A stretch of 64,000 nucleotides of DNA, taken from Octopus sinensis. Lineage: Eukaryota. Below, one piece after another: positions 1 through 64,000 of the stretch. The notes beneath the pieces are model-generated. The model worked only from the letters and a program-made list of their open reading frames with translations. It did not search any database and had not been told where the DNA came from. Made by a program: the position numbers and the translations under genes. The stretch is from positions 40,300,001-40,364,000 of the forward strand of contig NC_043006.1 in the NCBI RefSeq assembly GCF_006345805.1. Direction: 5' to 3'. Numbering within the stretch: the first letter of the stretch is position 1; every line of letters starts with the position of its first letter.

Positions 1-138
1 CCAGCAAACATATCCATCGCAAGACTGAAGTTTGCCGGTATGGTGGTGGTGGTGGTGGTTGTGGTGATTGTGATGTAAGGCAGGATTTAGAGAATCGCTT
101 GGTGGCAGGTTGTTGCAGAGAGTTAATCTGTTAATCCA

Positions 139-231
139 TTAGGCGGCAGCGATCACTATTATAACAATAACTGACAGCACCACCGTGAAGAACACGTGAA
201 CAAACAGACAACACTTCTTGAAGCGTCGACC
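139..231 (-). CDS. FRRS1: FRRS1-like last coding exon, C-terminal TM (GRRFKKCCLFVHVFFTVVLSVIVIIVIAAA*)
   Basis: tatttgcag acceptor; TAA at 141-139; resembles the FRRS1 G..FKK-TM tail. Confidence 0.88.
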   Translation of the reverse strand, partial: GRRFKKCCLFVHVFFTVVLSVIVIIVIAAA

Positions 232-3200
232 CTGCAAATAATAAACAGAACGGAAAAAAGTGAGTACAAACAAATATTGGTACATTGGATTGTAGGAAAG
301 TTTCAAAGAAGTGACGGTACATAGCTTAGCAGTTAGGGTATCCAGCTTACAACTTTACGGTCGTGAGTTCAATTCCTGGTGATGCTTTATTTCACATCGC
401 TCCAGTCCACTCAGCTGGCAAAAATGAGTAGTACCTGTATTTCAAAGGGCCAGCCTTGTCACATTCTGTGTCATGCTGAATCTTAAGGGTATGCATGCCA
501 CTTGTACATTAATTTCATGAGCAGGATGTTCCATTGATCAGATTAACTGGAACCCTCATAGTGGTAACCGACAGTCCCAAGTTAGTTTCAAAGAAACAAA
601 AATAAAAAAAATAAATACAAATAATACAAGCTTTTACTAGGCACATCACCATCAGATTTTGAAGGGAAGTGTACTCTAGATTGAATCAACCTCTGTTACA
701 GGGCTGGAACTTCAATTACTTTAATTTACGAGCCCAAATAGACAAAAGCTGACCCCAGAGAGATTTGAACAGAGAAGGTAAGCATTTGTAACCAAGTTCC
801 ACAATCTGAAACTGCATTCTCCTTATACAGAGTCACTTTTATTTCTTATTAATTAGGCATAAGATTAATTTATAGTAAAGATTGTTTGCCAACATAACAT
901 AGCAGTCCTGGTTTAGGACGAATGTTGCTGTAATTTAGCCCCCAGAGACATTGTCTCCGGTTGGCTATATGACACAATCTAAATTACAGCAACATTTGTC
1001 CTAAACCAGGACTGCCACATTATGTTGGCAAACAATCTTTACTACAAAGTACTGTAGCTGAATATCTCGTTGTGAGATTTAAAAATAATAATTTTCTAAT
1101 AAGATTAATTTATGTAGAATATAAATATTAACAAGTTAATTTAAATCCAGTATATTAAAATATATATTATCCCTGATGAAGGACTGGTTGGGTGGTTAAG
1201 TTCACTTCTGAGCCATATGGTCTAAAGTTCAGTCTCACTGCATGGGACCATGAGCAAATATTTTCTACTATAGCCCTAGGTCAACCAAAGCCTTGAGAGT
1301 GGATCTGGTAAATGGAAAACGAAAAAGTCCATTGTATATGGATGTGTGTGTTTGTGTCTGCTTGTCTTGCCATCATGTGATAATTGTAAATGAATCATTC
1401 ATTTTTAATATTCTGCAAAAAAACATGCTCCGGCAGATTGGAAATGAAGGAAAACGCTTGCATGGTGATGCTTATTTACAAACATCATAGCAAATTAAGG
1501 TAAGGAGACAGTAACACACACACACACACACACGCATTCAGTGGGTTTCTTCAGCTTGCCTCAACCAAATCATCTCACAAGGCATTGGTCAGCCTCGGTC
1601 GAGAGGAAACACTTGCCCAAGGTGCCACACAGTGGAACAGAACCCAAAACTACATGGTTGCAAAGCAAGCTTCTTAACCACACAGACAGACAGGCTTACT
1701 TACATATCTGTGGAATACTCATCCACTTACACGCTAAATCAATGAGTAAATAGTCCAGCTGACCAAACAATTAACTAAACATTGCTGAAACCTGATGGAG
1801 ATCTAAGTATCTATTTCGCTTATTTTACTCCAATACCATCAGCACAACAGGCAAGGAGCTTCCTTCAAACATCCCAACTGTTCGCTTTCCTCTCAGCTCC
1901 ACTTGAGCCAATTCCATTGCTAGTATGTCAACATACTAGCCAGTGGCACGTAAGAGAACCATCCGAACGTGGCCGTTGCCAGTGCCGCCCCGATTGGCCT
2001 CCATGCCGGTGGCGCATAAATAGCACCATCCGATCGTGGCCGTTTGCCAGCCTTGGCATCTGTGCCGGTAGCACGTAAAAAGCACCCACTACACTCACGG
2101 AGTGGTTGGCGTTAGGAAGGGCATCCAGCCGTAGAAACATTGCCAGATCAGACTGGGCCTGGTGCAGCCTTCTGGCTTCCCAGACCCCAGTTGAACCGTC
2201 CAACCCATGCTAGCATGGAAAGCGGACGCTAAACAATGATGATGATGATGATATGTCGACCTGGAATGTACTGTTCCACATTTTCCTTGGTCTTCCACTC
2301 AGTCTTTTTCCCTCTTTCCAGCATCCACCACATCACAATGGTAGCATGTTTCTCCTACAGTAATCAAAGCACATGGCTAGTAAACCATAATCCACTGCTT
2401 CATCACTATGTCCTGAAGTCTTCCAATTCAAGTTCTTTCCATCACTTCATTTCTCACTCTGCCCTGGTAAGAGATGCCCAGGATTGAATGCAGGCAGTGT
2501 CAACGGAACACAGCCAGCAATCTTATTACCGCTGTAATAACTGATCCTAAAATGAACTATACAGTATAAGGACCCTGTTTGTCAAACAACAACAACAAGA
2601 GACTATATAATAAGAGGTGTATACTTACAACGGGGTGCGGTTCTGGGATGTACAATTTTGGATTCTCCCTCTTTGAGTATTCATATTTTTCTCGGCGTTC
2701 TGCAATAGAGATAGCATTTGTGTCAATAACATGGAATCGTTTAAGACACTTAACCCATTCATGCTGATCGTCCGTTTAAACTGACAATTTATAAGGGTAT
2801 AAAACAAATACTTGATACAAATTGTGATTTATGTATGATCTGAATCAAAGAATGAAACATGTTCTTAACGCATATGCAGTCTATATCAAACGGATTTCAA
2901 GGAAATTTTTTCCAGTTGTTGTTTGGGTCAAAATAAGGGTATCTGTGAATTTTCAGGCAATTTCAGCAGAAATGGGTTAAGCAAACACAAGAGAGTTGCA
3001 CTGAGAACATGGAAGCAGGGGGAGAAAACTCTAGTGTTAGTTGTGCAGCTCCCTATGTAGCTCTTCAGCAGACAAAAGGTATAAAAAAAAAAAAGGTGTT
3101 TAGAAGTGACATCTTCAGGTGAGACTACGAAGAAACAAGAGGTGTATTGAAGCTTTTAGTATGCGACTGCTTGAGGAATACAGCAGCAATGAAGTTTCTC

Positions 3201-4855
3201 TAATAGGATGTGTGACGGAGTGAAGCGAGAGGTTGATTGGAGGCAAAGGAGGAAGGGAAATGTCAGTGAAAGAGAAAAATAAGCGAAAGAATCACGTAGA
3301 CAGAAAGAGACAGACAGCGAGGGAGAGAGAGAAAGATACAAACAAAAAGTGAGAAAAGAGGTGGTAGGAGGGGGCATGAGAAAGACAAAATGAGAGTACG
3401 ATGAGAATATGTGAGAGAAAAAGACAGAAGGAGAACAAGAGAATGAGAGGCAACAATAGAATAACAAAAAAAAAGAAAGGAACAAGAGAGAGTGTAAGAG
3501 GGAATAAGATGTTACAGGAATAGAGAGAGAGATATAATATAAGGAGAGAAGAAAGATAGAAAGAAGAGACAGAGAGATCAAATGAAGGAGAAAAATATAT
3601 TGAAAGATAGAGAGAAATGTGAGTGTTAAGAAGAGAGATGGAAAAAAAGAACTGGAGCATTTGAAAGACAAAGGAAGGAGGGGGAAAAGTCAGAGAGAAT
3701 GCACGGGAAGAGAGAGACAGAAATAGGGGGTACACTTAACCTGCTGCCTTGTTCAACACAACCACCTGATCTTTGAGTACCTTAAGCAAGTGTACGCTGT
3801 TATAAAGTATTCAAGGTAGCCCTTAGCCTGAGGATAACTTCCTCCCTGCTTCCCTTCCTCTCGCTTGTCTCAGAGGCCATGAAGAAAGGTTACATGTACT
3901 GTTCCACCTTTGCAATCCCACCCCATCCAAACTCCGATTAAATATTAGATACACAAAAATGAGTTACCTTCTGTAGTCATATTTCACTTGAGCTTTATTA
4001 TCAATTACTTAGATAATTAGTCAATTAATTGATGAATTAATCAAATAATTGGTTCACCATAAATCTTTCACCAGAGCCTTTGACCTTAACAATGATGATC
4101 CCACTCGCATCCCCCACATCCCAACATTTCCTCAGTTAACAGACACTTCTTGCTCCTTACTTGTTCCAAACTAATTATAAATTAACTGATGATAAAAACA
4201 ATCATACAATAAAACTAACTATCTAACTGATAATAAACTGAAGTGAACTACAACCAGTGCATGTGTTTCACTGACTGACAGTATGACCCTCCCAAAATGC
4301 AATAACATCTACTTCAACATACAATTTCACATTTCAAAGAAAAAAACTGCAAACTGAATGCAAATATGAAAGACTTACCTTCGTTCTTCTCGTAATAGCA
4401 GAAATCGTGAATCTTAAGTAAAATATCAATAATAAGCTGGATTATCATGATGGCAACAAGGAACCATGTAATCCACCAGGGTATGTAGTATCTGCCATAG
4501 TCTAGACTGATCAGTAAGGTTGGAACTGCAAGGAAACAAAGAGTAAACACCAATGAAAGTCTTATAGACCATATACATATAGAAGACCCAAAGAGTAGTG
4601 GGTAAACATTAAGCGTTATGGACTTTATATATCTTATTTATACTTTTATTGTCTTATTTCCCTCTATATTTCCTCTTCCACAATAGTTCGAACTCAAATA
4701 TTTTCTCACACCGCCTCTGATGAAAGGATGTTCATAATATCCCTGAAATAGTAGTAAGGCTACTTCATTATAAATGTCCTGAAAACTCTTCACAGCCTAA
4801 GCTTTGTTATCTCATTCTATCTAACACACATTCATACATACACACACACACACAC

Positions 4856-4890
<35 letters not shown>

Positions 4891-4989
4891 TAAGGGATTA
4901 GCAAAGAAGAATTAGCAGTTTTGACTGCTATTTCTAAATTTTGGTATGTGGTGAAGCAACTTTTTGCTAATCCCTTAATTATGTGTATG

Positions 4990-5024
<35 letters not shown>

Positions 5025-8000
5025 TAGATAGAATGAGATAACAAAGCCAAGGCTGTGAGGAGTTTCCACCAATCTACTGTATGTGCCAAAGCCAACAGGC
5101 TTCAGCACTATTTCCAATCTACCTAATTTCAATTGCAAGGCTTGGGCTAACTCAAGGCTAGGGTATACCATATATATATATATATATATATATCCAAGAT
5201 GCCACACAGAGGAATTGAACCCAGGACCTTTAAATAGTGAAGCAAACTTAACTATTCAGCCACACTGCATACTTTCATCACCATCTTTATTTAATGCCCA
5301 ATTTTCCATGGAATTTGTTGATGCAGATCTTCTACAGCCCGTCCTGTTGACAACCCTCACCTGTTTCCAAGCAAGGTAAGACTTCCACATGAACAGATAT
5401 TACAGTTCTATATTTAAGAGATGAGGAATTATGCACATTATTTACATTTGATGGATATTTGTCCTCATCTTGTTTGTTGTTAAAACGTTTCAGCTGATAT
5501 ACACTCCAGCCTTCATCAGGTATCTTGGGGAAATTTTGAACCTGGGTTCTCATTCCTAAGGTATTTTACGATATTATCATCATCATTATTATCATTACTA
5601 TTATTATTTAGGTCACTGCCTGGAATCAAACTTGGAATCTTGGGGTTAGTTGCCCGCGCTCTTAACCACTACGCCATATAATGAAGACAAATATCCATCA
5701 AATGTAAATAATGTAAATAATGAACAGATATGTTTTCCACAAAAGACTGGAAATGAACAACCTTGCCTGTATTATGATTAGGATGATGATGATGATTATT
5801 TATAAACATTTTGTTCTCTAGACCAGTGCCTTGCAACCGCTATGCAGAGGCATGCTGGTGTGCTACAAGATGACACTAGGTGTACCGCAGTGTAACCTAA
5901 ATATAATTTTTTTTCCCTATACTTTCAATTATAATTTTAGTTCAGGTGTGCTGCCGAATTTTGGAAAGAATATAAGTGTACCACATGTTAAAAATGGTTG
6001 CAGAGCAATGGTATAGACAAAGGTACACACACACACACAATGAGTTATCTGCAGTTTCCATCCAAATCTTTTACAAGGTTTTGGTTGACCCAGAGCTATG
6101 GTAAAAGATATTTGCCCAAGGTACCATGCAATGGACCTGAACTTAAGACCAAATGGTTGGGAAGCAATTTTCTTTACCACACAGCCGACACCTGTATGTT
6201 TATACATACATTTATACACTTTATACATGTATTTATACAGACACGTTTACATGTAAATCAGAGTTATGGAGGCGGGATCTGTTTCAAACAGCAGTAAATG
6301 TGAGTTATGATAATAATAATTATAATAATAATTAAAAATGTTTATGACGTAATTATGTGAGAGAGAGAGAGAGATGAAGAGACTGAGATTAAAGGAAAAC
6401 AAAGAAGTGCTGTCGGCAATGCTATAATACTCACTGGCCAAAATGAGAGTCACCAGGCAGAGAATGAAACAGATGATGTTGAAGATAAACTGAAGGCAGC
6501 CATCTGTGCATCGAATCAACAACATTATTATCGGCTGTAAGAGAAAAACAAAGAAAAGCGAGTCAGGGTTACAACAGATTCTTTCATGGTTTTATCTGCA
6601 TGACTGGATGAAATGGTTGTTTGTTTGTTTATTTATTTATTTATTTAGCTATTTATTTTCTATGCTTGTTTGTTTTTGTTTTTTTTTGTTGTTGTTTTTT
6701 TTTGTAGAGCTGTGTAAGATAAACACTTGCAAACAAATAGTAATGGCTTAGATCAGCAATCGCAGAGCAAACGGTGCAGTTTAGATAAATAGCAGAAGAA
6801 GAAAAGAAGAAGAAAAATCAATGGAGTTTGGTTGTATATAAACAACTGCAAATAAATAGTGTGGCTTAGATAAACACTTGCAAAATAAACGGTGTTGCTG
6901 ATGCTGACTTAGGAGAAACACTTGCAAATAAAATGATGTGGGCTTCAATAAACAATTATAAATGAAAGAAAACACAAGAGAGAAGTGATTAGTGGTTCTG
7001 TGTGTTGGTAACTGAAAAATAACTAAATAAGCAGAAGGACTGATAATTCCATACGAAAAAGAAGATTGAGGGTTTAGGTATTTGCTTAACGTAAGCTGTA
7101 CAATGTAAAACTAGCTGAGCAGAGATGATAGTAGCTTGGCTATCTAACTTGATGGATTATAGGTTCAAATCTTGTCTTTATGTTATTCTATAATCTTCAC
7201 TCGGCTGGCATTAGGTGTCAGTAAGATATTTCATGCTTCAAGAGTGATTTAACAAACATGGTTTGTTAAATCACTCCTGCTGTAGCAGAAGAGGAAATGA
7301 GATGAGAAGTTGAATCTCCAGTAAACTGGAGCTTGCGATACAGTTTCAATTCTCAGCGGGGAAATGTCTTGCATTGCTTAGGAGAGCAGTCATTTCTATT
7401 TCACTTTCGCTATAAACTCAACAAACCAGGGACATGCCCCCTAGACAGGCAAGATAGGCAGTGCCTACCTTGAGTAAAATATATCGATAGCAACATTTTC
7501 CTGTCACGGCAAAATATGCATCTAATTCAATAAAATTGTGATGGTTACTCTAATTACTATTCATAAAATACAAAATATTTTATTATTTGTAGATTAGGTA
7601 GAAATAATTCGCCCCTGCCTTTCAATCTCAGTATTAAAGCTACGAATAGGACTGGTGTAGTACACATGCTGCATACACTCCTACAACAACGCTATAAAGG
7701 CAGAAGTAAATCTGCCTTCAGCTCAGTCACACACCAGTGTTTTGCTTATTTTTTTGTATGCTTTACTACATAAAGGTCACCAACTGCCTACCCTGAGTAA
7801 TTACTGACAGCATGTGCCTGCAACAAACAATCACTCACTGATAGATGTCACTAACCTCAGAAAAGTCAAGTCATTGACTCCACTTGACAAATTTGTATAA
7901 GTAAATAATTTTTTTGGTTTCTTTTCTGTTGTATTTTTTAAGAAGTGCATTTCATTTCCTTTACTAGAAAAAGATTAACAATGTCAATTCTAGAAAGATT

Positions 8001-11000
8001 TGAGCTCACAAATGTGAAACAGTGAAGTACCAATCATAAGACCCCCAACATAGCAGTGTATTACTTGTATTAAGCTTATATTTATATCTGTGTTATAATA
8101 AAGAAAGCTGTTTATTAATTAGTCTAGAGTATATAACTTTTACTAAGAGAAAGTGACTATTAAAGCAATTATTAAAAATTCTTAAAAATCACGATTTTCA
8201 TATATTTTTATTAAAATGTGGTTTTGAAGATTCTTTTATTAATGGAGATTTCAACTACAGAAAAATAGTTTTAATTTATTATGGGATGGCATTATTTAAC
8301 ACAGTGAGGTAGCATTCTGTCATTGTCCTTTCTATCTCTCTTACGCCTCACAATGCTACTTCAAACAGACATATCAACAAAAATATATTTCTGATAGCCA
8401 AGTCTTTCAAGGAAATTACTGTTTGTGCTATTGTAGTTAGTATGATTATTTACAGTATTATTCTTTTATTCTTTTACTAGTTTCAGTCATTTGATTGCGG
8501 CCATACTGGAACACCACCTTTAGTGGAGAAAATCGACCCTGGACTTAATTTTTGTAAGCCTAGTACTTATTCTATCGGTCTCTTTTGCCAAACTGCTAGG
8601 TTACGGGGGACGTAAACACACCAGCATTGGTTGTCAAGCGATGTTGAGGACAAACACATGCACACACACATATATAAATGTATATGACGGGCTTCTTTCA
8701 GTTTCCATAGCAGCTGACTGGCTTCCGTGCCAGTGGCATGTAAAAAGCACCATTTGAGCGTGATCGTTACCAGTGTTGCCTTACTGGCACTTGTCGGTGG
8801 CACGTGAAAAAACATTCGAGCGAGGTCGTTGTCCAAGGGAAAGGCAAAGGCCAATCCAGCTTGGTACATAAAAAACACCATTTGAACGTGGCCACTGCCA
8901 GTACCACCTGACTGGCCCTTGTGCCAGTGGCACATAAAAGCACTCACTACACTCTCGGAGCAGTTGGCGTTAGGAAAGACATCCAGCTGTAGAAACTCTG
9001 CCTGATCAGATTGGAGACTGGTGCAGCCATCTGGTATACCAGTCCTCAGTCAAATAGTCCAACCTATGCTAGCATGGAAAGCGGACGTTAAATGGTGATG
9101 ATGATGAAATTCACTCACAAGACTTTGGTCAGCCCGAGGTCATAGCAGAAGACACTTGCCCAAGGTGCCATGCAGTGGGACTGAACCCAGAACCATGTGG
9201 TTGGTAAGCAAGCTACTTGCCACACAGCCACTCCAGGAATTTTTTTCTAAATCATTTCTTTTCCAAAAGAAAAAAAAATCTTCTAATATGTATATATACA
9301 ATAAACTGAGAGCTTTTACATGGTTAACTCAACATAATATCTGATATCTTCATTAATTCTAACACTGTCTTTCAGTGCGTGCTATTATTTGAAATTTATG
9401 TGTTATTAAATAAATAATGGATGCAAAAGGAAATTAGATGTAAAATATCGGTAAAATTATACAAATTGGGAATCAAATCTGTAACATTATTTTGCGAGTA
9501 GCAGAAAACCTTCTACTGGTAAATTAAATATTGATTGATAATGAATTCACTGAAAGCTAAACTGATTAATCTAACAGTCTTTGGTTGCCCAACCTGCTAG
9601 AAATAGCAACCAAATCCCATTTGAATTACACCCTACAATCTTTAAAAAAAAAAAAAAGGTCAATGAGTAATGTGGTCTTAGATGCACAATGCCTGAAATG
9701 AAGATAATGGATGAACATATACTGTATTCTTTGATCTGATCTCTGTTCACTGCAAAATTAGAAAACATTCAGTTGGTATATGGAAGAAGGTTTTGCTAGT
9801 TGCATGAGCTGAGGTGTCTATTTACAACCAGATAGACTGAGCCATACTCCACTGAGCCATGTTTAGTGACAGGACATGATCCAGTTAGACTCAAGCAGTA
9901 GTCTCCAGATCCCTTTGTCATGATAAAGCTGAACAGGGTTACCATCATCATCATTAACTGTTGAACATTACTGTCTCAAGTACAAGGGCTCAGAGGACCA
10001 GTTACTTGGTTTCTAAGGATTACAAGTGATTGAGACCACAACATTTCCTCTGAACAGGACACCAGTCCTATCATGAATGACCATGTGATTGCACCCAGAA
10101 AGTTCCCCCTCTGAGGTATAAGTCCAGGCAAGGTTGTTTGTGCAAGACCAGCTGTTGCCCATGCATACCAGCCTCTCCTCTCCATGCCACCGATGTTGTC
10201 CAAGGAAAAGGCAAAGGCCAATCCAGCTTGGCACCAGTGATGTCAAAACTCATTTCTACAGTTGAGTGAACAGGAGCAAAGTGAAATAAAGTGTCTTGCT
10301 CAAGAACACAACACACAGTCCAGTCTGGGAATCGAACTCACTACCTCATGATTGTGAGCCCGGCATTCTAACCACTGAGCCATGCGCCTTCTCATCATCA
10401 GTGGCAATCACACAGTGGAGGCACCAGCAATGGGTGGGGGAAAGAGGAAAGGCAGAGCGAGTCCTATCATAGTAAAGCTGAATATGGTTATCATCATCAT
10501 CGTCATCAATTCTTGGTTAGTCCACATTACTCCAAAAAGAGCATTAGGCCAGTTTATCAGGCATATATATTCCCCCATGGACGGGACACTGGTCAGTCTT
10601 AGGATTACTCTTTTTACTAGCAGGGTGGATGTGAAATAAAGTGATTTGCTCAAGAATACAACGCATTGCCTGGTCCAGGAATCAAAACCACAATTTTACA
10701 ATCATGAGTCCAACACCCTAACAACCAAGCCAAGGACATCACTATCTCAAGTTGTAGGATTTATAGAGCTGGTTGTCTGATTTCTAAGGCAAGATCACAA
10801 CAAATCTCTTGAACAGTATATCAGTCCATTGTAGGCTCATTTGTTTACAACTGAGTGAACTGTATCAACATGAAGTTAAGTGATTTACTCAAGAATGCAA
10901 TGCATTGCCCAGTCCTGGAATCAAAACCACAATCTTAAGGGTATGACCCTTCGTGGTTATGAGGTAGATATAATTTACATCACACTAAAAGGGACAATGA

Positions 11001-14000
11001 TCAAAATGTCTGAGTTTCCTGCTTGACATAAAATCACTACAAGGTGAGGAGTCTGGTGTAAGAATTGGCCAAAAAAATGTTTTACTTACGATTATTAAGA
11101 CACACACGAAGACGACAATCAGCATGATTGGGTGAGCTCTGAGCGGTAGATAGGGAGCCTGGAAATATAACAAAGAGAGAGAAAGATATTAGAAGGCATT
11201 TAAATAATAATAATAATAATAATGATGATGATGATGATTTCGGAGATAGGGGTAAGTCAAATGCATTGACCCCAGTGTTTCACTGGGACTTATTTTATTG
11301 ACCCCAAAAGAATGAAAGGCAAAGTCGACCTCGGCAGAATTTGAACTCAGAATGTAAGGGTGGCCAAAATACCACTAAGTGTTTTTCCCGGCATGCTAAT
11401 GATTCTGCCAGCTCGCCACCTTAATAATAATAATAATAATGATCATTTCTACTTTAGGCACAAGGCCTGAAATTTGGGGGAGGGGGATAGACGATTACAT
11501 CAACTCCAGTACTCATCTGGTACTTATTTCATCAACCCTGAAAGGATGAAAGGCAAAGTCAACCCCAGCAGAATTTGAACACAAAGACAGACAAAATACT
11601 GCAAACATTTCACCCAGCATGCTAACGATTCTGCCAGCTTGCCGCCTTAATAATAATTTTCTAAATTAGATACAATGCCAGTAATTCTGAAGAGGTTGGG
11701 TAGTCAGTTACATTGAGCCAGAACTAGACTAGTACAACAGGGTCTCTATGAACGTAATCCATTCCAGATCCCTGCTTGTTACTCAAATTGTTCGTTACAT
11801 GAGTAACTGAAAAGCATATAAACAGGGATAATCCATTCCAAGCCACATCCAAACTCCACTTAAAGGTGTGAAATGTTGTTTATTTATCCATTCCTCAATA
11901 GGCTAGTTTCCTGGTTTCCTTTGCACATATATTCCACCCCTGGGTGAGACACTGGTCTGTCACAGTGTTGGCCATTTTTGCCAGTTTGAATGGACTGGAG
12001 CACCATGAAATGAAGTGTTTTGCTCAAGGACCCAACGCATCACCCAGTCCAGGAATCGAAACTACAATCTTACAATCATGAGTCCAACACACTAACCACT
12101 AAACCACGAGCCTTCACCATCCCTCAATTGCAAATACTGTGTGTGTGTTTCCTTTGTTTTGCTTCTGTCAATCCAATGGTTGCTTTTAGCAAAAATACAA
12201 GAATCATTATTTACCATAGAAGGCAAACATTTGCAAGCTACACGAAATGTGTACATGGACATTAAACAAAACATTTGTACACGTTTTTCCAGCCACCTAC
12301 ATTGTCATCGTTTAATGTCCTCCTTCCATGCTGGCATGGGTTGGATGGTTTGACAGGGGATGGCCAGGCAAGAGCTTGCACCATGCTTCTGTGTCTGTTT
12401 TGGCATGGTTTTTATCAGAGCTGTGGAGTTGCAGAGTAGGAGTCAGAGTCAGAAACAATTCAGGGGTAACTGGAGTTGGAGTCGATAAAATAGACCACAA
12501 TCACTTTATTACATAGAGGAGTTAGAGTCGAAGTTTTTTTTTTTCCGACTCCACAACCCTGGTTTTTACAGCTGGATGCCCTTCCTAACACCAACTACTC
12601 CAAAGAGTTGAGTGAGTGCTTTTTACATGTCACTTGCACAGGTCAGTTCTGGTATGGTTTTTACAGCTGGGTGCCCTATAAATAAAAATGTGTGCTTAAA
12701 CTATTTAAGGTTTGTAGTAAAGATTGTTTGCCAACATAACATGGCAGTCCTGGTTTAGGACTAATGTTACTGTAATTTAGCCCCAGGAGACATCATCTCC
12801 AGCTGGCTATATGACACAATCTGTGTCCTTATATTTTCGAACAAGGGGATCTAGCACCCCCACTCAGCTCAAAACACTATCTGTGTATCGCGATTTCCGG
12901 GTGCTAGAGTGGGGGTACTAGATTCCCTTGTTCGAAAATATAAGGACTCAGATCGCGTCATATAGCCAGCAGGAGACGATGACTCCTGGGGCTAAATTAC
13001 AGCAACATTAGTCCTAAGCCAGGACTGCCATGTTATGTTGGCAAACAATCTTTACGACAAAGTACTGTTGCTGAATATCTCATGTTGTGAGATTTAGAAA
13101 TAGTAATATTTAAGGTTTGTTGTTCAAAGTTCAACAGGTCAGCTAAATATAATTTTTTTCAGAAGAACCATTCACCATTCAGTTTATTCATTTACTGTAC
13201 CATTCATACACATTCTCCCAGAACTTGTACGCTAGTGACGTTTACAAGTGGTTCATTGTCCAAATTTCATTTCTCTAAGTAAACTGACTCCCAGTCACTT
13301 ATAGGTTCACAGTCTGCTCGTGGTTCATGGATCAAATTTCAGCTCATTTTGGGAGTTTAATTTTATTCAGGAAAAACTATTCATTATACAATTTGTTTGT
13401 TTAGAGAACTGTTCATATATTGGTACCCCATTGCACTTTATCTTATCGACTTTGAAGAGATGAAAGGCAAAATCAAATCTGGCAGGATTTGAATCCAGAT
13501 CATTAAGAACAACAAAGTAAAGCAATTTGCCAAATGCCTCTAACGATTCTACCAATTTATCACACTTTTATTAATGATAGCTGTTTCTAATAGTAGTAGT
13601 AGTATAGACTGATGATTTTATATTCTCTCCCTGTTTATTTCAGTGTTCCTTTCTGCTGAAGAGCGTAGGTTCGAAATGTAAAAGACTTTCTCACTCCCCG
13701 AGCGTTAACCTAATACATCTGTTTGTTTGTTTACACATTCGTCTTCGTCTTTTGTTTTGTTTGTTTTGTTTTTTGGTAAATTCCAACTATAGAATGATGA
13801 TGATGGTGGTGGTGGTGATGATGATGATGATGATGCAATGATGATGTTGCAAATGACAACAGATAAAGAGAAGAAGGAAGACTTACCTCAACATATCCTC
13901 CTGCATCCACAAAGAAAAAGATGAAAGCCAAAATCATGAGCACAAACACTGACACCATACATGGCCAGTAGACCTGAAAAGACAAAAGAGAGAAAAGAGG

Positions 14001-17000
14001 GGTTCACTTCTAATATCAGGGGGGTGATCAGGTGATATACAGAAAACATGGGTGAGTTAAAATGAAAATAACTAGAAAGAAAAGAATAAAGGAAAATTAA
14101 ACTGTTTATAAAGGCACAGTAAAGAATTTGGATGGCAGAGTGAAAAGGGTAGTTTAGGCCCGGATTCGGTTGTGGGGTAAGAACGAGGCTTCCTGACATG
14201 TTCCTGTAGTAGCATTCATCCACATGGATCAAGATGACTCCAGCCAACAGGTTCACCAGGTCCTTCATGAGTGCTGACTGCAATGTTTAGGCATAGAGTT
14301 CATGTTTGGGATTTCAGCAGGAATGCAGGTTCACATATGGTCCTGTGAATTGGTCCTGTATTCACACTTTGGGATTGCATGATCGGTAGCAGCTCAACTT
14401 GTTGACTATCAACCATCACTGAAAATTTGCTGATCAAGTCACCACTGATTACTGGGGCAGATGTAGCCTGTCTTTGAAGTGGGCTCTAGAGACATGCTTT
14501 AACAAAAGCTAAGGGGAGCTTGGAATTTCTGAGGGTTCAGACCAACTGCTTGGCACCCTGCGCAAATGTCATCTAATTTAGTCCCAGGCCAAACAAAGCT
14601 TTTATAAATGGCAACTGTTGTATATATGTATATGCGTGTATATGTGTCAGTGTTACAGTTTCCTTGCTTTGATGTCATGTGATAGTTGTAAATGAGTGTC
14701 ACCACCACACATTCGGGGTCCATTTCCAATCTCATAAGGAAACTTGTCTGGTCATGTCAAACCGTCCAACCCATGCCAGCACAGAATGCGTTAAACGATG
14801 ATGACGACTTGAATCTCAGCTCAGATGTATAATTATAATTTGGTCAACAAGTTGTCTCATTCAGTGTATCTTACTTTCCAAGTGTAGTGAATCCCAGTTA
14901 AGTAAATCAAGGGAGGTTATTCTCTTATTTACAAATCAAGTTACTTCCCTTACAATGGCTAAAACAAAGCTAGACATGGTAACATAATTTCATTAGTATT
15001 TCCTATCGAAAAGGTGATTTATTTTAATAAGAATATGAGTTAGAAACCAATATTAATTAAAAATCTAATGGCTTCGGGAATGTCTCATTAAAGATTAGCT
15101 CTAAAATCGAATTACGTGAATCTCAGAATTATCGAGAATTTTAAAATATTCCTGTCACGTACCATTAACTCTAATTAATATGCACACAAACCATGAAACC
15201 ATTTAGGATACAAATTACTTTATCAAATATAATGCTTTTTTATTCACATTGTTTTGAATTAATCATGCTTTATCTCATTGCTTCGAAAATCGATGATGTG
15301 ACTGCTTATTTTTGAAATGACCTTGTAGGGTAGGTGCAAGAGGCCTGGCTTCTCCTGGCTGGTTTGAATATAGAACAGGGAGAATTTTGGCAGCCGGCCA
15401 GATAGGGCCAGTTTAAATGCTAATCTAATGGGTTACTGGAAAAACAAATGGAAGGCGGCGAGCTGGCAGAAACGTTAGCATGCCGGGCGAAATGCGTAGC
15501 CATATTTCGTCTGCCGTTACGTTCTGAGTTCAAATTCCGCCGAGGTAGACTTTGCCCTTCATCCTTTCGGGGGTCGATACATTAAGTACCAGTTGCGTAC
15601 TGGGATCGATCTTATCGACTGGACCCCTCCCAAATAATTCCGGGCCTTGTGCCTAGAGTAGAAAGGAAAAACAAAACGGGTTCCCCGGGTTACCTTTTTT
15701 CCTTTCTATAAATAACTTTCTGTGCTGGTTTTAAAGCAGACATGCTAAATAAAGAACAATGTGTATAGGTTCTGGATGTGGGTATAGGGGACGGGTGGGA
15801 AGACTAGGCTGTCACAGCTGGAGCATCATTGATTCTAGTTGACCTTGACAGCAGCTGACATTAGGTTAAAACCATCACCACTATATAACTGCTGCTGCTA
15901 CTACTACAAGTTTGTCCTTTGTTTTGCTGTTACGTTCTGCTGCTTGAAAATTCAATATAAGTGGGGGAGGTGGTGGTGCAGCAGCTGTTGTTTAGTGTTG
16001 TCCAACTTTCACAACATGGTGGATTATGAGTTTTGCACCACAGCAGTTGTAAATGAGTATCGTCATGATCATCATCATCATACAAGCAAGGTAGTTCGTT
16101 TTTGGCTGTTGCAGAGGACACGAACCCAGAATCTCTGAGGGCACATGCTTCGACAATGAAGATCATTTACAACCGTTATTTAATGCCAGCGCCGGTTTGC
16201 CTGGCTTCTGTGCCGGTGGCACGTAAAAAGCACCATCCGAACTTGGCCGATGCCAGTGCCGCCTTCACTGGCTTCTGTGCCGGTGGCACGTAAAAAGCAC
16301 CAACCGATCGTGGCCGATGCCAGGCTCCCCTGGCACCTGTGCCGGTGGCATGTAAAAAGCACCCACTATACTCTTGGAGTGGTTGGCGTTAGGAAGGGCA
16401 TCCAGCTGTAGAAACACTGCCAGATCAGACTGGATCCTGGTGCAGCCTCCTGGCTTCCCAGACCCCGGTCGAACCGTCCAACCCATGCTAGCATGGAAAA
16501 TGGACGTTAAACGATGATGATGATGATGAGACAACATGAGTTGCAAATGGGTATCACCATTGTCATACAAGCAAAGTTGTTCATTTTTGACTGTTGCAGA
16601 GAACGTGTCGACCAAGTCACCACTGATTACTGGAGCAGACATTGCTTGATTTGAAGTGAGTCAGGCTTTAACAAAAGCTAAGGAGTACCTCAATCTCAGT
16701 AGTCATCCAGTATTCCGGACATTGACCCAGAATCTCTGAGGGCATATGCTTCGACAATGAGAGTCATTTGGAACCATTATTTGATGTCTAGATGACACGA
16801 GTTGCTAATGAGTATCACCATTGTTATACAAGCAAGGTAGTTCGTTTATAGACGTCTGTGAAAATTATGTCTAGTTAAGGGAAATGTCTAGTTAATGCTC
16901 ATAACAGGAAGGTCATTTGGCTGTAGAAAATCTGCCTCAACAGATTCCATTTGACCCCATCACAAGCATGAAAAAGTGGATGCTAAATAATGATGTGTAT

Positions 17001-20000
17001 ACAGGCTTGGCCAAAAGTCACCTGACAGTAAATAAAAACCATTTAATTCCAAGATTTATTTATATTAACAACTGAATGAATTTAATAACAGCATCTAAAC
17101 AGAAAACATCACGAAAATTCTTCAAACTGAAGTCCTTCTTGAGTGACACATTTTCATGTACAAATCAATACAGAATTACAAAATTCACAACATCAAAATC
17201 TCGAAGCTATGGGATAATACGTGATTAATTCAAAGCAATGTGAATAAATAGGTATTAGATTTGATGGAGTAGTTTGGATGCTTAAAGGTTAAATGCAAGG
17301 GAGTAAATGCTCTCAGATGCTGTCAGAACTGAGATGAAATCTTCCTATCAAAGAGGAGAATGATCACATGAAAGGCTGTGGAAACAGAAAAGAGAAACAT
17401 AGAGCAAAAGAAAAGCGAAACAAACTTACCACAAACCAGTATCGTTTTTCAAGGAAGCGACTGTTGGGCCACATTCTCTTGTAGTACATTGACATTAAGC
17501 AACCAATAGGAGCACAGACTATCCAGGCCAATATCATCAGAATTACTGCAAAAAAACACAATAATATAGGAAGAATATCTGAGAAAATGTTCGTCTTTTA
17601 AATGAGAGCATGTTATTTCGTCATAGGGACACAGATGCTGAGTCGGATATGTCCTTAAATGAGATCAAGAAAGCGAATGTATGGTGGCACTAAAGTGGCA
17701 GCCTGAAGAGAAAAGAGCAGCAGGGCACTCTACAGCCACATAAAGGAGCATTGGCAAGGAAAGGACAGAAGGGTGGAGAAGCTGGAATGGGACCAGAACA
17801 GTCACAGAAAACAAAGCTGGTTGGAGAGATTGTATTGCAGCCTTATGTGCTTCATAGTACAGAGAGAACTAATTAATCAAATGATAATATGCTAACAGTA
17901 GCAGGTCTTAGCCAGAGTTATTGATACCCGACTTGGTTGTAGTTTAGTAGTTTGTGAAGAGTTTCAATGTTTTAGTGCTGTCGTTCATGAATCAGGAAGG
18001 AGAATTGTGAGATTGTTTCTTTGATATGTACTGTAACTGTGCCGGTGGCACGTAAAAAGCACCCACTATACTCTTGGAGTGGTTGGTGTTAGGAAGGGCA
18101 TCCAGCTGTAGAAACCTTGTCAGATCAGACTGGAACCTGGTGCAGCCTCCTGGCTCGCCAGTCCCCAGTCAAACCATCCAACCCATGCCAGCATGGAAAG
18201 CAGATGTTAAACAATGAAGATGATGATGATGATGATGGTTGTGTTTCCGAGCTATTGAAAGAGAGAGACTTCATTGAAGTGACCCATTTAAAAGATGTCA
18301 TGATAAGCAATGCAGGGTTTGGCAGGATATGAAAATCAAAATCAAAAGCAAATCAAGATCGAAATCAAAATGGAAATAGTTGTTGTGACCAATGCCAGTG
18401 CCACCTGACTGGCACTCGTGCTGGTGGCATGTAATAAGCACCACTCAAGTGTGGGTCAATGCCAATACCGCCTGACTGGCTTCCTGTGCTGGTGGCACAT
18501 AATAAGCACCAACTGAACGAGGTTGATGCCAGTGCCACGTGACTGACTCCCCATGCTGGTGACATGTAAAAAAACACCCACTACACTCTCAGAATGGTTG
18601 GCATTAGGAAGGGCATCCAGCTGTAGACACCTCGCCAAATTAAATTGGAGCCTGGTGCAGCCAACTGGATTTCAAATTGAAGTTATAGCTACAAAACATA
18701 CATAGTCTTTTTATTTATTATATACTGTTTATTTATTATTATGTACTTTTTGTGATCTAGATATATGTTTTATCATATATTTCATTTTTTCTATATGATA
18801 TGGTTTATGGCTATCATTGTTTGAATTACATGATAGTGGTTTTTCTTTAATTTTTATATATTATATATTTATATTGTGAAATTTGATTTAATGCTAAATT
18901 GAATTTTTCCCTGTAAGTTTGGAGTTATACTCTCTATTATTATTATTATTATTATTATCATTATTATTACATATATATACGACAGACTTCTTTCAGTTTC
19001 TGTCTACCAAATCCACTCACAAGGCTTTGGTCAGCCCAAGACAATAGTAGAAAACACTTGTCCAAGGTGCCACACAGTGGGACTGAACCTGGAACCATGT
19101 GGTTCATAAGCAAGCTGCTTCCCACACAGCCACTCCTACGCCTAGTAGTATATAATGAGACAAAAGCTACCCAGATATATAATAGAAAATCTTATCATGA
19201 TTCCTTTTGCATGGGATTGCCATACAAGGATGGGCCAAGTAGATCATCACAGTCCCAAGTCAGTTCATATTCAGATTTACTCCACACCTGGACAGGTGAG
19301 ACACCCATGTCTTACTTGTTATTAAGATTTGGTGAAAAGGATCGTTTATATCACTACTTACCATGAGTTTTAGCAATGGGGTATCTTGAAATACCAGAGA
19401 TATCATCCGTTTCTGACATGTCCACTTCTTCCACTGAGACAATTGGTACACGACCAATGCCAAGACCATGTTCTGTCTTCTTACCTGGAATACAAGAATG
19501 CAGAGTCAGTTAAACTATTATTCTTATCAGTATAATCAGAACTAAAACAACCTACCACTTCTACTACTACTGCTTATAACAACAACAACAACTACAAACT
19601 ATAATCACTGTTGTCTCTATCACAAACATCACCCCAAACTACTAAAAATTTCACATCATTTCAAACACTGCTACAATCCAGTCTGTGGGACACCACCAAA
19701 TTCTTAATCAGTGAATTCCTCCACCTCAATCTCACTATGTAATAATTAGTTCCATGCTGTCGTCCTCATCGTCATTATAATTACAGTAATTCCTCGACTA
19801 TTGCAGGTGTTACATTCGAAGACCCCACCTGTGATAGGTGAAAATCCGTGAAGTAGAAACAGTACTCTACTTATTCTTTTACTTGTTACAGTCATTTGAC
19901 TGTGGCCATCCTGGAGCACTGTATTTTAGTTGAACCAATTGACCTCAGGACTTATTCTTTGTAAGCCTAGTACTTATTCTATCTGTCTCCTTTGCCAAAC

Positions 20001-23000
20001 CGCTAAGTTACGGGGTCGTAAACACACCCGCATCGTTTGTCAAGCGATGTTGGGGGGACAAACACAAACACAGAAACATATACACACACACACACACACA
20101 TACCAATATATATATACATGACAGGCTTGTTTCATTTTCCGTCTACCAAATCCACTCGCAAGGCTTTGGTCGGCCCGAGGCTATAGTAGAAGACACTTGC
20201 CCAAGGTGCCATGCAGTGGGACTGAACCCAGAACCATGTGGTATATATACAGTAATCCCTTGGCTATCATGGGTGTTACATTCCAACTCCCACCAACCCC
20301 CATGATAGGTGAAAATCCGAAGTAGAAATAGTACTGTACTGTACACTCTTTTTTTTTTATATAATTTGTATATATTTAATTATAAATGCAAAACAACACC
20401 ACAGAGGAATCAACGTAAGCTTAAATAATAAGGATATATGAGAAGTGGGGGTGCTGAAAAGTTCCTGGCTTTGGGTAAAAGAAAATACAGGAGAATCAAT
20501 TAATTATAATTTTATTCAACATATTCCCCTCTCGAATTCACATACTCATTGCAGTCATCCTTCAGTTTTTCTAAGCCTTGTAAAAGAACTCGGAAGGTTG
20601 GATCACCAACCAGGCCTTTCATAAAACCCTTAAAGCTAGGAACTTTACAGCACCCCCTCGTAAGTATATCTGGTCTACCCTTCATACAACAATAAAAACA
20701 CTGTAGATACATCCTATTATTACTACTTTTGTTATTGTTGTTGTTGTTTAATGCCACATCAGCCCTGATCAAGCAAGATGATCTGGCTTTACCCATACTC
20801 GTCGTAATATTCAGATAAAGTGTATTCAAGACTCTTATCCAATGTGTCCTTTTTTTTATAATACAATAGAATGATGACCCCTTAAACAGTGTGGCATGGC
20901 ACACACTATTTGGTGGTAAGGCTCCAGTTCAGGAATATAGAGGAGTATGGAATTATCCTTAGCCACCACAATTCTTAGATTCCAAGCAAAGAAAGCTATT
21001 ACTTCCTTACCATGAAGGAATGTGATGATTCTGGTTTCTTACCAAGAAAGGAATGCCTGATTCCCTTTTAATAAAGGAGATACATCAGATTCCTAGCTAG
21101 AAAAATTGGAGTTCCCAGTTCTCTTCCAAGAAAGGAGATCCAGGAACTCCCTACCAAAAGAAGGATCTCCTAGATTGCAGCCAAAAAGAGAATCCTGGTT
21201 GCCTACCAAGAGACCCTCATTCCCCACAAAGAAAAAAAAAGGATTACCTAGTTTACACAAAAAAGGATACCTAGTAGGAGTACCCTACAAAATAAATGTA
21301 CCTAGTACTTTGTTCTAAGACAGCATGCTCCTGTCTTCCTATCAATCTCCATGATTCCCACCAAAAATGGAGCTGCTCCTGATTGGTAATGTCTTGGTAG
21401 GGCCATCTCACAAGGAGATATTGTACGGGTTTGGGTTCTCTGATGGTCTTAAAGAGAGAAATCTGAACTTACCGTCCCATGCTTTACCTCCGCCCAACAA
21501 GACGTGCCATTTGCCTTCCTTCAACATGTAGTCATGTTTGTTGCCAGCACTTTTCTGGATACGGAACAAGCATCGTAGACGGTTGTTGTAGTGGGATCCA
21601 GTTTCAAAGACAATTCCTTTTTTGGGCTGATGGAGAGAGAGAGAGAGAGATTATGAAAATATGAGACACAAGGAAGACGGAAAGAGAAGGAAACAGAAGG
21701 ACAGAGAAAAGAATTAAAAAGAGCAAGAAAAGAGGAGAGAGGATGAATAAGAGACAAAAAGAGCAAGAAGGGAGAGAAAGAGAGAGATAAAGGCATAAGG
21801 AAGAAGTGAAAGAAGAAAATAGGGGAGAAGTGAAAAGAAAGAGAAAGAGAAACGAGTAGAAAGTGAAGAGAAAAAATTAACAATAGTTGGTGATATTAAA
21901 GATGTTTTATTAAAATAGTTTGATTAATTGAGTGAATTTTAATAATTTCCGTGGTCAGTCTGTGACTTAATATAAGTAAGACCAGTTCTGACCATTGTTG
22001 TGCTCAATATGTGACTAAATATTATGTATCCTATATACATTAGTTGGACTGATGTCATCTTAATTGTTGCTTTCACCACATTTCAGCTGTTGTTTGCTTC
22101 AGCCTTCTTCAGGTAACTTCAGGAGTTGAATTCGGTTGTAATTTCAACAGAAGACACTTGAAGAAGGCTGGAGAAAGTAACAGCCAAACCATAGTGAAAG
22201 CAACAGTCAAAATGAGAACACCAGTCCAATAAATATAAACAGGATACACATAATAAATTCCTCATCTTAGAAATATAGAATTACATGTGTCTAAATATAT
22301 CAGAACCAGATCTCTTAATTACCTGTGATTTTTGTGTGATTGAGTGCATTAGGGGACGAGTCCTGGTTACATAACAATCAGTATTGGCTAGTAATTTATT
22401 TGTCCTTTTGGTCAATATTTGGGACACTGACCACACAGCAAATAGCTAACCAGTCTCCCAGTTTCCATCACCCCTCCTCCAGTGAGATTGTGGAAAATCT
22501 GAAATAATCAACTTGGGTCTATTACCACTACTACAGGAAGGACTGCTGCCACAGGGCCATAACCATGACCACAGAGCTTTTGGCACAACAAGGTTATCAC
22601 CCCCACCACTACTTAGATATAATGTAGAGTGTCATCATCACCAGCACCACCACCACCACCACCATTTAACATCTGTTTTCCATGCTGGCATGGGTTGGAT
22701 GGCTTGACAGGAACTTGCAAGGCTAGGAGCCACATCAGGTTCCATTGTCTGTTTTGGCATGGTTTCTAAGGCCGGATGCCCTTCCTAATACCAACCACTT
22801 CATAAAGCGCACTGGGTGTTTTTTATGTGGCACCAGCACCAGTGTTATCATCATCATAATTGTTTAACGTCCGTTTTCCATGCTAGCATGGGTTGGACAG
22901 TTCAACCGGGGTCTGGGAAGCCAGGAGGCTGCACCAGGCTCCAGTCCGATCTGGCAGTGTTTCTACAGCTGGATGCCCTTCCTAATGCCAACCACTCCAT

Positions 23001-23878
23001 GAGTGTAGTAGGTGCTGTTTACGTGCCACCAGCACAGGGATCAGAGGAGACTGGCAACGTCCACAATCGGTTTGTTCTTTTTATGTGTCCACCAGCAAGG
23101 ACACCAGTTAAGTCAAAAAAATAAATGGATCTAAGGTCCTTCCCAAAATATAGGCTCGTGAAGCTGGTTTCTAAGATTCTGCAGTGTATGTATTCTCTCC
23201 TTGGATAGGATACCAGTCTCTCACAGGAATACTCATTTTTCCCAGATGAATAGACTAGAGCAACGAGAAATGAAGTGTTTTGCTCAAGAACACAATGTGT
23301 TAGCCAGGAATCGAAACCACAATCTTACAATCATGGGTGCAACACTCCTAACCTCTAAGTCATATGCCTCCACAGTGTGTGATGTGGTGGTTATGATATA
23401 ACTGGTTGGCCTATTAGATAATGGTGTGTGGGAGGAGGGATGGTCACAAGGGAGAAAGACGAAAAAGAAAGCAAAGGAGAGAAGGAAAGTGAGAAAGAAG
23501 GAAAACGAGAACAAAAAGGAAAGAAAGAAAGAAAACAAGGACAGGTGAAACGGAAGTAAAATGTGGAAGAACAAGAAAATGAAGAAAGAACAACAACAAA
23601 AAGAAGAATTAGAACAAAAAGAAAGAAAACGGGATGGACAGAAAAAAATGACAACAAAAATAAGAACTAAACAAACAGTAGTAGTGGTGGTGGTGGTGGT
23701 AGTGGTGATGGTGGCAGAGGTGGTGGTGGTAGTAGTAGTAGTAGTGATGGTAACAGTGGTGGTGGTGGTGGTGGTGGCAGTAGTAGTAGCAGTAGTGAAG
23801 GTGGTGGTAATAGTGGTGGTTGTGGTGGTAGTAGTGGTGGTGGTAGTAGTAGTGGTGGTGGTGGTAGTAATGGTGATG

Positions 23879-23920
<42 letters not shown>

Positions 23921-26900
23921 ATGGTAACAGTGGTGGTGGTGGCAGTAGTAGTAGCAGTAGTGAAGGTGGTGGTAATAGTGGTAGTTGTGGTGCTAGTGGT
24001 GGTGGTGTAGTAGTAGTGGTTGTAATAGTAGTAGTAGTGGTGGTGGTGGTGGTTGTAATAATGGTGGTATGGTAGTGGTACCGAGAGAAGTAGCAGACAA
24101 AGCTATGAAGTGGGCACCAAGTGATCTGAACTACCCAGGTGCATTATTAACGTAGTCAATGATAAATACCCTGGATACTACGATATACCAACTTGTATCC
24201 TATAATGTTATTGGAATCTATTGACATATATTGGAAGATGGCCAAAAACATTGATGTTCTTTGCAGAGATTAAGGATTTGAAACGATTGAGAAATTCTGT
24301 TGAAATTGGTTGATTCCAAGCCAATCACTTGTGTTTCGACATGTCTGTATAAACTTTCAATAATTCTTTGACATCTTGGAAGGTGGCCAAACGTCGTTAA
24401 ACTTGTACTTTTACAGGAAGTGCGGTGAGAATAGAATGGTAGGATGGCAGGAAGTGTAGGGTATCTGATTTAATTGCCAAATAGCATTTACATTACGTCC
24501 TTCTATGTTCTGAGTTCAAATCTTGCAAGAACCAACCAACCAACCAGCAAACCCTTATGTTCCTCTTAAACTAAAAAAAATAAGTATCAGTAATATACTG
24601 GGGTTAGTCCAGTCAATAATATATGGTATTTACCAGTATATAAAAATGCACCCCTATAATAAAACTATAATTTGTAAAAGAAACAATTTTAGTATGCTCC
24701 TTCATATGCTTTATTGAAAGATATTTTGACCCTCTCAGACCTAGGCCCTTGTGTCTAACTACCCTCCACCTGTGCTGCTGAACAAACCATATAAATAGTT
24801 TTAAATACAGCTCAAGAGTAATGAGTGCATGCACACTAATAGATAGAATCACAAAAAAATTCAGGAGAATAATAATAATAATAATAGGTCTATCTCTCAA
24901 CTACTGTATATGTACGGCAAACTAATGGACAGAACCACAAGAAAATTCAGAGTAAAACGATAATAGGCCTTTCTCTTAACTATCATATTTGTTGACTCAA
25001 ATCGCTACTTCCCTCATTTTCACCAGTTTGATTGTCCAAATCACTCACTGCCAGTGTAAGTGTATTCCTAAAGAAGAAATATCATCAATAATTTCCTCAA
25101 CTGCAGTGACTCTAAATTCGTTGGAACCTATATATTTTGAAGACAAAATGTTTTGTAGTATTGGTAAATTGCATCCAACATCCATCATGGATGACCTAGC
25201 ATTTTGCTTGACCAGTGGGTCGCTGAAATAACCACTTTACCGGGGTTTATTTTATGAGACCCTACAATGACAACATTCATACAGAAATTGCTACAAAGAT
25301 CCAAAGAAACTAAAAAAGGGACCTATTGGTATTCTTTTTTTTACTTTGGATGGTCAAACCCCCTCAAAACAAAACCACTTAGAATTACTGAGTTTACAGA
25401 AGCCCATGTGGCTGCTTTGAGGGAGAGTGCATTGGCCAAGTGGTTAGGGCGTGGTACTCACGATCACAAGATCATGGTTTCAGTTTCCAGACCAGGTTGT
25501 TACATTTGTGTTCTTGAGCAAAACACTTCATTCTTTATTTTGTTGGCCCAGTCCACTCAGCTGTAAATGAGTAACCCTGAGGCAGACTGGTATTCTATTC
25601 AGGGGTAAAGTTGTGATCTTGAACACTTGTGCACCACAGAAACCAGGTAACCAGACCTCTGAGTTCTGGGATTCACAAAAGTAATGTACTAGTGTTGAGG
25701 ACCATGATGAAATGGTCACTTAACCCTTTTGTTACCATATTTCTGTTGAGATGCTCTGTGTTTCTTTCAATTAATTCTAAATATAACAGAATTTAGTAAA
25801 ATAACTTAGTTATCATTCAGCTAGTATTAGGAACATAAATTGTGACTAAGGTTTGGTGGAAGATTTTAATTCAAAACTTCTGAAAGCAAGACATTTGTAC
25901 TACAGAGCCAGAAGTGGTTTCAGCCAGGTTAGTATCAAAAGGGCTAAGAATATTGTTTCTCTGTTATATATTTTAACTCTTTTGTTACCATATTTATTTT
26001 GGAATGCTCTGTGTTTCTTTCAATTAATTTTAAATATAACAAAGAATTTAGTAAAATAACTTAGTTATCATTCAGCTAGTATTAGGAACATAAATTATGG
26101 TTAAGGTTTGGTGGAAGATTTTAATTCAAAACTTATGAAAACAAGACATTTGTACCACAGAGACAGAGGCAGTTTTAGGTGGGTTGGTATCAAAAAGGTT
26201 AAAGCAAAAGGTTTGTTGAGTAACACTGGGCCCTATGGCTAAACAACAGACAACTGAAGAGGTGGCAAAAGTGACACACTGATAACTGTGGAACTTATGT
26301 ACTGGGCCTGAGATGATAAAAAAAAAAAATCAAATGATCATGGTTGGAGAGCCTTTAATTACAGGTCGACTTAATTGAGGATGGTCCACAGTTTAACCCT
26401 TTAGTATTCAGATTACCATCATCATCATCTTTTAGTGTTTATTTTCCAAACTGACACGGGTTAGACAGTTTGACAAGAGGTGGTCAGTTGGAGAGCTGCC
26501 CCAGGCTCCAGTCTGTTTTTGGTTTGGTTCCTTCAGCTGGATGCCATTCCTAATGTAAACCACTCCATAGAAAGTGGTGGGTGCCTTTTACATGTCACCA
26601 GTACTGGCCACAACTACAATTTCACTCAGCCTGATATCTTTTCAAGCACAGCAAATCACCAAACTTCTCAGCCACTTGTCATCGCCTCCATGAGACACAC
26701 ATCTGAAGATCATCATCATCATCATCATCAATGATTTAACATCCGTTTTCCATGCTAGCATGGGTTGGCAGGTTCGACCAGGATCTGGGAAGCCAGGATG
26801 CTGCACCAGGCTCCAGTCTGATCTGGCAGTGTTTCTACAGCTGGATGCCCTTCCTAATGCCAACCACTCCGTGAGTGTAGTGGGTGCTTTTTACATGCCA

Positions 26901-27828
26901 CCGGCACGGAAGCCCGTCAAGGTGGCGCTAGCATCAGCCATGTTCGGATGGTGCTTTTTTATGTGCCACCGGCACAGGTATCAAAACTCGTCAACTGTTA
27001 TTGACATTATTTTGAATTAATCATAAATTATTTTGTGATTGGCTACTTTTAGAATGACCTTGTACAGTGGGTGTGAGGGGCCAGCACTGGTCAGTTTTGA
27101 ACATAAAGCAGGTAGAATATTTTGGCCAGATCTGACCCAGTTTAAATGCTAAAAGCTAAAACAACAACATTAACTGGAAGTAGCTCTACTTACCTCGTCT
27201 AATTCCACGATATCGTTTACTCCTCTGATGTAGGAAAGTGAAACAGATACAACTCCATGTTTGAAATCCTCAATGCAGTCAAACGCATAGTCATCACCCT
27301 GGATAACAAAAAGAAACTCAAATTATCAGACATCATGGCTATCTTGGGTAGATACACACCTGCTGTCATTACCCCATCATCATCATCACCAACATTTTAA
27401 CATCCACTTTTTAATGTTTGTATGGGTTCTAGGGAATTTTTTTTTAAGTAGATTTTTCTACAGCCAGATGCCTTTCCCATCACCAACCCTAACCTCTTTC
27501 CAAGCAAGGTAATATTTCCCTATGGCCAGACATGTTTTTATAGAAGACTGGAAAGAAACAACACTGCTTGTTTGACAGTGACACTCATTTACAACTATCA
27601 CACAATATCAATTCAAAGAAACACACACACACACACACATATATAGGGATGTGTGTGTGTGTGTACATACATAATGTCCGCCTTCCGTGCTGGCCTAGGT
27701 TGGATGGGTTGACAGGTGTGGGCAGGGTAGAAGACAAAACCAGACTTCTGCCTGTTTTCACTTAATTTTTACAGCTGGATGCCCTACCTAACATGAACCA
27801 CCCTGAAGAGTGGACTGAGTGCTTCACT

Positions 27829-27894
<66 letters not shown>

Positions 27895-28664
27895 ATTCAA
27901 ATAAGAATGGGGAAAATTCTTCAAAGTGTTGCCCCAGCATGGTCGCAGTCTAATGACTGAAACAAAATACGAATTAAAAATTAGACCATGGAAACTTAGG
28001 AAAGCTCTGGCATAAAAAGTGAAGCACAACAGATACAAAAAAAATAATAATAATAAAAAATAAAAATTACAAAAAAAACCCATCCCATTCATGGTGTGTT
28101 GTGGAAATATGCAGGGAAGTTAAAAATATATAAATATTTAAAAAATGGAAAAGAACAAAAAGAACAGCTCATAACGACAATGAGGTGGGAGTGCCAAAGG
28201 TGTTAGAGGGAAGAGTAGGAGGAGAGACAGATTGGAAATAAAAATGTAACAAATACATTCACAAAAAGAATCTCTCTGCAACAGATTAAAACACAAGAGA
28301 AACAGTCATGAGTCTTGCCTTTTCAGTTTTATCTTTATTTCATTTTATTTCACTCCAATATTTCAGAAAACAATGGAGGCACATGGCACAGTGGTCGGGG
28401 TGTTGGTTTTGATTCCCTGGACTGGGCAACGTATTGTGTTCTTGAGCAAAACACTTCATTTCACATTGCTGTGGAGGTGCATGGCTTAGTGGTTAGGGTG
28501 TTGGACACATGATCCTAAGATCGTGGTTTCAATTCCTGGACCGGGCAACGCATTGTGTTCTTGAGCAAAACACTTCATTTCATTTTGCTCCAGTCCACTC
28601 AGCTGGCAAAAATGAGGAATCCTGCAACAGACCATCCTCCTCTCTATGTAGGAATATATATACG

Positions 28665-28737
<73 letters not shown>

Positions 28738-29754
28738 ATGTGTGTGTGTATACACATACACACACACCAGGAAACTGGTCCTATGCTTCCTACAGAGTAA
28801 TGTGGACTAACCCATTTCACATAACATAAGTGGTAGAGCAAGGAGTCGCATGGCATAGGGGCTAGGGTGTTGCACTCATAATCGCAAAATCATGGACCAG
28901 GCAGGGCATTGGGTTCTTGAGCAAAGCACTTTATTTCCCATTGGCCCAGTCCACTCAGCTGTACATGAGTAACAACCCTGTGATTGAATGGCATCCCATT
29001 CAAAGGAACTGTTGTTATCTTATTTATACCCCTTGGAAAACAAGTAACTAGTTCCATGAGTTCTTGGATTCAAGACGGTAAAACAATGTGAAACAATTGG
29101 TAAAACTCCTCACAAAGTTCCCAATGGTACTTAGACAGGTGCCATTATATTGTGAGTTCAAATCCTACTTGAGTTAAGATTACTTATCATTCCCCCAAGG
29201 CTCATACTCTCCCACAAAACTTCTAACCTTGTACAGCACAGTTGTAACTGTGTGGTTCACAAATGTGTTCCAAACAACATGCTCTCAGGTTCAGTCCCAC
29301 TGTGTGGCACTTTGAGCTGAATAAAATCTTGAGAAGAGATTAGTGAATGGATTTCAGAAACTGAAAGAAGCCCATTGTATTTGTATGTTTGTATATGTGT
29401 ATATGTTTGAGTCTTCTTATTGACACCACACAGTAGACGTAAACGAGTGTCACTGACCTACAAGCAGTGTCCTTTGTTTTCAATCTTTTGTGAAAACACA
29501 TCTGCCCATGAGGAAATATTATTTTGCTCAGAAACAGGTGAGAGTTGGCAACAGGAAGGCCAGCTGAACATAGAAAGTCCACTTCAACAAATTTCCTTTA
29601 ACCCAGCTGTTACCAACGTTATTGCACTCGCGACCCCTTATGCAAGAGCTTGAAACCCAAGCGACCACCTACTATCAGCAGCTTGATTTACATTTTAATC
29701 AATTAATATTATCCCAAGCCACTTCTCAACCACATAGTCATGTTTGTATATATA

Positions 29755-29788
<34 letters not shown>

Positions 29789-32700
29789 ATATATATATAT
29801 ATATATAATATATATATATATTATATATATATATATTACGGAGATGTACTCGCATAGCAAGTAATCTGATCTGAGATCGTGTGCTGAAACGAAAACAATT
29901 GCAGCGTGGAAGGTGTTTATAAGCCATTTAAGAAACACAGACATATATATATATATATATATAAGCAAATAATTATAATAATATAGAATCTGGAGACTTG
30001 TTCATCCTCAAAAATTATTTCTTTTTATTTTACAATTCCATACAAAATATATATATATATATATTACAGTTCTATATTTAAGAGATGAGGAATTATGTAC
30101 ATTATTTACATTGGACAGATATTTGTCCTCATCTTGTTTGTTATTAACACAATGTTTCGGCTGATATACCCTCCAGCTTTCATCAGGTGTCTTAAGGAAA
30201 TTTCGAACCTGGGTTCTCATTCCTAAGGTATTTTTCGATGTTATTATTATTATTACTATTACTCAGGTCACTGCCCAGAATCGAACTCGGAATCTTGGGA
30301 TTAGTAGCCCGCATTCTTAACCACTACGCCATATGCCCACGGGCATTCCAAAGTTGTCTGGAGGCCATGGTTGAAGCCAATGGTGATTTTATTGAATAAT
30401 TTACTCTTTAGTATTTCAAAATATTTTAATGTAATTTTGGTAAATATATCTGTTAAAATGAGATGTCAGTGTTATTTTCATTTTTATGTAATTTAGACAA
30501 TATATTCAGTGGGAGCTAATGCAGTTTCACACCTCTCCTTGAAAAACGCATTTTTTTGAAAATATTTTTTCAGATTCCTACGTTTTAGATGTTGGAGATT
30601 ACGAATATGCAAAAAAAAAAATTTACGATTACTCTTTTACTTGTTTCAGTCATTTGACAGCAGCCATGCTACAGCACCGCCTTTGGTCAAGCAAATTGAC
30701 CCCCAGGACTTATTCTTTGTAAGCCTAGCACTTATTCTATCGGTCTCTTTTGCCAAACTGCTAAGTTACGGGGACGTAAACACACCAGCATCAGTTGTCA
30801 AGCAATGTTGGGGGGACAAACACAGACACACAAACACACGTGTGTGTATATATATATAAAGGGTTTCTTTCTGTTTACCAAATCCACTCACAAGGCTTTA
30901 ATCAGCCAGAGGCTATAGTAGAAGACACTTGCCCAAGGTGCCACACACTAAACCCAGAACCATGTGGTTGGTAAGTAAGTTACTTACCACACAGTCACTA
31001 GTTAAGGCAAACACAAGTAAAACGCAAATTCTTTTCACTTTGATGTTTTAGTCTATATTTAATTTCAATTTGCATATGTTCATCAATTCACTACAATTTC
31101 TTCCAAATAAACAAAATCAAAATTTCATATTCGGAGGGTGAAATGTAAAAAAATTCATTTCTTTGCATATTCATAATCTCCAACATCTAAAACGTAGGAA
31201 TCTGAAAAAACGTTTTCAAAAACGCGCATTTTTCAAGAAGAGGTGCAAAACTGCATTAGCCCCATTCACTGCGCCCTGTATATATAATGTCTTTCAGTTA
31301 TGCTACATGTGCAGAGTAACTAAGGCACATACCCATCATATAAAGATTTAAAGAAAAACTAAAACAGGAGAAATGTTAAGAATGTAAGACAAACTTCCTT
31401 GCCAGAGCAATTCACAGATATTCACTTACCTCATATGTATCATCAGACAGAGCAAATGTCATCCAGACATTGTGAATTCGACCTGTAGCCATACTCATTT
31501 CCACCTCTACGACATTGTCAATGCTCTTCCAGGTTACGATGTACTTGCAGTTCAGCTCCCAGCATCCTGCTGGTTCCCGATAGCAACCACGAGTCTTGCC
31601 ACAGTCGGCTGTATTGATCTGCTTCGTTAAGGGAACAATGTTCTGAAATATGGAAAATTGGGGTGAAATTAATATACCGTATATATTCGAGTGATAGACA
31701 AACTCATGCAAAAGTCAACCTCCTATTTTTGGCCAAAAAAATTGGGAATTTTCCATAGAACCCATATAAAAGTCGACCCTAGTATTTCACAAACAACAGG
31801 ACAACATTTGTGGGTCAAGATACCATACTGTCCCCTACGTAGAATTAACAGTTACAAAATTGTGTGGCTACCTTACTGTAGCCTGCTCTATGGGTGGAAT
31901 GCTTATAAAGGAATGCTCGGTGCTTATAGTAGGAGCACTCCATCGGTTGCGACGACGAGGGTCCCAGCTGATACAATCAACAGAACAGCTTGCTCATGAA
32001 ATTCACATGTAAGTGGCTGAGCACTCCAAAAATACATGTGTACCCTTAACATAGTTCTCGGGGAGGTTCAGCGTGACACAGGGTGTGATAATGCTGACCC
32101 TTTGAAATACAGGTACAACTCATTTTCGCCAGCTGAGTGGACTGGAGCAACGTAGAATAAAGTGTCTTGCTCAAGAACACAACGCGTCGCCAGGAATTGA
32201 ACTCACGATCTTATGATCATGAGCTGAATGCCCCTAACCACTAAGCCATGCGCCTTCACCATTTAATAACGAGCACTACACATCTGTTGATGGGTGCTGC
32301 ATTACCATTACTAAAATGTGAAAATGTATGCACAGGATATGCTGCAAGTACTATAAACATACACTTGTTGTTTACATGGTAAGAAACGTGTTTCACAGAC
32401 AGCACTATTGACAAACACTGGCAAATGCCACAGTCTGAATTCATACAAAGGCATGACATTGGTAAGCCTAAAAATCATTCAATTAATCATTGGATCAGTG
32501 GTTGCTATGCAACCTTTATATTTTCCTCATTTCCAAATCCAATAAACACATGTGTCATATGCTTGTTGTTTACATGGTGAGAAACATGTTTTACAGACAA
32601 CACTATTGGTGAACAATAGCAAACACCACTGTAGGAATTCATACAGAGGCATAACTTTGGTAAGCCTAAAAAACATTTAGTTAATCACTAGATCATTGGT

Positions 32701-35700
32701 TCCCAAACTTTTTTTTGCCACAGAATCCTTCGACATTATTTTTAAAAACATGGAACCCCTGATAACTTTCAGGGAACTCTGGGGTTTTGCAGAACACATT
32801 TTGGGAATCCCTACTTCAGATTAACAACTCTACACCAGATCATGGACATTTACTGGTAACTGCACACGAGAGCAATGCGGTCTTTCTTATGGGCTTTGTT
32901 ATTTACTAGGATGCGTGTTTTGAGGCATAGAATTGGTAATATTACTGTAATTCATAGTTTTTGTTTTTATTCGTTTAAAGATGAGCTGGGCTTCTGCTGC
33001 AGATATGGTACCTCGGATTCTGGCTTGAATTTCAGTCCCTCAAAAGTAGTTATCTATGTCAAAGTCAACCCCATAAATTCAAGCTTAAAAAAATGGTCCA
33101 AAAGATTCAACTTTTACACTTTCTATGATATATGTAGCCTTGCTTATCACTGATCCCAGATCCCAGTTCATGAGTTCACTGATCCCAGATCGTGAGTTCA
33201 CTGATCCCAGATCCCAGTTGTGAACCACATTTTATGACTGTTAATCCACTAGCCCAGATAATCCTCGATTGCCTCAATTTACCTGAAATTGAAGCAATAA
33301 GATTATATTTATAATTTGGCTTGCCATAAGGATTGAACTGGCAATACAATATAACCCGGTTATATTGTATATAACACTTATTGATAAGTAACTGGCACTA
33401 CCAGTAGTTATGACAATCAGAGTTCCAGTTGATCTGATCAATGGAAGAGCCTGCTCGTGATATTAACGTGCAAGCAGCTGAGCACTCCACAGACATGCGT
33501 ACTCTTAATGTAGTTCCCAGGAAGATTCAGTATGACACAGAATGTGACAAGACCGGCACTTTGAAATGCAGGTTCTACTCATTTCTGCCAGCTGAGTGGA
33601 CTGGAGCAATGTGAAATAAAGTGTCTTGCTTAAGAACACGAGATGCCAAGAATCAAACTCATGGTCTTATGATTTGTCAGTCAAATACCCTAACCACTAA
33701 GCTACATGCCTTTATGGGCTTACTCTTTTACTTGTTACTTGTTTCAGTCTCTTTTGCCAAACCGCTAAGTTACGGGGACGTAAACACATCAGCATCGGTT
33801 GTCAAGTGATGTTGGAGGACAAACACAGACACACAAACATATACAAACACATACATATATATACGACAGGCTTCTTTCAGTTTCCGTCTACCAAATCCAC
33901 TCACAAGGCTTTGGTCGGCACGAGGCTATAGTAGAATACACTTGACCAAGGTGCCATGTGTTTGGTAAGCAAGCTACTTACTACACAGCCACTCCTGTGG
34001 CTTATTGATAATTATCATGAAAATGTATAAATATGTTATACAAGAGAAAGAGAGAGAGAGAAAGACAGAGAGGACTGTGTATATGTGATTAAATCAATCA
34101 TTAACCTCCAACTTCTCTTTCTTTCTTTCTCTCACTCTCTGTAGATACTAATGCATAAAGTAGGCACTAACGAGTGGGTATAATTAAAATGTTGCAGAAA
34201 TAATTAAGCAGTAGCAAAAAAAAAAAGAAAAAAGAAATTAAAAAGCTAAAAAAAGAGAAAGCTTCAACCTGTTAGAAATAACAGCCAAATCTCTCCCAAA
34301 TTCCATCTGGCCATCTTAGAAAAGAACATGTTGGATAATGTGCAACCCGGTTTCCCTGTTCATATGAAAAAGACACGATGGTCATGGCTGGGATGCCTTT
34401 GATCATGTGTCTCTTTGATCAAGGATGATCTGGAAACTAAACAGCAACCATAACAACACAACATGGTGACAACAAAGAAATGAAACCAAAATTAAGAACT
34501 TATAAAGTTGCTCACCTCTTGGGGTACTTTTGGTACAGGTAGGTCCTTAGTGTGGTCAAGAACTGTTGCTGACCTTTCTCTAATCCAGAAGGTTTGGTAG
34601 TCTCTTGATATGGTAAAGCTGCAAAAAAAAAAACCACAAGATATCTCATAAAGATTCTTAAATGTTATGTTTTACCATTAAAATGGTTTGTCTAAATATA
34701 ATCCAAAAACGTGAGCAATTTTTTTTTTTCTGTTTTGTTTGCAACATGGTCATGTGGTTGAGAAGCTCGCTTTGCTAACATGTTTCAGTTTCAATTCAAC
34801 TACATGGCAACAGATGCAAGTGTCTTCTACTTCAGCCCCAGACCAACCGATTCCACATGGGTTGATTTGGTAGGTGAAAACTCAAATAAGTAGAAGACAC
34901 TTGCCTGAGGTGCCACACAGTGGGACTGAGCCCAGAACCATGTGATTGGGAAGCAAGCTTCTTATTTCTTCATTGCCCACAAGGGGCTAAACATAGAGGG
35001 AACAAACAAGGGATTAAGTCGATTACATCGACTCCAGTACGTAACTGGTACTTAATTTATCGACCCCAAAAGGATGAAAGGCAAAGTCAACCTTGGAATT
35101 TGAACTCAGAACGTAACGGCAGACGAAATACCTATTGCTATTTCTTTACTACCCACAAGGGGCTAAACACAGAGGGGATAGACAAGGACAGACAAATGGA
35201 TTAAATCGATTACATCGACCTAAGTGCATAATTGGTACTTAATTTATCGACCCCGAACGGATGAAAGGCAAAGTCAACCTTGGTGGAATTTGAACTCAGA
35301 ATGTAACGGTAGACGAAATACCTATTTCTATTTCTTTACTACCCACAAGGGGCTAAACACAGAGGGGACAAACAAGGACAGAGAAATGGATTAAGTCAAT
35401 TACATCGACCGAAGTGCATAACTGGTACTTAATTTATCGAGCCCGAAAGGATGAAAGGCAAAATTGACCTCGGCAGAATTTGAACTCAGAACGTAACAGC
35501 AGACAAAATACTGCTAAGCATTTCGCCCAGCGTGCTAACGTTTCTGCCAGCTCGCAAGCTTCTTAACACACAGCTATGCCTGCAACTATTATTCTTACAA
35601 AGCATGAAACAAATAAAACTTCCCAAAATGGTCAATGTAAAGAATGCAATACTTACAGAAAATAGATATGGCCAACATACTTGTCCGCACTCCAGAAAAA

Positions 35701-38700
35701 GGTGATATTTGATAATAGTTTATTGTTGATCTTCACATAGCCATCCTGGAATAAAAAAAAGCCAAAGAAATGATAGTTGCGTTGTCATTTGGCACAGGCC
35801 CACAGTCATGCCTATACTCTTCCTCCCACAAGAACAACATTATCTAAACCAGCGCTTCTTAAATTCTTTTTATTCATGACTCCGTTTTTCATCATGAGGT
35901 TTTTGTATGTAAAACATACAAATAAACACATAAATCATTTATTTTTTTGCTGTACAATATATTTATAAAAAAAGTAGTTATATCATTTGCCAAAATTAAA
36001 ATTAGTTATAGGATTTGTTTTAGATATAAAAATAAACCAAAGTAAAAACCAATGTGGTGGAGGCACATGGCCTAGTGGTTACAGCAGCGGACTCGCGGTC
36101 GAGGGATCGCGGGTTCGAATCTCAGACCGGGCAATGTGTGTGTTTATGAGCAAAACACTTAAGCTCCACGTGACTCCAGCAGAAGGTAATGGCGAACTTC
36201 TGCTGACTCTTTCGCCACAACTTTCTCTCACTCTTTCCTCCTGCATCTTAAAGCTCACCTGCGACGACCAGCGTCCTGTCCAGGTGGGGAACCTATACGC
36301 CAAGGAAACTTGGAAACCAGCCCTTATGAGCCAGGCGTGACCCGAGAAGGAACAAACAAAAACAAAAAACAAAGTGACAGCTGTGCTTGTTTTTTGCTGC
36401 ATAAGCGAAATTAAACCTTGGTGTAATATTTGGCACTGCTGGATGTAAAGCATCTTCAACATGATGCATCACGCTAAATATTGTGCATTTGTGAAATAAC
36501 ATATGAACTGAAATTCAAATGTTTGAATTGAATTTTCGCAACCCCAGCATTTCGTCTTGCAATCCCATTTGGGGGTCATTTCTTAAACTTTTTTCATTCA
36601 TGACCCCATTTTACATCACAAGATTTTTCATGACCCCCAGGTATTAAATATACATTTGTGAAATAACATATGAACTGAAATTCAAATGTTTGAATTGAAT
36701 TTTCGCAACCCCAGCATTTCGTCTTGCAATCCCATTTGGGGTCATTTCTTAAACTTTTTTCATTCATGACCCCATTTTACATCACAAGATTTTTCATGAC
36801 CCCCAGGTATTAAATATACATTTGTGAAATAACATATGAACTGAAATTCAAATTTTGAATTGAATTTTCGCAACCCCAGCATTTCGTCTTGCAATCCCAT
36901 TTGGGGTCATTTCTTAAACTTTTTTCATTCATGACCCCATTTTTCATCACAAGATTTTTCATGACCCCCAGGTATTAAATATACATTTGTGAAATAACAT
37001 ATGAACTGAAATTCAAATGTTTGAATTGAATTTTCGCAACCCCAGCATTTCGTCTTGCAATCCCATTTGGGGTCATTTCTTAAACTTTTTTCATTCATGA
37101 CCCCATTTTACATCACAAGATTTTTCATGACCCCAGTATTAAATATACATTTGTGAAATAACATATGAACTGAAATTCAAATGTTTGAATTGAATTTTCG
37201 CAACCCCAGCATTTCGTCTTGCAATCCATTTGGGGTCATTTCTTAAACTTTTTTCATTCATGACCCCATTTTACATCACAAGATTTTTCATGACCCCCAG
37301 GTATTAAATATACATTTGTGAAATAACATATGAACTGAAATTCAAATGTTTGAATTGAATTTTCGCAACCCCAGCATTTCGTCTTGCAATCCCATTTGGG
37401 GGTCATTTCTTAAACTTTTTTCATTCATGACCCCATTTTACATCACAAGATTTTTCATGACCCCCAGGTATTAAATATACATTTGTGAAATAACATATGA
37501 ACTGAAATTCAAATGTTTGAATTGAATTTTCGCAACCCCAGCATTTCGTCTTGCAATCCCATTTGGGGGTCATTTCTTAAACTTTTTTCATTCATGACCC
37601 CATTTTACATCACAAGATTTTTCATGACCCCCAGGTATTAAATATACATTTGTGAAATAACATAAAAACTGAAATTCAAGTGTTTGAATTTAATTTTCGC
37701 AACCCCAGCATTTCACCTCGTGATCCCAAATGGGGTTGCAACCCACAGTTTAAGAAATGCTGATCTAAACACCCAAAATGCTATCCAATACAGTGCATGT
37801 GTGAACTTGCATGTCAGTGCACACATGCATGCATGTCTATGTGCATTCAAATACTCAAAGCACACAGTGAACATATACAACACATTCAGGATACATACTG
37901 AGCACAACATACTCAAGATACATAGTGAACACAATGCACTCGAGGCACACAATGAATACTACACAATGCACATAGTGAACACTACACAATGCATGCAGTG
38001 AACATGATATACTCAAATACATAAGGCACGCAGTGAACACAATATATTCAAACCGTGAATACTACACAACACATATAGTGAACACAATATACTCAAGGCA
38101 TATAGTGAACACTACACAATGCATGCAGTGAACACAATATATTCAAATATTCAATGCACACAGGATACAGTGAACACAATACATTCAAATATTCAAGACA
38201 CTCAGTAAACACTACAACACATTCAGGGCATACAGTGAACACATGAACTTCAAAGATAGTGCATAGTGAACAGATCATCATTTGACATCCCCCCTCCATG
38301 CTGGCATGGGTTGGACAGTTTGATAGGAGCTGACCAGGCTGAAGGCTGCACTAAGCTCACTCTACCCTGCCATGGTTTCTATGACTGGGATACAGTGAAC
38401 AGTACTAAATATACTCAGGTACAAGTGAGCACAATATACTCAAATGCTCAAAGCACACAGAAACTTCACAACACACTCAAGACACACAGTTTATACCCCA
38501 CACAACATACTTGGGTCATATGGTGAATATACAAAACACACCTGAATCGCATGAGATTACACCACTCAACATACGCCATATGGTGGCCACTTGTGGTACT
38601 CCATCAGTTATGACGACGAAGGTTCCAGTTGATGCAATCAACAGAACTGCCTGCTTGTGAGGTTAACGTGCAAGTGGCTGAGCACTCCACAGACACATGT

Positions 38701-40939
38701 GCACTTAACATAGTTCTCAAAGATATTCTGCAGGACACAGAGTGTGACAAGGTTGGCCCCTAGAAATACAGGTACAACTCATTTTTGCCAGCTGAGTGGA
38801 CTGGAGCATTGTGAAGTAAAGTGTCTTGCCCAAGGACACAACACACCACCAGGAATCAAACTCGTAATCTTACGATCTTGAGCCAAGCACCCTAACCACT
38901 AAGCCACTACACAACACATTCAGGCCACATACGATCACCGTGCAACAAATTCAGGTTAGGTGGTGAACACATAGGAGTCCAATCTATTTTAAGCACAAAT
39001 AAGAAAAACAATTTTAAAAAGTGAAAACATCAAGAGAATACTTACACCTGACACTTCTTTACAATTCTGGATCATAACCTCTCGTTCAGCACCCAAGAAT
39101 GTGCCCTGGGGCCCGTTATCATTACCAGAAAGTTTCCTGGCTACAATCTGTAAGTCTTGAAATTTACTGCCATCTATAGATGACACAGTCACTGAAAATA
39201 CAATGTTTATATACACATAAGTTTACCACTTTTTAAAATTATCTCTACAGATTTCTTTACAGAAATTAGAGCCAACGCTGAAAGTTACATTTTGTATATG
39301 AATACATTTACGTAAACAATGCGATCGAAGATAGAAAAATAGATAATGGGTAATATATAAACATTTCAGGAGTTCTTGCTCCTCCTTCGGTGCTACATCC
39401 AACCATTAACCAACCACAAACACATTGCTTAAATAACAATAAAATTTAATAGTGTAACACCATTGGAGATACCAGTTTTACATATTAAACACATTTCTGG
39501 CAGCTGGTACATACACATTAATTACTGGTAGATACACTGTATTTCAGTTTGCAATCATAATATACTATCAACTATAAGGCCGCAAGCTGGCAGAAACATT
39601 AGCACACTGGGTGAAATGCTTAGCGGTATTTCATCTGTCTTTACGTTCTGATTTCAAATTCCGCTGAGGTCAACTTTGCCTTTCATCCTTTCGGGGTTGA
39701 TAAATTAAATACCAGTTGCATACTGGGGTCGATCTAATCGACTGGCCACTTCCCCCAAAATTTCAGGCCTTGTGCCTAGAGTAGAAATGAATATACTATC
39801 AACTATATTAAGCCTTTCATTACTGTATTTCTGTTGAAATGCTCTGTCATCATCATCGTTTAGCGTCCACTTTCCATGCTAGCATGGGTTGGACGGATTT
39901 CTGTTTCTTTCAATTAATTTTGAATATAACAAAGAATTTAGTAAAATAACTTAGTTATCATTCAGCTAGTGTTAGGAACATAAATTGTGACTAAGGTTTG
40001 GTGGAAGATTTTAATTCAGAACTTTTGAAAACAAAACATTTGTACCACAGAGCCAGAAGTGGTTTCAGCCAGGTTTGTATCAAAAGGGTTCAGAATTGTT
40101 TCTCTATTATATATTTTAAACCTTTTGTTACCATATTTCTGTTGAGATGCTCTGTGTTTCTTTCAATTAATTTTAAATATAACAAAGAATTTAGTAAAAT
40201 AACTTAGTTATCATTAAGCTAGCGTTAGGAACATAAATTGTGACTAAGGTTTGGTGGAAGATTTTAATCCAAAACTTATGAAAACAAGACATTTGTACTA
40301 CAGAGTCAGAGATGGTTTCAGCCGGGTAGGTATCAAAAGGGTTAAATGCTTTACGAGCCATTTCATTGTATGTTATCTCAGAGGTTATAGCGTCAGGCTC
40401 ACAATCATGAGGTGGTGAGTTCGATTCTCAGACCAGGCTGTGTATTGTGTTCTTGAGCAAGACAATTTATTTCACATTGCTCCAGTTCACTCAGCTATAG
40501 AAATGAGTTGCAATGTCACTGGTGTCATAGCTGCACTGGCTTTTGCCTTTCCCTATGATAACATCAGCTGCATGAAGAGAAGGGAGAGTAGTGTGCATGG
40601 GTGACTGCTGGTCTTCCATAAACAACCTTGCTTGGACTTGTGCCCCAGAGGGGAACTTTCTCAGTGCAATCCCAGTCATTCATGACTAAAGGGGTCTTTA
40701 CCCATTTTTACAGATTACATAATTTTTCCTTTTAACTTTTACATATTTTTATAGCAGGGTGCCCTACTTATCGCTAACTACTCAACAGTGAAGGACAATT
40801 TTGAAGCTTGTTATGTTTGTTTCTTTCTTTGTGCAGTCAGGCAAACCGATTCTGCATGCTCAACCTAGTTTGCAGGATTAATAAATTTATCAAGCAGCAG
40901 TCCTAAATTCATGTTTGAGTGATTAAGCATTTATTTCAG

Positions 40940-40975
<36 letters not shown>

Positions 40976-41535
40976 TATGGGTTGGCCCAAAAATGAATGT
41001 AGTAATTTTTGTTGAATGTTTGTCTTATCTGTTCATTTTGGCGGTGTGGTAAGTAGCTTGCTCACCAACCACATGGTTCCGGGTTCAATCCCACTCCAAG
41101 GCACCTTGGCCAAGTGTCTTCTACAATAGCCTTGGGTCGACCGAAGCCTTGTCAGTGGATTTGGTAGATGGAAACTGAAAGCCCATCTTGTACAGTTGCT
41201 GCCAAAATGTTCAGAACGGCATTGTTTTCGTCAGAAAAGTAGGTATAAGTTTTTATCAAAGTTGTTTTATATTCTATAATTTTCACAGACAATCAATACG
41301 ATATTAATTGTTATTGTCTGAGATTTTGATGTAATTTGAGAGGATAATACAAAAGTTATGGATGATTTAGTAATTTACTGCAATATCCTCCCAAATTACA
41401 CCAAAATCTCAGACAATAATTATTAATATCGTATTTATTGTCTGTGAAAATTATAGAATATAAAACAACTTTGATAAAAACTTATACCTACTTTTCTAAC
41501 GAAAACAATGCCATTCTGAACATTTTGGCCGCAAC

Positions 41536-41578
<43 letters not shown>

Positions 41579-42292
41579 GTGTGTATATGTTTGTCCCCTA
41601 CCATCGTTTAACAACTGATGATGGTGTGTTTACATCATAACTTAGCAGTTTGGTAAAAGAGACCGATAGAATAAGTACTAGGCTAACAAAGTCCATTTTC
41701 TCATCAGTCAGACAACTACGTTGACAGTCAATCAGACAATTAAGTTGACAGTCAGTCAGACAACTAAGTTGACAGTCAGTCAGACAACTAAGTTGGCAGT
41801 CAGTCAGACAACTAAGTTGGCAGTCAGTCAGACAACTAAGTTGACAGTCAGTCAGACAACTAAGTTGACAGTCAGTCAGACAACTAAGTTGACAGTCAGT
41901 CAGACAACTAAGTTGACAGTCAGTCAGACAACTGGTTAGGCAGACTGATGATTATATAGACAGTTAGATAACCAGGTAGAGAGAGAGAGAGAGAGAGAGC
42001 GTGAGATGACCAGATACACAGACAAATAACTAGACAGATAGCAAAATAAATATGCCCAACAAATATAGAAAAAACTTTAGACAAATTAAGAGTTTTTACC
42101 TGTCAATGCAACATTAGGTTTGTAGAATTTGGACGAAACATGAATTTTAAAAGGACATGCTTCTGACTGTGGAATAATTGATGTGGAGACTGGTGCCATG
42201 GAACTGCAATCAATGTCAATTGATAAGACAGTGCCAGTGAATAGGAGCAGCAGAAGGATTCTGGTAACCGTTGGAGACATGGTGGTCGTCAT
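139..42292 (-). CDS. FRRS1: Ferric-chelate reductase 1-like gene (signal peptide-Reeler-DOMON-cytochrome b561), 15 coding exons, 602 aa; divergent at heme ligands
   Basis: Exons 42100-42292, 39046-39191, 35657-35745, 34516-34618, 31430-31642, 27194-27298, 21473-21626, 19362-19484, 17430-17545, 13887-13973, 11090-11158, 6435-6534, 4379-4525, 2629-2699, 139-231. All GT-AG with compatible phases; total 1809 nt, open, ending in TAA. Motifs CGKTRGC, FALSDD.xGDD, KTH.ILM..AW, WF.V, AHP and GRRFKK match recalled FRRS1 sequence. The symbol denotes the family; this is probably a paralog. Confidence 0.9.
874..1098. mobile_element. Fold-back element with unique tail, internally deleted copy; 15-bp TSD
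   Basis: Inverted arms ~873-945 and ~979-1043; TSD ATAAGATTAATTTAT at 859-873 and 1099-1113. Confidence 0.75.
2629..2699 (-). CDS. FRRS1: FRRS1-like exon 14, hydrophilic loop (ERREKYEYSKRENPKLYIPEPHPV)
   Basis: ctattgcag acceptor, GTAAGT donor; phase 1 to 0 bridges exons 13 and 15 exactly. Confidence 0.85.
2750..2980. mobile_element. TTAA-flanked MITE
   Basis: TTAA|CCCATTCATGCTGA...TCAGCAGAAATGGG|TTAA. Confidence 0.65.
4379..4525 (-). CDS. FRRS1: FRRS1-like exon 13, TM (IPTLLISLDYGRYYIPWWITWFLV...YYEKNE)
   Basis: ccttgcag acceptor, GTAAGT donor, phase 1 to 1. Confidence 0.9.
4713..4760 (+). ncRNA. Slightly degenerate type I hammerhead motif in a PLE-like fragment
   Basis: GCCT-CTGATGA-A-AGGAT...ATCCCT-GAAAT-AGTA-GTA^AGGC; stem I GCCT/AGGC intact. 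Confidence 0.6.
5401..5720 (-). mobile_element. tRNA-headed short element carrying a hammerhead motif (copy 1), with inverted partial tail and 12-bp TSD
   Basis: Minus strand TGGCGTAGTGG A-box, degenerate B-box, (AAT)n, CTGATGA-A-GGCTG..CAGCT-GAAACGTT. TSD ATGAACAGATAT at 5389-5400 and 5720-5731. Confidence 0.75.
6435..6534 (-). CDS. FRRS1: FRRS1-like exon 12, b561 TM (PIIMLLIRCTDGCLQFIFNIICFILCLVTLILA)
   Basis: ctcttacag acceptor, GTGAGT donor, phase 0 to 1. Confidence 0.88.
11090..11158 (-). CDS. FRRS1: FRRS1-like exon 11, b561 TM (APYLPLRAHPIMLIVVFVCVLII)
   Basis: tttccag acceptor, GTAAGT donor, 23 codons; HP motif. Confidence 0.9.
12716..13106. mobile_element. Fold-back element (~155-bp arms) with unique tail; 14-bp TSD
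   Basis: Arms ~12712-12868 and ~12903-13060; TSD TATTTAAGGTTTGT at 12702-12715 and 13107-13120; same family as 874-1098. Confidence 0.8.
13887..13973 (-). CDS. FRRS1: FRRS1-like exon 10, b561 TM (VYWPCMVSVFVLMILAFIFFFVDAGGYVE)
   Basis: ttttcag acceptor, GTAAGT donor, 29 codons. Confidence 0.92.
15453..15665 (+). mobile_element. SINE family C (GGCGGCGAGCTGGCAGAA...TTCATCCTTTCGGGGTCGAT)
   Basis: Other copies at ~39578-39790 and 58940-59092 (+); ~11250-11650 and 13430-13570 (-); a tandem-triplicated copy at 34960-35555 (-). Confidence 0.85.
17430..17545 (-). CDS. FRRS1: FRRS1-like exon 9, b561 TM (VILMILAWIVCAPIG...KRYWFV)
   Basis: tttgcag acceptor, GTAAGT donor, phase 1 to 0. Confidence 0.92.
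19362..19484 (-). CDS. FRRS1: FRRS1-like exon 8, DOMON end (KKTEHG) to first b561 His (IAKTH)
   Basis: ttccag acceptor, GTAAGT donor, 123 nt, phase 1 to 1. Confidence 0.9.
20437..20661. mobile_element. Mariner-type MITE
   Basis: GGGGGTGCTGAAAAGTTCCTGGCTTT / AAAGCTAGGAACTTTACAGCACCCCCTCG|TA inverted ends. Confidence 0.75.
21473..21626 (-). CDS. FRRS1: FRRS1-like exon 7, DOMON (PKKGIVFETGSHYNNRLRCLFRIQK...WHVLLGGGKAWD)
   Basis: Long CT-rich tract plus catcag acceptor, GTAAGT donor, phase 0 to 1. Confidence 0.9.
22020..22290. mobile_element. Fold-back PLE-like mini-element with a decayed hammerhead in each arm
   Basis: Arms ~22020-22120 and ~22150-22254 are imperfect reverse complements. The tail aattcctcatcttagaaatatagaa resembles the tail of the 5401/30065 elements. 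Confidence 0.6.
23678..24080. repeat. Compound (GTG/GTA)n microsatellite
   Basis: Directly visible; source of the poly-Val ORF. Confidence 0.95.
25720..26202. mobile_element. TTAA-flanked (piggyBac-type) MITE tandem dimer
   Basis: TTAA|CCCTTTTGTTACC...GGTATCAAAAGGG unit occurs twice with a ~30-bp spacer. Confidence 0.75.
27194..27298 (-). CDS. FRRS1: FRRS1-like exon 6, DOMON (GDDYAFDCIEDFKHGVVSVSLSYIRGVNDIVELDE)
   Basis: ttatccag acceptor, GTAAGT donor, 35 codons; not in the ORF track. Confidence 0.9.
30065..30346 (-). mobile_element. tRNA-headed short element carrying a hammerhead motif (copy 2)
   Basis: Colinear with 5401-5680; A-box TGGCGTAGTGG, B-box GAGTTCGATTC, GACAC-CTGATGA-A-AGCTG..CAGCC-GAAAC-ATT-GTGTT. 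Confidence 0.75.
30507..31278. mobile_element. MITE with ~110-bp inverted arms, interrupted by a SINE
   Basis: 30507-30615 is the imperfect reverse complement of ~31162-31271. Confidence 0.75.
31430..31642 (-). CDS. FRRS1: FRRS1-like exon 5, start of DOMON (CGKTRGCYREPAGC...WMTFALSDDTYE)
   Basis: tttcag acceptor, GTAAGT donor, 71 codons, phase 0 to 0. Confidence 0.92.
34516..34618 (-). CDS. FRRS1: FRRS1-like exon 4, Reeler end and linker (FTISRDYQTFWIRERS...KVPQE)
   Basis: tttttgcag acceptor, GTGAGC donor, phase 2 to 0; Y.TFW motif. Confidence 0.88.
35657..35745 (-). CDS. FRRS1: FRRS1-like exon 3, Reeler (DGYVKINNKLLSNITFFWSADKYVGHIYF)
   Basis: ttttattccag acceptor, GTAAGT donor, phase 0 to 2; Reeler-type W.A...GHI.F. 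Confidence 0.88.
36058..36370 (+). mobile_element. tRNA-derived SINE with a well-preserved head; relative at ~62840-63150
   Basis: TGGCCTAGTGG A-box, GGTTCGAATCTC B-box, A-rich tail; the body is not tRNA. Confidence 0.8.
36486..37735. repeat. ~166-bp tandem satellite, ~7.5 near-identical copies
   Basis: CATTTGTGAAATAACATATGAACTG recurs at about 36486, 36653, 36819, 36984, 37148, 37313, 37480 and 37647. Confidence 0.95.
37850..38530. repeat. Degenerate tandem repeat (cagtgaacacaatatactcaag-like units)
   Basis: AGTGAACAC cores recur with variable spacers. Confidence 0.75.
39046..39191 (-). CDS. FRRS1: FRRS1-like exon 2, Reeler (VTVSSIDGSKFQDLQIVARK...NCKEVSG)
   Basis: ttttcag acceptor, GTAAGT donor, phase 1 to 0. 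Confidence 0.88.
39808..40345. mobile_element. Second copy of the TTAA-flanked MITE dimer
   Basis: Same two units and a similar spacer as 25720-26202; a SINE tail fragment is inserted near 39848-39899. Confidence 0.75.
41193..41537. mobile_element. Palindromic Tc1/mariner-type MITE (~155-bp TIRs) nested in a SINE
   Basis: TA|CAGTTGCTGCCAAAATGTTCAGAA...TTCTGAACATTTTGGCCGCAACTG; near-perfect hairpin. Confidence 0.9.
41705..41935. repeat. 24-bp minisatellite x ~9.5 (GTCAGTCAGACAACTAAGTTGACA)
   Basis: Directly visible; lies in the intron after coding exon 1. Confidence 0.95.
42100..42292 (-). CDS. FRRS1: FRRS1-like coding exon 1: signal peptide and Reeler N-terminus (MTTTMSPTVTRILLLLLFTGTVLS-IDIDCSSMAP...KPNVALT)
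   Basis: Hydrophobic signal peptide; donor G|GTAAAA at 42100/42099. Upstream acceptor tttcccacag puts the exon start at 42346 (54 nt 5'UTR). Met at 42280 has ACCACCATG context. Confidence 0.88.
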
Positions 42293-42794
42293 GAATTTGG
42301 CTCAACTGGAATATCAATTTCTCATCAAGGACTTGTATGGAATTTTCTGTGGGAAAGAAAAAGTGAGAATTAGAAACATGGAAGTAATGTGAAATGCTAA
42401 ACATGGTGCTCAAAGATATTCCATATTGTTCTTCTCTCAGGCATCATGTATCAAGAACAACAGTATCTTAAATGGCATGCTATTACTATGACAATAGCAA
42501 GTGATTTAAAGATTCAACTGCTATATCTAGCAGATCTATGAGACAGTAAAACATGATGCACACGAGGAATAGTAAACACACAATGGCAACATGAGGGGAT
42601 AAGATGTAAAGTGAATGAGAAATGGTAAGATGATGATGGGAAACTGCAAAATGTAGTGGAATGGTAAATTGATTGTAATAGATGAGGGGAATGAGGAATA
42701 GTGGTGGTGGTGGTGGTTTTGGTGGTAGTAGTAATAGTATTGGATCATGCACTGTAACAGCATGTCATTGCATCCACCATTTGCATAGCCCCAT

Positions 42795-43192
42795 TACTCT
42801 TACTCTTTACTTGTTTCAGTCATTTGACTGCGGCCATGCTGGAGCACCGCCTTTAGTCGAGCAAATCGACCCTGGGACTTATTCTTTGTAAGCCCAGTAC
42901 TTATTCTATTGGTCTCTTTTGCCGAACCGCTAAGTGACGGGGACGTAAACACACCAGCATCGGTTGTCAAGCAATGCTAGGGGGACAAACACAGACACAC
43001 AACACATATATATATATATACATATATACGACAGGCTTCTTTCAGTTTCCATCTACCAAATCCACTCACAAGGCATTGGTCGGCCCGGGGCTATGGCAGA
43101 AGACACTTGCCCAAGATGCCACGCAGTGGGACTGAACCCGGAACCATGTGGTTGGTAAGCAAGCTACTTACCACACAGCCACTCCTGCACCC
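42795..43192 (-). mobile_element. SINE family B (tRNA-like head, internal CA/TA microsatellite), full-length copy
   Basis: Other copies at ~8465-9235, 19870-20240, 30632-31000, 33740-34000, 41041-41690, 48195-48590, 49680-50055, 51460-51830, 52035-53715, 56780-57165 and 63800-64000. Confidence 0.85.
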
Positions 43193-43874
43193 ATGGGCAA
43201 GAATTTTCTACTATAGCCTCAGTCTGATCAAAGACTTGTCAGTGGATTTGGTAGATGGAAACTGAAAGAAGTCCATCATGTATGCACACACACACACACA
43301 CACATATGCTTGGTTGGTAAATCCACAAGTTTTCTTTTATTTTCTCTGTTTATTTTCTCATATTCCTTTCTGTTGAAGAGCACAGGGTCAAAACATAAAA
43401 GACTTTTTCATTTTTCCCAAGTGTCAAACAAATACACCTGTATGAACAAGCAAATGATGAGCCCACACCTGAATCTCTAATCATACAAAAGCTGACTGGA
43501 CATTGGGCAAAATACACCTGAAATATGACATTATCTCTCCAGGACAGTGTAGAAGTCAGTTAAGCAGAAGACAGGGTATGTCTGAACCAATGGTTCTGTC
43601 AACCACACCTTGTCATTCAACCAACAACTTAGGTATCACAGGTGTGTTCCACCAGAGCAGACTGGAACGAGAGAGCAACAACAGATACAACTGCGCCACA
43701 GGTGTTTTCCAATCAGATCAGAATGAGGTTACATAGGAATAACAGGTATAATTGTGCCACAGGTGTTACATCGCATTCATATGGTAAAGGTGAGTCTGAT
43801 GTACAACGGAATTATTTCAGAAGTTGTTCGACATTAAATTTTTTTTTTTTTTGACAACTTAGTCAATGCTGTTG

Positions 43875-45040
43875 ACTAGGTTGTAAAAGAAACCGATGCC
43901 TGGATTCCACAGCACGTGAGAGCCAACATCACAAGAACCATCATAATGAACAAATATACAGGGTGGGTGGAAAGTAACCAGGCACTAGAAATTATAGAAT
44001 TTTTAGTATCACTGAAGTCTTGATGAAAACATTTTTTAAGCAGACAACACTAATGGGGATTTCTTATTTCCTTATTTATTTCTTATTTTCCAGATGGCTG
44101 GTCACTTGACTGTTCAGGAGCGAACTAAGATAGCAGCACGCTATGCAGTGTGGAATTCCATTGTTTTATTTCAGAGATGGTGGTGTGCATGGAAAGGTAA
44201 GCATGCAACACAACATCTGGAGACAATAAAATGTGGTCATGCAAAGCTTATGACCACAGGCTCAGTGAACGATGCAACAAGTGGCTGTCCAAACACATCC
44301 TGATCGATGGAAAATATGGCAACAGTGCAGGAAATATTTAACTGCAGCCCGCAAAAATCAACATATTAAGCAGCTCATGAAAGTGGACTAACAAGACACA
44401 CAATATGTACGGTGTTGCATAAAGTATTGAATTTTCATCCATGGAAACACTATGATATGCAGGAATTAAAACCTGAAGACTGTGACCACAGAAGTCTAAA
44501 AGTTCAGATCTTACTCCATGTGATTTTGACCTGTGAGGTTACTCAAAAGAGGTGTACACAACAAAACCTTGCACACTGGAGGACTTGGAGACACAGATTC
44601 GGGAGGTTCTCAATGATATTCCAGATGATGTCCTTCAGAAGAATCATTCCATCCCTGGCCGTTTGAGGAAACTTGTTGACCCCACCGGTGCTTACGTTGA
44701 AATATGAAGATTTACTTTCATTTTCCCATGTAATAAAGAACATGTATCATTTGTTTCAATAAATTTGTAAAAGGAATATGGATTTTATTAGCGATTTTTA
44801 ATGCCTGCTTACTTTTCACCCAGCCTGCAGATGGGCTGGCCACATCACACAACTGAAGAACACATATGGACAATCAAAGTGAGAGAATGGATGCCAAGAC
44901 AATGGACAAGATCAAGAAGTGACCAAAGACAAGTTGGCGAGATGATCTCACTTGCTGCCTGAAGCTTACATGGCCAAGACTGACGAGAGATAGACAGTGG
45001 CAGAAGGAATCCAAGGAGGGGCTCTTCCTTCAGGAGTCAT
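43875..45040 (+). mobile_element. Decayed RTE-type LINE 3' fragment interrupted by the Tc1/mariner element
   Basis: After 44828 the sequence encodes RWAGHI, WTIKVREWMP and PKTSWRDDL pieces typical of the RTE C-terminus. Confidence 0.55.
43959..44827 (+). mobile_element. Internally deleted Tc1/mariner-superfamily transposon
   Basis: TA|CAGGGTGGGTGGAAAGTAACCAGGCA and TGCCTGCTTACTTTTCACCCAGCCTG TIRs; N-terminal MAGHLTVQERTKIAARY...QRWW and SSDLTPCDF (SPDL.P.D-type) remnants. Confidence 0.8.
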
Positions 45041-45336
45041 GAAGACCTACATATTGGACAACCTAGTCAAAGGAAGAAAAGTAGCAACCATAAACTTTAC
45101 TAGGGCCTCCAAGACTGACAAGAGAAAGAGAGGAAGAAACCACAACCTCCAATGATACATAGGAGGTGAAGAAGAATGGAGGAAACCACAACTTCCAGGT
45201 AAATACAAGAGGTGAGTATAATGAAATGAAACTAGGTCAGGGTTAATTTTTTGCTCTAAATTTTTTTGCTGCAGGCAAGCACAAATAGTTGCATGTGTCC
45301 AAATTTTGCCTTTGCCAAGGATGCATGTATCCATGA

Positions 45337-46850
45337 GTGCTTTTTATGCAGCACCATCACCAGTGCTTTTTATGTGGCACCATCACCAGTGCTTTTAATG
45401 TGGCACCATCACCAGTGCTTTTTATGTGGCACCATTGCCAGTGCTTTTTTACATGGCACCATCACCAGTGCTTTTTATGTGGCACCATCACCAGTGCTTT
45501 TTATGTGGCACCATTGCCAGTGCTTTTTTTTACATGGCACCATCACCAGTGCTTTTTTTACATGGCACCAACACCGGTGCTTTTTTACATGGCACCATCA
45601 CCAGTGCTTTTTTTACATGGCACCATCACCAGTGCTTTTTATGTGGCACCATTGCCAGTGCTTTTTTACATGGCACCATCACCAGTGCTTTTTATGTGGC
45701 ACCATCACCAGTGCTTTTTATGTGGCACCATCACCAGTGCTTTTAATGTGGCACCATCACCAGTGCTTTTTATGTGGCACCATCACCAGTGCTTTTTATG
45801 TGGCACCATCACCAGTGCTTTTTATGTGGCACCATCACCAGTGCTTTTTATGTGGAACCATCACCAGTGCTTTTTATGTGGCACCATTGCCAGTGCTTTT
45901 TTTTACATGGCACCATCACCAGTGCTTTTAATGTGGCACCATCACCAGTGCTTTTAATGTGGCACCATCACCAGTGCTTTTTATGTGGCACCATCACCAG
46001 TGCTTTTTATGTGGCACCATCACCAGTGCTTTTTATGTGGCACCATCACCAGTGCTTTTTATGTGGAACCATCACCAGTGCTTTTTATGTGGCACCATTG
46101 CCAGTGCTTTTTTTTACATGGCACCATCACCAGTGCTTTTAATGTGGCACCATCACCAGTGCTTTTAATGTGGCACCATCACCAGTGCTTTTTATGTGGC
46201 ACCATCACCAGTGCTTTTTATGTGGCACCATCACCAGTGCTTTTTATGTGGAACCATCACCAGTGCTTTTTATGTGGAACCATCACCAGTGCTTTTTATG
46301 TGGAACCATCACCAGTGCTTTTTATGTGGAACCATCACCAGTGCTTTTTATGTGGAACCATCACCAGTGCTTTTTATGTGGAACCATCACCAGTGCTTTT
46401 TATGTGGCACCATCACCAGTGCTTTTTATGTGGCACCATCACCAGTGCTTTTTATGTGGAACCATCACCAGTGCTTTTTATGTGGAACCATCACCAGTGC
46501 TTTTTATGTGGAACCATCACCAGTGCTTTTTATGTGGAACCATCACCAGTGCTTTTTATGTGGAACCATCACCAGTGCTTTTTATGTGGCACCATCACCA
46601 GCTTTTTTATGTGGCACCATCACCAGTGCTTTTTATGTGGCACCATCACCAGTGCTTTTTATGTGGAACCATCACCAGTGCTTTTTATGTGGAACCATTG
46701 CCAGTGCTTTTTATGTGGCACCATCACCAGTGCTTTTTATGTGGAACCATTGCCAGTGCTTTTTATGTGGCACCATCACCAGTGCTTTTTATGTGGAACC
46801 ATCACCAGTGCTTTTTATGTGGCACCATCACCAGTGCTTTTTATGTAACA
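45337..46850. repeat. 26-bp minisatellite, ~57 copies (GGCACCATCACCAGTGCTTTTTATGT)
   Basis: Directly visible; explains the repetitive ORFs in all three frames. Confidence 0.97.
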
Positions 46851-48067
46851 CTAGCACCGGTGCTTTAATGATGATAGTTTAACAGTTCGGAATGAAGAGA
46901 GAAATAAATTAATTCAGCATTTGGCATGAGCCAAATGGGAACTGAATAATCTGAACAAACCCTTTCATACAAAATTTTTCGATTTGTATCTTGACAAAGC
47001 GTTTGTTTATCATAAAGCCAAAATCTAGAATAAACATTATGGAGAATAAACAGACACAAGAACTGAAGAGTAGCAGAGGAAAATTTTAGCCAAGGTGAAT
47101 GGCACTTGCTGCCTTCATCAGGCAGATATCCAGAATTAAAACATCCAGCAATAAGAACAAGCCTACATACAGACATTACACAGAAATACACATATTCTTG
47201 TACAATTAGAACACTATGCACACACACACAAACACACACACACATGTACATGTGTAAGAATTTCTGGAACTCTATGACCAATATAGACACTATCTAAATA
47301 GAAGGATTCCATCTGTGCTTTTGGTTTAGTAGAACTTCTTTGGTGAAATGAACTTCTTAATAACAAACTGCTGTTAGCTGTTTGAATAGCTGGATGGATG
47401 AGGCAGATGAGGAGGCAGAGAAGGTGAGAGGAAGAGAGAGGGGGAGGAGGAAGAGGAGATCGTTGATAATAGAGTCATGATAAGGAAGAGAAGCGGTGGA
47501 GGGGGTGAAATTTGGACAACAATTCTACAGTGTATTCTGGTGTGTAGGTGGTTATGTGTGTGTTTGTGTTCATGTTTATAAATGTATGAATGGGTGTGCT
47601 AGAGAGAGAGAGAGAGAGAGAGCATATATTTATGCTGTCAGTATGTGTTTGGTGTAGTTTGGTAGGCAGCAATGTGTACATGTTAAAGAAAGAACATGAG
47701 TAAACACACACACACACACATTCTTTCCATCTGTGGGTTGGTACCAGAAAATGTATTTGCTGCATGACATCATCCTTATTTTAAACACCCTCATTATATC
47801 CGCATTTGTATGGATGCAAGTAGGACTGAATAGTTAAGAAGCTTGCTTCACAACCACGAGGTGCCAGGTTCAATTCCACTGCATGGCACTTCAGACAAGC
47901 ATCCTTTTACTATATATACTTTGAGTCGACCCAAGCTCTCGGTAGCGGAACAGAGCCAACAGAACCTATATAGTAGCCCATTAGATCAACTGTACCAGTA
48001 ATTATACCAGGTCCAGCCTTGTCTCTCACACACACTGTGTCACACTGATTTGATTTGAGAATTACAT

Positions 48068-48672
48068 TAACCACTTAGCATTTAAACCAGCTATATCTGA
48101 CCAATATAATCTACCTGTATTATCTTCAAACTGACCAGATTTGGCCTCTCACATTTAACCTACAATGTCATTCTAAAAACAAACAATCATTAGGTATAGG
48201 AGTGACAGTGTGGTAAGTAGCTTGCTTACGAACCACATGGCACCTCGAGCAAGTGTCTTTTACTATAGCCTCGGGCCGACCAAAGCCTTGTGAGTGGATT
48301 TGGTAGATGGAAACTGAAAGAAGCCCATCGTATATGTGTGTGTGTGTGTGTATATATATATGTGTGTGTGTGTATGTATGTATGTATATGTGTCTGTGTT
48401 TGTCCCCCCAACATCACTTGACAACCGATGCTACTGTGTTTACGTCCCAGTAACTTAGCAGTTCAGCAAAAGAGACTGACAGAATAAGTACTAGGCTTAC
48501 AAAGAATAAACTCTGAGGTTGATTTGCTCGACTAAAGGCGGTGCTCCAGCACGGCCACAGTCAAATGACTGAAACTAGTAAAAAGAGTTACAAAAATGTA
48601 TGACTAATTCACATCAATGTGAATATAATAAACATTACATTCAATAGAGAAATCTGAATGCTAAAGGGTTAA
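48068..48672. mobile_element. TTAA-flanked MITE with nested SINE; related pieces at ~15210-15435, ~17180-17292 and ~26392-27155
   Basis: TTAA|CCACTTAGCATTT...AATGCTAAAGGG|TTAA. Confidence 0.6.
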
Positions 48673-50248
48673 GGAACCACATGTGCCTGTGGAATATTCA
48701 GCCACTTATACATCCATTTAATGAAAAGGTAGCTCGACTGATTAACTGAAGGCCCATAGCAGAAACCAATGGAGAGTTCATCATATATCAGGTCATTAGA
48801 ATGAAGTGTCCGATTTTCTTATGCACCAAGTTTGATAGTCGTTAACTCCAATGCTTTATCCAGACAATTCTTTGTTTTAAAGGTTTTACAACATTGAAGA
48901 GTTACATCATCACTCTCAGGTCAAAATCGGACATTTCATTCTTAATGACCTGATATTATCTTCCTCATACTTCAACATCTTATCACCGGACATAAAAACC
49001 ATTGTTCTCCCTGAAATACCCCCACGTGACTTGATAAATATAACAGTCAAATTTCTTTCATATCACACCGTACACCTTCTTTTTTCATCTCTTTTGCTTA
49101 GTTTGGTCATTGGACTGCAGCCGTGCTATGGCCACATAGAAGGGTTTTAGCCAAACTTATTTTTTTTAAGCCCAGTACTTCTATCAAATATTTTTGGTGA
49201 ACTACTAAGTCATAAGGATGGAAACAATCCAACCGGACGTCAAGTGGTCATGGGGTACCAAACACACACACTTGATGGGATTCCATACAGTTTCTGTCTA
49301 ACAAGTTAATTCACTAAGCACTGGTTAGTCCAGTGCTATAGTTGAAGACACTTGCCCAAGAAGCCATGCTGTGGGGTACTCAACTCAAAATTATGTTGTT
49401 GCAAAGCAAGCTTTTTAACCAGCCAACCATGTCATCCCATGCTGATACAAAAGTTAATGGGAAAGAAAAAAAAAAGCTCCAGGCAGGGTGGTACAACTAT
49501 AATACCTTTAAAATACTTTGAACTGACCAGGGACAAAACAACAACAATAACAGCTCACACACTTCCAAAACACAAAATAACTCGATCAAAGTTCACCCGG
49601 GACTACACAGCAAACAATGTATTAACAGCACATACAAATGTGTACACTGGTTGTGTGTGTGTGTGTGTTTTATCTTTTCTTTTAACATTTACTGATTTCA
49701 GTCATTAGACTGCAGCCATGCTGGAGCATCACCTTAAAGTAGTTTTGGTTGAGTGAATTGACACCATTACTTATTTTTGTCAAGCCTGGTACTTTTGCAA
49801 AACCGCTAAGTTACGAGGACATAAAACACACCAACACCAGCTGTCAAAACGCTAGGGGAAAAAAAAACAAACACAAACACACATACACACAATGGGCTTC
49901 TTTCAGTTTCCGTCTACCAGATCCACTCACAAGGCTTTGGCTGGACTGAAACTACAGTAGAAGACACTCAGCCAAAGTGCCACGCAGTGAGACGGAACTC
50001 AGAACCGTGTAGTTGGGAAGCAAGCTTCTTACTACACAGCCACACCTGCACCTATATGCATGAATGTGTAAGTTTCTCCACTTGAATTAATTGTTTGTGC
50101 TTCATCCAATGAGCTTCCCTTTTCAAAGATGATAGGTAGGTATAGGCATGGCTGTGTGGGTAAGAAGCTTGCTTCCCAACCACATGCTTTCAAGTTCATT
50201 TCTACTGTGCAGCACCTTGGGCAAATATCTTGAAATACAGCTCCAAAT

Positions 50249-50873
50249 CAGTGGTTCTCAAAGTAGGTGGTATTGCCCAACTGGGGGCAGTGGAAAGTTC
50301 GAAGGGGGCACTGAAGAAAAGTGGGGCGATAATGGGGTCGCGATTCATGCAAAAAGTGGGGCAATAATGGGGTAGCGATTCATGTAAAAAGTAGGGCAAT
50401 AATGGGGTAGCAATTCATGTAAAAAGTGGGGCAATAATGGGGTAGTGATTCATGTAAAAAATGGGGCAATAATGGGGTAGAGATTCATGTAAAAAGTGGG
50501 ACAATAATGGGGTAATGATTCATGTAAAAAGTAGGGCAATAATGGGGTAATGATTCATGTAAAAAGTAGGGCAATAATGGGGTAGTGATTCATGTAAAAA
50601 GTGGGGCAATAATGGGGTAATGATTCATATAAAAAGTAGGGCAATAATGCGGTAGTGATTCATGTAAAAAGTGGGGCAATAACGGGGTAGAGATTCATGT
50701 AAAAATAACAAAATAATGGGTTCATTAGGTTAAGTTATATTTGTGAAATACAGTTGCTTTGAATTTACTTCAGAAAGAGGTGTATGTTTGTGATGGTTAG
50801 TTGGGGTAGGGTTGCTAGGAATCTGGCCTGGGTGTCTAGGGGGCGGTAGCCCGAAAAAGTTTGGGAACCACTG
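50249..50873. mobile_element. hAT-type MITE containing a 35-bp tandem array, nested in a SINE
   Basis: TIR CAGTGGTTCTCAAA / TTTGGGAACCACTG; 8-bp flanks CTCCAAAT and CTCTAGAT. Confidence 0.8.
50316..50705. repeat. 35-bp minisatellite x ~11 (AAAAAGTGGGGCAATAATGGGGTAGTGATTCATGT)
   Basis: Directly visible tandem units. Confidence 0.95.
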
Positions 50874-52277
50874 CTCTAGATGGACCAGAGCCTTGGGAGT
50901 AGATTTGGTAGATGGAAACTGAAATAAGCCCATCACGCCTGCATATATGTGCATGTGTGTGTGTGTACCCTTGTGAGGAAACATGGCCTAACGGTTAGGA
51001 TATTGAACACATGATCATGAGATTGTGGTTTCAATTCCTAGACAGGGTGGTGTATCATGTCCCTGAGTAAAACACTCCAGCTCACATTGCACTGTGACCG
51101 TTTTGACACCAGACATGTGGTACACTCTGCCCCTGAACACACAATCTCAATCTGATAGAGGAAGTGAGCTAATGTACAACACATACATTTGATTGCTATA
51201 AACAGATCATTTGTGCCGGTCATTCGGCAAAAGCTGAACACTCATAAGTCATCTTCAACAGGAGATTCCATCACTGCCCTTGTCTAGAAATCATACGATG
51301 GTTGTAAATAAACATCACCATCATACAAGTGGGGTTGTTCATTTCCAGTCTTCTGAGCTGACCATGGAGAAAAAGGTGAGGGTAGTGACAGGAAGGGCAT
51401 CTGACAAAAAAGTCTGCCTCGATAAACTTTGTCTAACCCATGCAAGCATGGAAAGGTAGGGTGGCTGTGTGGTGAGTAGCTTACTTACCAACCACAAGGT
51501 CCCGAGTTCAGACCCACTGCATGGCACCTTGGAGATGTGTTTTCTACTACAGCCTCGGGTTGACCAAAGCCTTGTTAGTGGATTTGGTAAGTGGGAACTG
51601 AAAAAAGCCTGTTGTGTGTATGTGTGTATGTTTGTGTGTCTGTGTTTGTCCCCCACACCATTGCTTGACAACCGATGTTGTGTTTACATCCCCGAAACTT
51701 AGAGGTTTGGCAAAAGAGACCAACAGAATAAGTACTAGGCTTACAAAGAATAAATCTTGAGGTTAATTTATTTTACTAAAGGCGGTGCTCCAGCATGACC
51801 ATAGTGACAAACAAATAAAAGAATAAAAGATGATGATGGTGGTGATGGTAGCAATTTCAAGCAATTTGGTTACTATTTCTATTAAGCTAAGTGACCATGT
51901 AGAGCAGTATTTCTCAACCATATTTTACCTATGGACCCTTTAAATTCCTATTTTACTAAAAGACCCCCTCCTGTTGCCATTTGATGTTTTAAAAATCCTA
52001 TTATATTTTTCTAAGTAAATATGATAAGGAATTACTCTTTTACTCTGTTTTACTCGGTTGTTTGACATTTAACTGCGGCCATGCTGGAGCACCACCTTCA
52101 GTCGAACAAATCAACTTCAGGGCTTGCTCTTTGGAAGCCTAGTACTTATTGTATCGATCTCTTTTGCCAAACTGCTAAGTTACAGGGACAGAAACACACC
52201 AGCATTGGTTGTCAAGTCATAGTGGGGAGACAAACACAGACACACAAACATACGTACGTACATATATACATACATAC

Positions 52278-52314
<37 letters not shown>

Positions 52315-52317
<3 letters not shown>

Positions 52318-53495
52318 TCCACTCAAACCCAGCAAAAGTCACCAGCGGTGTTCCCCAGGGAACTGTTTTGGGCCCGCTACTCTTCATAATTTACGTAAAC
52401 GACCTTTCCAGTGTCGTACATCACTGCAAAGTGAAAATATTCGCTGATGACACTAAGCTCCAGCAAATCGTCAATGAAGAAGCAGACCGAACTCAACTCC
52501 AGTCTGATCTATATGCTGTGAGTCAATGGGCAGACAGAAACAAAATGCAACTGAATGAGGGAAAATTTGAGCTGATGCATTTTGGAAGAAATTCCTCACT
52601 AAAACAACCATACTCTCTTCCTTCAGGGGAACTCACAGCCTCTAACAATATCAGAGACCTGGGTGTAATTGTTGATGACGATCTCAGTTGGAGTGCACAC
52701 ATCAACAAGAAGGTTGATATAGCTCGTAGGATGAGTTCCTGGATCTTAAGAACTTTCCGGTCCAGAGAACAAGGTGTCATCATACCACTTTTTTCCTCCT
52801 TTGTACAGCCACACCTTGAATACTGCTGCCCACTGTGGTCTCCTCACACAAGACAAAACATCTCCAGAATTGAGTCACCCCAGAGGGCTCTCACTAAACA
52901 AATTGAAGGCATGGCTGCTCTCGATTATTGGGATCGCCTTAAAGCCTTGAAACTTTACTCCCTCCAGCGTCGCCGTGAGCGGTACATCATTTATACGATG
53001 TGGAAAATATACCGCCAACTTTGCCCAAACGACCTAAACATTAGCTTCAAGGTCCATCCAAGACTTGGACCACGGGCTATACGTCCCCTGCCAAATTCAA
53101 GATCACAACATACATGTACACTGCAACATAATTTCTTTTCCTCACAGGCCCTGCCCTATTTAACATTGTCCCGAGGGAGATCAAAGAGGAAAAGGATCCC
53201 ATCAACTTTAAACAGAGTCTGGATAGATTCCTTCAAAGAATACCAGATAAGCCACCCATAATTGGATACAACTCACCCAACAAGAACTCACTACTTGAAC
53301 AAAACTGGATACAACTCACCCAACAAGAACTCACTACTTGAACAAAACTGGATACAACTCACCCAACAAGAACTCACTACTTGAACAAAACTGACTTAAA
53401 CAGGATTCGAATAATCCTATCAGGTGGTGCTATTAAGTTAGACATGGCCTGGACCAATCTCTGGTCGAAACATATCTAAGTTTATCTAAGTTTAT
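52315..53495 (+). mobile_element. 5'-truncated LINE (CR1/Jockey-group RT C-terminal part) inserted into the (TA)n of a SINE
   Basis: SGVPQGTVLGPLLFIIYVNDL, FADDTK, RDLGV, LEYCCPLWSP, LYSLQRRRER; frameshift near 53140; 3' tail (CTAAGTTTAT)2. Confidence 0.9.
53264..53393 (+). repeat. 43-bp tandem repeat x3 at the LINE ORF end
   Basis: GGATACAACTCACCCAACAAGAACTCACTACTTGAACAAAACT at 53264, 53307 and 53350. Confidence 0.9.
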
Positions 53496-53559
<64 letters not shown>

Positions 53560-54109
53560 ACAGGCTTCTTTCAGTTTCTGTCTACCAAATCCATTCACAG
53601 GTCTTTGGCTGGACCTAGTAGAAGACACTTGACCAAGGTTCCACACAGTAGGGCTGAACCCAGAACCATGTGGTTGGTAAGCAACCTCTTACCAAACAGC
53701 TACTCCTGTGCCTATAAAAAAAACATTGTCAGAATATTTTGCATATTGTTAAAGCATAAGCAATTTATTGCACATAAATTTTAAGACCAAAATCTTAAGT
53801 GGACCCTACTAAAGGTCAAGTGAGCCCCGTTTGAGAACCACCGATTTAGAGGTCCCTCATTGGTTTACACATTCATATAGTATGTTTATACAGGCATGTG
53901 TGGAATATTTGAATAATCAAATGGGTTAATGTCAGTCTATTGATATATCTGCTAGGTACAGGAATGGCTGTCTGGTTAAGTTTGCTTCCCAACCACAAGG
54001 TTCCAGGTTCAGCCCCACTGCATGGCACATCGGAGAAGAGTCTTCTACTATAGACTGAGACCAACCAAAGCCTTGTGAGTGGATTCAACAGATGGAAACT
54101 GAAAGAGGC

Positions 54110-54154
<45 letters not shown>

Positions 54155-54542
54155 CATTAGTTAGTGACCATTTTCCATGCTGGTGTGGGTTGGACAGTTT
54201 GACAAGGGCTGTTCTGGCACCCTGTCTGTTTTGACATGGTTTCTACAGCTGGATGCCCTTCCTAACATCAACCACTTTACACAGTGCTCTTACGCAGCAC
54301 CATCACAGGCGTTTTTTACATGGGACCAGCAGCTATGCGCATGTGTATGTGTGTGTTACCACAGCTTCACAACCAGTGTTGGTGTGTTTATGTCCCAATA
54401 ATTTAGCAATTCTGCAAAAGAAACTCATAGAATAAGTACCAGGCTTTAAACAAAATGCACTGGGAATCGATTCAGTCAACTAAAATTCCTCAAAGTGATG
54501 CTACAGCCTGGCCACAGTCAAGTGACTGAAACAAATAAAAGG

Positions 54543-54597
<55 letters not shown>

Positions 54598-55329
54598 GGG
54601 AAGGTTTACGAAAATAAACAAAAGACGGAGGCAGATGGAGTACAAACAACAAATGTATTAGTATGGCGCTCAGGAATAGAAATAGAACAAGTCTTTTATG
54701 TTTCGAGCCTACGCTCTTCGACAGAAAGATACAAAGAAAAAAACAAGGAGAGAAAAAAATGCATGTAGGAGCTAACGATCTAACATATATATAACGATCT
54801 AACATATGTATATATATGTATATACACACGTAAATGTAGAACATTGGAATGAGTGCTCAACATGGCACTGGCAGATAAATAATTTCTTTATTTGTAAATT
54901 AAGGCTACCATTAGTTTCATGTTAAGAAGAGTAAGAAAATATCCAAGTATCTTAACAATTTGATTTGCTGTGACCAGCTTGAAAAATTGTTGAGATACTT
55001 GGATATTTTCTTCCTCTTCTTAACATGAGACCAATAGTAGCCATATAAATAAATGTACATATACACACAAATACATAAAGACACACACATGTATACATAT
55101 ACAGACACACACACATACATATACACACACATATATACAGATACATACACATATACAGACACACACACACATATACATACACACACATATACATATATAG
55201 ACACACACACATATACAGACATGAACACACATATATACATAGTTAATCCAAACATGAAAACACAACAACGCGAGGACATGGAACAAATATAGTAGTATTG
55301 GACGCTCAGGAAGGAAGGGAAGAAGGAGG

Positions 55330-55364
55330 GTTTTACGTTTCGAGCGGAGCTCTTCGTCAGAAAC
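55330..55364 (-). ncRNA. Minimal type I hammerhead motif with palindromic ACGT stem III
   Basis: Minus strand GTTT-CTGACGA-A-GAGC(TCC)GCTC-GAAAC-GTA^AAAC, inside a ~200 bp element between CA/TA microsatellites (~55240-55435). Confidence 0.7.
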
Positions 55365-56279
55365 ATAGGAAAAGGAAAGATCCAGAGAAGGGAAGACGGA
55401 GGGAAAAAATCGCCAACGGTACACACGCGGTCACACACATATATACATATACAGACACACACACATATTCAGACACACGCATACATATATATATATATAT
55501 ATATACATACATACAGTGTGTGTGTGCGTGTATCCCATTGTCTTGACATTGCATGATCCCTATAAATGAGTGGCTTTCATTTCAAATATTGTGTGGAAAC
55601 ATGGTCTGTTTATGGAGAAATATTACTTTTGCTTGGAAACAAATAAGGCAACAGGAAGGACAGCATCCATCCAGCTGAAGAAAAATCTACCTCTATAAAA
55701 CTTCCATCTGACCCATGCAAGCATGGAAAAGTGGACATTAAAACAACACCGATGACATGTAAAGATTTGTGTGTCTGTGTGTGTGCACGCATGTGTTTAT
55801 CTTCGTAATAATCCAAAAATATCCATTTCTTAAATGGGAAACAGGTTGTGGAATTTCCTTCAACACCACACACACACATTTCTTAAAGTTTTGCCATGAC
55901 TTATTTCCTCCACTCCTACAGTATTTCCCCCCTCTTATCATAAAACTTTTTCCGATACGAGTTAACATATCTTAATGAAAGGAAACTAAGAAGCCGGTCA
56001 GCTACAGTTTTCAAAGACTGACTAGGAAAGAGAACGGAAGCTATATGAAAAATTGAATATTTCAAAATTCATCAAATTTTACAGACTTTCACAGCATGAA
56101 TGGCAGAAAAGAGAACATATATACCAAACGAGCAAAGCCATAGAGCAGAGCAGCAGAATCAAGAAAACTGGCCTGGGTAGATTCTTTCTAGCTGAAGTTC
56201 TAATACTTGCATAGCTGGGGGGAGAAGGGGGGCATCCTAGGAGGAACTTTTAAAAAGGCCCCACTTTTGGGCCTGCTGT

Positions 56280-56470
56280 CTTATCTTGTCTTGAGACAGC
56301 ATTCACTCGGGATGGGTTGAGCTGGCTTCATTATCCCCAATGCTGCATCTTTCACAAACGCCGACCAGACCTGGCAATTTGAGGCTAATGACCGTGTAAT
56401 CTTCAACCACTCCTTATTCCAGCGGCGAATGCCGTAGATATGGGAGCCTAGACTAGAACCCAACCATCTC
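56280..56470 (-). mobile_element. Short LINE (RTE-like) 3' end with a 37-bp flanking duplication
   Basis: IYGIRRWNKEW...LASNCQVWSAFVKD; tail CAAGACAAGATAAGA; direct repeat at 56239-56275 and 56471-56507. Confidence 0.6.
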
Positions 56471-57603
56471 AGGAGGAACTTTTAAAAAGGCCCCACTTTT
56501 GGGCCTGTTGTAGGCAATATGCGCTTTTTGTGGGACCCGGGGGTGGCAAATGGAAGGGCCAACCCATGCAGCACACACTCTAGCTACGCTAGTGACTGCA
56601 CCACAGCAGAGAAAGAATAATTCAACAAACATTGTATGTAATACAGCATACACCCTGTATTACAAACTGTACACAGTACAGACTGTGAAGCTGCAAGGCC
56701 TAGTGCAGTTGTTCCCAATCTGGTGGTCTGCAAAGGTAGTACTGGGGGTCTGTGAACTAAATCAAAATTTCATATACATAGGCGCAGCGTGGCTGTGTGG
56801 TAAGTAGCTTGCTTCCCAATCACATGGTTCCAAGTTCAATCCCACTGTGTGGCACCTTGGGCAACTGTTTTCTACTATAGCCTTGGGCTGCCAAAGCCTT
56901 CTGAGTGGATTTGGTAGATGGAAACTGAAAGAAACCTGTCATGTGTGTGTAATGTGTGTGTGTGTGTGTGTGTGCGCATGTCCCTCCACTATCGCTTGAC
57001 AACCAATGCTGAGTTTATGTCCCATAACTTAGCAGTTCAGCAAAAGAGACCAATAGAGTAAGTACTAGGCTTACAAAGAATAGGTCCTTGGGTCGAATTT
57101 TCTGACTAAAGGTGGTGCTCCAGCATGGCTGCAGTCAAATGACTGAAACAAGTAAATGAATAAAATGTATATATACATAAGGATAAGCATATTAAAAGGG
57201 ATCCATGAGAAAACTCATTTAAATAAAATGTGATCCTTGGTAGTGAAAAGGTTCAGAACCACTGGCCTAGTGTGCAACACACTAAGAAAAATCTGTAAAT
57301 ACACTGTAAAATTCTTTGTATGAAAAACTATGTACTTACTGAATAGCCTAATACTGGGTACCCAGTACAGACTGTCAGTACTAAAGCCATCTGCAAGGGG
57401 TTAAACAAGAATATCATTGACAATTACTGCGAGGTTTTGGCCAGGTTACCCATCATCAGACTGCAGTCACAGTCACTGTCAACGATATTCTTGTTTAAGA
57501 ATAATATACATATATAGTTATGTTGTATTCTGTCAGTAATGCATTGGAGTACAGTATAGAACTTGTCCACCTGCAGAATTATCCAGTAGTATTGGTAGTG
57601 TTG

Positions 57604-57850
57604 TGGAGGCATGTGGTTTAGTGGTTAGGGTGTCAGCATCATGATCGTAAGATTGCAGTTTCGATTCCTGGACCGGGCAACGCGTTGTGTTCTTGGGCAA
57701 AACACTTCATTTCACGTTGCTCCAGTCCACTCAGCTGGTAAAAATGAGTAACACTGCAATGGACTGGCATCCCATACAGCTGGGGAACACATACGCCATT
57801 GAAAGCAGGAAACCGGGCCCATGAGCCTGGTTAGGCTTTAAAAAGGGCGC
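57604..57850 (+). mobile_element. tRNA-derived SINE family D (GGCATGTGGTTTAGTGGTTAGGG...CCAGTCCACTCAGCTGG)
   Basis: A/B boxes present. Other copies at ~315-580, 10040-10390, 11900-12115, 23160-23370, 25430-25680, 28375-28625, 31935-32255, 33410-33710, 38590-38910 and 40380-40700. Confidence 0.8.
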
Positions 57851-57978
57851 ATTTATTATTATTCATTGGTAGTGTTATTATATACTTCCAAGCTTAAATT
57901 TGGGCATTCACCATAGGTGAATATAAAATTGAAGAAATTGGAATCAGGAGGAGGGAGAACAGTTGCATAATCAAATAC

Positions 57979-58086
57979 CTGTATTCTTGGAGAACTAGGT
58001 TATGCTGAAACAATTGTAACGAATAATAAACAAATGTCCAACTGTACTCCCACTTCCTGACTCCAGTATCTTCAATTTTATATATA
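57979..58086 (-). promoter_or_regulatory. Candidate promoter and non-coding first exon of the FRRS1-like gene
   Basis: Repeat-poor island. Minus strand has TATATAAAA (58084-58076), CAGGAAGTG (ETS-like), an ATG-free stretch and the donor CAG|GTATTT at 57979. Coding exon 1 has an acceptor, so an upstream exon is expected. Motif-only evidence. Confidence 0.25.
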
Positions 58087-59131
58087 CAAGCATACCTCGG
58101 CTTAAGTTATTTCGATTTAAGTCATCCTCAATTATACGTCGGTTTTCAAAAATAATATATGGAAAAATAAAAATCAAGTTAAGTCATTTTACTTGACTTT
58201 ACATCTGTCAGCCGCAAATATTGGAATCGTAAAATCACTAGAAAACCGTTAAAAGCACATAAAATCATTTTACTGTACAATAAAAATAAAAGCATAAAAA
58301 AAGATATTAAAATACGTACAGTAAATGTTAAGATACACACCATAAAGTAGTGTAGCTTAGTGAACAAAATCATGAGATCACGAAATTGTACGTATGTATT
58401 GGTAAATTTAAAATAATTTAGTTTTTTACTATTGTAAAATAATAATAATTACTGAATTTGTTTTTTGAGCTTAAAAATGGCTTTTATTTTACTATGTCTT
58501 ATTGCAAACCATATTCATAAATAAAGCATCCGTAATGTACGGTAAATACTGCAAAACTGAATTCTTAAATTTAGATTACTTTTTTTTTACTGTACTGTAT
58601 TAAAAAATAAAAATTATTTGTTTGTAAGCTAAAATAGGTTTTTATTAACCATGTCTTATTAACCATAAATAAAATACAGAACTGGGAATGGTTATTATAG
58701 ATTTAGCTTAGAGACAAGTAAGGTTGGCCTAGCCTAGAGACAAGTTAATTCAACTTAAGTCATGTCTCCTGGAACCAATTAACAACATAGGATGAGGTAT
58801 GCCTGTATATACAAATATATAAACAGCAAAGCTAGTCCACACATCAAAGTGACTGTTGAATGTCACTACTAGTTTAACCCCAGACAGATTCTCCACCAAC
58901 CGGTTATCAGTGCAACACTCTGCACTCTTTACATACAATGTCTTTACATTCTGAGTTCAAATTCTGCCAGGGTCAACTTTGCCTTTCATCCTTTCAGGGT
59001 CGATAAATTAAGTACTGGTTGTGTAGTGGGGTCGATCTAATCGACTGGCCCCCTCCCGCCAAAATTTCAGGCCTTGTGCTTAGAGTAGAAAAGTAGTGAA
59101 CCCCTATTACCCTCTAGCAGCTAACAGGATT

Positions 59132-59176
59132 ATGAGACTGACTCAGTTTCGAGCTATTTGGCTCATCTTCAGCCAT
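59132..59176 (-). ncRNA. Type I hammerhead ribozyme motif
   Basis: Minus strand ATGG-CTGAAGA-T-GAGC(CAAATA)GCTC-GAA-ACTG(AGT)CAGT-C^TCAT. Confidence 0.75.
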
Positions 59177-59377
59177 GAGAATCTGTGCATCAGAGTGATA
59201 GCCAGAATCCGCTACTGCTAACAATATATTGTAAACAAAGTGACCATTGGTCACTAATTCTAGTTATAAGTAGCTAGTTATAAGATCTCAAGAAGAGACA
59301 GTAATAACGTATACTAAACAGTAAAGCCAGTCATCACATCGAAATGACTGTTGAATGTTACTAGTAGTAACATGGTA

Positions 59378-59409
<32 letters not shown>

Positions 59410-59535
59410 CACACGCACACCATAGAAAACAGATGCTAAATGATGATGATGATGTATATACATCTTGTCTGGACACTGCATGTTAATTGTAAATGGGTGT
59501 CACTATCATATAAACAGCATCATTCATTTCAAAAA

Positions 59536-59571
<36 letters not shown>

Positions 59572-59580
<9 letters not shown>

Positions 59581-60330
59581 TATATACAGACTAAATCAGT
59601 TACTTGTGCTGAATCAGAACTTCCCATCATAACAGCAAAACCACCGGGTGTGTATTTGCAGAACCACATCTTATTGTCAAACTTTATGATAGATTTTCTG
59701 GCAGCCAACACAACATTAATTTCTTCCCAAGTGAGACCAGCTTTGTTATGAGCAAGCCAAAGTGCCTTATTAATTACTAGTGGGTTGATGGAGGAATAAA
59801 AACTAGAAAGGTCAAACTGGATAAACTTACTGCTCCTCTTATTAGTAATAGAACTAAACCAGTTGACGACTTGCAATGAATTGGATCATAAACTAAGCTT
59901 TAATTTTTAATTAAGGTAGGAATACATTTTTTTAGAATATTTTTACAAGTACACCGATGTCAGAGCTGGAAGGACAGATAAGTCTGAAGGAAGGGTTATT
60001 AAAAAAATTTTGTTTATGATCTTTCAAAATAAACCAAGGTTGCTTAGGATCAAGTGGTTCTGTCTTCATTTGTAAGTTATACCTCTCCATAATTTTCTTA
60101 GCCTCAAGGTTAGCTTTCTTGAGTACACTTTTATCAGTAATCCTATAGTTTTTTGAATTTCTTTTTTAAGCAGTTCCAAGTAAACATGGTTATAAAGCGT
60201 GCTTACCAATGTAAACATTGGCAGAAACACACCTTTAGTTCATATAAGTGATATCTATCATCATATATAATTTAAACACTGATTTTCTTCTTACATTTCA
60301 TTTTCACTAGATATATCTTTTTCCAAGACT
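59572..60330 (-). mobile_element. Degenerate Penelope-like (Neptune-type) reverse transcriptase fragment
   Basis: Motifs FILKDHKQNFFNNPSFRLICP, FIQFDLSSFYSSI and FAVMMGSSDSAQVTDLV, with frameshifts; flanked by hammerhead motifs. Confidence 0.75.
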
Positions 60331-60543
60331 TTAGGGTTTTATTTAATTTGCATATCATTCTATACTTCTCATTTATTTGGTTTCTGATATTTTCTTTTCT
60401 TTACCCCTCCTCTTTCTATAGGCTACCTTTGACGTTATATCCTCTAAGGTTTTTTAAAAAAAAACTTTATAGCGGTCAGTTCATTACTTTACATATCCAT
60501 CATATTCTGTTAAAATGTCTTATTGACAAGTTTTAGTTCTTCA

Positions 60544-60631
60544 TTTCCCTGAAGAGAAGATTACATTATTTTACACCATTTTGTTCCTTTGGAATAATAC
60601 CAATGATATCTTCGAAACATGTGTCGGAAGT
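60544..60631 (+). ncRNA. Type I hammerhead ribozyme, canonical core, PLE-associated
   Basis: TTCC-CTGAAGA-GAAGAT...ATCTTC-GAAAC-ATGT-GTC^GGAA; stems I, II and III all pair; predicted cleavage 60625/60626. Confidence 0.8.
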
Positions 60632-60679
60632 AAAAGAATTTGAATAACACCTGTGTTTAACTCCATTTATTTATTTATT

Positions 60680-60732
<53 letters not shown>

Positions 60733-61477
60733 ATACATACATACATACAATGGAGAGAGAGCTAATATAGGAATATATTCACACATATGTAAATATGTAT
60801 ATGTATATATACATATGACGTGTAATCCTTCCCATAATAACAATAGTCCATATGTATGTGCATGTGTTGTGACACTTTTGACTGTTTGCATATTCATATG
60901 CTGCTCTCACTAAACACAGTTCACAGAGATGCCTAGAAAATACTAATACATACAAAAGAACTAGTTTGAAGCATTTAGTATGTAAGTACATCAACACACA
61001 CACAGAAACCATTACACACAAACATAAATAAGTACAAAAGTTCATTTTTTTTTTGTTTATGTAATAATGCCAAACAAAAAAAAAATTCTTTTATCCTTTA
61101 TATATCTTATTTACTTTAAGCCTTCCTTTCTTAATAAATGCCATGTTTAACAACAAATGTTGGTAGGTATTTAGAACATCACTTTCATTGCATGCTAATG
61201 GAATTTGGATAATTTTGAAGAAATTTCTAAATATAGTAGACACAATTAGTTTGGTGATAACAGTTTTTTTTGCTTTGTTATTCAATATTTTGTATTGTTT
61301 TGTCGAGCAATTAGGAACAAATTTTTGAAATTTTTTTTCTGGGGTCATGCCTGTTGCTAAATTATCATAAACTTATGAAATATTTTGTATAGTTGTTCAT
61401 TTTTCTCATTGTTCTTATTTAACATGTTCATATACAGAGACAGATATACTCACACACATAGACATATATAAACTCAC

Positions 61478-61848
61478 ATCATCATCATCACCGTTTAGCG
61501 TCCACTTTCCATGCTGGCATGGGTTGGACGGTGCAACTGGGGTCTGGGAAGCCAGAAGGCTGCACCAGGCCCAGTCTGATCTGGCAATGTTTCTACAGTT
61601 GGATGCCCTTCCTAACGCCAACCACTCCATGAGTGTAGTGGGTGCTTTTTACATGCCACCAGCACAGGTACCAGATGAGGCTGGCAAACGGCCACGATCA
61701 GATGGTGCTTTTTATGTGCCACCGGCACGGAAGCCAGTCAGGGCGGCGCTGGCAACGGCCACGTTTGGATGGTTCTCTTATTTGCCACCGGCACTGGTAT
61801 CACAGCTACAATTTCCATTCATGTTGAACGATTTTGATTTTTGATTTT
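61478..61848 (-). mobile_element. SINE-like family A (internal GCCGGTGGCACGTAAAAAGCACC repeats, (GAT)n tail)
   Basis: Other copies at ~1940-2250, 8708-9107, 16185-16530 and 18038-18665 (+); ~12305-12680, 22655-23110 and 26420-26980 (-). Confidence 0.85.
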
Positions 61849-62339
61849 TTGATACATATACATAACAATACACACACATATATAAACTCACATGGCACAC
61901 AGACATGCATATATAAATTCACATACACATATGTAACACACATCATCATCCTTTAATGTCTGTTTTCCATGCTGGCACGGGTTGGATGGTTTGACATGGA
62001 GCTGACCAGACTCCAGTTGTCTGTTGTGGCATGGTTTCTATGGCCGGATGCTCTTCTGAGTACCAACCATTACAGAGTGTACTGGGTGCTTTTTATCAGC
62101 CACTACACATACATATACTTCCACACACACATACACACACACAATGGGCTTTCCCATAATTTCCATCACCCAATCCCACTCACACGACTTTGGTCGGCTT
62201 GAGGCTACTGGAGACAACAAATACTCAAGCTGAGACACAACAGGAATAAACATGAAACCACAAAGCTCCAAAGCAAAATTCCTCACGACACACCCACACC
62301 TGCGACCATATATGGTGGCTGTCTGCTGCTTGCAGAGCT

Positions 62340-62670
62340 TGACCTTTTCTTGTATCTATAATTGCTCTTTCCCAGCGTGAGATCATAAATAACTTTTGAG
62401 CCCTGAAAAGCATTTGAAGAGCTGATCACAAATACTGCTGTAATGTCTCATTTTGGCATTGGCTCCATTTTCCATTTGTTTATTAAGAATGTTCAAGTGC
62501 TGCTTCAATCCTCCATGTGGACTTGCAGACTTTTTGACAGACACTCCATTGAAACTGGGCATCCAGAATGAAATTCCAATAGTTCATTTATGTCTGACCC
62601 ACACGGGTGCACTGGTGCAATCTCATATCAGCACGAGATATGCATACTTTTGAGCATAAACATCATTTAA
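62340..62670 (-). mobile_element. Possible decayed LINE 3' end with a C2H2-like finger remnant
   Basis: One stop-interrupted frame ends YSSICDQLFKCFSGLKSYL*SH. Confidence 0.35.
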
Positions 62671-64000
62671 AGAAGAAGTGAGAAACTCTTGCAATGCTAT
62701 TGATATTAATTTTAGTTTTTACAGAGTTTACTTTTCATTTCAGCATGTTCAAGTCAAGCCTACATATATAGACATATATATATATACATGTGGAGATTAA
62801 AACATGAATACATAGATAAAAATATATATATATATATAGTGGAGGCGCAATGGCCCAGTGGTTAGGGCAGCGGACTTGCGGTCGTAGGATCGCAGTTTCG
62901 ATTCCCAGGCCGGCTGTTGTGAGTGTTTATTGAGTGAAAACACCTAAAGCTCCACGAGGCTCCAGCAGGGGGTGGTGGCGATGCCTGCTGTACTCTTTCG
63001 CCACAACTTTCTCTCACTCTTTCTTCTGTTGGCCTGCTCGCTTAGCCAGCAGGGTGGCGTCATTTGAAGGCTAAAACAATGCAAAGTGCATTGTGATAAG
63101 CGATGTGTTGCAACATCTGATAGCCTGGTCAGTCACGGAGATCATGGTGATATATATATAACAAGCTTCTTTCAGTTTCTGTCTACCAAATCCACACACA
63201 AGGTTTTGGTCAACCCAAGGCTACAGTAGAAGACACTTGCTCAAGAGGCCATGCAGTGGGACTGAAACTAGAACCATGTGGTTGGGGAAGCAAGCCTCTT
63301 ACCACACAGCCACGCCGGAATGATAAAAGGTGGTTCATTTCATTTTCTCCAGGATCTTTCTCACTCCACAATGTTGTAAACAAACCATTTTATATTAGCT
63401 GTGATCGTTATTCTCAAAAAAAAAAAAAAAAATGGGTCCTTTTTGTTGTGTTTGATCAGAGAATCACAGATGGAGATGCAATACAATGAATTTTTATTTT
63501 TTCCATTAAATTACAAGGTACCAAAAAAGCAGTGATTCATGAATCCAAAAGTTTTCAAATGCTTTATAACACTCATATATGTGAAGTATCTCTGCAATGT
63601 CTTATGTCAGGTGATCTGATTAATGCTTTGATTTTGTTATCAATGACTGTAGACCTGCAGAAATTTTCCCAGTCTACCAAGTCAAAATTTCCACTCCTAA
63701 AACTTGCAAACCACTTACAGTCCCTTCAGCTTTGGTACTATCTCCATAAACTTATTTGCTGTTTTGTTTGTAAATCATTTTTTATCTTTTCCAGAAATAA
63801 TTACTCTTTTACTCTTTTGTTTCAGTCATTTGACTGCGGCCATGCTGGAGCACCGCCTTTAGTCAAGCAAATCAACCCCAGGACTTATTCTTTGTAAGCC
63901 TAGTACTTATTTTATCAGACTCTTTGCCAAACCGCTAAGTTATGAGGACATAAACACACCAGCATCGGTTGTCAAGCGATGTTGGGGGGACAAACACAGA

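Follow-up and report, generated by a model that had tools for sequence, protein, structure and literature searches.

The gene analysed here encodes an octopus relative of ferric-chelate reductase 1 (FRRS1) in which two heme-ligating histidines are replaced, raising the question of whether such a protein still passes electrons across the membrane. It lies on the minus strand of a 64,000-nt window of the Octopus sinensis genome (all coordinates are those of the window), and an initial annotation had described it as a b561-type protein with an intact ORF that had lost exactly one heme pair. The 15 exons and 14 GT-AG introns annotated were recovered, and translation of the spliced model (a 1809-nt CDS) gave a 602-aa product identical to the O. 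sinensis database protein XP_029641557.1 (P0001). Its layout is Reeler-DOMON-cytochrome b561, as in the CYBDOM/FRRS1 proteins, in which an N-terminal DOMON domain, here accompanied by a Reeler domain, is fused to a b561-type helical bundle. In the coding model, exon 1 (42100..42292; aa 1-64) encodes an N-terminal hydrophobic, signal-like segment and the start of the Reeler domain, which continues through exons 2 (39046..39191) and 3 (35657..35745) and ends, followed by a linker, in exon 4 (34516..34618). The DOMON domain starts in exon 5 (31430..31642) and runs through exons 6 (27194..27298), where the alignment shows the GDD acidic loop to be retained, and 7 (21473..21626) into exon 8 (19362..19484). 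Membrane helices 1 to 3 correspond to exons 9 (17430..17545), 10 (13887..13973) and 11 (11090..11158), while exon 12 (6435..6534) encodes a cytosolic loop and helix 4, exon 13 (4379..4525) helix 5, exon 14 (2629..2699) a charged cytosolic loop, and exon 15 (139..231) helix 6 and the stop codon.

Pfam recognized the Reeler domain (residues 29-155, E 2.3e-17) and gave a DOMON match (E 9.9e-7) whose 29.5 bits fall below the 32.7 cut-off. PF03188 was unmatched in the four octopod rows and matched in the other 12 of 16 rows. A model of the membrane region (residues 361-602; pLDDT 94) had as its best two fold matches cytochrome b561 (4O6Y; rmsd 3.3, 158 residues aligned) and Dcytb (5ZLG; rmsd 3.0, 162 aligned), with a Z of 12.0, lower than the value of about 13 below which the tool advises caution with helical bundles. 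The next matches were STEAP and NOX domains. With the same model, Foldseek found no match at E<=0.001 (b561 entries ranked 6, 10 and 18), and a PDB sequence search reached Dcytb only at E 4.5. The meaningful matches of the full-length model (pLDDT 68; 16-row alignment) were Reeler structures only. The b561 fold and topology of the octopus protein are thus predicted ones.

Ligand columns were defined with mollusc orthologs and 150 representatives, among which there was no sequence named human FRRS1. The four codons at issue were found exactly where annotated: His375 (CAT, 19365-19363, exon 8) and His452 (CAC, 11134-11132, exon 11) retain the non-cytosolic pair H1/H3, and Tyr416 (TAC, 13970-13968, exon 10) and Cys488 (TGT, 6471-6469, exon 12) occupy the H2 and H4 columns, which read WFVAH and FNWFH in mollusc orthologs. 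That the two lost ligands both belong to the cytosolic pair was borne out as well, since H2 and H4 lie on the cytoplasmic side in Dcytb (PMC10691727) and, as H245-H314, in the CYBDOM HYP1 (excerpts of PMC10784544). Between His375 and His539 of exon 13, His452 is the only His; the four core helices contain none besides H1 and H3, and the loss of H2/H4 does not depend on the alignment register. The same Tyr/Cys pair was present in O. vulgaris, O. bimaculoides and Argonauta (four of four octopod proteins), and of the 141 representatives in which every membrane site could be aligned, only 11 lack any of the four His; the substitutions are therefore not the result of chance or of an assembly error.

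The surroundings of this site have also changed. Three positions that are constant in the 130 four-His representatives differ in the octopus: H4-7 is Gln481 instead of Arg, H3+14 is Ile466 instead of Asn/Gln, and H4+4 is Cys492 instead of Gly/Ala (the roles of these pocket positions are described in sections 17 and 18 of PMC10691727 and, for R307 of HYP1, in PMC10784544). Further, H1+20 (exon 9), Lys or Arg in most relatives, is Met395. With Gln481 and Met395 at these positions, only Asn485 (H4-3) is left of the cytosolic ascorbate site. The loop preceding H4, in which this Arg is lost, has the length (23 residues from H3+14 to H4) seen in most orthologs.

Could these changes reflect a gene-model or assembly artefact, or relaxed selection on a copy made redundant by others? 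In favour of such decay, the same genome has two canonical paralogs (on C24 and C23), and the coleoid stem of the tree is long. Transcript contigs were available from sequencing runs (22 listed, 16 guessed to be RNA, none recorded as such). The Cys488 codon was not read on any of them, contig matches for exons 7-13 being dominated by intron repeats and the exon 12 piece not being among the matches listed. Exon 10, however, including the Tyr416 codon, was identical on contigs in four of four runs and spliced to exons 9 and 11; in three of the four, the length from exon 7 to exon 13, both present on the spliced contigs, equalled that of the gene model. His-intact profiles of exons 10 and 12 revealed no His-bearing alternative exon above noise in the window (modest evidence, as the exon-12 profile missed the real exon 12). 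The ORF is intact throughout octopods and decapods, and the O. sinensis gene shows none of the broken reading frames or splice sites or the lack of constraint typical of pseudogenes. Compared with O. bimaculoides, the protein differs at 2 of 143 membrane-core and 13 of 132 Reeler positions (p 0.002), and compared with Argonauta at 22 of 143 and 51 of 129, respectively (p 9e-6); judged by these differences, selection constrains the membrane core more strongly than the Reeler domain. The short tip branches that follow the long coleoid stem fit with such constraint. Decay or artefact is thus a highly improbable explanation. A match at C1:70.6 Mb contained three stops and was treated as noise, not as a further copy.

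The outward-facing side presents retained and lost ligands. In the DOMON domain, His340 (19470-19468, exon 8) is kept, and the Met of the SxDxxMGxD motif (PMC10691727, section 20) is replaced in all coleoids sampled by Glu (Glu248 in O. sinensis; GAG, 31432-31430, the last codon of exon 5). The octopus therefore has Glu248 and His340 in place of the Met/His axial pair of heme-binding DOMON domains, a pair universally conserved in the animal CYBDOMs sampled in that same section and found here in 132 of the 142 representatives with both sites aligned; Glu/His was seen only in the coleoid one. The claim that exactly one heme pair had been lost is thus correct for the cytosolic pair, but incomplete. 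The Glu248 codon lies outside the coordinates covered by the initial annotation and was missed there.

Three small residues by the outer heme are, in addition, enlarged in octopods: Val376 (H1+1, exon 9), Leu456 (H3+4, exon 11) and Ser506 (H4+18, exon 13). All 130 four-His representatives have Gly at H3+4, as do the seven non-coleoid representatives missing only cytosolic ligands; H4+18 is usually Gly or Ala, and Ser in 2 of 130. The outer pocket of octopods therefore looks eroded too, and the enlarged residues leave the retention of the outer heme at about even odds. The mono-heme state originally proposed agrees with the kept H1/H3, but is put in doubt by the Leu in place of the outer-pocket Gly.

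A protein wholly free of cofactors, serving as a six-helix anchor for an adhesive or protein-binding ectodomain, with His375 and His452 structural or slow-changing, would account for the lost DOMON Met, for the extra decay step between decapods and octopods, and for Val376, Leu456 and Ser506, the same set as in P0080, which lacks H3. It would not readily account for H1, H3 and the DOMON His having outlasted about 1.4 changes per column between the base of the coleoid stem and O. sinensis, while H2 and H4 turned hydrophobic. Moreover, all 25 H4-less mollusc sequences have His at both H1 and H3, with only 20 of 143 core columns invariant, and none of the 16 Met-less sequences lacks the DOMON His, in a domain where 21 of 161 columns are invariant. 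Their retention within coleoids alone is weak evidence, since the core of the O. sinensis protein is 57% identical to those of decapods and 85% to that of Argonauta. According to excerpts of PMC10784544, mutation of the DOMON His of HYP1 impairs trafficking, so His340 may persist for folding; mutation of H1/H3 left HYP1 localisation undisturbed, so the retention of these two need not be put down to folding alone. Overall, the cofactor-free alternative has perhaps one chance in a few.

The octopus protein groups with His-complete FRRS1-like proteins, in a mollusc clade of 44 rows (support 100/98; 99 in a second tree). Its placement at the base of that clade is less firm, with a p-AU of 0.036 under a Conchifera constraint (LG+G4) and a support of 83 in a quick mixture-model tree. 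All six ligands are present in the orthologs of Solemya, Pomacea, Aplysia and Liolophura, and H4 is Tyr in those of Mercenaria, Mya, Sinanodonta, Ylistrum, Elysia and Plakobranchus. The Tyr/Cys pair did not prove to be conserved across cephalopods: decapods retain H2 and have Phe at H4, and loss of both His is confined, within this clade, to octopods. A Glu in place of the DOMON Met and a residue other than Gly at H3+4 are, again within the clade, limited to coleoids. A gap at H2 in Pinctada was not counted as a loss, because that gene model lacks most of the exon.

H4 was lost four or five times in this orthogroup (coleoids, heteroconch bivalves, scallop, sacoglossans and P0030), with six state changes on a 53-row tree made without the trait columns; a single H4-less clade (23 rows versus 30) was rejected (p-AU 7.45e-8). 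The Asn at H3+14, which positions H4, is missing in 25 of 25 H4-less mollusc sequences and in none of the 38 with H4 intact, and the Gly at H4+4 in 24 of the 25. In independent pairs, co-loss with H4 was seen in 5/5 for Asn (p only 0.0625), 4/5 for Gly and about 2/5 for the DOMON Met, in columns picked from a published paper and after the alignment had been viewed. Going by the orthologs sampled, H4 loss is not octopus-specific, and its independent occurrence in several lineages suggests a second, probably non-enzymatic job.

Heme can be ligated by Tyr and by Cys. The protein might still be redox-active, through substitute ligands (the pair being Tyr/Cys in octopods and His/Tyr in bivalves and sacoglossans), through another cytosolic donor to one heme, as in the STEAP- and NOX-type neighbours found among the fold matches, or by pairing with an intact paralog. 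The appearance of Tyr at H4 in all H4-less non-coleoid molluscs sampled, and the retention of H2 outside octopods, fit with this. However, the Phe of decapods is unable to ligate heme; the change of the H4+4 Gly to Trp or Cys/Ser, and of H3+14 to hydrophobic residues, is what a filled pocket predicts; and octopods have neither the propionate partner at H1+20 nor the Arg at H4-7. Neither is a His likely to be restored in the RNA, as A-to-I editing cannot turn TAC or TGT into a His codon, and contigs from four runs, which drop rare variants, had no variant letters in exon 10. Continued redox activity is thus improbable.

Since the inner-heme ligands and one ligand of the outermost heme are missing, transmembrane electron transfer has likely been lost, as initially proposed, in a gene that is intact, spliced and constrained. 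The octopod protein is likely a selected pseudo-reductase and a candidate surface heme- or metal-binding receptor or scaffold. The explanation that we favour, with somewhat better than even confidence, is that it carries no current across the membrane and acts as a surface receptor or scaffold binding one cofactor at an outward-facing His/acid site. Loss of the H2/H4 His, the ascorbate-binding Arg and the DOMON Met would abolish the current; the cytosolic pocket would be empty or filled, with no ascorbate-driven ferric reduction; and His340, His375 and His452, together with the acidic loop of the DOMON domain, would serve as the binding site of one heme or one metal ion. Extracellular heme or iron binding or sensing is our lead guess as to the role. 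The coleoid stem probably saw the first changes, those of H4, of the DOMON Met and of several residues of the pockets, and the octopod stem the later loss of H2, of H1+20 and of the Arg at H4-7. A broader, rather speculative extension is that this mollusc FRRS1 orthogroup repeatedly turned from a three-heme transmembrane wire into a heme or metal receptor facing only outwards. In that case the conserved function would reside in the outer site, even His-complete members could do without the cytosolic heme, and a natural graded series of two-, one- and possibly zero-heme b561 proteins would be found among bivalves, sea slugs, squids and octopuses.

The animal CYBDOM ferric reductases FRRS1/SDR2 and Drosophila CG8399 share with the octopus protein the Reeler-DOMON-six-helix b561 layout, H1, H3, the DOMON His, the SxD...GxD acidic loop, W at H2-4, F at H2-3 and N at H4-3, but the octopus protein lacks H2, H4, the DOMON Met, the H4-7 Arg, the H1+20 Arg/Lys and the H3+14 Gln/Asn. 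FRRS1L, an AMPA-receptor-associated DOMON protein, exemplifies a non-redox role in an FRRS1 relative (PMC6398485). It is not known to have a b561 bundle, whereas the octopus protein keeps all six helices. Arabidopsis HYP1 and CRR resemble the octopus protein in their outside DOMON domain and have a predicted three-heme path with cytosolic H2/H4; they are, however, shown ascorbate-dependent reductases with all six ligands, of which the octopus protein misses three (excerpts of PMC10784544 and PMC10784552). The same cytosolic pair is absent from the H83/H156 double mutants of Arabidopsis CYB561B1, a plant b561 engineered to lack H2 and H4, which keep a low-potential heme (passage of PMC10005133 citing Desmet 2011). 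Those mutants are laboratory-made, single-domain proteins, while the octopus loss is natural, fixed across species and accompanied by pocket changes on both sides. O. sinensis is named in the methods of PMC10691727; a literature search, mostly outside subscription papers, found no description of a His-less mollusc FRRS1 or of six of the accessions.

The surprise is limited, since pseudoenzymes are common and some ligand loss occurs among the representatives, as noted above. Nevertheless, the label ferric-chelate reductase 1, which databases attach to several of these proteins, would be incorrect for the octopod protein and questionable for the clam, scallop and sea-slug orthologs. The introduction of PMC10691727 gives the role of the Reeler and DOMON domains of animal CYBDOMs as unknown. 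In repeatedly losing the inner heme while keeping the outer His, this orthogroup separates the redox job from any other task of the ectodomain, and its natural variants make the question of that role testable.

The minus-strand gene in the window was found to contain 15 coding exons (42292 to 139) separated by 14 GT-AG introns, and its 1809-nt CDS encodes exactly P0001, the 602-aa Octopus sinensis database protein XP_029641557.1 (putative ferric-chelate reductase 1). The codons for His375, Tyr416, His452 and Cys488 lay where the initial annotation had placed them, and a 16-row alignment put Tyr416 and Cys488 in the columns of H2 and H4, the second and fourth b561 heme histidines (His375 and His452 being H1 and H3). 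A scan of the protein detected no further His within its four core helices. The Tyr/Cys pair was common to O. vulgaris, O. bimaculoides and Argonauta in the same alignment. The codons were recovered in part from transcripts: of 22 sequencing runs listed none was recorded as RNA, but contigs were nonetheless spliced, and a single contig over 13886-13974 carried the Tyr416 codon with zero mismatched letters in 4/4 runs. The loose ends of the exon 10 contig, read by eye, matched the last letters of exon 9 and the first part of exon 11 with its His452 codon. Exons 7 and 13 lay on one contig in three of the four runs, with the model-predicted 490 letters between them (the Cys488 codon was not displayed), and were divided between two contigs in the fourth. 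In both informative comparisons the core showed fewer differences than the Reeler domain (2/143 versus 13/132 and 22/143 versus 51/129); the core is more constrained, at the level of protein and not of dN/dS. With the spliced contigs and constrained core on one side and the undisplayed Cys488 codon on the other, decay or artefact seems a highly improbable source of these replacements.

Three repetitive features accompany the gene. Intron 2 holds a 167-bp tandem repeat (36486-37714; 7.4 copies, 98% identity). A tandem repeat of short units, lying upstream of coding exon 1 (45260-46880), yields long minus-strand open frames rich in His, Cys and Trp that are probably non-coding, and a reverse-transcriptase fragment at 52317-53261 (+) (Pfam RVT_1, E 1.2e-11) is probably a LINE remnant.

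Pfam identified a Reeler domain in P0001 and DOMON only beneath the cut-off; its b561 domain matched none of the four octopod rows. A model of residues 361-602, built from 100 sequences (pLDDT 94), contained six membrane helices and one cytosolic helix. Its top two structural matches were cytochrome b561 4O6Y and Dcytb 5ZLG (both at Z 12.0, a score that for this helical bundle lies beneath the structure-comparison tool's caution line), followed by NOX and STEAP domains; Foldseek returned nothing significant with this membrane model. H1/H3 face outward and H2/H4 the cytosol in Dcytb (PMC10691727), and the Arabidopsis protein HYP1 is oriented alike (PMC10784544). The signal-like N-terminus of the octopus sequence and the basic loops that follow helices 1 and 5 predict the same arrangement. 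By descent, P0001 is an FRRS1-type CYBDOM (DOMON fused to b561); judged by the defining ligands, it does not count as a functional di-heme b561.

Pockets were compared with 150 representatives at 50% identity, 141 of them alignable at all membrane sites and 130 with four His. All 130 carry Arg at H4-7, Asn/Gln at H3+14, Gly/Ala at H4+4 and Gly at H3+4, where the octopus has Gln, Ile, Cys and Leu456, respectively; its H1+20 is Met. The outer-pocket Val/Leu/Ser set also occurs in P0080, a protein that has lost H3. The DOMON Met, a heme ligand according to PMC10691727, is Glu248 in 7/7 of the tabulated coleoid rows; the His of this domain and the flanking Ser/Asp residues are retained. Three of six heme ligands are thus gone (Tyr416, Cys488, Glu248). 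The proposed loss was real but broader and less tidy than exactly one heme pair: H2/H4 are gone, but the DOMON Met and outer pocket are also altered, and it is the outer pocket that speaks most strongly against reading the octopus protein simply as mono-heme. Among the 11 representatives lacking at least one of the four His, eight lost cytosolic ligands only, two lost both sides and one (P0146) lost H1 and H3 only.

With the membrane part of the Solemya ortholog as query, a search yielded 68 proteins. The alignment held 79 sequences and the tree 53, with 14 trait columns removed (near-duplicates, fragments, distant paralogs and extra annelid-like rows, 26 in all, were left off). The octopus protein fell within a 44-row mollusc clade (support 100/98) that agrees for the most part with known mollusc groupings. 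Conservation of Tyr/Cys across cephalopods held for the octopods sampled but not for decapods, which retain His at H2 and have Phe at H4. H4 is Tyr in heteroconch bivalves, the scallop Ylistrum, sacoglossan slugs and P0030, and His in Solemya, the chiton, mussel-cluster and oyster-cluster proteins and the remaining gastropods. Parsimony gave six H4 changes, one of which belongs to P0032, a protein in the annelid-like clade with Tyr at H2, Leu at H4 and Pro for the DOMON Met; a fork left open in the tree, with P0030 and the sacoglossans, puts the mollusc losses at 4-5. A single H4-less clade was rejected (p-AU 7.45e-8).

All 25 H4-less mollusc rows retain H1 and H3 and lack the H3+14 Asn, and 24/25 lack the H4+4 Gly. 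Co-loss with H4 was seen in 5/5 independent pairs for the Asn (p 0.0625, pairs being too few to reach 0.05) and 4/5 for the Gly. The DOMON Met changed four times (Glu, Trp, Cys, Pro), and independent pairs revealed no coupling to H4 loss. Coleoids came out as the basal branch of the mollusc clade (support 83, quick mixture-model tree), and their nesting within Conchifera was weakly rejected (p-AU 0.036, LG+G4); this may reflect a long-branch effect, or else an old duplicate. P0001 is a conserved putative pseudo-reductase, the extreme case of a trend that recurs in molluscs and of which no account was found in the literature searched, a set outside which most subscription papers fall.

The established view of CYBDOM proteins has electrons travel from cytosolic ascorbate via the H2/H4 and H1/H3 hemes to the DOMON heme. 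In the octopus, the ascorbate Arg is gone, and the entry heme would be absent and the cytosolic pocket filled by hydrophobic side chains, so this path is very probably cut; an altered redox route is improbable. The retained part would face outward (His340, His375, His452 and an acidic loop with one added Glu). A plant b561 with engineered H2/H4 mutations retains one heme (PMC10005133) and HYP1 localisation is independent of H1/H3 (PMC10784544), for which reasons we favour a surface receptor or scaffold with a single outer cofactor site as the probable role. The chances that this site holds heme in the octopus appear roughly balanced. A cofactor-free scaffold, with the altered pocket on its side and the retained outer His against it, is rather unlikely. 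For the bivalve and slug proteins, which still have their outer-pocket glycines, heme at the outer site is more likely. Drosophila CG6479, without conserved His, was excluded by the authors of PMC10691727.

Two further Reeler-DOMON-b561 genes, at 11.71-11.74 Mb of contig C23 and 4.07-4.10 Mb of C24, look canonical in sequence: both show H2, H4 and the DOMON Met, with H1 in the former and H3 in the latter, the remaining ligands lying in unrecovered exon parts. Contigs C6 and C10 carry single-domain b561 exons with His. When the genome was searched with the Pomacea ortholog, no other credible member of this orthogroup (mollusc FRRS1-like proteins) came up. Six DOMON exon matches cluster at 101.78-102.06 Mb of C8, which may be a monooxygenase gene array.

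Other ligand losses were noted. In pteriomorph orthologs of the mussel, oyster, pearl-oyster and scallop groups (P0183, P0185, P0189, P0194, P0198, P0209) the DOMON Met is Trp, a change at the opposite end of the path from H4 loss; the four rows of the mussel and oyster groups retain all four b561 His. P0146 is a mirror image, with H1, H3 and both DOMON ligands lost and H2 and H4 retained. Among FRRS1-like proteins outside the orthogroup, heme ligands appear lost in P0047 (Potamilus), P0172 (Brachionus), P0149 (Gordionus), P0141 (Tegillarca) and P0080, each a single gene model. P0227 (Schistosoma) lacks both DOMON ligands (Val, Gly) with four b561 His intact. Finally, in helix 5 (4439-4407, minus strand) orthologs share a conserved His/Glu/Glu/His motif (H529, E533, E537, H539, octopus numbering) that is Gln/Asp/Lys/His in octopods; His539, Cys542 and His584, near-invariant among molluscs, may form a cytosolic metal or partner site.
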